DNA of 64,000 nt, taken from NCBI GenBank assembly GCA_963810935.1, contig CAWEPK010000005.1:160001-224000 (forward strand). The letters are read 5' to 3'. The stretch's first letter is position 1; every line of letters begins with the position of its first letter. The notes under the pieces were generated by a model, which had not been told where the DNA came from, made no database searches, and saw nothing but the letters and a program-made list of their open reading frames with translations. Positions 1 through 64,000 of the stretch are shown here, piece after piece. The position numbers and the translations under genes are program-made. This DNA comes from an uncultured delta proteobacterium (GTDB lineage Bacteria > Desulfobacterota > Syntrophorhabdia > Syntrophorhabdales > WCHB1-27).

Positions 1-28
1 TTGAAATGCCGGCAGCCGCCCTATCTAA

Positions 29-322
29 TTAGTCCGTCTCTATGATGGGCGGCACCTTGAAGAAACCGTCTTCCCGCGCGGGCGCGTTAGAGACTGCGGC
101 TCCGGCCTCCAGGTTGTTATCGACGGTGTCCGACCTAAACACGTTCACCGCGGGTATCGCATGGGTCGTAGGGTCTATACCGGTCGTGTCCAGCGAGTTG
201 AGCTGGTCCATGTACGCGAGTATGCCGTCTATCTGTCCGGTGTACATCTCCACTTCGGCAGGCAGGAGCTCTAGCCTTGCCAGGTGCGCCACATATTCCA
301 CTACGTCTTTCGTGATCTTCAT
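29..322 (-). CDS. gatC: Asp-tRNA(Asn)/Glu-tRNA(Gln) amidotransferase subunit C
   Basis: MKITKDVVEYVAHLARLEL...NAPAREDGFFKVPPIIE is typical GatC; GAGGTG RBS upstream of the ATG at 322. Confidence 0.95.
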   Translation of the reverse strand: MKITKDVVEYVAHLARLELLPAEVEMYTGQIDGILAYMDQLNSLDTTGIDPTTHAIPAVNVFRSDTVDNNLEAGAAVSNAPAREDGFFKVPPIIETD

Positions 323-329
323 TTGCACC

Positions 330-704
330 TCATTCGCATGCTGCGACCGCCTTTATCAGATCGCCCCTCGTGACTATGCCGACGAGCTTGTCGCTATCTA
401 CGACCGGCACCCGGTTTATGCCCTTGTCTATCATGATTTTCGCGACGCTGACGGCGGGCTCCGTCGAGGCCACCGTAACGATCTCCTTCGTCATAACGTC
501 CTCCACCGAAATGTCCTGGAGGGCGCCGCCGGATTTGAGTCCCCTCAGGATATCCGTCTGGGTCACTACCCCAACGATTATGCTCTTCTCGACGACCGGC
601 ATTCCGGCGATGTGGAACAGCTCCAGCTTGTTGACTATGACGGACAGCTTCTCCAAGGGATGACACGTCACTACGTTTTTGTTCATTACCTCGGCTACCT
701 TCAT
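330..704 (-). CDS. Stand-alone CBS-pair protein
   Basis: 124 aa with two CBS repeats (VAEVMNKNVVT...MPVVE...VGVVTQTDIL; VEDVMTKEIVT...VPVVD..LVGIVTRGDLI). Confidence 0.9.
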   Translation of the reverse strand: MKVAEVMNKNVVTCHPLEKLSVIVNKLELFHIAGMPVVEKSIIVGVVTQTDILRGLKSGGALQDISVEDVMTKEIVTVASTEPAVSVAKIMIDKGINRVPVVDSDKLVGIVTRGDLIKAVAACE

Positions 705-727
705 TCCCCCAACCCCCCTTTTTCCCT

Positions 728-1948
728 TTACAATGGCTCCCCGAACAACACCACTTCGTGCAGGTACTTCTGGAACGACTCCACCGCCTTCATGGCCTTG
801 CGGAGTTTCCCCGACTCCTCGGCCGCGAGACGCGCGGGGTCTACATAGTTCTGGCCGTCCTGGCCTTCCGTGCCGATCTGGCCCATAATGCGAAAGCGGG
901 CAAACAACAGGTACGCCTCGATCAAATCGGAGGCCGTATCCTTTTTGACTGCGTTCATCTCCCTGAGCCTTTTGATTCTCTTCAGCGTGTTCGTCTCATA
1001 GAGCCCTTCAGCGAGCGCCAGGGCGCGGACGGACGTAATCAGGGGCGACCATCCGAGGAGCTTGACGTTGAACGTCCCTTTGCGGTCCCCGTCCGCCTCC
1101 AGCCTGAACCTGCCGAAGAAGCCCAGGGCCGTGGGCATGGCTACGGCCGTTTCCGTGATCTGCTTCATTATATGCCTGTTCTCCCGGAGCAGGAGGAAGA
1201 ACCGGTCGAGGACTGCGTCGAAAAGCCGCCTGTCGCCGTACATCACGCGCGCGTCCGTTATGACGATAAGGTCGAGAAGCTCCGGCGTCTCTCCGCCCTG
1301 GAGGGTCCTTTCGATCCTGTCCGTCCAATCCCTTACGGAGCCGCGCCATTTTTGGTTGGACGGCATGATCCCGCCCTTGCACTTCTCGAACCCTACCTCG
1401 GCCAGCCTCTCCATCGCGCGGCCGCTGAATTCACCGTAATAGCGCTCCGCTTCTGCCGGCCGGTCCGTTTCGCCGTCCGGGGCCGCGTAGACCAGCATAT
1501 TGTCCTGGTCCGTCAGGAAGGTCTGCTCGTCCCGCCCCTCGCTGCCGAGACCGATCCAACAATAACCGGAAGGAGGCCGGCCGAAGCCTGCGGACTCCAT
1601 CTCCTGCTCGACCAGGGTGAGCACGCGGCTCGTAAGACGGTCCCTCACGATGCGGAAAAGGTCGTGCACGTCCGGGACGGTCTGCTCCTCGCCGAAGTAA
1701 ATCTTCATACCTTCGACGGAAGTGGTGTGATATTTCCTGAGGAGCTCGAAGTCCTTCGCGGAATCGATGCTTTCGAGCACCCTGTTAAGCTCCGATTCGA
1801 AGCGCTCCGCGTCGCGCAGCGCCTCCCAGAGCGTCTGCCTCAAGCTGACCAGGATATCATAGCGGTCGTGGCGCAGCAGCGTCCGGTCGTGCATGGCCGC
1901 GCCGTATTCGGCAACGAACCTGTCCACGATGGAAAAATTAAGCGCCAT
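728..1948 (-). CDS. DUF294/DUF294_C putative nucleotidyltransferase
   Basis: GLGSEGRDEQTFLTDQDN nucleotidyltransferase motif, CKGGIMPSNQKWRGS, C-terminal NVKLLGWSPL...NTLKRI helical domain. Confidence 0.85.
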   Translation of the reverse strand: MALNFSIVDRFVAEYGAAMHDRTLLRHDRYDILVSLRQTLWEALRDAERFESELNRVLESIDSAKDFELLRKYHTTSVEGMKIYFGEEQTVPDVHDLFRIVRDRLTSRVLTLVEQEMESAGFGRPPSGYCWIGLGSEGRDEQTFLTDQDNMLVYAAPDGETDRPAEAERYYGEFSGRAMERLAEVGFEKCKGGIMPSNQKWRGSVRDWTDRIERTLQGGETPELLDLIVITDARVMYGDRRLFDAVLDRFFLLLRENRHIMKQITETAVAMPTALGFFGRFRLEADGDRKGTFNVKLLGWSPLITSVRALALAEGLYETNTLKRIKRLREMNAVKKDTASDLIEAYLLFARFRIMGQIGTEGQDGQNYVDPARLAAEESGKLRKAMKAVESFQKYLHEVVLFGEPL

Positions 1949-4590
1949 CAGCCCCTCAGGAGCCCCTCCAGCATCGTCTTGCTCGCAACGAGCTTTTCCC
2001 TCTTGCGGCGCAGCTCCTCGAAATTGGCCTCTTCTTTCTTGAGGACTTCCTCGGGCGCCTTCTCCCTGAATGCCCTGTTGTTTATCTTGTTGAAAACGCG
2101 GTCTATCTCCACCGCGACCTTCGCCAGCTCCTTTTCGGTCCTGGCCTTTTCCCGGTCTATGACGCCCGGGTCCGTGATCGGGACAAAGACTTCGATGTCT
2201 TTGAATATGCCGAGGGCTGCCCGTTTCGGGGCCTCGCCCGTCACATACCCGATCTCGGAGACGCGGGCAAGGTCCCTGATATAGTACCCGTAAGTCTCCA
2301 GAAGCGGCCTGTAGCTGTCCGTACGTATCTGTACCTGCACCTTTTCGCTGGGCGCAAACCCCATCTCTCCCCTTACGTTCCTGATCGCGTCTATGACGCC
2401 CATGACCAGGCCCATCTGCCCTTCAGCCTCTTCGTCGATCCGGTTGTTATCGACCTCGGGGAAAGGCGCGATCATGATGCTGTCGGCGTCTTTCGCGGGC
2501 AGCCTCTGGTAGATCTCCTCCGTCATGAACGGCATAAACGGATGGAGCAGCTTGAGCGCGTCGGTGAGGGTCGCAAGCAGACAAGAGGCCGTAGGCGCCA
2601 GGTCGAATGCCGTCACCTTTCCATAGAAGTTGGGTTTGACCGCCTCCAGGTACCAGTCGCACAGCTCATGCCAGATAAAACCGTAAAGGCTGTGGGCCGC
2701 GTCGCTGAACCTATACGTCTCGATCGCCTCACGCACTTCCCGGGTCACTTTTTGCAGGCGTGACCTGATCCACCTGTCCGGCAGGAAGCCGGAAGGGCCG
2801 GCCGGCGCCACAGACGGGACCGGCGCGTTTTCCATCAGGGACATCGTCAGCCGGGCGGCGTTCCATACCTTGTTGACGAAGTTCCTGTTGCCCTCGATGC
2901 GCTCCTCCGACAGGAGGACGTCCCTGCCCTGGGCAGCCAGCATGGCGAAGGTGAACCTGAAGGAGTCGGTCCCGTAGCTGTCGATTATCACGAGGGGGTC
3001 GATGACGTTCCCCTTCGACTTGCTCATCTTCTTGCCTTCCGCGTCCCTTACGAGGGCGTGTATGTAGACGTCCCGGAAGGGTACGTCTCCCATGAAGTGC
3101 ATGCCCATCATGATCATACGGGCGACCCAGAAAAAGAGGATGTCGAAGCCTGTTACGAGAAGAGACGTGGGGTAAAAAGTCTTGAGGTCGTCGGTTGCGT
3201 CCGGCCAGCCCAAGGTGGACAAGGGCCAGAGGCCCGAGGAAAACCAGGTGTCGAGCACGTCCGACTCCTGCCTGACGGGCCCTGCGCACTTGGGACATGA
3301 CGTGATGTCCTCGCGGGAGGCATATACGCCGTCGCAGCTATCGCAATACCAGACGGGGATGCGGTGCCCCCACCATATCTGCCTGGATATGCACCAGTCC
3401 TTGATGTTCTCCATCCACTCGAAATAGACCTTTTCCCACATCTCGGGGATGATCGCCACGCGCCGGTCGCGCACTGCGGCTATTGCGGGCTCTGCGAGCG
3501 GTTTCATGCGGACGAACCACTGGAGCGAGACTATCGGCTCGACTATAGTCTTGCACCTGTAGCACCTTCCGATAATAAGCGCGTAGTCTTCGATCTTTTC
3601 CAGCAGGCCCGCAGCACGCAGGTCCTCTACGATGCGCTCCCTGGCGGCAAAGCGGTCCATACCCTTGTAGCTGCCCGCCTGCTCGTTCATACTGCCGCCG
3701 TCGTCGATGACCTTGATCACCTGGAGGTTGTGCTTCTTGCCGATCTCGAAGTCGTTGAAGTCGTGGCCGGGCGTTATCTTGAGCGCGCCAGTCCCGAAAG
3801 CCACGTCGACGTAGGGGTCGCCTATAAGGGGTATCTTCCGCTCCGTAAGGGGCAGGACCAGCTCCTTGCCGATGAGCCGCGCATACCTCTCGTCTTCCGG
3901 GTTGACCGCAACGGCGGTGTCCCCGAGCATCGTTTCGGGCCTCGTCGTCGCTACGGTGACCGACCCGGAGCCGTCCGCGAAAGGGTATTTGATGTAATAG
4001 AGGTGCCCTTTCGTCTCTTCATGCTCGACTTCTACGTCCGAAAGGGCCGTCTTGCACCGGGGGCACCAGTTGATGATATAGTCTCCCCGGTATATCAGGC
4101 CCTCCTCGAAGAGCCTCACGAAGACCTCGCGCACGGCGCGGCTGAGGCCTGAGTCCATGGTGAACCGCTCGCGGGTCCAGTCGCAGGACGCGCCGAGCCG
4201 CTTCAACTGCTCGATAATGCCGCCCCCCGATTTTTCTTTCCACTCCCATACCCTATTTATGAAGGCCTCTCTACCCAATTGGTCCGCGCTCAGGCCCTCT
4301 TTGGCCAGCTCCCTTTCGACGACGTTCTGCGTGGCTATGCCCGCGTGGTCCGTTCCAGGCACCCAGAGGGCGTTAAAGCCTGCCATCCTCTTATAGCGGG
4401 TCATGATGTCCTGAAGCGTATTATTCAGGGCATGGCCCATATGGAGCACGCCCGTAACGTTGGGCGGGGGGATCACCATCGAAAAAGGGGGTTTTTTTGA
4501 AACGGCCTGGGCGGTGAAGTAGCCCTTCTCCATCCAGAAGGAATACCACTTCCGCTCGACCTGCTTTGGATCGTATACCTTATCTATCAC
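1948..4590 (-). CDS. valS: Valine--tRNA ligase
   Basis: PPPNVTGVLHMGH (HIGH), KMSKS, DWCISRQIWWGH, C-terminal coiled coil; 880 aa. Confidence 0.98.
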   Translation of the reverse strand: MIDKVYDPKQVERKWYSFWMEKGYFTAQAVSKKPPFSMVIPPPNVTGVLHMGHALNNTLQDIMTRYKRMAGFNALWVPGTDHAGIATQNVVERELAKEGLSADQLGREAFINRVWEWKEKSGGGIIEQLKRLGASCDWTRERFTMDSGLSRAVREVFVRLFEEGLIYRGDYIINWCPRCKTALSDVEVEHEETKGHLYYIKYPFADGSGSVTVATTRPETMLGDTAVAVNPEDERYARLIGKELVLPLTERKIPLIGDPYVDVAFGTGALKITPGHDFNDFEIGKKHNLQVIKVIDDGGSMNEQAGSYKGMDRFAARERIVEDLRAAGLLEKIEDYALIIGRCYRCKTIVEPIVSLQWFVRMKPLAEPAIAAVRDRRVAIIPEMWEKVYFEWMENIKDWCISRQIWWGHRIPVWYCDSCDGVYASREDITSCPKCAGPVRQESDVLDTWFSSGLWPLSTLGWPDATDDLKTFYPTSLLVTGFDILFFWVARMIMMGMHFMGDVPFRDVYIHALVRDAEGKKMSKSKGNVIDPLVIIDSYGTDSFRFTFAMLAAQGRDVLLSEERIEGNRNFVNKVWNAARLTMSLMENAPVPSVAPAGPSGFLPDRWIRSRLQKVTREVREAIETYRFSDAAHSLYGFIWHELCDWYLEAVKPNFYGKVTAFDLAPTASCLLATLTDALKLLHPFMPFMTEEIYQRLPAKDADSIMIAPFPEVDNNRIDEEAEGQMGLVMGVIDAIRNVRGEMGFAPSEKVQVQIRTDSYRPLLETYGYYIRDLARVSEIGYVTGEAPKRAALGIFKDIEVFVPITDPGVIDREKARTEKELAKVAVEIDRVFNKINNRAFREKAPEEVLKKEEANFEELRRKREKLVASKTMLEGLLRG

Positions 4591-5490
4591 TCGCCGGGCT
4601 CCTTCAGCAGTTTATCTATTTCGTCCCTGACCACCTTCTCCGTGGTCTCAAGCAATATCTGCCTCACATATTCTTCTACGTACCGGGCCAGGACGGGCGC
4701 AAGCCGGGCAGACATCTTTTTCGCAGCCTCGGCAACAGCCTGTTCGAGGGCCTCCGTAAATTGCCTTTCAAGCTCGGGCCGGGAAGGCAAACCAGCATCA
4801 TTCGGCGCGCCCGGCGCCTCCTTGGAGGGAACGCCGCACGTTGTCCATCGCGTCCCGCAGTTGCTTCCCTATCGCCTGGCGGAGCGTCGGAGCTTCCCCC
4901 GCGTCCGCCTGTTTTCCGTCTTTTCCGGCTGCCGTCCCCTCGTGTGCGCGAGCGGCAGCGGGCGGCTCCGCGACGGGCCGGGCGGCAGGGGCTTCCGCGG
5001 CTGCGCGGGCGGCTGGCGGCTCGACAGGTACGCGGGGCACAGCGGGCTCCCTCGGCGCCTCTTCACGGGCGCGTTTCCTGCTCTCCCTTGCCTCACCGGG
5101 GGGCTTCTCTTCGATCAGGTCAGTCAGCTCGATCACCTCGTCGTCGCCCGTTACGGCCTCATAGAGCTTGAAGAAATTTATCGGCTTTTCCACTATGCCG
5201 TCCGCCTGATGTTCCGAAAGGTCCGTCTTGTCGCCCTCATCCTTGAGGAAAAAGAAACCGGCCGCATCGAGATAGCCCTCCTGCTGCAGCTTCTTATAGA
5301 CGTCGATGCCTCCCGTTTTGGGAAGGTTGACGTTGACGATGTAAAAGTCGGCGTTGATCCTGCCTGCTATGCGCTCGACCTCTTTGCCGTTCGACGCGTA
5401 GAAGATCTCGTACTGCTCTTTCGAGAAGACCGTCATGAACGCCTGCCGGATTTTCTCGTCCCTGTCCGCAACGACTATCGTTTTTCTCAT
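4587..5490 (-). CDS. Atypical receiver-domain protein with Ala/Pro linker and helical C-terminus (one frameshift near 4810-4840)
   Basis: N-terminal receiver fold (TIVVADRD...VNVNLPKTGGID...IVEKP). ORFs 4798..5490 and 4587..4790 join if one base is removed (span 904 = 3n+1). Confidence 0.7.
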
Positions 5491-5499
5491 CTGTTCCCC

Positions 5500-6537
5500 C
5501 TAAACGGGTATCTTCCAAGGCATGGGAAGAAATATCTTCTCGAAGAGGTTGAAGGCGTAACGGTCCGTCATACCCGCCACGAAATCGCAGACGCAGGTGG
5601 CCTGGTCTGCGTAGAATGACTTCGCGGAGGTCTCCTCCAGGAAGGCGTCCGGCTTTCCCAGGAAGTAGCGGTAAATGTCTTCGACGATCCGCGAGCACTT
5701 GTTGAATTCATCGTGGACTACGACGTTGTCGTAGACGTTCCTGTAAAGGAAATCGCGCAACAGGAGAATCGACTCCTCGATCTCCGGCTCTATGGCGATG
5801 GTCTTTTTCTTCAGGGTCTCGCCTATGACGGACCTGACCATGCGGTCGATCCTGGCCGAATGCGTGTCGCCCAGGGACTTCCTGCACGGACCCGGCAGGT
5901 CGTCCAGCTTGATTACTCCTCCCCTAATTGCATCGTCGATATCGTGGTTGATATAGGCTATGACGTCGGCCACCCGGACTACCTCGGCCTCACGCGTCAG
6001 GGGCTTGTCCGCGTCGCGGCATATAATGATCTCCCCCCTGCCTTTAGAATGCCTCAGTATGCCGTCCCTCACCTCGATAGTGAGGTTGAGGCCCTGGCCG
6101 TCCCTCTCCAGGAAATCGACTACCCTGACGCTTTGCTCGTTATGGCGGAAACCGCCCGGATGTATGCTGTTCAGGACTGCTTCCCCGGCGTGGCCGAAGG
6201 GCGTATGCCCCAGGTCGTGCCCGAGTGCGATCGCCTCCACCAGGTCCTCGTTCAAAAGGAGCGACTTGGCTATCGTCCGCGCGACCTGTGAGACCTCCAG
6301 CGTATGGGTCAGGCGCGTCCGGTAATGGTCGTCGGTGGGAAAAAGAAATACCTGCGTTTTATACTTCAGTCTTCGGAATGCCTTGCAGTGGACGATTTTA
6401 TCGCGGTCGTGCTGAAACGCCGGCCTTATGTCGCAGGGCGTCTCTTCCCGGAGCCGTCCCCTCGTGCACCGGCTCTTCTGTGCAGACGGTGAAAGATTCC
6501 TTTCCTCCCTTTCTTCTAATTCTTCCCTGATAGTCAT
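5500..6537 (-). CDS. dgt: Deoxyguanosinetriphosphate triphosphohydrolase-like HD protein
   Basis: FRRLKYKTQVF, RTRLTHTLEV, HDLGHTPFGHAGE, DFVAGMTDRYA. Confidence 0.93.
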   Translation of the reverse strand: MTIREELEEREERNLSPSAQKSRCTRGRLREETPCDIRPAFQHDRDKIVHCKAFRRLKYKTQVFLFPTDDHYRTRLTHTLEVSQVARTIAKSLLLNEDLVEAIALGHDLGHTPFGHAGEAVLNSIHPGGFRHNEQSVRVVDFLERDGQGLNLTIEVRDGILRHSKGRGEIIICRDADKPLTREAEVVRVADVIAYINHDIDDAIRGGVIKLDDLPGPCRKSLGDTHSARIDRMVRSVIGETLKKKTIAIEPEIEESILLLRDFLYRNVYDNVVVHDEFNKCSRIVEDIYRYFLGKPDAFLEETSAKSFYADQATCVCDFVAGMTDRYAFNLFEKIFLPMPWKIPV

Positions 6538-6563
6538 AATGGATAGGCGCGATAATACAGGCT

Positions 6564-6592
6564 AATCTATCACAAACAGACCGTTATTTCAA
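6564..6592 (-). promoter_or_regulatory. Putative sigma70 promoter of the dgt-valS-gatC run
   Basis: Minus strand TTGAAA-17 bp-TAGATT with a TG extension. Confidence 0.55.
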
Positions 6593-6604
6593 TATTAACA
6601 AGGG

Positions 6605-6739
6605 GGGTGGCTGCATATGAGGCGCAGATTTGGGTGAGCGCGAGCCCGAGGAACGGAGACGTACTCTTTTGTACGTCGGAGTCCCGCAGGGCGAAGCGCG
6701 ATCCCAAAGATGCGCCTCAGACGCCGCCTAGCCGCACCC
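6605..6739. repeat. Long imperfect intergenic palindrome (REP-like), copy 1
   Basis: Arms TGAGGCGCA/TGCGCCTCA, TTTGGG/CCCAAA, GCCC/GGGC; apex CGGAGACGTAC-TCTTTT-GTACGTCGGAG. Confidence 0.8.
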
Positions 6740-6741
6740 GC

Positions 6742-6770
6742 TTGAACGGCTTCCGGTTTGGTTATATACT
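6742..6770 (+). promoter_or_regulatory. Putative sigma70 promoter for a leaderless thioredoxin-like gene
   Basis: TTGAAC-17 bp-TATACT; ATG 7 nt downstream; no SD. Confidence 0.6.
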
Positions 6771-6777
6771 AAACCTT

Positions 6778-7218
6778 ATGAAGAAAACATGTGCAGTCCT
6801 GATCGCAGCTATCATTTTTTTGGCCTCCGCCGCATTCGCGCAGGACTACGAGGGCGCCCTCAAGGCGGCAAAAAGGGACAACAAGCCCGTCATGCTCTAT
6901 TTTTTCACAAATTCCTGCTATTACTGCCGGCTCATGGATAAGAACACGCTGGCGGACAAAGAGATCGACGCTACGCTCAAGAAGGATTTCGTTTACCTGC
7001 GAGTCGATCTGGATAAGTCCACCGACCTGCAAAAGCTTTATCAGATCACCGGCACACCCACCTCGTGGTTCCTCGAATCTTCGGGAAACCGCGTAGGCGC
7101 AATACCGGGGTACGTGGACGCAAAGACCTTCAGACGCATTCTCGAATACGTCAAGGGCAAGATTTACAACCAGATGGACCTACAGGCATACCTGAAGAAG
7201 GCACCGGCCGGGAAGTGA
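6778..7218 (+). CDS. Exported thioredoxin-fold protein (SoxW/DUF255-like)
   Basis: Signal peptide MKKTCAVLIAAIIFLASAAFA, CYYC motif, GTPT cis-Pro loop. Confidence 0.85.
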   Translation: MKKTCAVLIAAIIFLASAAFAQDYEGALKAAKRDNKPVMLYFFTNSCYYCRLMDKNTLADKEIDATLKKDFVYLRVDLDKSTDLQKLYQITGTPTSWFLESSGNRVGAIPGYVDAKTFRRILEYVKGKIYNQMDLQAYLKKAPAGK

Positions 7219-7278
7219 GCCCGCCCGGTCTGCGTCAGGGCTTTCCCCCGACCTGCGCCTTACGCGCTTTTTTGGGTA

Positions 7279-7770
7279 TCAGAAGACGCGCCTGAACTGG
7301 CTGAAGCTCCGCTTCCAGTAAGGGGCGTTCACGTTGTCTATGGCGACGCCCCTCGACTTGGAGGCGTGAACGAACTCTACATCGTTTATCATGATGCCCA
7401 CGTGGTAATCGCGCTTGATGCGGAAAACGACCAGGTCGGCCACTGCAACTCCGCTTCGCTCGATCTCGTAGCCCGTCCGGTTCAAGCCTTCGGTCGAGAC
7501 CGGCAGGACAACGTCGAACCGGCCGTACACGTGATGGACGAAACCGCTGCAATCAAAGGCGTCAGGGCCTTTGGCTGCATTCTTATACGGCTTGCCGAGC
7601 AGCGTAACCGCGTACCGGACGATGTCCTCCCGCGCCCTGGCTGCGGGGACCTCTTCGCGCGTATGGATTACTTTCGGGGAGCACCCGAAGCCTGCAAGAA
7701 GGGACAGGAGGACCACTGGAGTAACGAAAAACCCCATGTTCTTCGCAAACCCTCGCCGGCCGTCTCTCAC
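7279..7770 (-). CDS. NlpC/P60 family lipoprotein (C40 peptidase)
   Basis: GKPY...GPDAFDCSGFV, DLVVF, HVGI, FVHAS; lipobox-like LAGFGC. Confidence 0.9.
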   Translation of the reverse strand: MRDGRRGFAKNMGFFVTPVVLLSLLAGFGCSPKVIHTREEVPAARAREDIVRYAVTLLGKPYKNAAKGPDAFDCSGFVHHVYGRFDVVLPVSTEGLNRTGYEIERSGVAVADLVVFRIKRDYHVGIMINDVEFVHASKSRGVAIDNVNAPYWKRSFSQFRRVF

Positions 7771-8466
7771 GCGCGCGCTCGCAGTACCTCAAAAACCTCT
7801 TTGAAAGAACCGTTGTGAAGGGCGTGGTCGAGAAAGGGGAGGGCCCCAACGCTGGGGTGATATCCGACTGCCGTGCCCACCTCTTCGAACATCGACCTGT
7901 CGCCTTCGCTGTCCCCTACGGCTGCGGCCTCGGCCTTGCTTATGCCGAGACGGCTAAGGACACTCCGCACCCAGTAGCCCTTGTCCCGCGGACCTTGCCC
8001 TGCTCTGCCTGGGGCTATCCGGTCGCCTGTAGCCGACCGCCTCGTCGTGCGCCACCGTCAGGCTGATTTCGCCCGTAAGGACGCCGTCCTCCACGATCAG
8101 GTGGTTTGCCAGGGCCGCGTCCATATCAAGCTCGTTTTTTACCTTCTCGACGAGAAGGGAAAGCCCGGTAGACAAGACGACCGTGACGATGCCTTCAGCC
8201 TTCAGGGCCCGGAGGGTCTCCTGCACACCCTCGTGGTAAGGTATCTCGCCTACGATATCGAGCACGCGGCTCACCGGAAGGCCCTTCCAGAGCGCAGCAT
8301 CCCTCCTGCAGAACTCGTCGTAATCGATCCGGCCCAGCCGGAACAGGCGCTGGAACTCATCCGCGTTCCCGTCCCACAGGTCGAGTCTCTCATGGAGATA
8401 CTGCCAACTGCTTTTTACTGTAGTAAGCGTGCCGTCGCAGTCGAAAAAAACGATCTTCACGGCCAT
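7767..8466 (-). CDS. HAD-IB phosphatase (SerB-like), one frameshift near 8011
   Basis: FDCDGTLT motif I, LSTG motif II; removing one base gives DKGYWV...AVGDSEGDRSMF (motifs III/IV); span 700 = 3n+1. Confidence 0.85.
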
Positions 8467-8531
8467 GCTCTTCTTATAGCATTTCGCCTAGAAAAAATCT
8501 ATGTTTTGAGGGAAAGGGTTTATAATAGCAT

Positions 8532-9362
8532 ATGCCGGTTCTGGATGGCCATACGCACTTATTCCCACCGGAAGTGATCGGGGACCGGGACCGGATCGCC
8601 GCGCGCGAACCCGGCTTTGCGGGCATTTATGGCGACAGGCAGGCCCGCATGGTGGACGCCGGCGGCCTTTCGGCCTACATGGAGGCGGAAGGCATCGACA
8701 GGGTGATCGCCGCCTGCTTCCCCTTCAGCGACCCCGGCCTTATCCGCCTCGTAAACGACTACGTATTAGAAGCCGCGAAGGCGGACGCGCGGATCGTGCC
8801 CTTCATAGCAGCGGACAGGAGCAACGAGGCAGCAGCGGTGGCCGAGGCCCGGCGCTGCGCAGCCAAAGGCGCCAAGGGCGTGGGGGAGATGGCGTGGTAC
8901 GAGCGCCCCTTCGGCGAAGCAGAGCGGAAATGCATGGAGGGTCTCGTTGGATACCTGGAAGAGGCGGGCATGGTCTTCATGATGCACCTGAACGAGCAGG
9001 TCGGCCACGACTACCCGGGGAAAGGGCGGGCGGATTTCGGCGAGGTCGTCCGCCTCGTGCAGGGTCATCCCGGCCTTAACGTGCTTTTGGCCCACATGGG
9101 CGGTGGCATCTGCTTTTACGAGCTTATGCCCGAGATAAAGAGATCCTTTTCCCGCGTCTACTACGACCTCGCGGCAGTCCCCTTCCTTTACTCGGACGCC
9201 CTCTATCGCTACGCTGCGGCGTTCCTCGAAGACAAGGTTATTTTCGGGTCCGATTATCCCCTCCTCAAGCTCAGCCGCTACAGACCGGAAATAGACGCCC
9301 TCGGCAGCGGCGCGGCAGAGAAAATAGTGTGGGGCAACGGGGTGCGCCTCCTTGGAAACTGA
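8532..9362 (+). CDS. Amidohydrolase_2 family metal-dependent hydrolase
   Basis: DGHTH, GVGE, LAHMGGG, IFGSDYP. Confidence 0.9.
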   Translation: MPVLDGHTHLFPPEVIGDRDRIAAREPGFAGIYGDRQARMVDAGGLSAYMEAEGIDRVIAACFPFSDPGLIRLVNDYVLEAAKADARIVPFIAADRSNEAAAVAEARRCAAKGAKGVGEMAWYERPFGEAERKCMEGLVGYLEEAGMVFMMHLNEQVGHDYPGKGRADFGEVVRLVQGHPGLNVLLAHMGGGICFYELMPEIKRSFSRVYYDLAAVPFLYSDALYRYAAAFLEDKVIFGSDYPLLKLSRYRPEIDALGSGAAEKIVWGNGVRLLGN

Positions 9363-9915
9363 TTGGGACAAAAGGTACAGGGAAGGCTTTTACCAAGGCG
9401 CCGACAAGGCGCATGATTTCATCGGGAGGTTTTCCCGCCTGATACCTCCGGGAAAGCCGGTGATCGACATAGCGATGGGCAACGGCCGCGACCTTATCTC
9501 TCTTGCCGTGAAAGGGTTCCCCGCGTACGGGCTCGAAAGGTCCGACGAGGCGATCAAGCTCGCGATGCAGGCCGCGGAAAACAGGCGCGCACGCATTATC
9601 CCGATTAAGGGAGACGCCCATCACCTGCCCTTCAGGGCGGGGGTCGCGGGCTGCGTGCTCGTCTTCTATTTCCTGGTGCGTGAGATCATGGACGACCTTG
9701 TCAGGCTGCTTGCGCCGGGCGGCCTTCTCATTTACGAAACGTTCCTCAAGCGGCAGAACGTACTGTCCGGGCCGAGGGACCCGCGCTACCTCCTGGACGA
9801 CGGCGAGCTGATCGGCTATTTCGGCCGCCTCGACCTTCTCTCCTATGAAGAGCTGGTCATTGACGCAGAAGGAAGGCAGCGGGCCGTCGCGCGCTACGCG
9901 GGGAGAAAGAGATGA
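9352..9915 (+). CDS. Class I SAM-dependent methyltransferase (TehB-like)
   Basis: WDKRY, VIDIAMGNGRD, LAPGGLLIYETF, YLLDDGEL. Confidence 0.8.
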   Translation: METDWDKRYREGFYQGADKAHDFIGRFSRLIPPGKPVIDIAMGNGRDLISLAVKGFPAYGLERSDEAIKLAMQAAENRRARIIPIKGDAHHLPFRAGVAGCVLVFYFLVREIMDDLVRLLAPGGLLIYETFLKRQNVLSGPRDPRYLLDDGELIGYFGRLDLLSYEELVIDAEGRQRAVARYAGRKR

Positions 9916-10526
9916 TCCTGGAGTTCAATCCGGCCAGGGCCAAAAGGAAGACGATCGATTTCATAAAGGAAGGTCTCGAAAACGGCGCCATCATCGGATA
10001 CCCTACGGACACGTTCTACGGGCTCGGCTGCGACCTATTCAACATCAAGGCGATCAAGACGCTCTACGAAATGCGGGGCCTCGACGAGAAGCGGCCCTTG
10101 AGCATAATCTTCAAGGACATCAAGGATATAAGCAACTATGCGGTGCTCACGAATTTCGCCTTCCAGGTCTTGAAAAGCACGCTTCCGGGCGCCTACACCT
10201 TCATCCTCAAGGCGAGAAGGATCGTGCCCAGGCTGCTCATGACGAGCAAAAAAGAAGTGGGCGTGAGGATGCCGGACCACGAGGTGACGAGCGCCCTCGT
10301 AAATCTGCTCGGCAGGCCCATCATCAATACTACCGCAAAGCCGGCCGGGCGCGACCCGATGGAAGACCCGCGCGAGATTGAGCGTTATTTCAAGGGCAAG
10401 GTCTCATTCGTAATCGACGGGGGGCTGATCGTTGGAGAGCCGTCGACCGTTGTGAGCCTGGTGGACGACAAGGTGACGGTGCTGAGGGAAGGCAAGGGGC
10501 CGCTTACAGATCTCCTTCGGGACTAG
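9912..10526 (+). CDS. Sua5/YciO/YrdC family protein (threonylcarbamoyl-AMP synthase-like)
   Basis: YPTDTFYGLGCD, LPGAYTFIL, VGVRMPD, PSTVV. Confidence 0.9.
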   Translation: MILEFNPARAKRKTIDFIKEGLENGAIIGYPTDTFYGLGCDLFNIKAIKTLYEMRGLDEKRPLSIIFKDIKDISNYAVLTNFAFQVLKSTLPGAYTFILKARRIVPRLLMTSKKEVGVRMPDHEVTSALVNLLGRPIINTTAKPAGRDPMEDPREIERYFKGKVSFVIDGGLIVGEPSTVVSLVDDKVTVLREGKGPLTDLLRD

Positions 10527-10845
10527 TCTGTGAGTCTTCCATTGCCGCAGCCATCTCTTCTTCAAACCCTTCGCCCATCTCATCGCCCAGCTCGCTGCCC
10601 ACCCTCTTCATCAGCCTTTCCACGGACCGCGGGTCGCTCTCGTCGAGGTCGCCCATCGTCGAGGGGTCGAGGAGGCTTTCCATCCTCTTCTCCTCACTGC
10701 GCAGGACCGCTACGCGCGAGAGTACGCGCTTTACTTCGGACGATTTGCAATGCTTGCAGTAAGGGGCGACTTCTTCGGTGGACCGAAGCAGCAGGAAGGA
10801 CGATATTTTCTTGCAGGATTCGCAGTAATATTCATAGATGGGCAT
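10504..10845 (-). CDS. FmdB family zinc-ribbon protein
   Basis: MPIYEYYCESC...CKHCKS...RVLS with an acidic tail. Confidence 0.9.
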   Translation of the reverse strand: MPIYEYYCESCKKISSFLLLRSTEEVAPYCKHCKSSEVKRVLSRVAVLRSEEKRMESLLDPSTMGDLDESDPRSVERLMKRVGSELGDEMGEGFEEEMAAAMEDSQTSPEGDL

Positions 10846-10851
10846 TAATAC

Positions 10852-10880
10852 ATTTTATTTTTTCGGATTTGATTTGTAAA
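10852..10880 (-). promoter_or_regulatory. Putative sigma70 promoter for a leaderless FmdB gene
   Basis: TTTACA-17 bp-TAAAAT; ATG 6 nt downstream. Confidence 0.6.
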
Positions 10881-10924
10881 GGCCTTACGCGATAGTCTAG
10901 TCCCGGAAAGGAAACGAAAGAACG

Positions 10925-11749
10925 ATGAAGGCCGGACCCCTTTGCAAAGATTGCCTGAAGGACCTCGCGAGGCGCGTCGCCGCGCTTTCAGGCGGAACCG
11001 CGCGGCTTGCCGCCTCGGCCCTGGAGCTTGTCGATGCCCTTTTCGACGTCTACCGGGTCCCTACCGAGGTGTCCAACCGCCTACTGAGATACGTCAGGGA
11101 GGAGACGGGCGTCTACGACCCGTACGCACAGCGGAAGGAGGCGGAATTCAGACAGGCCCTGGCCGCCTCGCTCCGGCTGAAAGACTTTTTCCCCGATACG
11201 CTGGAGGGCGCACTGCGCGCCTCTGCCTTCGGCAACGGCGGGGATTTCTTCATGGAGCATTCATACGACGCGGACCATATGGAGTTCGAGGGTGAAGTGG
11301 CTAAAATAGAGCAGCAGGTATATATTAGTACCAAAATTATGGTCCTGGGAGACAATCCGGGCGATTTCGTCTTCGACCTGCCGCTTTTGCGCCTGCTCAG
11401 GCGGGATGGAAAAGAGGTCTGTTACGCGGTGAAGAAGCACCCCGTACAGAACGATATGTCGATGCCGGACATGGAGAGGTTCGGGGCGCACGACCTGTGG
11501 GACGCAATTATTCCCGCAGGGACGGAAGTGGGCATCAGGCGCGAGGAGATGACCGGGCGGGTGCGGGAATGCTGGGAGGACGGCAGCATGATTATCGCGA
11601 AGGGCATGGGGAACTACGAGACGATCTCCGAGTACGACAGCGGGCGGCCGGTCGTCTATGTCATGGCCGTAAAGTGCGGCGCCGTGGCGGAGTCGCTGGG
11701 GCGAAAGATCGGGACGTATATAGCTGTCGCGGGTGGTGAGCATGGCTAA
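10925..11749 (+). CDS. DUF89/ARMT1-like damage-control phosphatase
   Basis: N-terminal Cxx[33 protein letters not shown]. Confidence 0.85.
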
Positions 11750-12686
11750 AAAAGACTACTACGAGATACTGGGTGTGCAGAAGACCGCATCGGAAGACGA
11801 CATCAAAAAGGCTTACAGGAAGCTGGCGCTGAAGCACCACCCGGACAGGAACCCGGGAAACAAGGCTGCCGAAGAGCAGTTCAAGGGGATAAACGAGGCC
11901 TATGCTGTCCTGAGCGATAAAGACAAGCGGAAAGAATACGACACTTACGGCATGAGCGGCTTCCAGCAGAAGTATACCCAGGAGGACATCTACCGGAACT
12001 TCAACGTAGGCGACCTCTTCAAGGACCTCGGCTTCGGGACGGGCGACGTCTTCAGCATGATCTTCGGACAGCAGGGGCGCGCAGCGGGGGGCAGGAGGGA
12101 ATCGGCGCGCGGCGGAAGGCGCGTTCACGATTTCGGCGATTACGTGGCCCGGGACCGCGGTGCTGGCGCAGAGCTCGACCTCAATTACGAGCTGGAGATA
12201 CCTTTTATGGACGCCATGAAGGGGGCCGAGAAGGTGCTTGCCTTCTCCAGCGAGCGGGGCGGCGAAGAGATAAAGGTAAAAATACCGAAGGGCATAAATA
12301 CGGGCCAGAAACTGCGCCTCCACGGCAAGGGGAGCAAGGACCCGTACACCGGCGGGACCGGCGACCTCTATGTGACCATAAAGGTGGCCGAGGACCCTGT
12401 CTTCAGGAGGGTGGGCAACGACCTTTACATAAAGCAGGAAGTGCGGGTGACCGACGCCTTCCTGGGCGGCTCTATAGAGGTGCCGACCATCGACGGGCCG
12501 AAGCAGATCAAGATTCCGGCCGGGGTTCGCGCCAACTCGAAGGTGCGCCTGAAGGGCCTCGGGGTGCCGCAGATCGGCAGGCAGGCCGCGGGCGACGAGT
12601 ACGTGGAGATCGCCATCGACGTGCCGCGAAAGCTGACGGACAGGCAGAAGGCGCTGCTCGAAGAATTGCGAAAAGAAAACCTCTAG
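11742..12686 (+). CDS. Class B J-domain protein (CbpA/DnaJ-like, no Zn finger)
   Basis: KDYYEILGV...HHPDRNPG J-domain and DnaJ C-terminal domain; no CxxCxGxG repeats. Confidence 0.92.
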
Positions 12687-12761
12687 CTCCGCTTGCCAGT
12701 TTATTTTGTCCCCCTTGATGACTATATTAGCACTATCTCGAGAACTCCAAAGGGGGTGCTA

Positions 12762-13340
12762 ATGAGGCGTATCGGTATGGGTCCGGGTGCTTTTTTAATA
12801 TTATTCCTCGGACTGGCGCTTCAGGCAGCAGCCTTCGAGCTCTCCGCCGATATGGTCACCAGGGAAGGGGAGCAGAAACAAACAGGCAAGTTATACGTCA
12901 AGGGGAACAAATACCGCATCGAGACGAAGAACGGCTCCGAATACGCCATCATCAGGCACGACAAGAACAAATCATGGATCGTCATACCGGAGCAGAAGGC
13001 ATACATAGAGATGCCCTTCGACCCGAAGAAAAAACCGGCCATCGAGGATAGGCAATCTGCAGAAGGGAACCGCAAATTCCTGGGCGCGGAGACGGTCAAC
13101 GGCCATCCGTCCAGGAAATACGAGGTCACGACTAAGGAAGGGGAGTCGGTAGATCCGTTCTATGAATGGATCGCTTCCGACATCAACTTCCCCATAAAAA
13201 CGATGGCAGTGAACGGGAACTGGAGCATCGAGTACAGCAATATCAAGACCTCGGTGCCCGACAGCCTATTTGAGATACCTGAAGCCTATGAGAGGATAGC
13301 TATGCCCTCGAACGGAGGGCAGATAGGCGCCATCCGATAG
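12762..13340 (+). CDS. Exported DUF4412/LolA-like fold protein
   Basis: Signal peptide, GKLYVKGNKYRIE, LGAETVNGHPSRKYEV, VPDSLFEIPEAY. Confidence 0.7.
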   Translation: MRRIGMGPGAFLILFLGLALQAAAFELSADMVTREGEQKQTGKLYVKGNKYRIETKNGSEYAIIRHDKNKSWIVIPEQKAYIEMPFDPKKKPAIEDRQSAEGNRKFLGAETVNGHPSRKYEVTTKEGESVDPFYEWIASDINFPIKTMAVNGNWSIEYSNIKTSVPDSLFEIPEAYERIAMPSNGGQIGAIR

Positions 13341-13360
13341 GGGTGGACTAAGACGATATT

Positions 13361-13405
13361 GAAAAAGAAAAAGGCAGGTCGCCTGGTGCGGCCCGCCTTG
13401 CCTTT
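13361..13405 (-). terminator. Rho-independent terminator after the cold-shock gene (possibly bidirectional)
   Basis: Minus strand AGGCGGGCCGC-ACCAG-GCGACCTGCCT followed by TTTTCTTTTT. Confidence 0.7.
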
Positions 13406-13606
13406 TTAGAGCTTAACTACGTTCGCAGCTTTCGGGCCTTTCGGGCTTTCTACTATATCGAAACTGACTGCCTGGCCTTCCGTCAGCGACTTGAATCCAT
13501 CGTCCTGGATCGCGCTGTAATGAACGAAAACATCATCGCCGTCTTCTTTGGCGATAAAGCCAAAACCCTTAGATGCGTTGAACCACTTTACGGTCCCCGT
13601 TGCCAT
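13406..13606 (-). CDS. Cold-shock protein (CspA family)
   Basis: [31 protein letters not shown]. Confidence 0.97.
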
Positions 13607-13841
13607 ACCGAAAATACCTCCTGTGCAAATATCGAAGAGTCAAACGATGCCAATAAAAAACCGCAACGTTTCACGCATTGCGGCACGTAACAATACGTCC
13701 GAAACTTCGGGTAACATGATTACATAGAATCGCGGAAAGAGTCAAAACAATTTTGTATCATACTTTACACTTTGCTTCCCCGTTCCGGGCTACCCCTGAT
13801 GTGCCCTTTAAATACGGCATGAGCCGGACCGCTCAATGCGG

Positions 13842-13871
13842 TTGACACAAAACCCCTGTTTTTGATATGGT
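13842..13871 (+). promoter_or_regulatory. Putative sigma70 promoter of the ParB-like/radical SAM operon
   Basis: TTGACA-18 bp-TATGGT with a TGn extended -10. Confidence 0.55.
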
Positions 13872-13964
13872 TTAGAGTCGGCGGAATGGCTCGTTGCAGC
13901 TTGAATGCGTTTATGCAAGGCCGCAATTATGCGCCCGGGCAAGGGCGACTGCCGCATCGCGGGG

Positions 13965-14882
13965 ATGATGGATACGATAGAACTCGACAAGGTAAACGTT
14001 ACTGACAGCAGGTTCTGCGTCTCTTACCCCCTGGCCGACGACCTCCTGCTGGCTTCGATAAAAAGGTTCGGCATCCTCACGCCCGTTGCCTTGCAGGGGG
14101 GCGAGAGACGGGCCGTAATCACGGGTCACAAGAGATGCGATGCAGCGCGCGTGCTCGGGATCGCACACGTCCCATGTGTCTTCTTCAACGTCGACGACAG
14201 GCAGGCCCTCCTGATGTCGATAAACGACAACATGGCAAGGCCCCTCAACACCGTTGAAAGGGCCGTCTGCGTTGCGAAGATGGCAGCCTGCGGTTTTCCC
14301 ACGGAAGAAGTCTACGCTGTTATGACCATGCTCGGGCTGCCTGCAAGGGCGAATGTTTTGAAGACGTGCATCGGGGCCGCCTCGGCCGAAGAGCAGGTGT
14401 CGGCGTTTATCGTGGGCCACGGCCTCCCGGTCGCGGTAGTCGAGCAGCTTTTCGCGTTCGAGACAGGGGAGATGCGTGAAATCATCCGGCTGGTCGAACC
14501 GCTTCATCCGACCGTAAGCTCTTTGAGAGAGGCCCTCCAGCTCATGATGCTCGCCAGGGTGAAGCTGGGAGGCATAGATTTCGCGGGGTTCGAAGAGGTC
14601 AGGGACATGGAGGCCTTAAGACGCGCACTCAAAAAACGGACCAACCCGCTCCTTTCCGGGCTCGAAGAACGGCTGGCGGCTATACTCACCGCTTGCGCAC
14701 TGCCCCCTTCTATAAAGGTGCGGGTGGACCCGGCGTTCGAGAGGGAAACGGTCGATATAACGATACGGGCGCGCAGTAGCGGCGAGATAGAAGCGGCCGC
14801 ATCGAAGCTGGGCGGCATCGCCAGGGAAGGACTTTTCAGGAGCATATTTGAGCTTACCCACGGTACGTCGAATAGAATCTAA
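13965..14882 (+). CDS. ParB/Srx-domain protein (ParB paralog)
   Basis: LLASIKRFGILTPVAL, VITGHKRCDAA (GxxRxxA), SINDNMARPLNTVERA resemble ParB boxes; no parA neighbour. Confidence 0.75.
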   Translation: MMDTIELDKVNVTDSRFCVSYPLADDLLLASIKRFGILTPVALQGGERRAVITGHKRCDAARVLGIAHVPCVFFNVDDRQALLMSINDNMARPLNTVERAVCVAKMAACGFPTEEVYAVMTMLGLPARANVLKTCIGAASAEEQVSAFIVGHGLPVAVVEQLFAFETGEMREIIRLVEPLHPTVSSLREALQLMMLARVKLGGIDFAGFEEVRDMEALRRALKKRTNPLLSGLEERLAAILTACALPPSIKVRVDPAFERETVDITIRARSSGEIEAAASKLGGIAREGLFRSIFELTHGTSNRI

Positions 14883-15795
14883 GGCCAGCGTCGTCAGGGA
14901 CTGTCCAGGTACGCGCAAGCACGTCTGCTGCGGCTACAAGACCATAGACCTCGTGGAGGGGTGCCCCCTGTCCTGCTCGTACTGCATCCTCAGGTCGTAC
15001 CTCAATAACCCCGGCATTACGGTACGAGGCGCCACGGACGCGATCATCGGCGAGATAGACGGGGCCGTCGCGGCCGAGAAAGCGCACGTCCTCAGGTTCG
15101 GCACGGGGGAATTGGGAGACAGCCTCGCCGTTGACAGGAAGCTCGACGCGGTCAGGCCTGTAGTCCGGTTCTTCGGCGAAAGGAAAGAGGCGCTTCTGGA
15201 GCTGAAGTCGAAATGGGCCGGCCTCGACCACCTGCGGTCGAGCCTCAACCCATACGTTGTCGTCTCCTTCTCGCTCGCCCCCCAGAGGATCGTCGATATG
15301 GAGGAGAAAGGGACGAGCCCTGTTGCGAAAAGGCTCAAGGCCCTGAAAAAAGCGCAGGATTGGGGATGCCTCGTGGGACTTCACTTCGACCCGGTGATCG
15401 TTTACGACGGCTTCGAGGACGATTACGCGCGCCTGATAGATGAGATAGCGGATACGCTCGATCTGAGCAGGGTCATATGGGCCAGCATGGGGTGCCTGCG
15501 CTTCGTGCCACGGCTCATGAAGCTTTTTCTCGATGAGAGGCGTGAAAACCTCCTGCACGGCGAATTTATCATGGGCGAGGACGGTAAGTACCGCTATATC
15601 AAGATGGAGAGGATCAGGGTCTACAAGATGCTTTACGGGCTCCTCAAGGCAAAGTCGCCCGGCCTTTTCATCTACCTTTGCATGGAGAGGCCCGAGGTGT
15701 GGCGGGAGGCGACCGGCGCGGAGGTCGGCCGAAGCGATGACCTGATAACGCTTTTCGACAGAAGAATAAGCGAATTCTACGGAGGCTTGCAATGA
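14848..15795 (+). CDS. Spore photoproduct lyase-like radical SAM protein
   Basis: GCPLSCSYCIL (CxxxCxxC), RFGTGELGDSL, LELKSK, EKGTS..KRL, FDPVI, DGKYRY, YLCME. Confidence 0.85.
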   Translation: MSLPTVRRIESKASVVRDCPGTRKHVCCGYKTIDLVEGCPLSCSYCILRSYLNNPGITVRGATDAIIGEIDGAVAAEKAHVLRFGTGELGDSLAVDRKLDAVRPVVRFFGERKEALLELKSKWAGLDHLRSSLNPYVVVSFSLAPQRIVDMEEKGTSPVAKRLKALKKAQDWGCLVGLHFDPVIVYDGFEDDYARLIDEIADTLDLSRVIWASMGCLRFVPRLMKLFLDERRENLLHGEFIMGEDGKYRYIKMERIRVYKMLYGLLKAKSPGLFIYLCMERPEVWREATGAEVGRSDDLITLFDRRISEFYGGLQ

Positions 15796-16577
15796 GGTTC
15801 AGGGACAAGGTCGTCTTTATCACAGGGGGTACGCGGGGGCTGGGCAAGGCAATGGCCGAGGCTTTCCTCGAAGAGGGCGCGAAGGTGGCCGTCAACGGGA
15901 GGAAGAATGAGGCCGTAGCGAAATTCCGCGAAAATCACGCACAAGAAGCGGCCAGGGCCTTCGAGGCCGATGTGTCAGATTACGCCGCTATGGAGGCCGT
16001 ATCGGAGAGCGTAGTACAGGAATGGGGCGGCATCGACATCCTCGTTAACAATGCGGGCATCGTCAACCCACTCGTGCCTTCCGCAAAGATCAAGCGGGAG
16101 GATTTCGATCACGTGATCGACGTGAACCTGAAGGGCACCTTCTACGTCACCCAGATATTCGGGCGCAAGATGCTCAAACGGGGCTCCGGGAGGGTTATAT
16201 CGATATCGTCCCAGGTCGCCCTCTTCGGCGAAAAGGGCTTCCTTCCTTATGCGATCAGCAAGGGGGGGATCCAGCTCATGACGCGGAGTCTCGCGTCAGA
16301 ATGGGGCAGGTCCGGGGTCACGCTTTGCTGTCTGGCTCCCGGGTACATAAAGGGCGGCATGAACGAAGGGTTGGCTAAAAGGCAGGACCTGGTGGATTTC
16401 CTGTCCGCCAAGACGCCGGTCCTGAGGATGGGCACGGTCGGCGAGCTGGTCGGCACGGTCCTCTTCCTCGCGTCCTCTGATGCGGCCTATATCAACGGCG
16501 AGACAATCACCATGGACGGCGGCCTGACCGGATACGCAGCCGAAACGCTGCTGGACGCAATAACAAAAGGAAAATGA
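15792..16577 (+). CDS. Short-chain dehydrogenase/reductase
   Basis: TGGTRGLG, NNAG, YAISK. Confidence 0.9.
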   Translation: MRFRDKVVFITGGTRGLGKAMAEAFLEEGAKVAVNGRKNEAVAKFRENHAQEAARAFEADVSDYAAMEAVSESVVQEWGGIDILVNNAGIVNPLVPSAKIKREDFDHVIDVNLKGTFYVTQIFGRKMLKRGSGRVISISSQVALFGEKGFLPYAISKGGIQLMTRSLASEWGRSGVTLCCLAPGYIKGGMNEGLAKRQDLVDFLSAKTPVLRMGTVGELVGTVLFLASSDAAYINGETITMDGGLTGYAAETLLDAITKGK

Positions 16578-17215
16578 TGGACAGCATCTCTTTCGTAGTC
16601 TTTACTTTCAATTCGCGGTACGTAAAACGGTGGATAGCAGGCGGTCTTATCCTTATGATCCCGCTGGCCAATTTCCTTTCCGTCGGCTATCTCGCCCGCA
16701 CGTCCAGCCTTACCATGATAGGCGGCATGGGCCTGCCTACCTGGGAGAAAAAGAACGAGCTTTTGTGGGAGGGCGCAAAGCTTTTCGGCATTTTCATCCT
16801 TTACGAGGCCCTGCCCTGCTTCCTTTTCTCGTTCAGCTTCCTCCTTTCGAGCTTCGGCAACACCCTTACCGGCTTCGCGGGCGGCATAATAAAGTTCCTG
16901 GCGGTTATCGCTTTTATCGTCTGCTCCGCTTTCCTCCCCTTCGCTTTCTGCACCTTCATCGATCAGGCGGAAGTGCGGAGGGCCTTCGAGTTCGAGCGGA
17001 TAGCCGCAGCCGTCAAGGAAGTGATGCCTGCGTACGTTTTCGGTTACGTCCTGAGCCTAATCTGCATGTACGTGGCATACAAGCTGCACACCATCCCCTA
17101 TCTACTGGGTTTCGCCCTCTCGTCCGTGCTCATCTATTATGTCCTCCTCGTCTCCACTTATTATTTCACGCAGCTTTACAAAAAGACCGCGCTGGGGGCA
17201 GGCAAACTGCCGTAA
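16574..17215 (+). CDS. DUF4013-like membrane protein
   Basis: WIAGGLILMIPLANFLSVGY...LPTW, four TM segments. Confidence 0.7.
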   Translation: MMDSISFVVFTFNSRYVKRWIAGGLILMIPLANFLSVGYLARTSSLTMIGGMGLPTWEKKNELLWEGAKLFGIFILYEALPCFLFSFSFLLSSFGNTLTGFAGGIIKFLAVIAFIVCSAFLPFAFCTFIDQAEVRRAFEFERIAAAVKEVMPAYVFGYVLSLICMYVAYKLHTIPYLLGFALSSVLIYYVLLVSTYYFTQLYKKTALGAGKLP

Positions 17216-17275
17216 GACCGCGTAATGTATACGGTTATGAGCCGAATCGTATGCCCGGACCAGGCCAGTTTATAC

Positions 17276-17304
17276 TTGCACAGTTTACCGATATTTTATA
17301 AGAT
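17276..17304 (+). promoter_or_regulatory. Putative sigma70 promoter of the glycan operon
   Basis: TTGCAC-17 bp-TAAGAT, ~135 nt upstream of rmlA. Confidence 0.55.
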
Positions 17305-17363
17305 ATTCTGGCACATTCCGGAAAATCTGTGTATAGCACCTCACGTGCCGAGGATGATTTGCG

Positions 17364-17393
17364 GGTATGCGGCGGGCCAGTGGCGGTAGCTTG
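17364..17393 (+). promoter_or_regulatory. ops/JUMPstart-like element
   Basis: GGTA-N8-GCCAGT-GGCGGTAGCTTG; the last 12 nt match the ops consensus GGCGGTAGnnTG, 47 nt before rmlA. Confidence 0.5.
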
Positions 17394-17440
17394 TCAAAAA
17401 ATGGGACTACCACGATGATTTCGCTAAGGAAAGGAACAAC

Positions 17441-18325
17441 ATGAAAGGCATCATTTTGGCCGGAGGCAGCGGCACGCGACTTTTTCCGCTCACCCTCGGC
17501 GTATGCAAGCAGCTCATACCCGTATACGACAAGCCGATGATCTACTTCCCCCTCTCGGTGCTGATGCTGGCCGGCATCAGGGATATCCTCATCATCTCGA
17601 CGCCGCAGGACCTTCCGCGCTTTGAGACCATCTTCAAAGACGGCTCCCACCTGGGGCTTCGTTTCAGCTACGCTGAGCAACCCCATCCAAACGGGATTGC
17701 CGAGGCTTTCATCATCGGCGCGGATTTTGTGGGCGCCGACGACGTCTGCCTCATACTCGGGGACAACATATTCTACGGACACGGCCTTACCGCCCGGCTC
17801 AGGAAAGCCGTAGCCGACGTCCACGATCTGGGCGGCGCGACGGTCTTCGGTTACTATGTCAGCGACCCGGAACGGTACGGCATAGCCGAGTTCGACGAAC
17901 ACCTGAACGTCCTGTCGATAGAGGAAAAACCGAAAAATCCCAAATCGAACTATGCGGTGACGGGCCTCTACTTCTACGATAACAGCGTTATCGGGGTCGC
18001 GAAAAACATAAAGCCGTCGGCCCGGGGAGAGCTGGAGATCACGGACGTCAATAACGCGTACCTTAAAATGGGCAAGCTCCATGCCGAGCTTCTCGGCAGA
18101 GGGTACGCCTGGCTCGATACGGGCACCCACGAGACGCTCCTGGAGGCAGCCGAGTTCATGGCGACCATAGAGAAGAGACAAGGCCTCAAGGTAGCCTGCA
18201 TAGAGGAGATCGCCTACAGGCTTGGATACATCGACGCGGACCGGCTCCTTACCCTCGCCGAGCCGCTTAAGAACAACGGCTACGGCAAGTACCTTCTGGG
18301 CCTCGCAAAAGGACCAAGGTCATAG
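17441..18325 (+). CDS. rmlA: Glucose-1-phosphate thymidylyltransferase
   Basis: [48 protein letters not shown]. Confidence 0.97.
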
Positions 18326-18333
18326 CCGGCCTC

Positions 18334-19194
18334 ATGAGGGTCCTCATCGCCGGGAAAAGCGGTCAGCTTGCGTGTGAGTTCACAAGACAGCTTTCCGCGC
18401 CCGCCTTCACCGTACTGGCTCCCGACGAGAAAGAGCTCGATATAACTAACATTGAGACGGTCAGGACCATAGTCGGCGCAAGCCGGCCGGACGTTGTCCT
18501 CAACTGTGCAGCCTACAACCTGGTGGACGACGCGGAGAGGGCGCCGGGGCCGGCCTTTGCCGTGAACGCGACGGGCGTTGCGAACCTGGCGGCAGCATGC
18601 AGGGAAGCGGGCGCGGTTTTAGTCCATTACGGGACCGACTACGTCTTCGGCGGCCTGAAAGAAACGCCGTACACGGAAGAGGATAACCCCGACCCGATCA
18701 ACGCTTACGGGCAGAGCAAGCTGGCAGGAGAGAGGCTGCTCGCCGAAAGCATGGAGGATTACCTGCTCCTGCGCGTGAGCTGGGTCTTCGGAGACGGGCG
18801 GCAGAACTTTCTTTACAAGATGCTGCAGGCGGCCCGCAGCCGCGAGGTGATCGAAGTTGTCGACGACCAGGTCTCCATACCCACCTCTACGCGGGACATC
18901 GTAAAGTATACGATGAAGGCGCTCGAAAAGGGTCTCCGGGGGCTCTACCATCTGACCAATAGCGGCTTCGCCTCGAGATACGAGACGGTACGCTACAGTT
19001 TTTCCAGGCTTGGTGTTGCCGCCAGGGTGGTGCCGGTCGGCACGGACCGCTTCCCTGCCCCTGCCCGCCGTCCCCGCTTTTCAGCCCTCTCGAACGCGAA
19101 ACTGGCGTCGGTTCTCGGTGCCGAAATACCCCACTGGACCGACGGCGTGGACTGGTACGTTGAAAGGAATGCGCAGGTCCAAGGGAGCGTATAA
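18334..19194 (+). CDS. rmlD: dTDP-4-dehydrorhamnose reductase
   Basis: GKSGQL, NCAAYNLVD, TDYVF, YGQSKLAGE, VVDDQ, PARRP. Confidence 0.93.
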   Translation: MRVLIAGKSGQLACEFTRQLSAPAFTVLAPDEKELDITNIETVRTIVGASRPDVVLNCAAYNLVDDAERAPGPAFAVNATGVANLAAACREAGAVLVHYGTDYVFGGLKETPYTEEDNPDPINAYGQSKLAGERLLAESMEDYLLLRVSWVFGDGRQNFLYKMLQAARSREVIEVVDDQVSIPTSTRDIVKYTMKALEKGLRGLYHLTNSGFASRYETVRYSFSRLGVAARVVPVGTDRFPAPARRPRFSALSNAKLASVLGAEIPHWTDGVDWYVERNAQVQGSV

Positions 19195-19323
19195 TAAAGC
19201 AAGCGAATGCGCAGCGCCGAGTGGGGAGGCCGGGGCACCCGCCCGACGTAAGGAGGGAAGGGTCGCAGCTTTGCCGACGGAGGGGGTGCTGAACCCCAAT
19301 GATTGCCTGGTACGTTGAAAGGA
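19152..19323. repeat. 17-bp direct repeat (CTGGTACGTTGAAAGGA at 19152-19168 and 19307-19323) flanking a 138-bp GC-rich insert
   Basis: Exact duplicate read directly from the sequence. Confidence 0.85.
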
Positions 19324-19348
19324 GAAAGCTTATGGGCGAGGTAGATTC

Positions 19349-20117
19349 ATGAAAGTCGTCATTCTGGCAGGCGGACTGGGCACCCGCTTGAGCGAGGAAA
19401 CGGTAATCAAGCCGAAGCCCATGGTCGAGATAGGCAGCAGGCCCATCCTGTGGCATATCATGAAGATATACGGGCGCCATCACTTCGACGACTTCGTTGT
19501 CTGCCTCGGCTACAAGGGTTACATCATAAAAGAATTTTTCGCGAACTACGTCATCCACCAGTCGGACATCACGATCGACCTCCGCGCCAACAGACTCGCT
19601 TCTGCGCAGTAACAACACCGAGCCGTGGAGGGTAACGCTCGTAGGTACCGGAGAGAAAACGATGACTGGCGGCCGTGTACTGCGGGTCAGGGATTACCTG
19701 GAAAACGAGACGTTCATGCTTACATACGGAGACGGGGTAGCCGACATCGATATCGGGAAGCTTCTCGCGTTCCACAAGAGCCACGGCAAGCTCGCAACGG
19801 TGACCGCAGTCCGCCCGCCTTCCAGGTTTGGCGGCATGTCGATCGAAGACGGCCTCGTTACCAATTTCATCGAGAAACCCCAGATAGGAGAGGGCTGGAT
19901 CAACGGTGGGTTCTTTGTGCTGGAGCCCGGCGTGCTCGATTATATAAAGGGCGATTCCACGCTGTTCGAGCACGAGCCTTTGGAGATGCTGGCACGGGAG
20001 GGACAACTGGCCGCCTACAAGCACGAAGGCTTTTGGCAGTGCATGGACACAGTGCGCGACGTAGCGCTCCTCAACGAGCTGTGGGAATCGGAGCACTGTC
20101 CCTGGAAGGTCTGGTAG
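19349..20117 (+). CDS. rfbF: Glucose-1-phosphate cytidylyltransferase (one frameshift near 19600)
   Basis: VVILAGGLGTRLSEET..KPKPMVEIG; MTGGRV; WINGGFF; GFWQCMDT; PWKVW; span 769 = 3n+1. Confidence 0.93.
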
Positions 20118-20118
20118 G

Positions 20119-21238
20119 ATGGAACGGGCGCGCGATATCCTTCGCAGGGCTTACCGGGGCAAAAGAGTCCTCGTTACGGGCCACACGGGTTTCAAGGGGT
20201 CCTGGCTGGCTACCTGGCTCCTGGAATTGGGCGCCGAGGTGACGGGGTACGCCCTCGCGTCCACTACGGAACGGGACAATTTTGTCGTCTCCGGTCTCGC
20301 CGACCGCCTTACCGATGTCCGGGGCGACGTGAGGGACTTCGAAGGCCTGAAGGCCGTCTTTGACGACTTCAAGCCGGAGTTCGTCTTCCACCTCGCTGCC
20401 CAGGCCCTCGTAAGGAGGGGATACCGGGACCCCAAGGAGACCTTCGATACAAACGTCGGGGGCACTGTCAACGTGCTCGAGAATTGCCGCCTCAGCAATT
20501 CGGTCTCGACAATAGTCAACGTGACGAGCGACAAATGCTACGAGAACAGGGAATGGTCCTGGGGATACCGCGAGTGCGACCCCATGGGCGGCTACGACCC
20601 TTACAGCTCCAGCAAGGGGTGCTCGGAGCTTATAAGCGCCGCTTACAGGACGTCCTTTTTCAACAGCGATGGGGCATCGCGGAAGGTCCTCGCGACCGTC
20701 CGGGCCGGGAACGTGATAGGCGGCGGGGACTGGTCCGAAGACAGGATCATACCCGACTGCATCAGGTCGCTCGAAGCGGGCAAGGCAATAGGCGTAAGAA
20801 ACCCCCGCGCAGTGAGGCCGTGGCAGTTCGTGCTGGAGCCTCTCGGCGGCTACCTGCTCCTCGGCGCTGTGATGGGCACGGACCCGGACAGGTACGGCGG
20901 TCCATGGAATTTCGGCCCGGACAGGCTCTTCAACGGTCACCGTGGGCGAGCTTACAGGCCTGGTCGTAGACGCATGGGGCTCCGGGAGCTGGGAATCGAC
21001 AGCGACCGGTCGCGAGACGCACGAGGCGGGCCTGCTCGCCCTGGATATAAGCAAGGCGCGATACACGCTAGGCTGGCGGCCGAGTCTCACTATCGCCGAT
21101 GCGGTCGCAATGACGGTCGAGTGGTATGCCGCCTGCGTGAAGGGTGCAGGCGCGGCGCCTATATGCGAAAGCCAGATAAGAACTTACATGGAGCGAATGT
21201 CCATTCATGACACGGGAAGAAGAACAGATCAGGGGTGA
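20119..21238 (+). CDS. rfbG: CDP-glucose 4,6-dehydratase (one frameshift near 20925)
   Basis: [45 protein letters not shown]-terminus [13 protein letters not shown] in the next frame. Confidence 0.93.
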
Positions 21239-22525
21239 GATTTCCGGTCTCGTCGAGAAGCTCTACCGGATGAAATACGGCCGCAGCGATTTCGTCCCGG
21301 GAAAGACGCCCGTCCGCTACGCCGGGCGCGTCTTCGACGAGCGGGAAATGAAGAACCTCGTCGATGCGTCGCTCGATTTCTGGCTTACAGCCGGCCGGTA
21401 CGCCGAGGAATTCGAGTCAAGGTTCGCAGAATTTTTCGGCCTTTCAGACGCGATCCTCGTGAACAGCGGCTCGTCCGCCAACCTCGTCGCAGTGAGTGCC
21501 CTCACCTCGTCCAAGCTGGGCGACAGGAGGCTCAAACCGGGAGACGAGGTAATCACCGCAGCAGCGGGCTTCCCCACGACGGTTGCCCCTATCGTCCAGA
21601 ACAGGCTTATCCCCGTCTTCGTCGATGTCCGGATAGGAACCTACAACGTCCTTCCCGACGAGGTCGCAGCGGCAGTCGGCCCGAGGACCCGCGCCATCTT
21701 TCTGGCCCATACCATGGGCAACCCCTTCGACCTGGAAGCGGTCTGCGAAATCGCCCGCAGCCATGACCTCTGGCTGATAGAGGACAACTGCGACGCCCTG
21801 GGGAGCCGCTACGACGGGAAGCTGACGGGCACCTTCGGACAGATAGCGAGCACGTCCTTTTACCCGGCCCATCACATCACCATGGGCGAAGGGGGATGCG
21901 TCGTGACCGATTCGGAAGAGATAGCGCGGGTAGCGCGCTCCTTCAGGGACTGGGGAAGGGACTGCTACTGCAGCGGAGGAGAGAACAACACGTGCGGCAA
22001 GAGGTACACGCAGAAGTTCGGCGACCTTCCCTTCGGCTACGACCACAAATACGTGTACTCCCATATAGGATACAACCTCAAGGTCACGGACATGCAGGCG
22101 GCAATCGGGGTCGCCCAGCTCGACAAGCTGGAAGGCTTCATAGAAAAAAGGAAGGCCCACTTCGAGCCTGATCATGCAGGGGTTGAAGCCCTTCGAAGAC
22201 CGTCTTTACCTGCCCGAGGCGACGCTTCTGGCGGACCCTTCATGGTTCGGCTTCGTCATAACCGTCAGGGAGGGTAGCGGCTTTACGCGGAACGAGCTCG
22301 ACGTCGTACCTGGAGCAGAACGGCATAGAGACGCGCAACCTCTTTTCGGGCAACCTGACGCGCCAACCCGCCTATATGGAAATAGAAAAGCGGCAGGTAG
22401 GAGACTTGAGCAATACCGACTACGTCATGGAGAACACGTTCTTCATCGGCGTTTACCCGGGCCTTGACCGGGAGCAGATCGACTATATGATAGACCGCAT
22501 AGGCCGGTTCATCGGGAGCCGCTGA
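21207..22525 (+). CDS. rfbH: CDP-4-keto-6-deoxyglucose 3-dehydrase E1 (two frameshifts near 22168 and 22305)
   Basis: [68 protein letters not shown]; span 1319 = 3n+2. Confidence 0.93.
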
Positions 22526-23248
22526 TTGCCGACACCTGTTAAGATACCGGTAGTCGCCCAAACGGTCGTGCGCCACACGGACACGGTCAAGACCCTGCTT
22601 TTGAAGCCCCTCAAGAGGCTACCGGCCTTCAGGCCGGGACAGTTCCTCCACCTGGCCATTGACCCTTACGACCCGGCAGGCTTCTGGCCCGAATCGCGTG
22701 TTTTTTCAATCGCCAGCTCGCCCGGCCGAGACCTCGTGCGCGTCGTCTTCTCCGTGAAGGGCGCATTCACGTCGAGGATGTTCAACGAGATCGGGGAAGG
22801 CGATGCATTGACCGTCAAGCTGCCTTACGGCAGCTTCCTCTTCGAGGCGGACCGGCCCCTCGTTTTGATAGCCGGCGGGACCGGCATAACGCCTTTTATC
22901 TCCTTCCTCGAGCACTCTCTCGACAAGCCATCGCCTGCCCGGATCAGCCTCTACTACGGGATGAGGAGCAGAGCGGACTTCGTCTGTAGCGACGTCCTCC
23001 GGGAATGCACCCGCACCATGAGCGGTTTCCGGTGCACTTGCTGCTTCGAGGACGGCGGTTTGGTCGAAGGTGTGAGCAGGTGCGAGAAGGGCATAATCCC
23101 AATAGATGAGATTATCGCCGAAAACCGGACGCAAAAGGAATCCCTCTATTATCTCTCGGGTCCGCCGGAAATGATAAAAAACGCCAGATCCCGCATCGCC
23201 GCAGCCGGCATAGATGAAAGCAACATCAGGGTGGACGATTGGGAATAG
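22526..23248 (+). CDS. FAD/NAD(P)H oxidoreductase (FNR fold), candidate E3-type reductase without a ferredoxin domain
   Basis: FRPGQFL, RVFSIAS, PYGSF, LIAGGTGITPF, YLSGPPEM; directly after rfbH. Confidence 0.75.
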   Translation: MPTPVKIPVVAQTVVRHTDTVKTLLLKPLKRLPAFRPGQFLHLAIDPYDPAGFWPESRVFSIASSPGRDLVRVVFSVKGAFTSRMFNEIGEGDALTVKLPYGSFLFEADRPLVLIAGGTGITPFISFLEHSLDKPSPARISLYYGMRSRADFVCSDVLRECTRTMSGFRCTCCFEDGGLVEGVSRCEKGIIPIDEIIAENRTQKESLYYLSGPPEMIKNARSRIAAAGIDESNIRVDDWE

Positions 23249-24322
23249 AGACTTCCAGCCGCCCGTCTGCGCCTGACGCTAACCCATTGGTCTCCGACCT
23301 GGACCACGTCCTCGCATCGACGCGCGGGTTGTGGGAGCAACTCCGGGGGAAATCGATATTCGTCACCGGCGGGACGGGTTTTATCGGGAAATGGCTCCTC
23401 GAAAGCTTTGTCCGGGCTTCCGACGTGCTCGATTTGCAGGCGCGGATGACGGTCCTTACCAGAGACATAGGGACTTTCACGGACGAGCACCCTCGTCTTG
23501 CCCGCCACCCGGCAATCCGGTACATCGAGGGTGACGTAAGAGACTTCACCTGGCCCAAAGAAACTTACTACGCGGTCATCCACGGGGCCGCCCAGGCAAG
23601 CGCCGAGCTGAACCGGGAGTACCCGCTGCTCATGACCCGCACGATCACGGAGGGGACACATAACGTCCTGGAAATGGCAAAAGACAGGGGCGTGCGCCGC
23701 TTCCTTTTCATCAGCTCCGGCGCCGTCTACGGCGAGCAACCGGCCGATATGGCCCATACACCGGAACAATATCGCGGCGCACCCGACTCTCTCGATCCCG
23801 GCTCTGCCTATGCCGAGTCCAAGAGAATGGGCGAGGCTGCTTTGTTCCATCTATTGCGCCCGCTGCGGCATCGAGACGATTGCCGCCCGGTGTTTCGCGT
23901 TCGTCGGTCCCTACCTCGACCTGGATATACACTTTGCCATAGGGAACTTCATCCGGGACGGCCTCAATGGCGGTCCCATTATAGTAAACGGGGATGGAAC
24001 ACCGCTTCGCTCCTATCTTTACACGTCAGACCTTGCGATATGGCTATGGGTCCTTCTCTTGTCGGGGAAGGCAGGCCAGGCATATAATGTCGGGTCGGAA
24101 GAGGCTGTTTCCATCGCGGAGCTTGCGGCTTGCGTTGCCGCCTGCTTCGAGCGACGGACGGAGGTTGTTATCAGAGGGCGTAAGGAACCGGACAAGCCCG
24201 TCGAGCAGTATGTACCCGATACAACGAAGGCGCGTACCGAGCTCGGCTTGAGTCAGCATATCGATCTGACGAGCGCTGTGAAAAAGACCATCGAGTGGCA
24301 CAGGGCCGTTTCATGGAGATAG
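23239..24322 (+). CDS. NAD-dependent epimerase/dehydratase/reductase (one frameshift near 23835)
   Basis: VTGGTGFIG, ISSGAVYG, YAESK, ARCFAFVGP, GDGTPLRSYLY; span 1084 = 3n+1. Confidence 0.88.
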
Positions 24323-24347
24323 GGAAGCCAGGCAAAAGGCAAGATAG

Positions 24348-26165
24348 ATGAAACTGACGGACTACGTGATCGATCGCCTTGCCGCCCGGTATGGGGTGCG
24401 CGATATCTTTATGATCTCCGGCGGAGGGGCAATGCACCTTGTCGACTCTGTCGGCAAAGAAACCCGGCTCCGCTATCTCTGCCCCCATCACGAGCAGGCT
24501 GCGGCCATCATGGCGGAAGGCTATTCCCGCGTAACCGGCCGTCTCGCCGTATCAGTCGTAACCAGCGGTCCCGGCGGCACGAATACCCTTACCGGAGTAA
24601 TCGGCCAATGGCTCGACTCGGTGCCGGTCCTCTATCTTTCCGGACAGGTTAAACAGGAGACAACGATAGAATCGTGCCGCGATCTCGGTCTCAGACAGCT
24701 CGGCGACCAGGAGATAAACATCGTTGATATCGTTAGGCCCGTGACGAAGTACGCGGCGATAGTCAAGGACCCGCAAGATATCCGTTATCAACTCGACAAG
24801 GCGGTCTACATCGCTACCCACGGTCGGCCCGGCCCGGTATGGCTCGACATCCCGCTTGACGTGCAGGCGGCGTCGGTCGATCCGGAGAGCCTATCAGCTT
24901 ACGACAGCCGGGAAGACGAGATGCCATTCGACAGGGCCGCGCTTGCAAGCCAGGTAGAGCGCGTTGCCGCTTTGCTGCAAAAGGCGGAACGTCCTCTTCT
25001 TGTTGCCGGACAGGGCATCAGGATAAGCAAGGGCATCGACTTGTTCAGGCGCGTGGTGGACAAGATAGGCATCCCGGTAATCACCTCGTTCTGCGGGTAC
25101 GACCTTATGCCGTCCGATCACCCCCTGTTTGTCGGAAGACCGGGAACGCTGGGAACGAGGTTCGGTAACTTCGCCCTGCAGAATGCAGACTTGCTCATAA
25201 CGGTCGGCTCCAGAAATAATATCCGCCAGGTGAGTTACACACGGGGGGATTTTGCCAAGAACGCCGTAAAGGTCATGGTTGACATAGACGAAGCAGAACT
25301 TAAGAAACCAAGCTTTCATCCGGACATCGCTATTTGCGCAGACGCAAGTGAGTTCCTGAGGCTGCTTGGCGAAGCCGTAGAAACGAGACCGCTCCCCCGC
25401 TGGGATTCATGGATCGACTGGTGCAAAGAGCGCAAGAGTCGCTACCCCGTCGTGCTTGCGGAGTACTGGGATGACAAGAAACTGGTAAATCCGTACTGTT
25501 TCACCCAGGCGTTAACGGAGTCGCTCGGCGAAGGCGCGACTGTTGTGGCAGGTAACGGCACCGCCTGCGTCGCCCTCTTTCAGGCAGGTATAGTGAAGGA
25601 CGGACAGCGTTCTTTCTGGAACTCGGGATGCGCCTCGATGGGCTATGACCTGCCCGCGGCCATAGGCGCATGCGTCGCGGCCGGAAAAACCGTTGTCTGC
25701 CTGGCCGGTGACGGCAGCCTGCAAATGAACATACAGGAGCTGCAGACCGTCTACCATAACAGGCTACCCATAAAGCTCTTCGTACTGAACAACGGCGGCT
25801 ATGTGTCGATCAGACAGACCCAGGACAGTTTTTTCGGAGGCAGGCACGTCGCGTGCGGACCCGACAGCGGGGTCACCTTCCCCGACATCTGTCGCGTCGC
25901 CCTGGCCTATGGGATACCTTCATCCGTCATCTCAGGTCATGAAGGCATGAAGGATAAGATAAGGGAGACCCTGTCAACGCCCGGCCCCAACGTATGCGAA
26001 GTCCTTCTTTCCCCGGAGCAGAACTTCAGCCCCCGCGTCTCATCGAAAAAGGAACCGGACGGGAGGATCGTATCGAAACCCCTCGAGGATTTGTACCCCT
26101 TCCTGCCGAGAGAAGAACTCGAGAGGAACATGCTCGTGCGGCATAAAAAAGGCGACAAGGAGTAA
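24348..26165 (+). CDS. ThDP-dependent carboligase, acetolactate-synthase-like (YerE-like by context)
   Basis: GGGAMHL, HHEQAAA.MAEGY, TSGPGGTN, GRPGPVWLDIPLD, GDGSLQMNIQEL...NNGGY; no ilvH neighbour. Confidence 0.88.
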   Translation: MKLTDYVIDRLAARYGVRDIFMISGGGAMHLVDSVGKETRLRYLCPHHEQAAAIMAEGYSRVTGRLAVSVVTSGPGGTNTLTGVIGQWLDSVPVLYLSGQVKQETTIESCRDLGLRQLGDQEINIVDIVRPVTKYAAIVKDPQDIRYQLDKAVYIATHGRPGPVWLDIPLDVQAASVDPESLSAYDSREDEMPFDRAALASQVERVAALLQKAERPLLVAGQGIRISKGIDLFRRVVDKIGIPVITSFCGYDLMPSDHPLFVGRPGTLGTRFGNFALQNADLLITVGSRNNIRQVSYTRGDFAKNAVKVMVDIDEAELKKPSFHPDIAICADASEFLRLLGEAVETRPLPRWDSWIDWCKERKSRYPVVLAEYWDDKKLVNPYCFTQALTESLGEGATVVAGNGTACVALFQAGIVKDGQRSFWNSGCASMGYDLPAAIGACVAAGKTVVCLAGDGSLQMNIQELQTVYHNRLPIKLFVLNNGGYVSIRQTQDSFFGGRHVACGPDSGVTFPDICRVALAYGIPSSVISGHEGMKDKIRETLSTPGPNVCEVLLSPEQNFSPRVSSKKEPDGRIVSKPLEDLYPFLPREELERNMLVRHKKGDKE

Positions 26166-26171
26166 AACGAC

Positions 26172-26972
26172 ATGAACTCCGTTGAACAGAGAATGGTAGA
26201 GATACTGAAGGAGCTTCGGGAAAGCTACGGCGCGCTCGCCGTGCGGGCCGAGTTTGAGGCCGAAGGGACGCGCCTTGAGGAGCTCCTGCGCCTCAAGGAG
26301 ATATGCATGACCGCCGGCCTCGGTCTGACCCTGAAGATAGGGGGGTGCGAATCGATCAGGGACATGCTGGAGGCGAAGATCGTGGGGGTCGATTACCTCG
26401 TTGCCCCTATGGTCGAGTCGCCGTACGCGCTGCGGAAATACCTTCAGGCGGTAAGCAAGACATTCTTTTCCGAAGAGGCAAACCCGGTAGAGGTGCTTTG
26501 CAATATCGAAACGGTAACCGGGTGCAACAACTTCGAGGCGATGCTCGGCATACCCGAGCTTGGAGGCCTTAACGGGATAGTTATAGAACGGGTCGACCTC
26601 TGTTTCTCCCTGGGGCTCGACGAGCAAGCCATCAACAAGAGCGAAGTAAATGAGATCGTTCTCGAAACCATCACCAAGGCCAAAAAGAAGAACCTGACCT
26701 GTACGGTGGGCGGAGGGGTATCGGCGGAGTCGTTGCCCTTTTTCGAAAAGATGCCGGAGGGCTATCTCGACCGGTACGAGACCCGCAAGGTCTGTTTCTC
26801 CTGGCAGGGCACACCAAACAGCAGGGACAAGGCCATATTGAAGGCGCTGGGGTTTGAAGTGCTCTGGCTTCGCAACAAGTTCAACTACTTCGACGGCATC
26901 TCTCGTTCCGAAAGGCAGCGGATGAGCCTCATCGAGCAGAGATACTGGAACGCGATAGATGCGCTACTGTAA
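26172..26972 (+). CDS. HpcH/HpaI aldolase / citrate-lyase family protein, paralog 1
   Basis: AEFEAEG, LKIGGCE, APMVES, NIET, RVDL, YETRKV. Confidence 0.75.
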   Translation: MNSVEQRMVEILKELRESYGALAVRAEFEAEGTRLEELLRLKEICMTAGLGLTLKIGGCESIRDMLEAKIVGVDYLVAPMVESPYALRKYLQAVSKTFFSEEANPVEVLCNIETVTGCNNFEAMLGIPELGGLNGIVIERVDLCFSLGLDEQAINKSEVNEIVLETITKAKKKNLTCTVGGGVSAESLPFFEKMPEGYLDRYETRKVCFSWQGTPNSRDKAILKALGFEVLWLRNKFNYFDGISRSERQRMSLIEQRYWNAIDALL

Positions 26973-26987
26973 GAAGAAGGGGGTACG

Positions 26988-27806
26988 ATGAACCGGACAG
27001 AGAAACAAATGACGGAACATCTTCGGAAGATAAAGGACAAATATGCGGTAGTAGGCGTCAAGGCTGAGTTCGAGGCCGAGGGGACCAGGACGGAAGAGCT
27101 TATGAGACTCAAGGAGATATGCCTCTCCGCCGGTGCGTCCCTCACTCTCAAGATAGGGGGTTGCGAGGCCGTCCGGGACATGTACGACGCCCGCACGGTA
27201 GGGGTCGATTACCTCGTCGCACCCATGGTCGAGACACCGTTTTCGCTGCAAAAATATTTGAAGGCAATCGATATAGTCTTTCCGAAAGACGAGCAGGAGA
27301 AGATCGAATTTCTCATCAACGTGGAAACGATTATGGCCGCCGGGAACTTCAAAGAGATGATGACAGTGAACGGCATAGAAAAATTGGGGGGCATAGTCGT
27401 CGGCCGCGTGGACCTCGTGGGCTCTATGGGGCTCGACCGGAGCGCATGCGAGAGCGAAGAGATTTTCGCCATAGCGAAGGACCTGCTCGTAGAAACGAAA
27501 AAACAAAAGATGACCTACGTGCTGGGAGGCGCGATATCGGCCGACTCCCTCTCTTTTTTACGGCGGCTGTCCGGCGAGGCGATGATCGACAGGTACGAGA
27601 CAAGAAAGATCTGCTTCTCGTGCCCGGACGCCTTAAAGGACGGGGCCGAGCAAGGGATAGCGGAGGCCGTGGCGTTCGAGCTTTTGTGGCTGCAAAACAA
27701 GCGAAGCTTTTACAAGGCCATCGCTGAGGAAGACGATAAGAGGATCACGATGCTCGAGGCGCGCCACCGTCAGGCGGAGACCGGACAGGGCGTTAAGGGG
27801 GCGTGA
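26988..27806 (+). CDS. HpcH/HpaI aldolase / citrate-lyase family protein, paralog 2
   Basis: KAEFEAEG, LKIGGCEA, APMVET, NVET, GRVDL, YETRKI. Confidence 0.75.
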   Translation: MNRTEKQMTEHLRKIKDKYAVVGVKAEFEAEGTRTEELMRLKEICLSAGASLTLKIGGCEAVRDMYDARTVGVDYLVAPMVETPFSLQKYLKAIDIVFPKDEQEKIEFLINVETIMAAGNFKEMMTVNGIEKLGGIVVGRVDLVGSMGLDRSACESEEIFAIAKDLLVETKKQKMTYVLGGAISADSLSFLRRLSGEAMIDRYETRKICFSCPDALKDGAEQGIAEAVAFELLWLQNKRSFYKAIAEEDDKRITMLEARHRQAETGQGVKGA

Positions 27807-28480
27807 TGGAAGCGGGCAGGCTTTCCGCGCTGGTCACGGGCGGCTCGGCGGGGATCGGTCTTGCCGTCGCCAAACGGCTGAAGGCGGAAGGCATCGACGT
27901 CATTACGCCTACCAGGCGCGATATGGACCTTTTGTCGGACGCATCGATAGACGCATACCTTAAGTCCCTCTCCCGGCCGGTCGATATCCTCATCAATAAT
28001 GCAGGCGTCAACATCATTGCGCCTCTTGCCGATATCACCGACGACTATATGCGGGAAACGATCCAGATTAATCTTCTCGCGCCTTTTCGCCTGGCCCGTG
28101 CGCTTGCGCCCGGTATGGCCGAGCGGAGTTACGGCAGGATAGTAAATATCAGCTCGATCTGGGCATACGTCAGCAAACCCGGAAGGCTCACGTATGCCAC
28201 GGCCAAATCCGGCCTGCAGGGAATGACGAGGACGCTGGCCGTGGAGCTCGCGCCTTACAACGTCCTAGTGAATGCCATAGCGCCCGGCTTCGTGAATACC
28301 GAAATGACGCGCCGGAACAATACCAGGGAGCAAATAGAGGCCATCGAGAAGAACATCCCCGCGGGCAGACTTGCGGAGCCTGAAGAGATCGCCGAGGCAA
28401 CCGCATTCCTCGCGTCAGAAAAGAATTCCTATATCACGGGCCAGACGATACTGGTAGACGGCGGGTTTACATGTCTCTGA
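27803..28480 (+). CDS. Short-chain dehydrogenase/reductase
   Basis: TGGSAGIG, NNAG, YATAK, PAGRLAEPEEIA. Confidence 0.9.
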   Translation: MMEAGRLSALVTGGSAGIGLAVAKRLKAEGIDVITPTRRDMDLLSDASIDAYLKSLSRPVDILINNAGVNIIAPLADITDDYMRETIQINLLAPFRLARALAPGMAERSYGRIVNISSIWAYVSKPGRLTYATAKSGLQGMTRTLAVELAPYNVLVNAIAPGFVNTEMTRRNNTREQIEAIEKNIPAGRLAEPEEIAEATAFLASEKNSYITGQTILVDGGFTCL

Positions 28481-29544
28481 TCACCGTCAAATCGAATATC
28501 CGGGACTACACGGTGAGCTTCCAGGAATCGTTCGCCTTCCTGGACGACCTCAAAAAAAAGCAGGAGAGGTGCTACGTAATCGACGAAAATGTGTGGCGTC
28601 TTTATTCGGCCGGGCCGCTCAAAGACCTCGCCGGCTCGGACGTTGTCGTGCTCCCCATACAGGAGGAGCTGAAATCCCTGGAGAGCGTCGAAAAACTTTA
28701 TGACTACCTCGTCCGGCGGACCGCCAAGCGCAACCTGACGCTTATCTCCATCGGAGGCGGCATCCTTCAGGACATATCCGGGTTCGTCGCGTCTACCCTC
28801 TACCGGGGAATTGACTGGGTCTTCATCCCCACCACCCTGCTCGCCCAGGCAGATAGCTGCATCGGCGCGAAGACCTCCCTGAACTATAAGTCCTTCAAAA
28901 ACCTGATAGGCACCTTCTATCCGCCGTCCGAGGTCATCGTTCATACCCCTTTTTTGCTCACGCAGGAGGACGTCGACTTTTACAGCGGGCTGGGCGAGGT
29001 CATAAAGCTGCATATGATCGGGGGCATGCAGTCGCTTCGTAAGATCGCCGGGGCAATGCCTGCGATAGAGCGTAAGGAGGCCGACGCGCTGAAGACATGC
29101 GTCTATGACTCCCTCGTCATTAAGCGCGGCTACATCATGGACGACGAATTCGACACCGGCAGGCGGAACATGCTCAATTTCGGCCATTGCTTCGGACACG
29201 CCATCGAGTTCGCGGCAGGCTACGAGATCCCGCACGGGCAGGCGATCGTGCTCGGCATGATGCTTGCCGAGATCGTCGCGAAAGAGCGCGGATTGCTTTC
29301 CCGGGAATTCTGCGGATTTCTTTCCGCGAAGCTTTTGTTGCCTGCACTAAAAGTAAAGGTCAGAACGGAACATCTCGACCCGGCAAGAATCGTCGAAGCC
29401 ATGCAGAAAGACAAGAAGCGGGTCGGCAAGGGGCTTGCTCTTGTCATGATGGGCGACAACTGTGAGATGTTCAAGGTGAACGATCTCACTGCGCGGGAAG
29501 CCTCTGACGCGCTCGATGCCGTATCGGTCGACCTGGCCCTCTGA
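28471..29544 (+). CDS. 3-dehydroquinate synthase-like sugar-phosphate cyclase
   Basis: GGGILQDISGF, PTTLLAQADSCIGAKT, KNLIGTFYPP, GEVIK, LNFGHCFGHAIE, PHG. Confidence 0.85.
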   Translation: MSLITVKSNIRDYTVSFQESFAFLDDLKKKQERCYVIDENVWRLYSAGPLKDLAGSDVVVLPIQEELKSLESVEKLYDYLVRRTAKRNLTLISIGGGILQDISGFVASTLYRGIDWVFIPTTLLAQADSCIGAKTSLNYKSFKNLIGTFYPPSEVIVHTPFLLTQEDVDFYSGLGEVIKLHMIGGMQSLRKIAGAMPAIERKEADALKTCVYDSLVIKRGYIMDDEFDTGRRNMLNFGHCFGHAIEFAAGYEIPHGQAIVLGMMLAEIVAKERGLLSREFCGFLSAKLLLPALKVKVRTEHLDPARIVEAMQKDKKRVGKGLALVMMGDNCEMFKVNDLTAREASDALDAVSVDLAL

Positions 29545-29644
29545 CGCCCGTCTTTCCCACCGCCCCGCAGCCTGCTTTTAGCGTCCACCCGTCATAGCGG
29601 CACAGTTCCCGGCGCCGACCTCCCCCCTCCGGCAGGAGACCATT

Positions 29645-30614
29645 ATGAGAAAACTGATAAGCATAATCGCGTCGGCATTCAATGAGGAAGGCAACATAGA
29701 AGAGCCTGTCCCGGCAACTCAAGGCCGTTTTCGACGAGAACGAGAGGTACGACTTCGAGGTGATCCTGGTCGAGAACGGATCGAGCGACCGCACTTTCGA
29801 AAAGATGCTAAAGCTCAACGAAGAGGACGGACGGTTCAAGATCGTGCAATTGTCGAGGAACTTCAGGATGGACGGCGGCATAACGGCCGGATTGAGCCAT
29901 GCCTCGGGCGACGCGGCCGTCATCATGACGGCAAACCTCCAGGACAAACCGGAAGTTATTACCGGTTTCATCAGGAAATGGGAAGAGGGTTATGAAAACG
30001 TCTACGGGATAGTTAGGAAAAGGACGGGCAAAGGGTTGCTGAGGCGATTCAACTCATTCTTGTTCTACAAGATAATAAACTCCATGACGAGCGGCCTGAT
30101 CCCCGAGAACGTGAGCGATTTCAGGCTTATGGACCGAAAGGTGTACGAAGCGATCAATTTCATGAAGGAGCGTAATCGCTTTCTTCGCGGCATGGTGGCC
30201 TGGACCGGGTTTAAGTCCGTCGGAGTGGAATACGAGCGGGCCAGGAGGTTTTCGGGCAAGTCTCACGCCCATTCGCTTCACGTCCTGCAGCTCGCAATCA
30301 ACAGCATATTCGCCTTTTCATACTTTCCCATCCGCTCAATCTCGTTTTTAGGCATAGCGTTGTCGGGGGTATCCCTTCTTTACCTCCTCTATACCGTAGT
30401 CAGGATATTCGAGAAGGGCGTTCCTTTCGCCGGTTACGGCACCATCGTCTCCCTCATAGTCCTGATGTTCGGGATCCTCTTTTTTATCCTCGGAATATTG
30501 GGCCAGTATATCGCGCAGATATACGAGGAAGTGAAGCAAAGGCCGAGCTATATCGTTAGCGCGAAGGTGGGGTTTGCAGATACGGCTGCCGCAGCGTCGA
30601 GGGACGGCAAATAA
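29645..30614 (+). CDS. GtrB-like GT2 polyprenyl-phosphate glycosyltransferase (one frameshift near 29705)
   Basis: FNEEGNI, ENGSSDRT, LSRNF, DFRLMDR, ERNRFLRG, two C-terminal TMs, YEEVKQRP; span 970 = 3n+1. Confidence 0.88.
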
Positions 30615-30650
30615 TATAAATGGCGAAATCGCTGCCGTAACAAGAGAGTC

Positions 30651-32663
30651 ATGCTTCAATCAATCTACTATCTTCTTTTTATATACCTCTACCTTTCTTT
30701 CCTCGGGGCGGGCCTCTATCTGCTTCTCGCTCCGTCCTGGCTTAGGAAGCCGTACTATCTGCCCTTCGCAGTCCCGGTCCTCGGCTCGTCGCTCCTCTCC
30801 GTGCTGGGAATGTACGTCATCTGCCTGCGGCTGCACATCGGGGCGCTGATTCCTGTCTCCCTGACAGCGGCAGGTGTCCTGCTTCTATCGGGTCTATTGG
30901 CTCACCGGCGGGAAATCAGTCGAACCTGGTCCGAATTGAGGAATATACGACCGAGAATAAAGCATTTGCTGGTGGCCGTGCCTGCGATTATATGCGTGAT
31001 GCTGGCGGTCCTCTGGCCCGCTGTCAGGGAAGGGGCGCCGACCGTGCCTTTCCGGATCGGTCCCGATCAGATGTGCAATGTGATCGAGGCCCAATTCTTC
31101 CTGTCGGGCGGAACGATGAACAGCCCGACCGAGATAAACCGTTTCAGAAAAGACGATTGGATTCCAAGGTTGGCCATAGAGGGCATGCGGTGGAGTTTTC
31201 CGGCCGCTCTTGCGACTTATAACCGTCTTCTCGGAAGCCCTCACACGTACCGGGTCGGGTATCCCGCGATCGCTTTGCACCTGATATTCTTAGGCGGCCT
31301 GGCGTACTGCCTTCTTTATTACCGCTTCGGTCTGTCGCCGCCGGCCTCGTTGCTCGGCGGGGCCGCCGTTACCCTCAACTGCAACATGCTCAATGCGATC
31401 TGCGAAGGGTTCTGGGCGCAGGTCTTCACTATGCCGATGTTCGTCATCATGCTCCTCGCGTTGCTCGATCTACGGGACACTGAGAAAGTGCAGTCCCGGC
31501 CTGATATTTGGAAGTCGGTCGTTCTCCTCTCCCTTCTCGCCTTGCCTCTCATCACCGCATGGAGCGAAGGAACTCAGATCGTGCTTTATTTCTGGGTGAT
31601 CACGCTGGCGCTCGACCTTGCGCTCAAGAGGAAGATATCGAAGACTAACCTGATCGTACCGGTGGCAGCGCTCGTCACATTACTGCTCGCCGCCCCGGTC
31701 CTCCCGATGCTCAAGCAGCATTATATCAATGTAGCCAACCACTTTCTGCTGAATAGCGGGTTCCCGCAGCCGCATTGGGCTTTCCCATCGGAGATACTTG
31801 GCTTATCCGATATGTATCACAATTTCATGCGGTGGTTCGGGCGCTATTTTGTCCCCAAGACCGTACGCATGACGGGAGGTAGTCTTATTTTCAACACGAT
31901 TGCCTCCATAGTCATAATAGCCGCGTTCGCGCGACATACGCTCACCTCCCGATCCCTCGACAAGCCGTTTTGGCTGGCTGCGCCCGTCTTCGTCACTCTA
32001 ATCCTGCTTGCGTCACGCTTATCGGGTCATCACAATTTCCTATACATGAAGAGCTATACGCTCTTCGTGCCGCTTCTCTTCACCTGTTTTTACGGTTTAC
32101 AGCCTTCCTCTGATCGCTTCAAGCCCATATATGACAGGGCAAGGTATGTTCTGTCCGCTATTATTATCGTCGTCGGCCTCTCCTACGTCCACGGGTATTC
32201 CGCCACCAGCACGTATGTCACAAACGACATGATGGAGCTGCACGCATACTCCCACAGCACTGATCTTACCAATGCCGTTTTTATGACGAGAGGGCCGGCG
32301 GGCCTATCTCCCGAGCAGAGATACAGGCAATACATGCTCGACTTGCTGCTTTGTCCCATTATTGGCGCCAATGTACTCGATCAATGGATTGTGGTAGAAC
32401 CCAAGTACCGGGACCAGCATTTCGAGAGACATTTCAGGAACCATGTATACTTGCTCTTAAGGAAAAGCGACCTTCCCTCCTGGCCGCCGGTAGAGCGAAA
32501 AGCCGGAGAAAAGATCGTATGGCAGAACAACACATTTGCGATAATCGATACGGGCAGGTTGTTTCGGGACGCCTTCACGAATGAGAGAAGCGAGCCGGAC
32601 TTGAAGGTTTTCTGGGAGACTATCGAGTTGTCCAGGTCGAATCCGAGGGGAGGAGGTCTGTAA
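30651..32663 (+). CDS. Multi-pass membrane protein, probable GT-C fold glycosyltransferase
   Basis: 670 aa, >12 hydrophobic segments, loop containing GPD, soluble C-terminal domain; follows the GtrB-like gene. Confidence 0.55.
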   Translation: MLQSIYYLLFIYLYLSFLGAGLYLLLAPSWLRKPYYLPFAVPVLGSSLLSVLGMYVICLRLHIGALIPVSLTAAGVLLLSGLLAHRREISRTWSELRNIRPRIKHLLVAVPAIICVMLAVLWPAVREGAPTVPFRIGPDQMCNVIEAQFFLSGGTMNSPTEINRFRKDDWIPRLAIEGMRWSFPAALATYNRLLGSPHTYRVGYPAIALHLIFLGGLAYCLLYYRFGLSPPASLLGGAAVTLNCNMLNAICEGFWAQVFTMPMFVIMLLALLDLRDTEKVQSRPDIWKSVVLLSLLALPLITAWSEGTQIVLYFWVITLALDLALKRKISKTNLIVPVAALVTLLLAAPVLPMLKQHYINVANHFLLNSGFPQPHWAFPSEILGLSDMYHNFMRWFGRYFVPKTVRMTGGSLIFNTIASIVIIAAFARHTLTSRSLDKPFWLAAPVFVTLILLASRLSGHHNFLYMKSYTLFVPLLFTCFYGLQPSSDRFKPIYDRARYVLSAIIIVVGLSYVHGYSATSTYVTNDMMELHAYSHSTDLTNAVFMTRGPAGLSPEQRYRQYMLDLLLCPIIGANVLDQWIVVEPKYRDQHFERHFRNHVYLLLRKSDLPSWPPVERKAGEKIVWQNNTFAIIDTGRLFRDAFTNERSEPDLKVFWETIELSRSNPRGGGL

Positions 32664-32666
32664 GCA

Positions 32667-34839
32667 ATGACGCGGATAACGACAATTGTAAATGCGAAAA
32701 TGGTCCTGGCCTGCGCCATCCTAGCCGCAGTCCTGTTGCTGCTCCTGCTCGTCTTCGGAGACAGGCTCGTGTACCGGCCGATAAAGCCGGTGAGCATAGA
32801 GCATATCGATTACGATTCGAAGTCGGCCGACAGGACCCTGTCATCAGCAAAAGAATTCACCCGGCCGAGAAGGATTGTCGCGCGTGATATGGATATATCC
32901 TTCAAAATGAAAATCTATTCCATCAGCCAATACGACGACGTCTTTCAGACCGGCCCGGGTAATGCAGGGGTGCGGATGGAAGTTTCAAGACCGGGTACGC
33001 TGGGGCTGATTGCGGGGAGGGCCATCAATACCTTCATTCTCACTGATTCCCTGGAACCGGGCAAGGAATACGAGGTAAATCTCAGAATACGGGGAGGGCG
33101 CGTCCATATAGCATTGAACGGTTTTGCGGTTTCCGCTACGTATTGGAAAGGCAGATACTTCAACGCATCGGACATAAAGGTTGGGACCGGATGGGGCGGG
33201 TCGAGGCCCTTCGACGGCCGCATCAGCGACTTCAAGGTCGCATACCGGCCCTTCAGATACCATAAGCACCTGGAGAAGACTATCGATTTCACGGAGGGGT
33301 TGCTTGGCGGGCTTATGCTTCTCCTGCTTGTTCTATATCTACGCCTGAGGACAAGAAAGAAACTATCCGAGTTATGGCGCGGTCTCGGCAGCGCCAGCTA
33401 CGTTTATTGCGCAGCTTTTGTCGTATGCTGCCTGGTTTTTCTAACTCCTGTCTTTCAGCACCTTCTCACGCCTCGCGTCTCTGTTCCCATGACCGTCGAC
33501 CCACAGTTCATGCTTCTCATCTTATCCTTGATTCTGCTCTCGGCCTTCTTAATGACGAAACGGATCGACCTCGCAAACACCCAGGCAAAGGCTCGCTTTA
33601 CAGCAACGGTAGTGATGTGCGGGTTCGTGGTATCATACCTGTTTCTCTATGTACAAGCCATTGTGTATGGAGCCGATATATCGGTTACAGCGATACTGCC
33701 CGTGGCCCATAGATTCGGAGATTTCATGGAGAATGGAGCCGCGTTGTCCAGGTACCAGCTCTACGCAGGGGCTCCCGGCCACGGGTATGAGATGAGAGGC
33801 GTCTTCAATCATTTCCCCGCGTCCTTTCTTCTCGTGGATCCATTCCTCCGGCAGCACCACAACGGACTTCTACAGTACATCATGCTGTTTTCCGTTTATT
33901 TCTTCTTTTACTCTTTCTTCAAGATGAGACGCATCGAGCTTACTTCAAGGGTTAAATACAGCCTGGTATTCTTATGTCTTTCTTTCCCCACCATGTTCAC
34001 TATCAGCACAGGCCATCCCGAGGGTATACTTTTCATACTCCTCTCCCTGTTCTTTCTCTTTTACTACAAGGATAGGCAAATCCTGGCTTCCCTCTACCTC
34101 GGACAGGCAATCGCCATGAAGCTGACTCCGGCAGTCTTTCTTATTCTCCTAGTCTCCGACAGGCGCTACAGGCAGTCTCCTCTGGACTCTCGGTTTTACA
34201 GCACTCCCGACCTTCGTGGCATTGATGGTACTTGACGGAGGCTTAAATGGCGGGCTTCTCAATTACTATCATCGTATGACGGCAAATTTGTCGGCGTGGA
34301 CAGACATTTCCGTTGTCCGCGGCGTCTCTACAGAGTACGGGAGCAGCCTCTTCTTCGCGCTCCGTACACTTTGGGGAAATTCTTTACCCCCGGTCGAGTC
34401 TCTCCTCCGTCCCTGGACGGCTTTTTCGCTTCTGATGTTCTCGGGGCTTTCCGTCTATGTCGTTGCCTACGAGAAAACGGCGTGGAAGAAAGTAATGCTC
34501 CTGACCATCGCCATGACTATATTGCCTTTTGTTTCCTTTGACTATAAGCTTACCCAGTTCTTCATACCCCTGTTCCTGTTCTTTGACGACGACCGGCCTG
34601 ACAAATATGCCGCGGCCTATCTCTTCCTGGTGGGCCTTCTGCTCGTTCCCAAACAGTATCTGGGCCTATGGATGCCTCCCGTTATCGACCCCTTCATAAT
34701 GATTTTCATCGGGGCGCTGGTTGTCGTCTCTCACGGACGGCTGAGCCTCGGTCCGCTTAAGGCTTTTCGGTTCAGGGCACGGTCCCAGGAAGCTGTAAGG
34801 GGCGAGAGCATGGCCGAATCGGTTGGGGGATCGCGCTAA
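32667..34839 (+). CDS. Membrane protein with a LamG/ConA-like domain and a GT87/DUF2029-like GT-C region (one frameshift near 34175)
   Basis: Beta-rich VGTGWGGSRPFDGRISDF; FGDF, NHFP, GHPE, AIAMKLTPAVF, SFDYKL; span 2173 = 3n+1. Confidence 0.6.
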
Positions 34840-34883
34840 GATTATCAACAGCATAAAGAAAATGAAGTAAGGAGACAAACAGC

Positions 34884-35441
34884 ATGAAGAAACCGGAGGA
34901 CGAGACGCGCGACTTGAAGAAACTCGAAATAGGGTGCGGGCAGAGACCCACGCCCGGCTATATTCACAACGATCTTAACCTGTTTCCCCATGTCGAGATC
35001 GTGGGGAACCCTTGGGAAATAACCATGGAGGAGGATTCGCTCGATGAGGTTCTCGCCCTTGGGTTAATAGAGCACCTGACATATTCACAAGTCGATCTCT
35101 GCTTTGCTAATACGCATCGTATGCTAAAGAGAGGCGGGCTGTTCTTTTTCGACGTACCCGATGCTACGGTTTGGTGCCGCTATCTGGTCGATTATATGGA
35201 CGGAACCCCCGTGCCGTTCTCCATCGAGCATGTTCTTTCGACCATCTGGGGATGGCAAAGATGGCCCGGCGACGAGCACAAGTCGGGATGGTACAAAGAG
35301 AAGCTTGTCGACGCTTTGCACCGCGCAAACTTCGATAAATTCGAATTTGGGGTTGGCATATTCCTTGAGCGCGGCATCAAAAGGCACCGGATGGAGTCTC
35401 CAAAAGATGCGCATTTTTATTGCCGCGCTGAAAAAACGTAG
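34884..35441 (+). CDS. Class I SAM-dependent methyltransferase
   Basis: LEIGCG, GYIHND, IEHL, RMLKRGG.FFFDVPD. Confidence 0.8.
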   Translation: MKKPEDETRDLKKLEIGCGQRPTPGYIHNDLNLFPHVEIVGNPWEITMEEDSLDEVLALGLIEHLTYSQVDLCFANTHRMLKRGGLFFFDVPDATVWCRYLVDYMDGTPVPFSIEHVLSTIWGWQRWPGDEHKSGWYKEKLVDALHRANFDKFEFGVGIFLERGIKRHRMESPKDAHFYCRAEKT

Positions 35442-35462
35442 ACCTAAAAGGAAGCGGTAAGA

Positions 35463-36191
35463 ATGAAGGAACCTGTGTCGGTCATTATAAATGTTTACAA
35501 CGAGGCGGGCACGATCGAAGCCGAGATACTCGACATTTACAATAAGATACTTGCCCCCCTTCCCGGCTCGGAGCTTATCGTGGCGGAGGACGGAAGCACC
35601 GACGGCACGAAGGAGATCATCCAAAAGTACGTCCGGAAGCTGGGCATAGTGCATTCTACAGCCCCGGAGAGAAAGGGCTATACGAAGGCATTGAAGGACG
35701 CCTTTGCTCTCGTCAGGAACAAGTACATATTCTTTAGCGACACCGGCGGGAAGTTCGATTTCGACGATTTCTGGAAGCTCTACGAGGTCTGCGACAGATA
35801 CGAGCTGGTCATAGGAATACGCTCCGGCCGTACCGATCAACCCTATCGCAAATGCCTGACGGCTACTTACAATTTTCTCCTTAGAAAATATTTCGGGGTC
35901 GATCTCCGAGATGCGGACAGCGGTTTCCGGATATATGCAAGATCGATAACCGAGAAGCTATCGGGCGAGACATGGGTGAATAAACACCTCATCAGCTCCG
36001 AGCTCGCCCTGAGGACGATATACAGTGGAGGGGCGGTCGCGCAAATCCCGGTAACATACAGGCAGAGGGAAAGCGTCTCCCGCGGTCTGCCGCCTTCCAA
36101 GATACCGAGGGTTATAATTAATGTCGTACAAAATTTCCCCATGCTGAAGAAAATTTTGTCGTCGTCTTATCCGAGACTCTCTTTTTCATGA
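35463..36191 (+). CDS. GT2 glycosyltransferase (DPM-synthase-like)
   Basis: VYNEAGTI, EDGSTDGT, KGY..AL, DADSGFR. Confidence 0.85.
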   Translation: MKEPVSVIINVYNEAGTIEAEILDIYNKILAPLPGSELIVAEDGSTDGTKEIIQKYVRKLGIVHSTAPERKGYTKALKDAFALVRNKYIFFSDTGGKFDFDDFWKLYEVCDRYELVIGIRSGRTDQPYRKCLTATYNFLLRKYFGVDLRDADSGFRIYARSITEKLSGETWVNKHLISSELALRTIYSGGAVAQIPVTYRQRESVSRGLPPSKIPRVIINVVQNFPMLKKILSSSYPRLSFS

Positions 36192-37252
36192 AGGATAGAC
36201 GCAGGAAGATGCACGCCGGCACCGGCGAAGGCAGAGCCGGACTGTTTCGGGGCCGTCAAATGGCGAAGCTGCAATTCTTCGCGGGTATCGCTGTCAGCCT
36301 TGCAATACTCGTTATTATCGTCTCCAGGATCGACCTCGGCACCATCCGCCTACCCCTGTCAAAGCTGAATCTCTGGTGGGTCCCCTCGATGATCCTGGTC
36401 TACTTTGCCGGATTCCTGGTGCGGGGCGCTCGAGCCCGCCTGCTCCTTTCCAGCCTCAAGACCGTAGGCTTCAGCGCTGCCACCGAGGGTGTTTTCGTAG
36501 GCTACTTGGGAAACACCGTGCTGCCTGCGAGGGCCGGAGAACTGGCCAGAGCATTCTTTGTCGGCAACAGGGAGTCGATGAGCAGGACAAGCGTGCTCGG
36601 GACCGTCATTGTGGAGCGGATATTCGACGGCTTTGTCATCCTCGCCATATTGGGCGCTACCCTGTTTTTTTGCCGGGGGGCAGGCAGATATCAAGTCGTG
36701 CGGCAAGTAATGGGCGCCGGCTCCATGCTTTTTGGCTTTCTTGCAGTTGCGGTCGTCTTCGGGGCAAGGCGGCGGTCCTGGTTTGAAAGCTCGATAATGA
36801 AGATTCTTTCCCGCCTCCCTGCGTCGGCGGCTGAAAGGAGCAAGTCATTAACGGTAAAATTGCTCGATTCGCTGGGTTCTTTAAAGAGCAGCCGGACCTT
36901 GATCGAAGTCCTTTTCCTTTCCGCGGCCATATGGTGTGTCGAGGGGTTCGTATTCCTGTTCGGGCTTTCGGCGTTCGGCCAGCCTGGATACTTCACAACG
37001 GCCTACCTCACCATGTCACTCGTCAACCTCGGGCTCATCCTGCCCAGCGCTCCCGCCGGCATAGGCATATTCCAGGCAGGCGTTGTGCTGGCATTTTCAG
37101 TCTTCGGGTTGTCTGCGGAATTAGCACTTGTCTATTCGCTGCTGATCCAGGCCGTCATGGTAGCAACGATTGTCTCCGTCGGGTTATTGATCCTCAATGT
37201 CCGCGGAATAACTTTGTCGAAAATACGCGAAACGCACGGGGAACAGGCGTGA
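36188..37252 (+). CDS. UPF0104 / lysylphosphatidylglycerol-synthase TM domain flippase-like protein
   Basis: GYLGNTVLPARAGELARA, TVIVERIFDG, PSAPAGIGIF. Confidence 0.85.
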   Translation: MKDRRRKMHAGTGEGRAGLFRGRQMAKLQFFAGIAVSLAILVIIVSRIDLGTIRLPLSKLNLWWVPSMILVYFAGFLVRGARARLLLSSLKTVGFSAATEGVFVGYLGNTVLPARAGELARAFFVGNRESMSRTSVLGTVIVERIFDGFVILAILGATLFFCRGAGRYQVVRQVMGAGSMLFGFLAVAVVFGARRRSWFESSIMKILSRLPASAAERSKSLTVKLLDSLGSLKSSRTLIEVLFLSAAIWCVEGFVFLFGLSAFGQPGYFTTAYLTMSLVNLGLILPSAPAGIGIFQAGVVLAFSVFGLSAELALVYSLLIQAVMVATIVSVGLLILNVRGITLSKIRETHGEQA

Positions 37253-37499
37253 GCACAAACCGCGATAGACCATCAATTTTGGCCTGAAATACATCGCTTG
37301 TGATATACTTGAAGAGATTCCAACAGAATACTCAGAAAGGTAATCCCCGGTAATTAGTTATGATCCTTGATCAATTCTTCTCCAGGAAACGATCCGGGAA
37401 GAGGGGGAGACCCGGTTGGTCGCGATAAAATCGGAAAGCGTAAAATGAGCAACTGGAGCTGGCCATGGAAGAGATGCGCCGGTTCTTTGCAGGAGACAG

Positions 37500-37979
37500 A
37501 TGGTCAAAATAGATAACATCAACGGTTTATCCCTGTATGGAAAACACGGGATGAAAATAAGGTTCGTTGTTGTCGGAGTATGGAATACCGTGCTCGGATA
37601 CGGTTTATTCGTTCTCTTTGACCTGCTATTTGCCGGCATTTTTGAGACTCGTTATATGGCTTACATGACTGCCAACGTCCTTTCGAATGTTATCGCGGTC
37701 CTGAACGCATACATTTTTCACAAGTTCGTCACGTTCAGGGTCAGGACGAAGGGCAGATCAGCGATTATCGAATTCTTTCGCTTTTCCCTCACCTACGTGG
37801 GAACGTTTTTCCTAAGCATCCTGCTCCTTCCTTTATTTGTGGAATTCATCGGTCTGACCCCACGGCTGGCCGCGGCTGTCATTACCCTTATCTGCGTAAT
37901 CCTAAGTTACGTAGGCCACTCAAGATTCTCCTTTCGCAAGGCAGAGCGTGAAATCGCCCCGACGAGGCAAAAGACATGA
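37500..37979 (+). CDS. GtrA family polyprenyl-P-sugar flippase
   Basis: RFVVVGVWNT, N.YIFHKFVTF, EFFRF, SY.GHSRFSF; start may be 37551. Confidence 0.88.
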   Translation: MVKIDNINGLSLYGKHGMKIRFVVVGVWNTVLGYGLFVLFDLLFAGIFETRYMAYMTANVLSNVIAVLNAYIFHKFVTFRVRTKGRSAIIEFFRFSLTYVGTFFLSILLLPLFVEFIGLTPRLAAAVITLICVILSYVGHSRFSFRKAEREIAPTRQKT

Positions 37980-40393
37980 GAGAAGACTTTCCGGGAACCG
38001 GCAAGGTGGTGAGAGAGCTTCTATCCGATGCATCGCGGCGCAAGACCATTTTGGCGTTTCTTCAGCTCGTGCTGTCCGGCAGCGCGGCCGCCCTTCTGAT
38101 CTGGCATATGTTGACAGTTTTTAGGCGCGTGCCCCAAGAAATGGATTTCAACGCGTGGACCTATATTTTTCTTCATCCCCAAGAGAGCGCCCTATTCAAT
38201 TATCTGATCGTCGCCGCATCACTATCAGTCTGCTCGTTTATTTTTTACATCACGGGATTCACTGGATTCGTGCAAAAAACGCTCGAAAAGGTAAATGAGC
38301 TTCTCCTTGCCCTATCTTGCGTAGCATCCATGCTTCTTGTTGCAGTCGACATATCTATTAATGTCCTTAGCCTCCGTCCCGCCTTCTATCTTCTGGTCGC
38401 TCTATTACCGGTTGCCTTGCTCCTTGTGTCGCCGTTGGCCGGGTCCCAACGACGTTTCGCCCGGCTTCACCCGGCCATACCCCCGGCATGTCTCTGCCTC
38501 GTCCTCCTGGCTCTGCTTGCAGAGCCCCTTCTCCTCATGCACCGCCCCGTCTGCTTGATGAACGAGTATCAGGACCTGTACAGCGAGACGCTGATAGACA
38601 ACGTATATGTTAATAATAAAGACTTTCTGGCCCGAATCCCGAAGGACCCCGTCGACCTCGCTTTACTTCAAAAGCTGAAAAGCGAGTTTAAGGCAGACGG
38701 AATGAGGGCAATCAATGTAGCTTTCCTCAAATTGGAGATTCTCAGCTCCTTAAAGGAGCACTATGATCTCGAACGGCGAGTCAACGGGCCTTCCTCCTTG
38801 CCGGTTGATCGTCCGGCATCCGCCCACAGCCGTGGCCTGGATGCGGAAACTTTGCAAGCTTTCTGCCTCGCCAACCTTCTCGAATATCAACACCAGAACA
38901 TGGCCAGGGGCCAGATCAACCATATCGGGCATATACTTAATCCCCTGAATGAGTACAAGTTGGGGCGACCGCTCAAGAACATCTATATACAGTATGGCTT
39001 GGGCAACACTTTCCTCATGGATTGGGTCATGGACCTGTTCGGTGGTCTCTCTCTTCAAAGTTTTTATAAGTGCTACATCTTCTATCCGGTCTATGCGGTG
39101 CTCTTCCTTCTGATGCTTTACGTACTGTTCGGGGACAGTCTGTTCATGCTCGGCTCCTTCGTGGTTTATGCCCTTGCTTTCTTCACGACGGGTTTTACGG
39201 GCTTTGTTCTTGCCCCCGGTTTAATACCTTCGATCCATTTTTTTGACGTTATCGTCGTAACGCTCTTTGCCCTCTATCTACGACGGAGACATCCGGCATT
39301 TGCCTTCCTGGCGGCTCTGGCTTGTATTGCATCGTTGGTCGTGAATATCCTGTTCGGCGCCATGCTGTCCATTGCATTCGCACTGGCCATGGCCTTTTAT
39401 ATTATCGAAAACGTCGACAGGAAGAAAATGCTTTTAGGCCTCGCGAGTCTTCTATTCATGTTAGCCGCAGGCGTTGCCCTTGCCCGTATTTTACCCGCCA
39501 CGAGGTCCGGCGGCATCAAACACTTCTTTTACGGCTACTTTTCATGGGGGCCCTATTGGATCACCGTGGTACCCACCGTTTTTTATCTCGTTGTTTCCTA
39601 TTTGTTCATGCTCCTGCTCAAGAAAAGGAGAGACACTCTTAAATATCTTTACATATTCGCCTTCCTTTACAGCCAGGCGTTGCTCGTCTATTACTACTGG
39701 TCGGGCCTGATAAATCATTTCCCGACGGTCCTCCCGTTCATGGGCGTACAGTTTTTCCTCATGCTCTTGATTGCCTATAATTATGTGGTGAGCAAAAGAG
39801 AAGCGCTCGCGGGGCAATTGCGGACCGCCGTGACGCTTATGATCGTTCCGTTTTTTGCCATTATGCTCATCGGGGCCGGGATCTATTATTCGCAGAAGCA
39901 CGTATTTTATGAGAACTTCGTTAATCATCGGTTATACCATTGGCAGTTCCCGCGCGCAAACGTCACTACTACGATAGAGACATCCCCCGTAAAAGAAGCG
40001 GTCGGACTGATAGACGATTATGCGGGAGCCGATAAGGCAGTTTTTATCATTTCCAGGTACGATAATCTTTTGCCCTTCCTTGCCCGCCGGTACAGCGGCA
40101 TGCCCCAGTTCGAGATGCCTTACGCCCTTATTGCCGGCAAAGAGACTGTTGAGGCGATTGAAAGTATTCAAAAGAGCGCCCCGCGGTTCCTGTTCGTCGA
40201 TACCGATATCGATCTCAGGAATGTTCCCTTCGATCCATGGAATAAGTTATTCTTCAGCCAGTTTGACAAGAATGAAAGGATTTCTAGGTACGGAAGGTTG
40301 CTGGAGCTCCAGAAAATATTCAACTGTGTCAGGGACGGTTATGAAAAGGTGGCCGAAGGCCGCATCATAAGCGTGTATAAAAGGAAAATCTGA
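37976..40393 (+). CDS. Large multi-pass membrane protein, probable GT-C glycosyltransferase
   Basis: 805 aa; QYGLG loop motif, many TMs, soluble C-terminus (PRFLFVD); follows gtrA. Confidence 0.55.
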   Translation: MREDFPGTGKVVRELLSDASRRKTILAFLQLVLSGSAAALLIWHMLTVFRRVPQEMDFNAWTYIFLHPQESALFNYLIVAASLSVCSFIFYITGFTGFVQKTLEKVNELLLALSCVASMLLVAVDISINVLSLRPAFYLLVALLPVALLLVSPLAGSQRRFARLHPAIPPACLCLVLLALLAEPLLLMHRPVCLMNEYQDLYSETLIDNVYVNNKDFLARIPKDPVDLALLQKLKSEFKADGMRAINVAFLKLEILSSLKEHYDLERRVNGPSSLPVDRPASAHSRGLDAETLQAFCLANLLEYQHQNMARGQINHIGHILNPLNEYKLGRPLKNIYIQYGLGNTFLMDWVMDLFGGLSLQSFYKCYIFYPVYAVLFLLMLYVLFGDSLFMLGSFVVYALAFFTTGFTGFVLAPGLIPSIHFFDVIVVTLFALYLRRRHPAFAFLAALACIASLVVNILFGAMLSIAFALAMAFYIIENVDRKKMLLGLASLLFMLAAGVALARILPATRSGGIKHFFYGYFSWGPYWITVVPTVFYLVVSYLFMLLLKKRRDTLKYLYIFAFLYSQALLVYYYWSGLINHFPTVLPFMGVQFFLMLLIAYNYVVSKREALAGQLRTAVTLMIVPFFAIMLIGAGIYYSQKHVFYENFVNHRLYHWQFPRANVTTTIETSPVKEAVGLIDDYAGADKAVFIISRYDNLLPFLARRYSGMPQFEMPYALIAGKETVEAIESIQKSAPRFLFVDTDIDLRNVPFDPWNKLFFSQFDKNERISRYGRLLELQKIFNCVRDGYEKVAEGRIISVYKRKI

Positions 40394-40437
40394 TGCATAC
40401 CGGCAGGGCATCGAGAGGTCATGTTTAAGGCTACGGC

Positions 40438-40526
40438 TTGAAAAAGTATCTCCATAACGGCGTCATCTTCACCTAGGCGAATCAGCTATGGCGCGGGCTT
40501 TCGGGTATTTTCGCCCTCATCCTGAT
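40438..40526 (+). pseudogene. Truncated copy of the 5' end of the wzx-like gene at 42553, with a premature TAG
   Basis: 84/89 nt identical to 42553-42641; codon 13 CAG is TAG here (40474-40476). Confidence 0.88.
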
Positions 40527-40639
40527 AATAGAGATAACCTATCTTTCCATATCCACAATAAATTACCCTGCAAAATGTTCCGCCGTTCCGTTGAACAGAC
40601 CTCGCAAGGCAGTCACGAAGCTATAAGGAGGAAGACAGG

Positions 40640-41245
40640 GTGAGCTACGCAAGGGAACACATCGACGAGGCCATCGACATCCTTAAGAGAATCGATGAAG
40701 GCGCGATTGAGCGCGTGGCGGACATACTGGCCGGCGTCAAGGCGAACGGCGGCCGGCTGTTTTTCCTGGGTGTAGGAGGCGGCGCCGGCAACTGTTCCCA
40801 CGCCGTTAATGATTTCCGCAAGATCGCCGGCATCGAATCCTATGCGCCCACCGATAACGTGTCGGAGTTGACCGCGCGGACGAACGACGAAGGTTGGGCG
40901 TCAGTATTCGTCGAGTGGCTGAAAACGAGCAGGCTCTGCGAGCACGACGGGATCTTCGTCTTCTCCGTCGGCGGCGGCAATATTGAAAAGAGCATCAGCC
41001 CTAACCTTGTAACAGCGCTGCAATACGCAAGAGAGGTTGGGGCGAAGATTACCGGGGTCGTCGGACGCGACGGCGGTTACACAGCGCAGGTAGCCGACGC
41101 GTGCGTGATCGTGCCAACCGTGAACCAGGCGACCGTTACACCCCATTCGGAGTCGTTCCAGGCTGTCGTCTGGCACCTGCTCGTATCGCATCCCAAGCTC
41201 AAGGCAAACCAGACGAAATGGGAATCTACGTCCGGGGGACGATAA
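40640..41245 (+). CDS. gmhA: SIS-domain sedoheptulose-7-phosphate isomerase (GmhA-like)
   Basis: LGVGGGAGNCSHAVNDF, LTARTNDEG, SVGGG.....SPNLV, GRDGG. Confidence 0.8.
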   Translation: MSYAREHIDEAIDILKRIDEGAIERVADILAGVKANGGRLFFLGVGGGAGNCSHAVNDFRKIAGIESYAPTDNVSELTARTNDEGWASVFVEWLKTSRLCEHDGIFVFSVGGGNIEKSISPNLVTALQYAREVGAKITGVVGRDGGYTAQVADACVIVPTVNQATVTPHSESFQAVVWHLLVSHPKLKANQTKWESTSGGR

Positions 41246-41253
41246 GGCCGTAA

Positions 41254-42501
41254 ATGAAGCGCCGGGCGGTCTTTATCGACAGGGATGGGGTGCTCAACCG
41301 CGCCGTGGTGCGAGACGGCAGGCCCTATCCGCCCGCGAGCGACGGCGACGTTGAAATCCTCTCCGGCGTGCCGGAGTCCCTGCGAGCACTGAAAGCCGCT
41401 GGCTTCGTGCTGGTCGTCGTATCCAATCAACCGGATGTAGCCAGGGGCACAACGGCGCGGGCGACGGTTGAGGCAATCAACGCCCGGCTGGCCGGGCGTC
41501 TGCCTCTGGACCGCTTTATCATGTGTTACCACGACGCGGCGGACGGCTGCGAATGCCGCAAGCCCAAGCCGGGTATGCTCCTTGAGATGGCGCGGGAGTT
41601 CGACATTGAACTGAACGCCAGTTTCATGGTGGGCGACCGCTGGCGTGATATGGAGGCGGGCGCTGCCGCAGGATGCAAGACCGTTTTCATAGATTACGGC
41701 TACGACGAGCAACGCCCGCAGGTGTTCGACTATCGTGTTTTTTCTGCCGGCGAAGCTTTTAGCACTATTCTGGAGGATGTGAGAATGAAACGCGTTGAAG
41801 ACCTGAAAGTGAAGATATTTGCGGATGGGGCAGACAAAGCGGGCATGCTGCAGATGGCAGGCAAGCCTTACATCAAAGGCCTGACGACTAACCCGACCCT
41901 GATGCGCAAGGCAGGCGTTACGGACTACAGGGCTTTTGCCGTGGAGATCCTCGCGGGGATCAGGGAGAAGCCCATCTCCTTCGAGGTGTTCTCCGATGAA
42001 TTCAATGAGATGGAGCGTCAGGCGCTCGAGATCGCTGGCTGGGCCGACAATGTCTACGTGAAGGTCCCGGTCACCAACACTAGACAAGAGCCTGCCTATG
42101 CACTAATCAGGAGGCTGACGGCTTGCAAGGTCAAGGTAAATGTTACGGCCATTACTACGGTAGAGCAGGTGCGCGACATTGCGTCCGTTCTAGATCCGGC
42201 CGTTCCGAGCTATGTTTCTGTTTTCGCGGGCCGCGTTGCCGACACGGGCCGCGACCCGGTGCCCCTGATGGCCGCCTGCGTGGAAACGCTCAGGCCTGTG
42301 CCCGCTGCGGAGCTGATCTGGGCGAGCCCGAGGGAGCTGCTCAACATCTTTCAGGCGGACGCTATCGGCTGCCACGTCATCACGGTGACGAACGATATAT
42401 TAAAAAAACTTTCACTCGTCGGCCTCGACCTGACGGCCTATTCACTCGACACGGTGAGGATGTTCTTCAACGACGCTTCATCCGCCGGATACAAGCTTTG
42501 A
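41254..42501 (+). CDS. GmhB-like HAD-IIIA phosphatase in frame with a transaldolase (apparent fusion; transaldolase ATG at 41785)
   Basis: DRDGVLN, SNQPD, CYHD...CECRKPKPGM, GDRWRD; then IFADGAD, TTNPT, VYVKVP, NVTA, SVFAGR, WASPRE. Confidence 0.85.
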   Translation: MKRRAVFIDRDGVLNRAVVRDGRPYPPASDGDVEILSGVPESLRALKAAGFVLVVVSNQPDVARGTTARATVEAINARLAGRLPLDRFIMCYHDAADGCECRKPKPGMLLEMAREFDIELNASFMVGDRWRDMEAGAAAGCKTVFIDYGYDEQRPQVFDYRVFSAGEAFSTILEDVRMKRVEDLKVKIFADGADKAGMLQMAGKPYIKGLTTNPTLMRKAGVTDYRAFAVEILAGIREKPISFEVFSDEFNEMERQALEIAGWADNVYVKVPVTNTRQEPAYALIRRLTACKVKVNVTAITTVEQVRDIASVLDPAVPSYVSVFAGRVADTGRDPVPLMAACVETLRPVPAAELIWASPRELLNIFQADAIGCHVITVTNDILKKLSLVGLDLTAYSLDTVRMFFNDASSAGYKL

Positions 42502-42552
42502 TGCGATGGCGGCAGGACGTGCCCGGAGTGGAGACATTTTGAAGGCCGTAGG

Positions 42553-43860
42553 TTGAAGAAGTATCTCCACAACGGCGTCATCTTTACCCAGGCGAATCAG
42601 CTATGGCGCGGGCTTTCGGGTATTTTCACCCTCATCCTGATCCCGCTCTTTCTGACCAAGGAACAGCAGGGGTACTGGTTCACCATGACGAGTCTCGCCG
42701 CGCTCGCCGTGTTGGCGGACCTCGGTTTTTTTCAGGTCACTTTGCAGTTCGCCGCCCATGAATTCGCTTACCTGAACTTCGAGAACGGCCGTGTCATAGG
42801 GAGTGAGGAGCATAAGGAGAGGCTGAAAAGCCTCTTCGCCTTTTCCTGCAGGTGGGCCGTCCTTGTCGCCTCCGTCGCCTTCCCGATCATCCTCCTGGTC
42901 GGGTTCCTCTTCCTCTCCCAGAAAACGACCGCAGTCGCCTGGGGCATCCCCTGGCTCGTCTACGTGGCCGGAGGCGCCCTCACTTTCCTTACCAGCGCCC
43001 TCCTCTATTTCCTCGAAGGCTGCAACCTCGTCGCTGCAATCCAGAGACTGCGCCTTTTCATAACCACCGTAACAATGGCGGTTATGTGGCTGGGGCTCAT
43101 TTTCCACTTCGGCCTCTACGCCCTCGCCTTGTCCATGCTTGCCGGCGCAGTTTACGGCGCAATTGCGGTCTGGCGGGGCTACGGGCCGCTTTTCGTCGGC
43201 TTCCTGTCTGCCCGAAGAAAAGCGCATCACGACTGGAGGCGGCAGATATTCAGCCTGCTCTGGCGCTATGCCTTGAGCTGGTGCTCCGGTTATTTTATTT
43301 TCCAGGTTTACGCCCCCCTTGCCTTCCAGTTTTACGGTCCGGTCGAGGCGGGCAGGGTTGGCCTTTCCGTCATGCTCTGGATGGGCGTATTCGCCGTCTC
43401 CAACGCATGGGTTTACGCCGTTACGCCAAGGCTCAACATGCTCGTATCGAAACGCGACTGGGCGGGGCTCGGTGCGCTTTTTTGGCGTAACCTGATATTA
43501 TCGGCTGCGACCTTTTTAGTGTGCGGCCTCGCAGTCTTTACCTTTATGCTCCTTCTTAGAGGAAGGCGCGCGCTGATGGACCGTCTTTCCGACCCGCTCT
43601 CCATGCTCTTTCTTGCAATCGCCTGGTTCTTACAGATCGTCGTCAACGGCCTGGCCACATACCTGCGCGCACACAAAAAGGAGCCCCTGGTCCTGCCCTC
43701 GGTCCTATCGGCCGTCTACGTCGCCGTGACGACGCTCCTGTGCGCAAAGTACCTCGCGCCCCGGTATTTCTTTCTCGGATGGCTATCCGGCTGCGTATGG
43801 GGCGTACCGTGGGTTGCCTGGATTTTCGTGAAGAAGAAGCGCGAGTGGCAGGCGACATGA
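42553..43860 (+). CDS. Wzx-like oligosaccharide flippase
   Basis: ~12 TMs; QGYWFT...ADLGF...QFAAHEF; RAHKKEP. Confidence 0.75.
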   Translation: MKKYLHNGVIFTQANQLWRGLSGIFTLILIPLFLTKEQQGYWFTMTSLAALAVLADLGFFQVTLQFAAHEFAYLNFENGRVIGSEEHKERLKSLFAFSCRWAVLVASVAFPIILLVGFLFLSQKTTAVAWGIPWLVYVAGGALTFLTSALLYFLEGCNLVAAIQRLRLFITTVTMAVMWLGLIFHFGLYALALSMLAGAVYGAIAVWRGYGPLFVGFLSARRKAHHDWRRQIFSLLWRYALSWCSGYFIFQVYAPLAFQFYGPVEAGRVGLSVMLWMGVFAVSNAWVYAVTPRLNMLVSKRDWAGLGALFWRNLILSAATFLVCGLAVFTFMLLLRGRRALMDRLSDPLSMLFLAIAWFLQIVVNGLATYLRAHKKEPLVLPSVLSAVYVAVTTLLCAKYLAPRYFFLGWLSGCVWGVPWVAWIFVKKKREWQAT

Positions 43861-44879
43861 CATCTGCGGCCTATCCTCATATACTGACGATAGCCGTGCC
43901 GACTTGCAACAGGGCATCGTACCTCGACACCTGCTTGTCCCAGGTCTGCCCCCAGGTCAAGGGCCGGGAAAAGGAAGTGCAGGTGCTTGTCTCCGACAAC
44001 TGCTCGTCGGACGATACAGGTGAAGTAGTGCGCAGGTACATCGCCCTCGGCCACTCGATCGCGTACGTCAGAAACCCGGGAAATATCGGTCCCGACCGGA
44101 ACTTCGCCGCCTGCTACAAGCAGGCCGAAGGCAAATACCTGTTGATTTTGGGAGATGACGACGTGCTCCTCGACGGTGCAATCGACACGCTGCTCCCCAT
44201 CCTAAAGTCCGGGGATTACGGCGTGGTATTTCTCAACTCATACGGCTTCACGGGTGATTTTATAATGGAGAGGCCGCAGCGTTTGCCTGCCGGCTACACG
44301 GTCTTCGATGATACCCTTTCTTTTGCGAAAAAAGTGGCCCACTTCTTTACCTTCACTTCGGCAAACGTAGTCAACCGGGCGCTCGTCGATGAGCCGGACG
44401 ACTGGGGCCCTTTTTTCGACTCGAACCTGGTCCAGCTCGCGTGGACGTTTTCCGCACTCTTCAACGGCAAAAAGCACGTGTATATCTCCGAATACCTGTT
44501 GGCCGCGTGCATCTATAACTCGGGCGGGTACGGGATATGCCGGGTCTTCGGCCACAACTTCAACACGATATTCGACCTATTCAGAAAACGGGGCGTGGCC
44601 GGCCGGTATTTCCGCGCGATAAACCGAAAGCTGCTGGTTGCACACTTCCCGGCCATGATCGCGCTCGCGCGAAACGGAGTGATGCCTTTCAAGCCGGAAG
44701 CCTATTTCCGCTGCCTCTATCCCCTCTATCGGCGGTACGTATTCTTCTGGATGTTTACTGTCCCCGCTGCAATCCTTCCCGCTTCATTCGTTTACACAAT
44801 ATTCCGTGCAGTAGAAAAACTCTTCAGGCAAAGACGCCTGGCGCCCGACCCGGACGGATCGAAGAAAAAGCTATCTTGA
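43857..44879 (+). CDS. GT2 glycosyltransferase (RfbV/abequosyltransferase-like)
   Basis: LTIAVPTCNRA, VSDNCSSDDT, NIGPDRNF, LGDDD. Confidence 0.8.
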   Translation: MTSAAYPHILTIAVPTCNRASYLDTCLSQVCPQVKGREKEVQVLVSDNCSSDDTGEVVRRYIALGHSIAYVRNPGNIGPDRNFAACYKQAEGKYLLILGDDDVLLDGAIDTLLPILKSGDYGVVFLNSYGFTGDFIMERPQRLPAGYTVFDDTLSFAKKVAHFFTFTSANVVNRALVDEPDDWGPFFDSNLVQLAWTFSALFNGKKHVYISEYLLAACIYNSGGYGICRVFGHNFNTIFDLFRKRGVAGRYFRAINRKLLVAHFPAMIALARNGVMPFKPEAYFRCLYPLYRRYVFFWMFTVPAAILPASFVYTIFRAVEKLFRQRRLAPDPDGSKKKLS

Positions 44880-45857
44880 GTTGAGGAGGACCTTCGAGCC
44901 CTCGGTATCTATCCTGAACTTTATCTCTTTGAGGCCCTCTTTCGTCAGGGCGTCACGCAGGTGGGACTTGCCGTTTGCGCAATAGAACATAAAGAAACCA
45001 CCGCCGCCCGCCCCCATTATCTTCCCGCCATAAGCCCCGTTCGCCTTTGCCGTTTCATACCATCTATCAATTTCGCCGGCGCTCATCTTCGTCGATATCT
45101 GCTTCTTGATCTCCCAGTGCATATCCAGGGACCTCCCGAACCAATCGACGTTTCCGTCTTTGAGCCTAAGGAGACACTCCCTTCCGATCTCCTTTATCTT
45201 ATGCATGGCCTCCACCACGCTGTTCTCGTCTCTCTTCACCGCCTGGCTCTGCTCTGAAAGAAGCTCCGACGCGCTTCTCAGTATGCCTGTGTAAAAATAA
45301 AGCGTATTGCTTTCGAGCTGGTCCATCGCGTCATGGGTGAGTATGTGTGTATTGACCTCTACTTCGCCCGCCCGGTCGATATCCATGCTGATTATGCCGC
45401 CGTAGGCGGCTATATACTGGTCCTGCTTGCCCACCGGCTCCCCCAGGACCTCCGCCTCGATATGGAACGCTTCTTCGGCCAGTTGCTTCGGCGTCAGAAA
45501 CTCCCGCTTGTACGTGTGAAGTGCGTTCAGCAGCCCGACGCAAAAGCTCCCGGAGCTTCCCAGTCCGCTCTGGGCGGGCAAGTCGGCAATCGACGTGATC
45601 TCGATGCCGGAGTCAATGCCCACCAGCCGTAATGCCTCCCGGACTATCGCGTGGCGTATTTCTTCCGCACGTCGCACGATTTCCGTCCTGGAATAGCTCA
45701 AGCGGATATCGTCGCCGAACCTCTTGTTGACCGTTATATACATATACTTGTTGATTGCTGCGCTTATCAGGAAACCGCCGTATTTCTGATAATAAGACGG
45801 CAAATCGGTCCCGCCTCCCCCAAGTGTGATCCTGAAGGGCGTCCTCGTGATGATCAC
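44871..45857 (-). CDS. hddA: D-glycero-D-manno-heptose 7-phosphate kinase (GHMP family)
   Basis: RITLGGGGTDLPSYY, GLGSSGS, VGKQDQY, GGKIMGAGGGGF. Confidence 0.85.
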   Translation of the reverse strand: MIITRTPFRITLGGGGTDLPSYYQKYGGFLISAAINKYMYITVNKRFGDDIRLSYSRTEIVRRAEEIRHAIVREALRLVGIDSGIEITSIADLPAQSGLGSSGSFCVGLLNALHTYKREFLTPKQLAEEAFHIEAEVLGEPVGKQDQYIAAYGGIISMDIDRAGEVEVNTHILTHDAMDQLESNTLYFYTGILRSASELLSEQSQAVKRDENSVVEAMHKIKEIGRECLLRLKDGNVDWFGRSLDMHWEIKKQISTKMSAGEIDRWYETAKANGAYGGKIMGAGGGGFFMFYCANGKSHLRDALTKEGLKEIKFRIDTEGSKVLLNSR

Positions 45858-46555
45858 GGTCTCTCTCCTTCTTCGACGTGCTTGCAGAAATCCTCAAGCC
45901 CCTGTGCTGACCCTATTTCATAAAACCGGCTGTTGACCTCATAACCGTATAACCTGCGCTCTCCAGCAAGGTCGCGAAGGAGGCCGGCCAGATCAAACAT
46001 CTCGCCGGCCGGTATGCCCTTCAGGGCGCCTTTGCTTATAGCCGTCAAGCCGTAATCGATGTACTCCATTGCGGGCGACGAGTTTTCTTTGTCGTAGACT
46101 TCTATGATTCCATCCTTGAAAACTACGTTGCTCTTGCCATAAAGGGACCGGTTCCGGAATACCGTCATGCAGGCGGTTGCGCCGGTGTTTTTGAAATATT
46201 TGTAAACTTTACCATAGTTTATTGGAAGATACGAATCGCCATACATGACGAGGAACGAGCGGTCCAAAAGGCATTCCGCGTTCTTTAATGCGCCGCCTGT
46301 GCCGAGCAGGCCTTTCTGCTCGCGGCTGTAACTTATGCTCACCCCGAACTCCGATCCGTCCTTGAAGTATTCTTCAATCCGCTCCGACAGGTGTCCCACG
46401 CAAAGCACCACGTCCCTTATTCCGTTGCTCTTGAGCAGGTCGAGCTGATATTCTAGAAAGGGCCGGCCGCATATTTCTATCATGCTTTTCGGCACGCGCT
46501 CCGTTATCGGCCGCAACCTTGTCGCCAGCCCTCCGGCAAGGATAACACATTGCAT
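45854..46555 (-). CDS. Sugar-1-phosphate nucleotidyltransferase (HddC-like)
   Basis: ILAGGLATRL.P....PKSM, LGTGGAL, YGDSY, RFYEIGS; adjacent to hddA. Confidence 0.8.
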   Translation of the reverse strand: MQCVILAGGLATRLRPITERVPKSMIEICGRPFLEYQLDLLKSNGIRDVVLCVGHLSERIEEYFKDGSEFGVSISYSREQKGLLGTGGALKNAECLLDRSFLVMYGDSYLPINYGKVYKYFKNTGATACMTVFRNRSLYGKSNVVFKDGIIEVYDKENSSPAMEYIDYGLTAISKGALKGIPAGEMFDLAGLLRDLAGERRLYGYEVNSRFYEIGSAQGLEDFCKHVEEGERP

Positions 46556-46613
46556 ATATACCCCCGGCCTTCTTCTATGTGCGATGCCTACGACGGACGT
46601 TTACCGGTCGGAG

Positions 46614-47899
46614 TCATGGTTGGCTGCGCCTGTTCATCCTCTCCGCCAAGGTCACGCTCCGCCTGAGCACTTCGTCCATGTTTATATATTCGAATTCGGC
46701 AAATCTCCCATGCAGGTCTATACCGAGAGAATCGAAATAGAGCCTTAGGGTCTTCATGCTTTCCGCGCGGTTTAAATCGTGGATCACATATCCGTATTTT
46801 GCCGTGAAGGCGTCCGTTTCAACTATGTCCTTACGGTCGATGATGCCCAACGCCGAGACCTGGTCGACCACCAATTTGATAAGTGCGTCGTCCGACATGC
46901 TCTCCGACTCCAAACCTGGGTGCGTAGTGACCTCGGCGATGAGAGACGAGCAGGACGTAGGCACGTTATTTTTGCTGAAGAAGCCCATGAAGCAGACGCG
47001 ATGGAATATCGTATCGCTTTGCGGTATGTAAATGGCGCTTTTGTCCATGAGCGACTCGTTGTTGACGCCTACCATGATGGTCCTGATAATATTGCTGCGC
47101 AGAAGGGAGGCCGCTCTTTTAACTGCCGGCGGGACGTCTTCGAAGCACGCAATCGCCTCCGTCATGGGAAAGGTGATGACTAATTTGTCGAAGGTGTGTT
47201 CTTCACAGCCGTTCGCTACAACCCAGCTCTTGCCTTTTTTCCTGATGGTCTTGATCTCGAAGTTCGTCACTACCTGCCCGTCCGCTTTCCGGGCCATTTT
47301 TATGAGCGACTCGGCGCCGCCCTTTTTCGGATAGAGGAAAAAGAGTGGTGGAGATACCCCTCGGTCTCTATGCCGAGGCAGGACTTGACGATGTCTTCCA
47401 GTGGCGGCTTCGGGACCCTTTCCACCCAGTCGAGCGAGATATTTTTTAACGGCTCCTTCCATATCTTCTCGTTGTACGGGGCAAGATACTGACGGGCAAT
47501 ACCATCGCCGAACGTGTAATATATCCATTCTTCTAAATTGCCCGGCTTCGGATGGTCGTTCTTCAGATACCCGATCAGGCAATCGTAGATGTCTGCTTTG
47601 TCCAAAGCGCCGAGGCCGTTCTCGAATGGGTATTTCACGTATCGGCCCTTATAGAGGATAGTGTTGGCCCTTTTGCAATAGTTAATGTTGTCGCCGAGGA
47701 TCGCTTTGACGACTTCCATGATCGCCTGATCTTTCGAGAATAGGATGTGGCCGCCGATATCGTACTTGAAGCCGTTCTTTTCAATCGTCCTGCATAGTCC
47801 GCCGGGCCTTTCTTCCTTCTCCACCACTACGCTCTCATGCCGCAAGAAACGTTGCAGCGCGATCCCGCTCAGGCCGCCTCCTAGTATCCCTACCTTCAT
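46614..47899 (-). CDS. FAD-dependent oxidoreductase / pyranose-furanose mutase-like (WbyH-like), one frameshift near 47345
   Basis: GILGGGLSG, GGLCRT, YDIGGHILFS, YPFENGL, PYNEKIW, GRFAEFEYINMD; restoring one base gives ~428 aa. Confidence 0.7.
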
Positions 47900-47955
47900 T
47901 CCATTTCTCCAAGGTACGGCGCGGCCGCAACTATCGCGATACCGGTCGCCATATC

Positions 47956-48946
47956 CTACCAGCCGAATTTATTGTGCTTTGCGTCCTCGTAGATCGACCC
48001 GACCGATTTCTGCATAGCTTCCCTGCAGGTGAATTGGTTCTTCCATCCGAGCCTGCCTGATCTTCTGCGAGCTCAGCCGCACGATGGGTACGTCACCTTT
48101 CCATCCCCGGTCGCCGCCTGCGTATCTGTACGGTACGTCTCCGAGACCCATTATTTCAACGACTAGCCCGGCAATCTCGTTGACCGTAATCCAGTCGAGT
48201 GTCGCGACATTGAAATATGTAAACCCTTTTAATGCCTGTCTCTCGGCGCAATCGATAGCCCTTACGATATCGGTCACGTAGATGTAGGACTTGCTCTGGG
48301 TGCCGTCTCCAAGGATATCGAGCCCGGAGGGGTCCTTGAGAAGGTTCCTCACAAAATCGTACCCTACCCCGTGCGTCTGGTGGGGGCCGACGACGTTCGC
48401 GAACCTGAATGCGCCTGCATCCATCTCGAACATGTGGCAATACGAGCAGATCAACGCTTCGCACGCCAGCTTGCTTGCTCCGTAGGTCGAGATCGGTAGC
48501 AGAGGGGAGCAATCCTCATCTATCTCGAAGGACCCTTTATCGCCGTAAATGCCGCTGCCCGACGCGTAAAAAAGCCTTTTCACCCCGTTCCGCCGCATCG
48601 ATTCCAGGATATTGTTCGTCAGGTAAGTACCTTCCCAGAAATCTATGTCGGGATGCGTGACGGCCTTCGCTATATCCGGGTTGGAAGCGAAATGGTACAC
48701 GATTTCCGCACCACTCATCGCCTTATCCAGGTCATCGGCGTCTTTGATGTCTCCTCTGATTACCTGCAGGCGGGGGTCGTCTTTGACGCCCTCCAGGTGC
48801 CACATCTTGCCCGAGCTGAAGTTGTCGTAAACGGTAACGCGCCCCCCCCTGCGCTTCAGCTTCTCGCTGACAAGGTGGCTTCCGATAAAGCCCGCGCCAC
48901 CGATCACGAGCATGTTGGACAGAGTTATTTCAGGTTCTATAGCCAT
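47956..48946 (-). CDS. NAD-dependent epimerase (UDP-glucose 4-epimerase-like), one frameshift near 48052
   Basis: GGAGFIGSHL, YGASKLACE, RFANVVG, GDGTQSKSY, GWKGDVP; corrected end LGWKNQFT...KFGW*. Confidence 0.88.
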
Positions 48947-49091
48947 GCTATTATGCCCGCTCCCGTTACAAAGAGTTTCTATATTTTGCAGAGAGAAGTT
49001 ACCAATATAACCGGTTTATTTCAACAACAAAATCCATGTGGTGCGCCGTCTTCGGCCCCCGGCTCACGGACCCGGCGCGCCGACGTAATCC

Positions 49092-50120
49092 CTACCGCTT
49101 GAGGGCGATCTCCCGCGCCCCTACCCCGTATCTTTCCAGTAAGCCGGATATCTCCCACGGCCCTATTTTTCTTCTCTGCTGAATAATCGTTCGTTTCTTC
49201 CATACGGCAGGTAGGCCGGCAAGTGCCGAAGCCCACGCCCTGACCAGTATGGCCGCCAGCTCTTTTTTCGAACGCGCCTTCGAGAAAGCGCCCGGCGCAC
49301 CCTTGCCCGCGAACGCCCCGTATGCCTGGAACAGGTAGCGAAAGGCCGTGAAGACGAGGCCCCTGCATATCACGGACACGGGGAAATTCTTCGCCAGTAG
49401 CCAGATCCTGTTCCTCTCCACAAGGAATGCCTTGAGCGGAGAATAGTCATCGGATGATGCCGAGTGCAAATGGTAGACCAGCGCATCAGGCGTATAAATG
49501 CACCTCCAGCCGCGCAGGCGCGAGCGCCAGCCCAGGTCGGTATCATCGGCGTACATGAAGAACGATTCGTCGAAATAGTCGTCCCCCACCCTTATGTCTT
49601 CGAGCATCTCCCTCCTGCACATGATGCAGCAGCCGCTGCCGAAAAAAACCTCTTCCTCACGGTCGTAACGCTCACCCGGCTCCAGTCTTCCACGCCCGAC
49701 CGAAAGCCCATCCGGGCAAACAACGATGCCCGCCGCATCGAGAAGGTCCGGGTCGAACTTCAGCACTATCTTCGAGGCGCAGGCCCCGTATAGCCAACTC
49801 TTCCCGATAGCCTGCCGCATCGCCCCTATTGCCCCGGCCGCAAGCTCCGTGTCGGGATTAAGAATGACTACGTAGTCGCCTTTGGCATGGCGGATGCCGA
49901 TATTATTGCCTGCCGCGAAACCGAGGTTCTCCCCGTTCTCGACGATCCGTATCCATGGGTGGCGCTCTCGCGCCAGTTGGACGGAACCGTCGCTCGACCC
50001 GTTATCGACGAGGATGACCTCCAGATTTTTGTAATCCTGGCCCGAAAGGCTCTCCAGGCAGGGAAGCAGGTAATCGCGTCCGTTCCAGTTGAGGACGATC
50101 ACGGAGACGAGGTCGCTCAT
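49092..50120 (-). CDS. GT2 glycosyltransferase
   Basis: VLNWNG, VDNGSSDGS, NLGFAAGNN, LNPD, FFMYADDTDLGWR. Confidence 0.9.
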   Translation of the reverse strand: MSDLVSVIVLNWNGRDYLLPCLESLSGQDYKNLEVILVDNGSSDGSVQLARERHPWIRIVENGENLGFAAGNNIGIRHAKGDYVVILNPDTELAAGAIGAMRQAIGKSWLYGACASKIVLKFDPDLLDAAGIVVCPDGLSVGRGRLEPGERYDREEEVFFGSGCCIMCRREMLEDIRVGDDYFDESFFMYADDTDLGWRSRLRGWRCIYTPDALVYHLHSASSDDYSPLKAFLVERNRIWLLAKNFPVSVICRGLVFTAFRYLFQAYGAFAGKGAPGAFSKARSKKELAAILVRAWASALAGLPAVWKKRTIIQQRRKIGPWEISGLLERYGVGAREIALKR

Positions 50121-50121
50121 A

Positions 50122-51486
50122 TCAAAGCCTGTAGATGCGCACGAACGTCCCCTTGGAGGTCGCTGAATAGACGGGGGTCAATTGCGCGAGGTAGTTCTTC
50201 AGGAAAGGCATATCCCGGTCTACCTTTTCGTCGAACACTAGATACCGCACCTTTTTTTCGGATACGACTTTTTCGAAGCGGGCGGGCGTGCTATCGCCCG
50301 ACATCGCGGAAAGGAGGTCGACGGGCTTGCCTTTCTCGTAAAAGGCGACCAGGGGGAGCCGGGAGGCAACCACGCTGCCGGGGTCGTAAGCGAGCAGGAA
50401 GAGCCCCGCCCTTTTGTGAAGCAGGCGGTCGTGGCGGTACGGGGTATAGGCCTGAAACAAACAAACGCAAAGTATGAGGCCGACCATGGCGTACTGCATC
50501 CAGGCCCCGCGCAAAAAGCGCCTGCCGAGGTAGTCACCCGCCGCGTATATCCCTTCGGCTGCGAATATCATGCAGACGGGAGCGAATTCGATTGAATACC
50601 GCTGCGTCTGATGACCGATGAAAGAGAGGCTCACTATATGGAAGGCAACTAAAAGTAGCACGAGCCGCCGGTACGGCCCTTCGATCAGCTTGTATCCGAA
50701 AACCGCAAGCAGAAAGAACAGCGGGAAGACGGCGATGAAAAATTCATAGACGACTACGGCAAAATTACTTAAGACTACGCCAAGCGGCGCGAACGGCGAA
50801 AGCGTCGCCTTCCTGCTTACCATCCATGCGCCCGTCTGCCACCATAGAGCGCCCATGTACAAAAAACCCAGGACGACAAACGGCACAAAAAAGAGCAGGC
50901 TGTCCAGGAACCTTCTCCTTGCCAACAGGCAAAGGATAAAGGGTACGTAGAAGACTATATATTCCGGCCGGGTCAGGTACGTCAGGGTGAGGCAGAGACC
51001 CGATATGACTATATATCGGCGCCTCTCCTCCTGCCACCCCATGTAGAAAGAGAAGACGGTGGCGCTGAAAAGGAAGGCGGCGCACGCTTCCGACAACACC
51101 GCCCCTGAATACCGGACAAGGTACGGATGAAACGCAACCAAAAGGGCAACCCAGAGGGCCTTACCCTCGTCCCGGAAGAACCTCCTCGCAAAAACAAAAG
51201 ACATGTAGATCAACAGGACGCCGAACATCAGGGAAACCAGGCGGCCGGCCGTCTCTACGTTGGCTATCACAAGATGGACGGGGGCGACAAAGAGCGGGTA
51301 GACGGGAGGGAATACGCTCTCAAAGGCCCGGCTGAAGAGGCCCTTGGCGAAGTTGTCGGCCATGGTCGCATAGCCGATACCGTCCATCTCGATCGCAGCG
51401 GAAGTCAACGCGACGTATATACGAAGCGCAAGGCCCGCCACAAGGATCGGGACGATGGCGTAGTTCCTTTGTTTTTCGCCGATCAA
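50122..51486 (-). CDS. ArnT/PMT-like (GT39/GT83-type) GT-C glycosyltransferase
   Basis: LALRI...EMDGIGY, PPVYPL, GRLVS, LSEA, LTRPE; many TMs. Confidence 0.75.
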   Translation of the reverse strand: MIGEKQRNYAIVPILVAGLALRIYVALTSAAIEMDGIGYATMADNFAKGLFSRAFESVFPPVYPLFVAPVHLVIANVETAGRLVSLMFGVLLIYMSFVFARRFFRDEGKALWVALLVAFHPYLVRYSGAVLSEACAAFLFSATVFSFYMGWQEERRRYIVISGLCLTLTYLTRPEYIVFYVPFILCLLARRRFLDSLLFFVPFVVLGFLYMGALWWQTGAWMVSRKATLSPFAPLGVVLSNFAVVVYEFFIAVFPLFFLLAVFGYKLIEGPYRRLVLLLVAFHIVSLSFIGHQTQRYSIEFAPVCMIFAAEGIYAAGDYLGRRFLRGAWMQYAMVGLILCVCLFQAYTPYRHDRLLHKRAGLFLLAYDPGSVVASRLPLVAFYEKGKPVDLLSAMSGDSTPARFEKVVSEKKVRYLVFDEKVDRDMPFLKNYLAQLTPVYSATSKGTFVRIYRL

Positions 51487-51502
51487 GCCTTTCTCCAGCC
51501 TC

Positions 51503-52807
51503 CTACTTCCCGCTTATTTTCAGCCCTTCGATGAAGAGCGTCGGGGAGCCGTAGGGGCCGTAAAAGGTGAGGTCGTTTCCGACTGCCCTCACTGCGTTGA
51601 GTAGCTCGAAGAGGTTTCCGGAAAGGATCACCCCCTTGAACGGCTTCCACTTGTTATTGAGCTTCCGGCTGCCTATGGCGCCCACAGAAAAATCGCCCGT
51701 TACGCCGTTCGCCGTGTGGGTGCCCATAAGCTCCTCGACTACGATCCCGCCCTCTCCGGCGTCCGGGCCTTTTGTATCGCCGGCCTCGATGATAAGGCCC
51801 CTCGTCCCGCACCTCGGCGGCTCTTTCACTCCCCCCCTTACCGCATTGCCCGTAGACTCGCTGCCAAGCCGCTTTCCATAGCAGGTGTCGTAAAGGAAGC
51901 CCCGGAAAACACCTTTGTCCACCAGCACATTTTCCCGCGACGGCACGCCTTCGCCGTCGAACGGGAACGCACCCGCGCCGCGCGTGCCGGAATCGACGAC
52001 GGTCAGCACGCCGGAAAAACATTGCACACCGGCCTTGTCCGCGAGGCGCGTCTTCCTCTTGTACAGGTTCTCCGAAAGGAAGGAAGGGGCGAGGATTTCC
52101 AGGACCTGGCAGGCGCACGCGGGCGTCAGCACACCGTTATAAACGCCCGTATCGAGAAGCTCGGCGCCGAGGGCGGATACGGCCTTTTCGGCAATTTTGG
52201 CGGCGAGCGCGCGCCCGTCGAGCCCACTGAGGCGGGAAGACCAGGCCCAGTCGTACCAGGAGACCTCGTCGTCACCCTCTTTTGCGACAGCCAGCGCGCT
52301 CAAGGAATAGAGGGTCTTCTTCGCCTCTGCGGAAAGGCCGTGGGAGTTTATAATCCTTACGTCTATTTCCGTCTCGTGCAGCTCGCAGTTCCTCGTCTTC
52401 ACGATACGCTTGTCGGCCGAGCGGATGGCCGATTCCATATCGAGCAGCGCGGCCGTCTTTGTGTCGTCGGATGCGGCAAGGCCGGCCGCGTCATAAAGTT
52501 CGAGGCCGGGATAGGACGCAAATCCGCCGGGCAGCGCGTAACATGGGTCGGCATCCAGAAACGGCATCAGCTCGGTCGCGTTCCCGACAAGGTCCGAGGC
52601 TGCCTTATCGCCCTTCTCGAACGTATACGAAAAAGAGAGCCTGCCGTTTTTGAGTCCCCGCAGTGCAATGCCTTCCTCTTCCTTGACCTCCATCGTTATG
52701 ATCTCGCCGTCGGCCGCCTCGAACCTTTTGTCCCGTTCCGTAACGAAACAGAGCTCCCAGTCTTCGAGGGTGTCGCTCAATAGATGCGTCGGGAACCGGG
52801 CCTCCAT
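51503..52807 (-). CDS. TldD/PmbA family protein (PmbA/TldE-type)
   Basis: FPFDGEGV, STGNA, NGVTGDFSVG, ILSGNL.ELL, GSPTL. Confidence 0.85.
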   Translation of the reverse strand: MEARFPTHLLSDTLEDWELCFVTERDKRFEAADGEIITMEVKEEEGIALRGLKNGRLSFSYTFEKGDKAASDLVGNATELMPFLDADPCYALPGGFASYPGLELYDAAGLAASDDTKTAALLDMESAIRSADKRIVKTRNCELHETEIDVRIINSHGLSAEAKKTLYSLSALAVAKEGDDEVSWYDWAWSSRLSGLDGRALAAKIAEKAVSALGAELLDTGVYNGVLTPACACQVLEILAPSFLSENLYKRKTRLADKAGVQCFSGVLTVVDSGTRGAGAFPFDGEGVPSRENVLVDKGVFRGFLYDTCYGKRLGSESTGNAVRGGVKEPPRCGTRGLIIEAGDTKGPDAGEGGIVVEELMGTHTANGVTGDFSVGAIGSRKLNNKWKPFKGVILSGNLFELLNAVRAVGNDLTFYGPYGSPTLFIEGLKISGK

Positions 52808-52835
52808 GGCATGTCTCCTTGTGATTGGCCGCTGC

Positions 52836-53295
52836 CTACGTAAGGTGGGCGATCATCGCCGCCTCGTCGCAGAGCGGAAACTTGGGGCAGTTGATGCAGT
52901 CCGTCCATATCTTCTGAGGCAGGCTCGGATTTATCGACTTCCTTAAATCCGAAGCGGCCGAAAAGCTCGGACCGGCGGGTCAGCACGAAGAGCCCTTTCA
53001 CGTCCATAGCGCGTGCCTCGTCGATGCACGCCCTTACGAGATCTCCACCCAGCCCTTTTCGCCTGGCGTCCTCCACAACGCAAAGCGACCTTACCTCGGC
53101 CAGGTCTTCCCAGCAGATATGCAACGCGCAGGCGCCCTGCACCTCGCCCGTTTTCTCGTCCTCATAAACAAAATAATCACGCATGTTATCGTACAACTCG
53201 GCCAAAGGGCGGGGCAGCATCTCGCCGTTGCCTGCGCACGCGTTGACCAGCCGATGGATACGTGCGATGTCCTTAAGACGCGCCTTTCTGAGCAT
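52836..53295 (-). CDS. Short GNAT N-acetyltransferase (ArgA-like), one frameshift near 52922
   Basis: MLPRPLAELYDNMRDYFV, LHICWEDLAEVRSL; corrected end LPQKIWTDCINCPKFPLCDE. Confidence 0.85.
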
Positions 53296-54904
53296 TTTCG
53301 AGCATCTCCTCTGCCTGTCCGAGCGTTTTATCCGTGATATTGATGCCGCCGAGCATCCTGGCCACCTCTGCTGTGCGTTCCGGCCCGGCCAGCTCCCTGA
53401 TCGACGTGCGCGTCGACGTCCGGCCCTGGTTTTTCTCGACCAGAAAATGGTGGTGTCCGTAAACCGCTATCTGGGGCAGGTGCGTGATGCAGATGATCTG
53501 GTGGCGCCCGGAAAGCTCCCGGAGCCGCCTGCCCACAACCTCCGCGACTCTGCCGCCTATCCCCGCGTCGATCTCGTCGAAAACCAGCGTCCTTTCCTTT
53601 GCGTCCCCGGTGATCTTCTTTACTGCCAGCATGATCCTCGAAAGCTCACCCCCCGACGCTACCCTGCGAAGCGGCCTTAACGGCTCGCCGGGGTTCGTTG
53701 AGAGCATGAACTCTATCTCGTCCCTGCCGTTCTCGCCGATGGACCCCCTGTCTGCGATCTCTATACTGAAGCGGACACCCTTCATGGAGAGCAGGGCAAG
53801 CTCATCCATCACGAGGCGCTCTATCCCGGCCGTGCTCTTTTTGCGGGACTCGGAAAGATTGCCCGCCATCGCGTCAACCCGCGCGGCAAGCGCGGCCTTC
53901 TCCGATTCAAGCTCCGCTGCGTCCGACTTTACGTGCTGAAGCTCGCCGAGCCTCTTTCTTGCCCTCTCCTCGAACTCTTTAATGCTCCCGTAAGTCTTCG
54001 CGTATTTATCTTTCAGCCTGACGATGTCCGAAAGACGCTCCTCCATCGCCTCCAGCTCGCCCGGCTCGTAATCGAGAGATTTTTCCTTCTCCCTGATCGA
54101 CGCGATCACGTCCTCGACGTCGAATGAAAGCGCGTCGAGCTTCGCCTTGATCGCCTCAACCCACCCGATGCCGGAAAACGGCCTGAGCTGCGCGGAGAGG
54201 GCGGAGACGGTCGCGTATACCGACTGCTCGTCTTCGTAAAGACCCCTCTCAACGGCTTCAATGCCGCCCCGTATGCGCGCCGCGTCCTTGAGCACCTTGA
54301 GCCTATCCCTGATGCCTTCTTCCTCGCCAACGCCTACGCGTGCCTCTTCGATCTCCTGTATCTGGTAGGCGAGCAGCTCTGCCTCGTTGGCCTGGCTTTC
54401 GGCTGCCTTCTTCTTTGCCTCCAGCTCCCTGCCGACCGCGTCGAGGCGCCTCACCTTGCCGGAAAGCTCTTCGGTTTGTGTCTCCAGGCCGAGGAAGCGG
54501 TCGATAATGGAAATATAGTGTTCCTTTCCGAGCAACTGCTGTGACTCGTTCTGGCCGTATACATGGATGAGAAGGTCCCCGACCTCCTCAAGTTTCTTGA
54601 CCGTCACCGCGCTTTCATTCACGAACGCGCGCGCGCGGCCCTGGCTGCCTATGGTCCTCCTTAGGATATACTCCTCGCCGTCCCTGAAACAATGGCCCAC
54701 CACTTCCGCCTGCTCGGACGCCCCCCGCACTGCGTCAGCGGGCGCCTTGGCATTGAGCAGGGTCGAGAGTGCGTTAATGATAATCGATTTCCCTGCACCC
54801 GTCTCGCCGGTTATCACATTGAGCCCGTCTTTGAACTCGACGTCGAGCTTGTCGATGATGGCAAAGCCCGAGACGCGCAGGAAAGCGAGCATGCTACCTT
54901 TCAC
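53273..54904 (-). CDS. recN: DNA repair protein RecN
   Basis: TGETGAGKS, ASGGELSRIMLA, FDEIDAGIGG, ITHLPQIA. Confidence 0.95.
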   Translation of the reverse strand: MKGSMLAFLRVSGFAIIDKLDVEFKDGLNVITGETGAGKSIIINALSTLLNAKAPADAVRGASEQAEVVGHCFRDGEEYILRRTIGSQGRARAFVNESAVTVKKLEEVGDLLIHVYGQNESQQLLGKEHYISIIDRFLGLETQTEELSGKVRRLDAVGRELEAKKKAAESQANEAELLAYQIQEIEEARVGVGEEEGIRDRLKVLKDAARIRGGIEAVERGLYEDEQSVYATVSALSAQLRPFSGIGWVEAIKAKLDALSFDVEDVIASIREKEKSLDYEPGELEAMEERLSDIVRLKDKYAKTYGSIKEFEERARKRLGELQHVKSDAAELESEKAALAARVDAMAGNLSESRKKSTAGIERLVMDELALLSMKGVRFSIEIADRGSIGENGRDEIEFMLSTNPGEPLRPLRRVASGGELSRIMLAVKKITGDAKERTLVFDEIDAGIGGRVAEVVGRRLRELSGRHQIICITHLPQIAVYGHHHFLVEKNQGRTSTRTSIRELAGPERTAEVARMLGGINITDKTLGQAEEMLENAQKGAS

Positions 54905-55745
54905 CCCACTTCAGCTTGGTCCGCAGTACCTCGAAATAGCTGTTTGTCGCCGATTTTACCAAAGAGACGGAGAAGGTCGATTTTTTCATGACGACTTCGT
55001 CCATGTATTCGAGGGGCAGCCCGACCTGGCCGTCGAGCGTCAGTATCACCTTTTCGTCGGGCGATAGCAACCTCGCCCGTATCGTCATCTCCTTCGGGAT
55101 AATGATGGGACGGTTTGTAAGCGTGTGGGCGCAGATCGGCGTAAGGACGGCGTGCTCCAGGGACGGATAGAGGACCGGGCCGCCCGCAGCCAGGGAGTAG
55201 CCCGTCGAGCCGGTAGGCGTAGAGACGATAAGACCGTCGCCCCGAAAGGTCGTAAGGTAGTCGTTATCGACGTACGTCTCGATGTTGATTATCCGGGCCA
55301 GGGCGTCCTTGGCGATGACCGCATCGTTCAGGAGCGAGAGCGCGAAGACCTCCTCGTCCTGTCGCCTGACGGTCACGTCCAGCATCGACCTGGTCGACGT
55401 CTCGTAATCGCCTGCCAGCACGCGGGGAAGCATCCCGGGAAGCTCCTCGAGGGAGACCTCCGTCAAGAATCCCAGGCCCCCGAGGTTCACGCCCAGTATG
55501 GGCACCCCCGCCCCCCTGATCTGCCGCGCTACGGAAAGCAGCGTGCCGTCGCCCCCAAGGACGATTATAAGGTCAGCGCCGTCCGCCACGTGCTCCAGCT
55601 CGAACATTTCCTTATGGCGAAGGCCGGGCGCGGAATCTTCATCGAGGGCGATGCGGACGGACGACCCATACTGCCCGATAATGCCTTTGGCTACGTCCAG
55701 GGCCGCCTCTTTCTTCCTCTTGCAGACTATATTTACGGATTTCAT
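54894..55745 (-). CDS. nadK: NAD kinase
   Basis: GGDGTLL, GVNLGGLGFL, LND, GDGLIVSTPTGSTGYSLAAGGP. Confidence 0.95.
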   Translation of the reverse strand: MKSVNIVCKRKKEAALDVAKGIIGQYGSSVRIALDEDSAPGLRHKEMFELEHVADGADLIIVLGGDGTLLSVARQIRGAGVPILGVNLGGLGFLTEVSLEELPGMLPRVLAGDYETSTRSMLDVTVRRQDEEVFALSLLNDAVIAKDALARIINIETYVDNDYLTTFRGDGLIVSTPTGSTGYSLAAGGPVLYPSLEHAVLTPICAHTLTNRPIIIPKEMTIRARLLSPDEKVILTLDGQVGLPLEYMDEVVMKKSTFSVSLVKSATNSYFEVLRTKLKWGER

Positions 55746-55773
55746 GCCTTGCCTTTATCCCCTTGCGTCCGGC

Positions 55774-56460
55774 TCACAACAGGCCCTTTTCCTTGAGACT
55801 CGTATAGCCCTGGCGCGTAATAATGATATGGTCGAGCACGTCTATGCCCATGAGCCGGCCGGCCTCGACCAGCCTGCGGGTCACGCTGATGTCGTCGTCG
55901 GACGGCTCGGGGTCGTCGGACGGGTGGTTGTGGGCGAGTATTATAGACGATGCGCTGTGCGCCAGCGCGTCCTTAAAAACTTCCCTTGGGTGGACGAGGC
56001 TGGAATTAAGCGTACCTACGGAGATTGTCGATATGGCGACGATCTTGTTCCTCGTGTTCAGGAGGATGGCCTTGAAGTGCTCCTTCGCCTTATCCTGGAT
56101 GCTTTTGCGGATGGCCTTCACGAGCACCGACGGGTCGCTTATGCTGTATTGGCCGACCTCCGGCGCCAGGTCCTGCCGCCTGCCCAGCTCGAAGGCCGCT
56201 TTGATCTGGACGGCCTTGGCGAGCCCTATGCCCTTCACGCACGACAACTGCTCGACCGTAGCCCTGCTGACCGCATTAAGGTTGCCGAACGCGCTCAGAA
56301 GCTCCTGAGCGATATTGACGGCGGATTTGCCGGGGATGCCCCTCCCTATGATGAGGGCAAGCAGTTCCTGGCCGGACAGCGCCTCCGGTCCGAGCGAGGC
56401 CAGGCGCTCGCGCGGTCGCTCGGCCTTCGGCAAATCGTGTATGGTAAAAGAGTCGCCCAT
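55774..56460 (-). CDS. radC: RadC (JAB domain) protein
   Basis: RPRERL, GIGLAKA, VHPREVF, HNHPS.DPEPS.DD, LDHIII. Confidence 0.95.
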   Translation of the reverse strand: MGDSFTIHDLPKAERPRERLASLGPEALSGQELLALIIGRGIPGKSAVNIAQELLSAFGNLNAVSRATVEQLSCVKGIGLAKAVQIKAAFELGRRQDLAPEVGQYSISDPSVLVKAIRKSIQDKAKEHFKAILLNTRNKIVAISTISVGTLNSSLVHPREVFKDALAHSASSIILAHNHPSDDPEPSDDDISVTRRLVEAGRLMGIDVLDHIIITRQGYTSLKEKGLL

Positions 56461-56515
56461 AGGTAACGATAAAGATTATACAAATTAAACAGGCAATTAC
56501 AAACATGATTTTGAG

Positions 56516-56644
56516 GGCGGCCGCGACCTTTCCGCGTCTTTCGCGTCGTTTTCTCGGGCGCGAGTCCTCACATACAGAAAACGTATGCTCCGGCTCGCTT
56601 CGTCGAAAAGCAACGCGAAATCCATCGGAAATCTCTCGGCCGCC
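56516..56644. repeat. Long imperfect intergenic palindrome (REP-like), copy 2
   Basis: GGCGGCCG/CGGCCGCC, TTTCCG/CGGAAA, TTTCGCGT/ACGCGAAA; minus-strand apex CGGAGCATAC-N7-GTATGTGAGG. Confidence 0.8.
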
Positions 56645-56715
56645 TTTTCTATGATGAGCCAATCTCGATGCCGGATAGTCTCACGGGCCGGAGCACTTTT
56701 CGGCGGTTCGGCGGG

Positions 56716-58480
56716 CTACTCTTCCATCACCCTCAGTATCTCTTCCGCCACACCCCTGTTGAGTCCCTTTATGCCTGCGATGCCTTCTACGCCCGCCGCC
56801 TTCATCTCTTCGAGCGAAGGGAAGGCTTTGAGGAGCGCCATCGCCCGCCTCTTGCCCACGCCCCGGACGGCCTCAAGCTGTGAAGTCAGGTCTTCGCGCC
56901 TCTTCCACTTCTTGTGGGAGGCGATGGCAAAGCGGTGCGCCTCGTCCCTCATCCGCACCATTTCCTTGAAAACAGGCGACGATTTGGGAAGGAGCAGGGG
57001 GTTTTTCCGGAGAGGGAGGTAGAGGAAATCCTCCATCCTCTTCCGCCTCTCCCCCTTGGCGATGCTTACTGCATCGATTGCGTGCTGCCCGCTCTTTATG
57101 AGGGATAGAGCGGCAGCGAGCTGCGCCTTTCCCCCGTCGATCACCATCAGGTCGGGCAGCGGACCGATGCGCTCGTCGTGCAGGCGGCGCCTCAGCACTT
57201 CCCCGATCATGGCAACATCGTCTTCAGTCGCCGCCTCACGTATGTGGAAGACGCGGTAACCGTCCTTCTTTGCCTTGAAGTCATCGAAGACGACCATGAT
57301 GCCCGATGGGCTCTGGCCGTGGATATGGGATATATCGTAGACCTCTATCCTTTTCGGCGCTTTCGCCAGGTGGAGCGCTTTCCTGAACGCCTCGTCGAGC
57401 GGCCCGGTCTCTATCTCGTGCAGGTTCTCGACTGCCAGCCGGACCATGTCGGCCGCACGCGGGTCGGACGGACCGAGGACGCGGACGCGCCCTTTCTTTT
57501 TTTCCTGCAAGGTCTGCTGCAGGAGCTGCCTGTCCTCGATCTCCTCGGAAAGGACGACCTCGTCGGGGATGGGCCGGCCGGCGTAATACTGAAGGAGAAA
57601 TGAAGGGAGCGAGTCGTCCAGACGGGGCGTAAAGGACTGCCTGAACGTCCTTTTGGAGATCAATACCCCCTTTCGGAAGTTCAGGACCACAATCCGCAGG
57701 CGGCCCTCTTCCTCGAGGATGCCCCACGCGTCCCTGTTTATCCCCATGTGCTCGTGGACGTTCTGCTTTTCGACCAGCCGCTTTATGGCTGCGTGCTTCT
57801 CCTTCTTTGCCTGAGCCTCCTCGAACTTCCACGAGCGGGAGGCCTCCTCGATCTGCGCCTCTATCTTCTTCAGGAGCCTGTCGTTCCTGCCGTGGAGCAG
57901 GTCGGCCACCTCATCGACGATGGCGCGGTACGCCTCCGCGCTAATCCTTCCGACGCACGGTGCAGGGCACTTCTCGATCTCCGCCAGAATGCACGGCCTC
58001 GTCCTGCGGTTGAAGACGGAATCCCGGCAGCGCCTCACGGGGTAAAGGGACTGGACTGTCTTGAGCAGCTCCCTTGCGTCCTTTGCGTGCGGATGGGGGC
58101 CGAAATAGAGGGCCCCGTCGTCTTTGATCGTCCTCGTCACGCTCAAGGCGGGGAACTTGTCCTGAGCTGTGAGCTTAAGGGAGACATACGTCTTGTCGTC
58201 TTTCAGGACGATGTTATATTTCGGCTGGTGCTCTTTGATCAGGTTATTTTCGAGGAGGAACGCCTCTTTCTCGTTGCCTGTCAGGACAAACGACATCTCT
58301 TCTACGCGCCTTACGAGCCGCTCCGTCTTTCTGTCCTTCCTGCTATTGCTGAAATAGCTCTTGACGCGGTCCTTCAGGCTCCTCGCCTTGCCGACGTAGA
58401 TTATATCTCCGGAGGCGTCCCTGAAAAGGTAGACGCCCGGGACTGTCCGGCAGGTTCGAGATATATTCCTCGCTAATCAT
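56716..58480 (-). CDS. uvrC: Excinuclease ABC subunit C (one frameshift near 58439)
   Basis: LPDSPGVYLF...IYVGKARSLKDRVKSYF (GIY-YIG), IEVYDISH, PDLMVIDGGKAQ, RDEAHRFAI; span 1765 = 3n+1. Confidence 0.95.
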
Positions 58481-58499
58481 CCTGGTATCCTGTCACGCT

Positions 58500-58744
58500 A
58501 TGTTGTCTCAACCATCGGCCACTGTGAACCTTGCCGATTACCGACCACCCGCAGTTGCAGCAATTGGCCCCCGGCCCAATTGCTGCCGTGGTCGGAGGAG
58601 CGCCTCAAGGAATTGCGATAGGCGGATGAAATGGGTGCCTTGCCGGCCGGAGGCGTACGTCGGTACGTCGGAGGGCGCAAGGCGCACATTTCGCCGCATA
58701 GCGCGATTCCGCAGCAGGCGCGAGTCCAAACCTTGCCACAACAT
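58500..58744. repeat. Composite palindromic element (two hairpins, imperfect 12-bp terminal inverted repeats); includes REP-like copy 3
   Basis: Ends ATGTTGTCTCAA / revcomp ATGTTGTGGCAA; GCAGCAATTGG/CCAATTGCTGC; apex CGGAGGCGTAC-GTCG-GTACGTCGGAG. Confidence 0.7.
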
Positions 58745-58811
58745 CCGCCTTTGTCTCTTTCACTACCACCACACTAGTAGTTTCCGACTCCCCGGTACGC
58801 GTGGCTCGACA

Positions 58812-60800
58812 CTAAATCGCAAGCTCCATCTGCTCCAGCCTGACAAGCCGGTCCCTAAGCTTTGCCGCCCGCTCGAAGTCCCACCTCTTTGCTGCCTCGT
58901 TTATGTCCTTGCGCAGCTTCCTGACCATCTTGGAGAGCTTCTTCGGGTCCGCGCCCTGCTCGTCGATCCCGTCCGCATCGACCGTTAAATAATCCTTTTC
59001 GTAAATCGACGAAAGGATATCGACTATCGATTTCTTGATGCCTTCAGGGGTGATGCCGTGCTCCGCATTGTAGGCCGTCTGGACCTTGCGCCTTCTGACC
59101 GTCTCGTCGATGGTCCTCTTCATCGAATCGGTTACGTGGTCCGCGAACATGATCACCCTGCCGTTGATATTGCGCGCCGCCCTGCCGCACGTCTGTATGA
59201 GCGCGGTCTCCGAGCGAAGGAAGCCTTCTTTGTCCGCATCCAGGATGGCCACAAGCGAGACCTCCGGCAGGTCGAGCCCCTCCCGCAAGAGGTTGACCCC
59301 TACGAGGGCGTCGAATTTGCCGAGCCGCAGGTCGCGGACTATGGCGATCCGTTCCAGCGTATCGACCTCCGAGTGGAGGTACTTGGTCTTTATGCCCGCG
59401 TCGAGGAGAAAATCCGTAAGGTCTTCCGCGAACCGCTTGGTCAGCGTAGTGATCAGGACCCTCTGCTTTTCGGCAATGGTCTTTTTCAGCTCCGCGAGCA
59501 GGGAGTCCACCTGGTTCCGGGCAGGCTTGACGTCGATTACGGGGTCCATCAGCCCGGTCGGCCGCACGATCTGCTCCACTACGTGCCCTTTTGCCCTCAC
59601 CATCTCGTAAGTGGCCGGGGTGGCCGATACGTAGACGACCTGGCCGACGCGCTTCTGGAACTCCTCGAACATCAGAGGGCGGTTGTCGAGGGCCGAGGGC
59701 AGGCGGAAGCCGTATTCGACCAGCGTCTGCTTGCGCGACTGGTCGCCCCTGTACATGCCCTGTATCTGCGGGACCGTCACGTGGCTCTCGTCGATCATGA
59801 CGAGCGCGTCGCGGGGTATGTAGTCCATGAGCGTCGGGGGCGCCTCGCCCGGCTTCCTCCCGGTAAGGTGCCTCGAATAGTTCTCGATGCCTGAGCAATA
59901 GCCGATCTCCTTGAGCATCTCCAGGTCGTATTTCGTCTTTGCCTCAAGCCTCTGCGCCTCGAGCAGCTTGCCCGCGCCCCTGAATTCCTTAAGCCGTTGC
60001 GCAAGCTCCTCTTCGATGGTTATCACGGCCGCGTCGAGCCGCTCCCTGCCGGTCACGTAATGGGTGGCCGGGAATATATTGCAGCGGGATAGCTTCTCCA
60101 TTACCTTGCCCGAAAGGGGGTCGATGGCGAAAATGCCCGTGACCCGGTCGTCATCGAGGACGATGCGAATGGCCTTCTCTTCTTCGTATGCCGGGAAGAC
60201 GTCTATATTCTCGCCCCTGAGCCTGAACTTGCCCCGGTAGAAGTCAAAATCGTTCCGCTCGTACTGGCACTCTATCAGCTTGGCGAGCAGCGCCGCCCTC
60301 TCTATTTTGTCGTCCACCTGGAGGGATATGAGCATTCCGTAGTAGGCCTCCGGCGAGCCGAGGCCGTAAATGCAGGAGACGCTGGCGACGATGAGCACGT
60401 CGTTCCTCTCGAACAGCGCATTGGTTGCCGACAGGCGCAGCTTGTCGATCTCTTCGTTGATCGACGAGTCTTTCTCGATGTATGTGTCGGTCGGCGGGAC
60501 GTACGCCTCCGGCTGGTAGTAATCGTAGTAGCTCACGAAGAAATGGACGGCGTTGTCAGGAAAGAGCGTCTTGAATTCCGTATAGAGCTGGGCGGCAAGC
60601 GTCTTGTTGTGCGATATGACGAGGGTCGGCCGCTGGGTCCGCTCGACTACGTTGGCCATGGTGAACGTCTTGCCGGACCCGGTGACGCCGAGGAGCACCT
60701 GATCGGAGACGCCGGAAAGGATGTTGGCTGTAAGTTTGTCGATAGCCTGCGGCTGGTCGCCGGCAGGCGCGTAGTCATTTTTGAGCTTAAAATTCGGCAT
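58812..60800 (-). CDS. uvrB: Excinuclease ABC subunit B
   Basis: [52 protein letters not shown]-terminal UVR domain. Confidence 0.98.
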
Positions 60801-60808
60801 AACCAATT

Positions 60809-60837
60809 ATTTTAACCCCGGCAAGAACCGTTGTCAA
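60809..60837 (-). promoter_or_regulatory. Putative sigma70 promoter for a leaderless uvrB
   Basis: TTGACA-17 bp-TAAAAT; ATG 8 nt downstream; no SD. Confidence 0.7.
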
Positions 60838-60864
60838 AACACCATATCAGACGAAGACAACTCC

Positions 60865-60894
60865 TTGACGGCTTGCAGAACGGCAACCTATACT
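60865..60894 (+). promoter_or_regulatory. Putative sigma70 promoter for a leaderless GT9 gene
   Basis: TTGACG-18 bp-TATACT; ATG 7 nt downstream. Confidence 0.65.
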
Positions 60895-60901
60895 GACAGA
60901 G

Positions 60902-61729
60902 ATGAATAGGAGAGGTGCGGGACAAGAGGGCGTCGGTCTACTCGTCCATATGGGCGGTCTTGGAGACGTCTGCCTTTCGGAATCGACTATCCTGTCGGTG
61001 GCGAGGCACCTGGACGGGAGGTTTCATGCAGTGGGGAACAGGTCCGTGCTGGAGCCTTTCGGCGAGTATTTCACGGCCGTGGATTCGATTGACGGGAGGA
61101 AATGGACGCACCTGTTCACCGACGGGCTTTCCGCCTCACCCCTCGGCCGGGTCGTCTTCATAGGCAAGGACAGGGCGGGCGCGTTCCGGCGGCGGCTCGC
61201 GGCCGCAGCCGGAGAGATCGTCTTTATCGATATGTACCCGGAGGGAAGGCCCGTCCACGTTGAAGACTACCAGCTCGGGCAATTGGCCGCTTACGGGATA
61301 CCGGCCGTGAGGAGAGAGAGGCAGGTAAAGTCCGGAAGGCGTGTAGTCGTCTACGCGGAAAAGGCCTATAAGAAAAGGAAATGGCCGGTCGAGGGCTTTG
61401 TGGAGGTCTTCGAGCGGCTGGAAGCGCAGGGCGTCCCGGCAACGTTCATGGCGCAGCCGGGCTTACGCCTGCCCGAAGGTCTGCCCGGCCGTCTCTTCGA
61501 GCGGCTTTCCGATATCGCGGATTTCCTCTCGCCCGGCGGCGTTTTCCTTTCGAACGACTCGGGGTTAGCCCATTTTGCCGCCAGGTGCGGCATGTACCCG
61601 GTTACGCTGTTCTTCGATACGGACCCTGAAGTCTGGAGGCCGGTTACGGGGAAGGTAGTACGATGCGATGAGGGTGCGCCCGGAACGGACGAGGTTGCGC
61701 GCCTGGCAGCGGCCGCCCTCGACCGGTAG
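60902..61729 (+). CDS. GT9 (heptosyltransferase-like) glycosyltransferase
   Basis: HMGGLGDV, KRKWPVEGF, SNDSGLAHFAA, TDPEVWRP. Confidence 0.8.
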   Translation: MNRRGAGQEGVGLLVHMGGLGDVCLSESTILSVARHLDGRFHAVGNRSVLEPFGEYFTAVDSIDGRKWTHLFTDGLSASPLGRVVFIGKDRAGAFRRRLAAAAGEIVFIDMYPEGRPVHVEDYQLGQLAAYGIPAVRRERQVKSGRRVVVYAEKAYKKRKWPVEGFVEVFERLEAQGVPATFMAQPGLRLPEGLPGRLFERLSDIADFLSPGGVFLSNDSGLAHFAARCGMYPVTLFFDTDPEVWRPVTGKVVRCDEGAPGTDEVARLAAAALDR

Positions 61730-61738
61730 ATAAAGCCG

Positions 61739-63080
61739 CTATCCGTTGGGGCGCTTCTTCTCGCCTGGCGGCCGCATGAGGTCGAGGAGCTTCAATAAGT
61801 CCTGGGACTCCGGGGAGTTGATGCCGTATCTGGCAATCGCCTTTTCGAGGTTCATCTTCGCGGCCGGATACCTGCCCGTCTCGTAATAGTAGCGGCCAAG
61901 GAATTCGAACCCGCCCCCTTGGTTGCCCTGTCTGCCCAGGACCATCCCCAGCTTCTGATAGACCTCCGGGAAGGTCTCCGCGTACGGGGCAAGGTCAGCG
62001 AGCGTGTTCCCCGCCATAGGCAGGTCGCCCCGCCCTTCGTATGCCTTTGCCAGATAATAGCGGGCTACGGGGTGCGTCTCATTCTTCAATACCTCGATTG
62101 CATCGTTGAACCGCCGGCCCGTAACGAGAAACTCACCCACGAAGGTGGAGGCGTGCGGGTAGTTGATCGTCTTCGCCAGCGATACGGCCTTATCCACGTC
62201 GCCCTTCAGGGAATAAACGAGGGCAGCCCCATACGTGCTGATCGGGTCCGTCGGGTCCTTCTGGTATTTCTTCAGCCATATTTCCTCATTCTGCGTGCCG
62301 AGGGGCTTTCCGATGATATTGAGCCTCGCGATAACTATGGGGAACAAGGAATCATCGACCCTCGTCTTCATGGTGGCTAGACTGACGTATCGTCGCAACC
62401 CTTGTCTCGGAATAAGGATGGGTGAGCAGATACTGGGGAATGCGTTTCTCCATCTCGGTGCTCGCCAGCTTTTTGAGGAATTCGGCGCTGCCGAACCCGT
62501 TGTAGCCCGCTTTCTCCGTGGTCGCGACACCGTACCTGTCGGCCTCCTCCTCGGCTTCCCTCGTGTAGTTTATCCCAATCTGCTCGCGCGCCCCCATGCT
62601 GCCGGTCACGACGGCCGCTTTTGCAGCCGGGTTCGGGATGAGCAGGCCGACCAGCATGGTCGCCACCGACACCCAGTTGATGGCCTTCTCCTTCTCGATG
62701 GCTTTGGCCACATGGCGCCTTCCGACATGGGCGAATTCGTGGCCCAGAATCCCGGCGATCTCTTCTTCCTTATCGGCCTGCTCGAGGATACCGGTCGTCA
62801 CGTAGACGTAGCCGCCTATCGTGGCGAAGGCGTCGAGGCCTGTGCTGTCGATGATGCTGAACTTGACCGGGAAGGGCAGGTCGGCGACGTCTTCCAGCCT
62901 CTTTTTGACGATCGCCATCTCCAGCGAGACGTACGGGTCGGTGTAGAGCCTGGTCATCCGTGCAATTTGCAGGTAGATCTCCCTGCCGTACTTGCTTTCC
63001 TCGTCGAGGGTGATGGCCCGCACAGGGAGGGGGAAAAAACAGAGCAGAACAAGAAACGCTACGATCCGCTTCGGCGTCAT
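61739..63080 (-). CDS. M48 metalloprotease with TPR C-terminus (BepA-like), one frameshift near 62385
   Basis: Signal peptide, AFATIGG.VYV, LGHEFAHV, YTREAEEEAD, YLLTHP; TPR helices; span 1342 = 3n+1. Confidence 0.88.
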
Positions 63081-64000
63081 TAAGCCCGTCTGAATTTCAG
63101 GCGTTTCCTCTTTTTTGCCTTTCTTATCTTCTTCTTTCCTTCGGATTTCTTTTCTTTTTTTAGACTATATGAGGAAAGCCTGATTTTTCTCGCGTTTCGC
63201 AGGCTCGTAGGAGGCGAGCACCACGTTGCTTGCCTTGACGAGGGATATCTCTCTCGGGCTCGGCACCTGGGTATATATCTCCTGGAGGATGTCTGTGGCG
63301 TCCCCCCAGAGGTTCCTGCTCCCGAGTATGGCCAGGATATAGACCCTGCCGTCTTTCTCGAAGGCGCCGACGTAGCAATGCCTCGACGCACGGGTGAAAC
63401 CGGTTTTTCCCCCTATGGAGGGTGAGAAGCAGAAGAGAAGGCGGTTGTGGTTCATGTATCGCACGTCCGCCTGGCCGCTTCTAAAATTGAAGTACCGCGT
63501 GCCTATGATCTCCTGGAACCTCTTATTATCGAGGGCATAACGAAAGATAAGGGCGAGGTCGTAGGCGGACATGACGTGGCCCGGCACATAAAGTCCGGAG
63601 GCGTTTTCAAAATTGCTCTCCATCGCGCCTATCTCGCGCGCCTTGGCGTTCATCATATCGGCGAAGCGTTCCTCGCTACCCCCGATGCCGACCGCCAAAG
63701 CATATGCCGCGTCGTTCGCTGACTCGACCATTGCACCTGTGATAAGGTCTATCGCCCTGTAAGGCCGGCCCGGGGCAAGGCACATCCTCGAGGCGGGTAG
63801 TGGAAAGCACTTTCTTCGTAGGCACGATGGTATCTTCCTCATCGAGCCTCTCCAGGGCGATCAGGGTCGTCATCACTTTTGTAGTGCTGGCCGGCGGCAG
63901 AGGGGTGTGGTAGTTCTTGCCGGCTACTACGGCAAAGCTGTCTTTTTCTACGAGTAGATAGGCGTCGGCTGTGATGTCCCCCACGTTGCCGGCGAACGAG
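63080..64000 (-). CDS. D-Ala-D-Ala carboxypeptidase (S11), 5'-partial, frameshifts near 63800 and 63180
   Basis: PASTTK (SxxK), SANDAA (SxN), GGKTGFT (KTG). Confidence 0.88.

Follow-up and report, generated by a model that had tools for sequence, protein, structure and literature searches.

Which sugar is made by the gene run at positions 19349 to 29544 of the 64,000-nucleotide stretch analyzed here (the window), and does its DHQS-like protein close a ring? A first-pass annotation had proposed a new system for a branched or carbocyclic higher-carbon CDP-sugar. The genes that it named are real, all lying on the forward strand in the order given and mostly abutting or overlapping; they are listed here with the genes that follow.

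19349..20117, +, rfbF, glucose-1-phosphate cytidylyltransferase (TIGR02623, 8e-67 for the C-terminal piece; N-terminal frame seen)
20119..21238, +, rfbG, CDP-glucose 4,6-dehydratase (TIGR02622, 395 bits, cut-off 278)
21207..22525, +, rfbH/E1, CDP-4-keto-6-deoxyglucose 3-dehydrase (NF011936, 546 bits, cut-off 423)
22526..23248, +, E3-like FAD/NAD(P)H oxidoreductase that lacks a distinct 2Fe-2S ferredoxin domain
23239..24322, +, extended SDR, candidate for the YerF/ErwF role (PF01370 in both pieces)
24348..26165, +, YerE-like ThDP carboligase (best PDB match 8RPH)
26172..26972, +, aldolase-1, derived paralogue with Gly139Glu and Lys25Arg (PF03328; complex modelled with aldolase-2)
26988..27806, +, aldolase-2, HpcH/HpaI-fold metal aldolase (model pLDDT 93.9; fold matches)
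27803..28480, +, classical SDR (PF13561)
28471..29544, +, DHQS-like protein of TIGR04425 type (400.0 bits)
29645..30614, +, GtrB/PgfS-like GT2, polyprenyl-phosphate glycosyltransferase (PF00535, NF047588)
30651..34839, +, membrane proteins of 670 aa and of 522+207 aa with a GT87 match (PF09594, 7e-09 for 32667-34235; the other frames matched no family)
37500..37979, +, GtrA-like flippase (PF04138)

Reading frames are broken six times in the window, a feature on which the first-pass annotation was silent: in rfbF, rfbG, rfbH (twice), the extended SDR and the GT2 gene. Each break is one extra base that is missing from the short-read contigs of two to four of four runs, all from one study and possibly including the source sample. 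The spurious bases lie near 19594 in rfbF (missing from three runs), 20924 in rfbG (missing from all four), 22166 and 22299 in rfbH, 23835 in the extended SDR and 29705 in GT2. Because short-read contigs lack these bases and the homologues are intact in the related locus L014, the six frameshifts are assembly errors; locus L013 also has unbroken rfbF (255 aa) and extended SDR (357 aa) homologues.

The gene set for CDP-4-keto-3,6-dideoxyglucose is present as had been claimed, with RfbG and RfbH above their NCBIfam cut-offs and RfbF recognized from its fragment. RfbH has the motifs SFYPAHH, CYC...C and YDHKY, which we take to be the E1 histidine and the 2Fe-2S ligands. E3 (AscD) is a 2Fe-2S ferredoxin domain fused to an FAD/NAD domain, whereas in the window's 240-aa flavoreductase, which matches reductase components, only PF00175/PF08030 were found; it may nonetheless serve RfbH. 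Its gene occurs in 12 of 72 loci collected around DHQS-like genes. The carboligase is indeed YerE-like: its best PDB match is JanthE (8RPH, E 1.9e-125; PMC12188165), ahead of 5AHK (1.5e-83) and of AHAS (5e-76 or weaker). It carries the HHEQ and GDG...NN motifs and falls below every AHAS cut-off, and a separate ilvB-ilvN pair was found on contig C17.

The first-pass annotation knew of no established biosynthesis for sugars with larger C4 branches, but a scheme of aldolase, ThDP enzyme and reductase covers erwiniose, caryophyllose and gastriose, and ErwE, MMAR_2332 and MyGE have been assayed (Steitz et al., 2022; PMC9306805). No DHQS gene is mentioned in its text or machine-readable supplement. 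The caryophyllose module in the LOS locus of Mycobacterium marinum, MMAR_2327-2339, is annotated as GT87, sugar kinase, DHQS family, SDR, aldolase/citrate lyase, ThDP, GT2, rfbF, rfbH and rfbG (PMC12395582 supplement). M. marinum has a separate AroB (MMAR_2177), and deletions in mmar_2331-2333, the genes for aldolase, ThDP enzyme and GT2, abolish caryophyllose. With the pathway type already published and the same gene set at the caryophyllose locus, the window's locus is not itself a new system.

The link to M. marinum was drawn through annotation and a congener Mycobacterium locus, L104, collinear with it in gene lengths and spacings, rather than through M. marinum M proteins. Compared with the window's proteins or intact L013/L014 orthologues, those of L104 are identical at 34% (DHQS), 46% (SDR), 46% (aldolase), 35% (ThDP), 53% (GT2, L014 orthologue), 56% (RfbF), 56% (RfbH) and 42% (RfbG); the window's GtrA is 33% identical to that of L104. 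The low DHQS and ThDP values, just 34-35%, count against the explanation that we prefer below. Aldolases of the Mycobacterium congener loci belong to one 90% cluster, whose 125 members carry the names of several Mycobacterium species, none of the 15 listed being named M. marinum.

The caryophyllose branch is D-altro-1,3,4,5-tetrahydroxyhexyl, that is, C1'-OH, CH2, three CHOH and CH3, with no carbocycle. The label 'cyclase' is thereby made doubtful, and the cyclic product that had been envisaged finds no support, since a locus with the same DHQS-family, SDR, aldolase and ThDP block serves an open-chain sugar ending in CH3. Judged from its genes, the window operon most likely follows the published type of route and gives a sugar of the cell surface that bears a long carbon side chain. 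We are fairly confident that the product would be a long acyl-branched sugar, and consider it likely, with more reserve, that it is of the caryophyllose type: a 3,6-dideoxyhexose, activated with CDP, whose C4 carries a long open polyol chain. Five steps would make it.

First, RfbF, RfbG and RfbH with the flavoreductase would give CDP-4-keto-3,6-dideoxyglucose by established family chemistry. Second, one or both HpcH-fold aldolases would condense an aldose phosphate, of which erythrose 4-phosphate is the simplest choice, with pyruvate or an equivalent, yielding a 3-deoxy-hept-2-ulosonate 7-phosphate that would probably be epimeric to DAHP at C4; no DAHP synthase match was found in the window's genome, so the heptulosonate phosphate would have to come from the operon. 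Third, the DHQS-like enzyme would carry the DHQS reaction halfway, through C5 oxidation and phosphate elimination, and end at a ringless 7-deoxy keto acid, with the ketone at C6 if C7 is protonated or at C5 if hydride is delivered to C7; the classical SDR would reduce this ketone, giving a 3,7-dideoxy-hept-2-ulosonate; elimination with reduction but no ring is, on balance, what we expect here. Fourth, the YerE-like enzyme would decarboxylate this donor and put a C6 acyl unit on C4 of the CDP-sugar, chemistry that homologues have been shown to perform on model substrates (PMC9306805), and the acyloin would be reduced by the extended SDR, a candidate for this ketone reduction. Fifth, GT2, GtrA and the GT-C proteins would transfer the sugar via polyprenyl phosphate to a site outside the cytoplasm, as their families and the MMAR_2333 phenotype suggest; the membrane proteins at 30651..34839 are probable GT-C transferases using the lipid-linked sugar. 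The caryophyllose branch fits because a 3,7-dideoxy-heptulosonate donor gives its pattern of groups. The earlier idea that the extra genes build a longer 2-oxo-acid donor is supported.

We examined the neighborhoods of related genes. Around the 72 DHQS-like genes, SDR recurs in 67 loci, ThDP in 63, aldolase in 58, rfbG in 41 and rfbH-like genes in 41 (this last count includes some generic DegT matches, and contig ends cut many of the loci); such recurrence places the clustering beyond chance. Among the 44 well-flanked loci of 101 collected around aldolases, 33 have a DHQS-like gene, seven an HAD phosphatase, none both and four neither, the phosphatase mostly occupying the slot that SDR and DHQS fill elsewhere. 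Both occur in two of the 72 DHQS-anchored loci (L057 and L068), and a kinship-corrected test of the exclusion was non-significant (five supported pairs, sign test p 0.25). The classical SDR, missing from all four well-flanked HAD-type metagenome loci, accompanies the DHQS-like gene and is the proposed donor keto-reductase; all 7 HAD-type loci, and 26 of the 33 DHQS-type loci, have an extended SDR other than RfbG. DHQS-like protein plus SDR would leave a CH3 branch end and HAD phosphatase a CH2OH. A phosphorylated donor is favored by this swap and by the FGGY kinase gene directly after DHQS in L102-L104; the L104 kinase has no match in the window's genome or in 177 of 180 loci.

The alternative that survives best, though we think it unlikely, keeps the long acyl branch and has the DHQS-like protein and SDR act elsewhere, for instance by converting another sugar phosphate into a 4-deoxy-erythrose-type aldehyde for the aldolase, or supposes that the donor from the twin aldolases has another length or stereochemistry, giving a caryophyllose analogue. 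Steitz et al. draw the aldolase as joining pyruvate to an already deoxygenated C4 aldehyde (PMC9306805), the DHQS/HAD swap bears on phosphate removal and not on which intermediate loses it, and an analogue would suit both the mere 35% identity of the ThDP enzymes and the altered aldolase-1. Against action elsewhere, all 63 cluster copies of the DHQS-like protein keep the carboxylate-binding set K134, K218 and R232 unchanged, a conservation that points to a 2-keto-acid pyranose as substrate and hence to a DHQS step after the aldol.

The two aldolases are 45% identical. Aldolase-2, whose best fold matches are 3qz6 (Z 18.2, rmsd 2.5, 196 aligned), 1dxe (18.1) and 8adq (17.9), is 46-48% identical to aldolases of loci L101-L104 and belongs to the family of the Mycobacterium caryophyllose-type loci. 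The aldolase relatives number 6342 sequences. The aldolase-1 clade is its own group of at least 120 proteins, with Glu at position 139, in the presumed pyruvate pocket, in 93% of them versus Gly in 100% of the others. The tandem pair is a fixed arrangement, a local twist of the window's clade, in which aldolase-1 is possibly a partner subunit or a copy of altered specificity; that the twins could alter the product counts against a caryophyllose-type reading. It is conceivable, if rather improbable, that they form an obligate heteromer, the Gly139Glu copy reshaping its partner's site without binding pyruvate itself, and that DHQS/SDR and HAD are exchangeable cassettes, the TIGR04425-type protein being a former sugar-phosphate cyclase that now deoxygenates without closing a ring; a donor of different length or configuration would then lead to a branched higher-carbon sugar that has yet to be described.

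Our preferred route requires a DHQS-family protein that probably eliminates phosphate without cyclizing. The window's protein scores 400.0 bits on TIGR04425, exactly at the cut-off of 400 (399.5 in the genome search), and relatives score 406 (L014) and 423 (L015); the mycobacterial copies, at 307-325 bits, fall below it, which counts against the route. We found no assay of any TIGR04425 member in the literature searched; NCBIfam calls the family 'cyclizing' in a model that is a hypothetical equivalog for an AroB-related phospholyase. Alignment to 3okf and class AroBs showed all AroB catalytic residues kept (R112, D128, K134, N144, E176, K179, K218, R232, N236, H239, H243, H255 and K315), with roles taken as in AroB, that of His275 following PMC7144000; the carboxylate, phosphate and metal sets are complete, including the E176/H239/H255 ligands already noticed by the first-pass annotation. 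Q100, W116 and G175 are subfamily residues in common with the mycobacterial copies. The sedoheptulose-7-phosphate cyclases EEVS and DDGS, and also DOIS, have changed residues at the positions of AroB L267, H275 and K356; the window's protein has L235, H243 and K315, as in AroB, and DHQS is nearer by structure-database E-value (5e-45, versus 8e-32 for 4p53, 1e-27 for 2d2x and 1e-17 for 5tpr), so these three identities were rejected. In the tree, the 12 class AroBs stand on a branch apart from the window's protein (support 100).

Full AroB residues and zinc ligands, the family name, and aroD and aroE genes in the genome that could use dehydroquinate would all suit true cyclization, to dehydroquinate or an epimer that the SDR turns into a quinate-like cyclitol, or to a ring on the branch as in caryose or bradyrhizose. 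In DHQS, ring opening and aldol closure are perhaps spontaneous (PMC7144000). That would favor a ring, and it would demand active interception for the open-chain end of our route, which counts against that route, no residue for such interception having been found in the protein; equally, spontaneous closure means that kept AroB residues do not imply a ring. We nevertheless judge cyclization improbable: the described branched sugars of M. marinum are open-chain, a cyclized product offers the ThDP enzyme no 2-oxo acid, a phosphatase fills the same slot at other loci, and the text of the bradyrhizose paper names no aldolase, DHQS, ThDP or CDP gene.

Plain yersiniose, with a C2 branch from pyruvate and the extra genes as bystanders, is very unlikely; JanthE, the nearest solved relative, does take pyruvate among other donors (PMC12188165), but in many phyla the ThDP gene keeps aldolase, SDR and DHQS as its companions, and caryophyllose requires the mmar_2331 aldolase. 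Hardly credible is a displaced housekeeping AroB: the gene is formally the genome's sole AroB-like gene (with no PF01959 alternative), which the first-pass annotation would have counted against a sugar role, yet this has no refuting force, because aroF, aroA and aroC (like pheA and tyrA) also have no match in the genome and relatives carry the gene beside a separate AroB, five family genomes holding both a cut-off-passing AroB and a DHQS-like copy. None of three congeners lacks aroC, and 14 of 21 family genomes carry it. By score (269.5 bits on TIGR01357, cut-off 305), by lack of aro-operon context and by lack of the rest of the shikimate pathway, the enzyme is not the housekeeping AroB.

We found no explanation for the methyl end of the caryophyllose side chain in the literature searched. 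If our reading is true, phosphate elimination without ring closure would be a new outcome for the DHQS superfamily, roles for MMAR_2329/2330 would be accounted for, and gene content would predict the branch end (CH3 or CH2OH) in a module spanning thousands of sequences. A stereocomplementary heptulosonate aldolase would have biocatalytic use.

Among known systems, AroB and TIGR04425 proteins have the same fold family and all NAD/Zn and substrate residues; unlike AroB, the window's protein stands below the cut-off on a separate branch, in a sugar operon, with Q100, W116 and G175, and is swapped for HAD phosphatase in sister loci. The yersiniose A pathway (YerE, YerF) has the same RfbF/G/H core, ThDP C4 branching and reductase, but there pyruvate is the sole donor and aldolase, SDR and DHQS-like gene are not needed. 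The Steitz scheme (ErwE/F/I/J for erwiniose, MyGE/MygI/MygF for gastriose, and a C6-branched sugar of R. palustris) has an aldolase-made hydroxylated 2-oxo acid, a YerE-like ThDP enzyme acting on CDP-4-keto-3,6-dideoxyglucose, and a reductase (PMC9306805). The window has the adjoining pyruvate-type aldolase (PF03328, HpcH fold, Z 18.2) and two reductases; its aldolase is HpcH-fold where ErwI is BphI-like, and the scheme has no place for the DHQS-like protein or the second SDR. The M. marinum module agrees in gene set, in ThDP-aldolase-SDR-DHQS order and in rfbF/G/H, GT2, GtrA and GT87, and differs in having one aldolase rather than two and an FGGY kinase beside DHQS, whereas the window's operon, from a Gram-negative soil bacterium, includes an E3-like flavoreductase and an extended SDR.

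We examined the operon that the first-pass annotation had read as a candidate pathway to an undescribed branched or carbocyclic CDP-sugar, with a DHQS-like protein as cyclase. Its gene run is as claimed, all on the + strand and mainly abutting or overlapping, with the families matched. The window belongs to contig C5 of a 4.06 Mb genome (G000) that is 93% complete; the nearest named relatives of the aldolase carry the labels Syntrophorhabdus and Syntrophorhabdales, and the closest loci come from uncultured delta proteobacteria. Features of the window are as follows.

13905-15795, + strand: ParB-N-domain gene, then a radical SAM gene resembling spore photoproduct lyase, shortly before the glycan region
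17441-19194, + strand: rmlA and rmlD, immediately 5′ of the operon, with no rmlB or rmlC ORF between the two
19349-30614, + strand: the operon (rfbF, rfbG, rfbH, reductase, extended SDR, ThDP enzyme, aldolase-1, aldolase-2, classical SDR, DHQS-like, GT2)
19594, 20924, 22166/7, 22299, 23835 and 29705: frameshifts, one extra base at each
40640-42501, + strand, and 44871-46555, − strand: heptose-type module (GmhA-like SIS gene, apparent HAD phosphatase-transaldolase fusion of 415 aa, GHMP kinase, nucleotidyltransferase)

RfbG and RfbH score above cut-off (TIGR02622 and NF011936), and RfbF matches TIGR02623 on its C-terminal piece. The FAD/NAD reductase, of 240 aa, is without a ferredoxin domain; the ThDP enzyme and the extended and classical SDRs are all present. 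The two aldolases are both PF03328 and 45% identical. The DHQS-like protein scores 400.0 bits with TIGR04425 (cut-off 400) and 269.5 with the AroB model TIGR01357, below its cut-off of 305. The GT2 is GtrB/PgfS-like, and 3′ of the operon are membrane proteins with a GT87 match, plus GtrA. Five operon genes carry the six breaks. A pseudogene reading of these can be dismissed, since the extra bases are absent in short-read contigs and the genes are whole in the orthologous locus L014; each extra base is missing from contigs of two to four of four runs, all from one study that is possibly the source sample, and several of these contigs are otherwise letter-identical.

The operon is real and widespread. 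We found 72 loci with a DHQS-like protein in many phyla, with an SDR in 67, a ThDP enzyme in 63, an aldolase in 58 (two aldolases in five), rfbG in 41, an rfbH-like gene in 41, GT2 in 27 and a flavoreductase in 12, many of these loci ending early. In the plasmid collection, the 30 records listed out of 123 include no cluster-type DHQS. Of three aldolase matches there, two were inspected: L085 carries rfbF/G, aldolase and GT2 and lacks ThDP, DHQS and HAD genes. At L086:9048-17069 a family member (35%) sits in a catabolic setting of aconitase, PrpF and isocitrate-family dehydrogenases, which shows that the family reaches beyond sugar branching. The aldolase was also found in 8 of 301 genomes reached from G062, small genomes of an order other than Rhizobiales. 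Four class relatives have a Nudix gene 3′ of the DHQS-like gene (L202:12353-12862, L204:12672-13199, L206:10740-11327, L207:3739-4272), unmatched in G000. In the twin-aldolase loci L105, L204 and L206, rfbH and its reductase are absent between rfbG and the ThDP gene; the branched sugar may be made there in its 3-hydroxy form, which PMC9912281 reports from M. marinum and R. palustris.

The first-pass annotation knew of no established biosynthesis for such sugars, yet the pathway type is already published. A scheme of aldolase, ThDP carboligase and reductase has been proposed, and partly tested, for erwiniose, caryophyllose and gastriose, and mmar_2331-2333 mutants make no caryophyllose (Steitz et al., 2022; PMC9306805); a 2025 review counted more than 200 YerE-like clusters, most without a known sugar (PMC12247030). 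The type therefore counts as described. No paper in the open literature searched ties a DHQS-like gene to these sugars or assigns roles to it, the SDR and the twin aldolases, though relevant evidence may lie in cluster figures (PMC9306805, PMC4743980), image-only supplement pages or subscription papers. The remaining interest of the operon lies in the DHQS-like/SDR cassette and the twin aldolases.

The first-pass annotation had named, as grounds against itself, the possibility that the cyclase and ThDP enzyme are the only AroB and IlvB of the genome. The DHQS-like gene is indeed the sole AroB-like gene in G000, and PF01959 is absent there; yet chorismate synthase (aroC) is absent as well, and relatives' aroA, aroC, pheA and tyrA queries found no match. 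By their motifs, the single PF00275 match in G000 is presumably MurA and the single PF00793 match presumably KdsA. Only aroD and aroE remain of the shikimate-type genes: aroD and aroE(K) homologues lie mid-contig at G000:C4:2030-3627, flanked by unrelated genes, with aroF, aroB, aroA, aroC, pheA and tyrA unmatched. Fourteen of 21 family genomes have aroC, and none of three congeners does. Together with the gaps in G000 this suggests that the genus has lost aromatic amino-acid synthesis and retained two quinate/shikimate enzymes. AroB above cut-off occurs in 13 of the 21 family genomes, five of which pair it with a second, DHQS-like copy adjoining the aldolase pair, and in four of five other hosts of the DHQS-like locus. 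The tree sets 12 AroBs of the class on a branch of their own, with support 100, away from the 63 cluster copies. As for the ThDP enzyme, contig C17 of G000 carries an ilvB-like gene with ilvN behind it, and the nearest PDB entry to the operon's own YerE-like carboligase is JanthE (8RPH, 1.9e-125; PMC12188165), with 5AHK also matching. Housekeeping identities are thus excluded by the separate ilvB-ilvN, the relatives with both AroB types and the missing rest of the shikimate route; sequence and residue comparison likewise excludes an EEVS, DDGS or DOIS.

In the class of the window the aldolase occurs in 9 of 96 genomes, as a tandem pair in all nine; in one of these loci, L203 (the same DNA as L120), a HAD gene replaces SDR and DHQS. 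The two aldolases are sister clades. Aldolase-1 retains E113, D142, K55, E60, D64 and the ETRK motif. Position 139, which by HpaI anatomy would lie in the pyruvate-carboxylate pocket, is Glu in 93% of 120 aldolase-1 relatives, and every aldolase-2 (116) and every single copy has Gly there. Aldolase-2 has no PDB match by sequence at E ≤ 1; its model (pLDDT 93.9) best fits 3qz6 (Z 18.2, rmsd 2.5, 196 aligned) and 1dxe (18.1), an HpcH-fold assignment that comes only from the VIA wide search, with pyruvate kinase and CLYBL folds within 1 Z unit. A modelled complex of the two scored 0.79 against 0.00 for the best control; of solved complexes 116 of 157 reach the mark, and of mismatches 2 of 215. 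At least 98% of contacts recurred between runs, the partners had a pLDDT of at least 90, and the predicted interface is symmetric over the active-site loops. This model is a statement of compatibility only, because two paralogues of an oligomeric fold may score well simply through their resemblance. A heteromer with one non-catalytic subunit is a serious if tentative reading; two enzymes taking different aldehydes would be a slightly less likely one.

Caryophyllose is 3,6-dideoxy-4-C-(D-altro-1,3,4,5-tetrahydroxyhexyl)-D-xylo-hexopyranose (PMC5706390). Working backwards from that name, the ThDP donor would be a 3,7-dideoxy-hept-2-ulosonate, D-ribo at C4-C6; compared with the DAHP series, it would be epimeric at C4 and have H in place of the 7-phosphate. 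The HpcH-fold aldolase could join pyruvate and erythrose 4-phosphate into a phosphorylated acid; the transaldolase of the heptose-type module could be an additional source of erythrose 4-phosphate. G000 has no DAHP synthase able to supply a heptulosonate phosphate. According to PMC7144000, DHQS chemistry begins with oxidation at C5, elimination of phosphate and a reduction, after which the ring opens and an aldol closure follows; these two final steps may be spontaneous. The DHQS-like protein retains the full set of AroB substrate residues, and its substrate should therefore be a heptulosonate-phosphate pyranose. The enzyme might halt ahead of closure to leave a 7-deoxy keto acid, whose conversion the adjacent classical SDR would complete. 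We lean towards such a putative non-cyclising deoxygenation; the carbocycle of the first-pass annotation is unlikely.

A terminal phosphate on the donor would have to be removed by some other means in loci that lack DHQS. Among 79 metagenome loci found with the aldolase alignment, drawn from the best 80 of 478 confirmed matches and so skewed to near relatives, DHQS alone occurs in 44, a HAD phosphatase alone in 11 (Pfam backing the HAD identity in 10), both in none, and neither in 24, all of them short. Pooling gave 101 aldolase-anchored loci, and leaving out 57 with short flanks, 44: DHQS in 33, HAD in seven, both in none and neither in four, three of which also lack the ThDP gene. Fisher's p of 9e-6 for this exclusion overstates it, because related loci are not independent; a tree-aware pairs test gave five supported pairs, none the same way and two to four opposite (p 0.25). 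An earlier pairs test (9/9 opposite, p 0.004) was discarded as circular, its rows having been picked for DHQS or HAD; what it still shows is that HAD loci are spread across the tree. The tree-aware test likewise counts six changes on the 44 rows of the aldolase tree. HAD mostly adjoins the aldolase directly, in the usual SDR and DHQS slot. Counting against exclusion, both genes occur in 2 of the 72 DHQS-anchored loci (L057:8528-13580 and L068:502-3190, the latter without SDR). The sister rows L092 and L093 have very close aldolases and opposite cassettes, HAD and DHQS plus SDR, respectively. A non-RfbG extended SDR occurs in 26 of 33 DHQS and 7 of 7 HAD loci, mycobacterial ones included, so that it, and not the classical SDR, is the candidate for the YerF role.

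The closest described system is the caryophyllose locus of M. marinum, annotated (PMC12395582) as MMAR_2327 GT87, 2328 sugar kinase, 2329 DHQS family, 2330 SDR, 2331 aldolase/citrate lyase, 2332 ThDP, 2333 GT2, 2334 rfbF, 2335 rfbH and 2336 CDP-glucose dehydratase; the AroB gene, MMAR_2177, lies outside this locus. The aldolase occurs in 5 of 401 genomes of a PE-rich genus, and the block has this arrangement in three (L102-L104) of four loci inspected. These three alone among 180 loci have an FGGY kinase 3′ of DHQS. The fourth, the Mycobacterium locus L101 (9533-12111), has rfbH, rfbF, GT2, ThDP and aldolase, then an integrase-core gene at the usual SDR/DHQS place. L104, whose proteins bear Mycobacterium names, agrees with the published M. 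marinum coordinates in gene lengths (1278, 1083 and 690 nt) and spacings, if 200 bases of upstream sequence are counted into those coordinates. For the mycobacterial DHQS copies TIGR04425 is the best-scoring model, at 307-325 bits, below cut-off; Q100, W116 and G175 are common to them and 62-63 of the 63 cluster copies, and occur in none of 12 AroBs. With M. marinum M itself represented by annotation, the protein identities are those of the congener locus L104 to the window or its intact orthologues: 34% for DHQS, 46% for SDR, 46% for aldolase, 35% for ThDP, 53% for GT2, 56% for RfbF, 56% for RfbH and 42% for RfbG.
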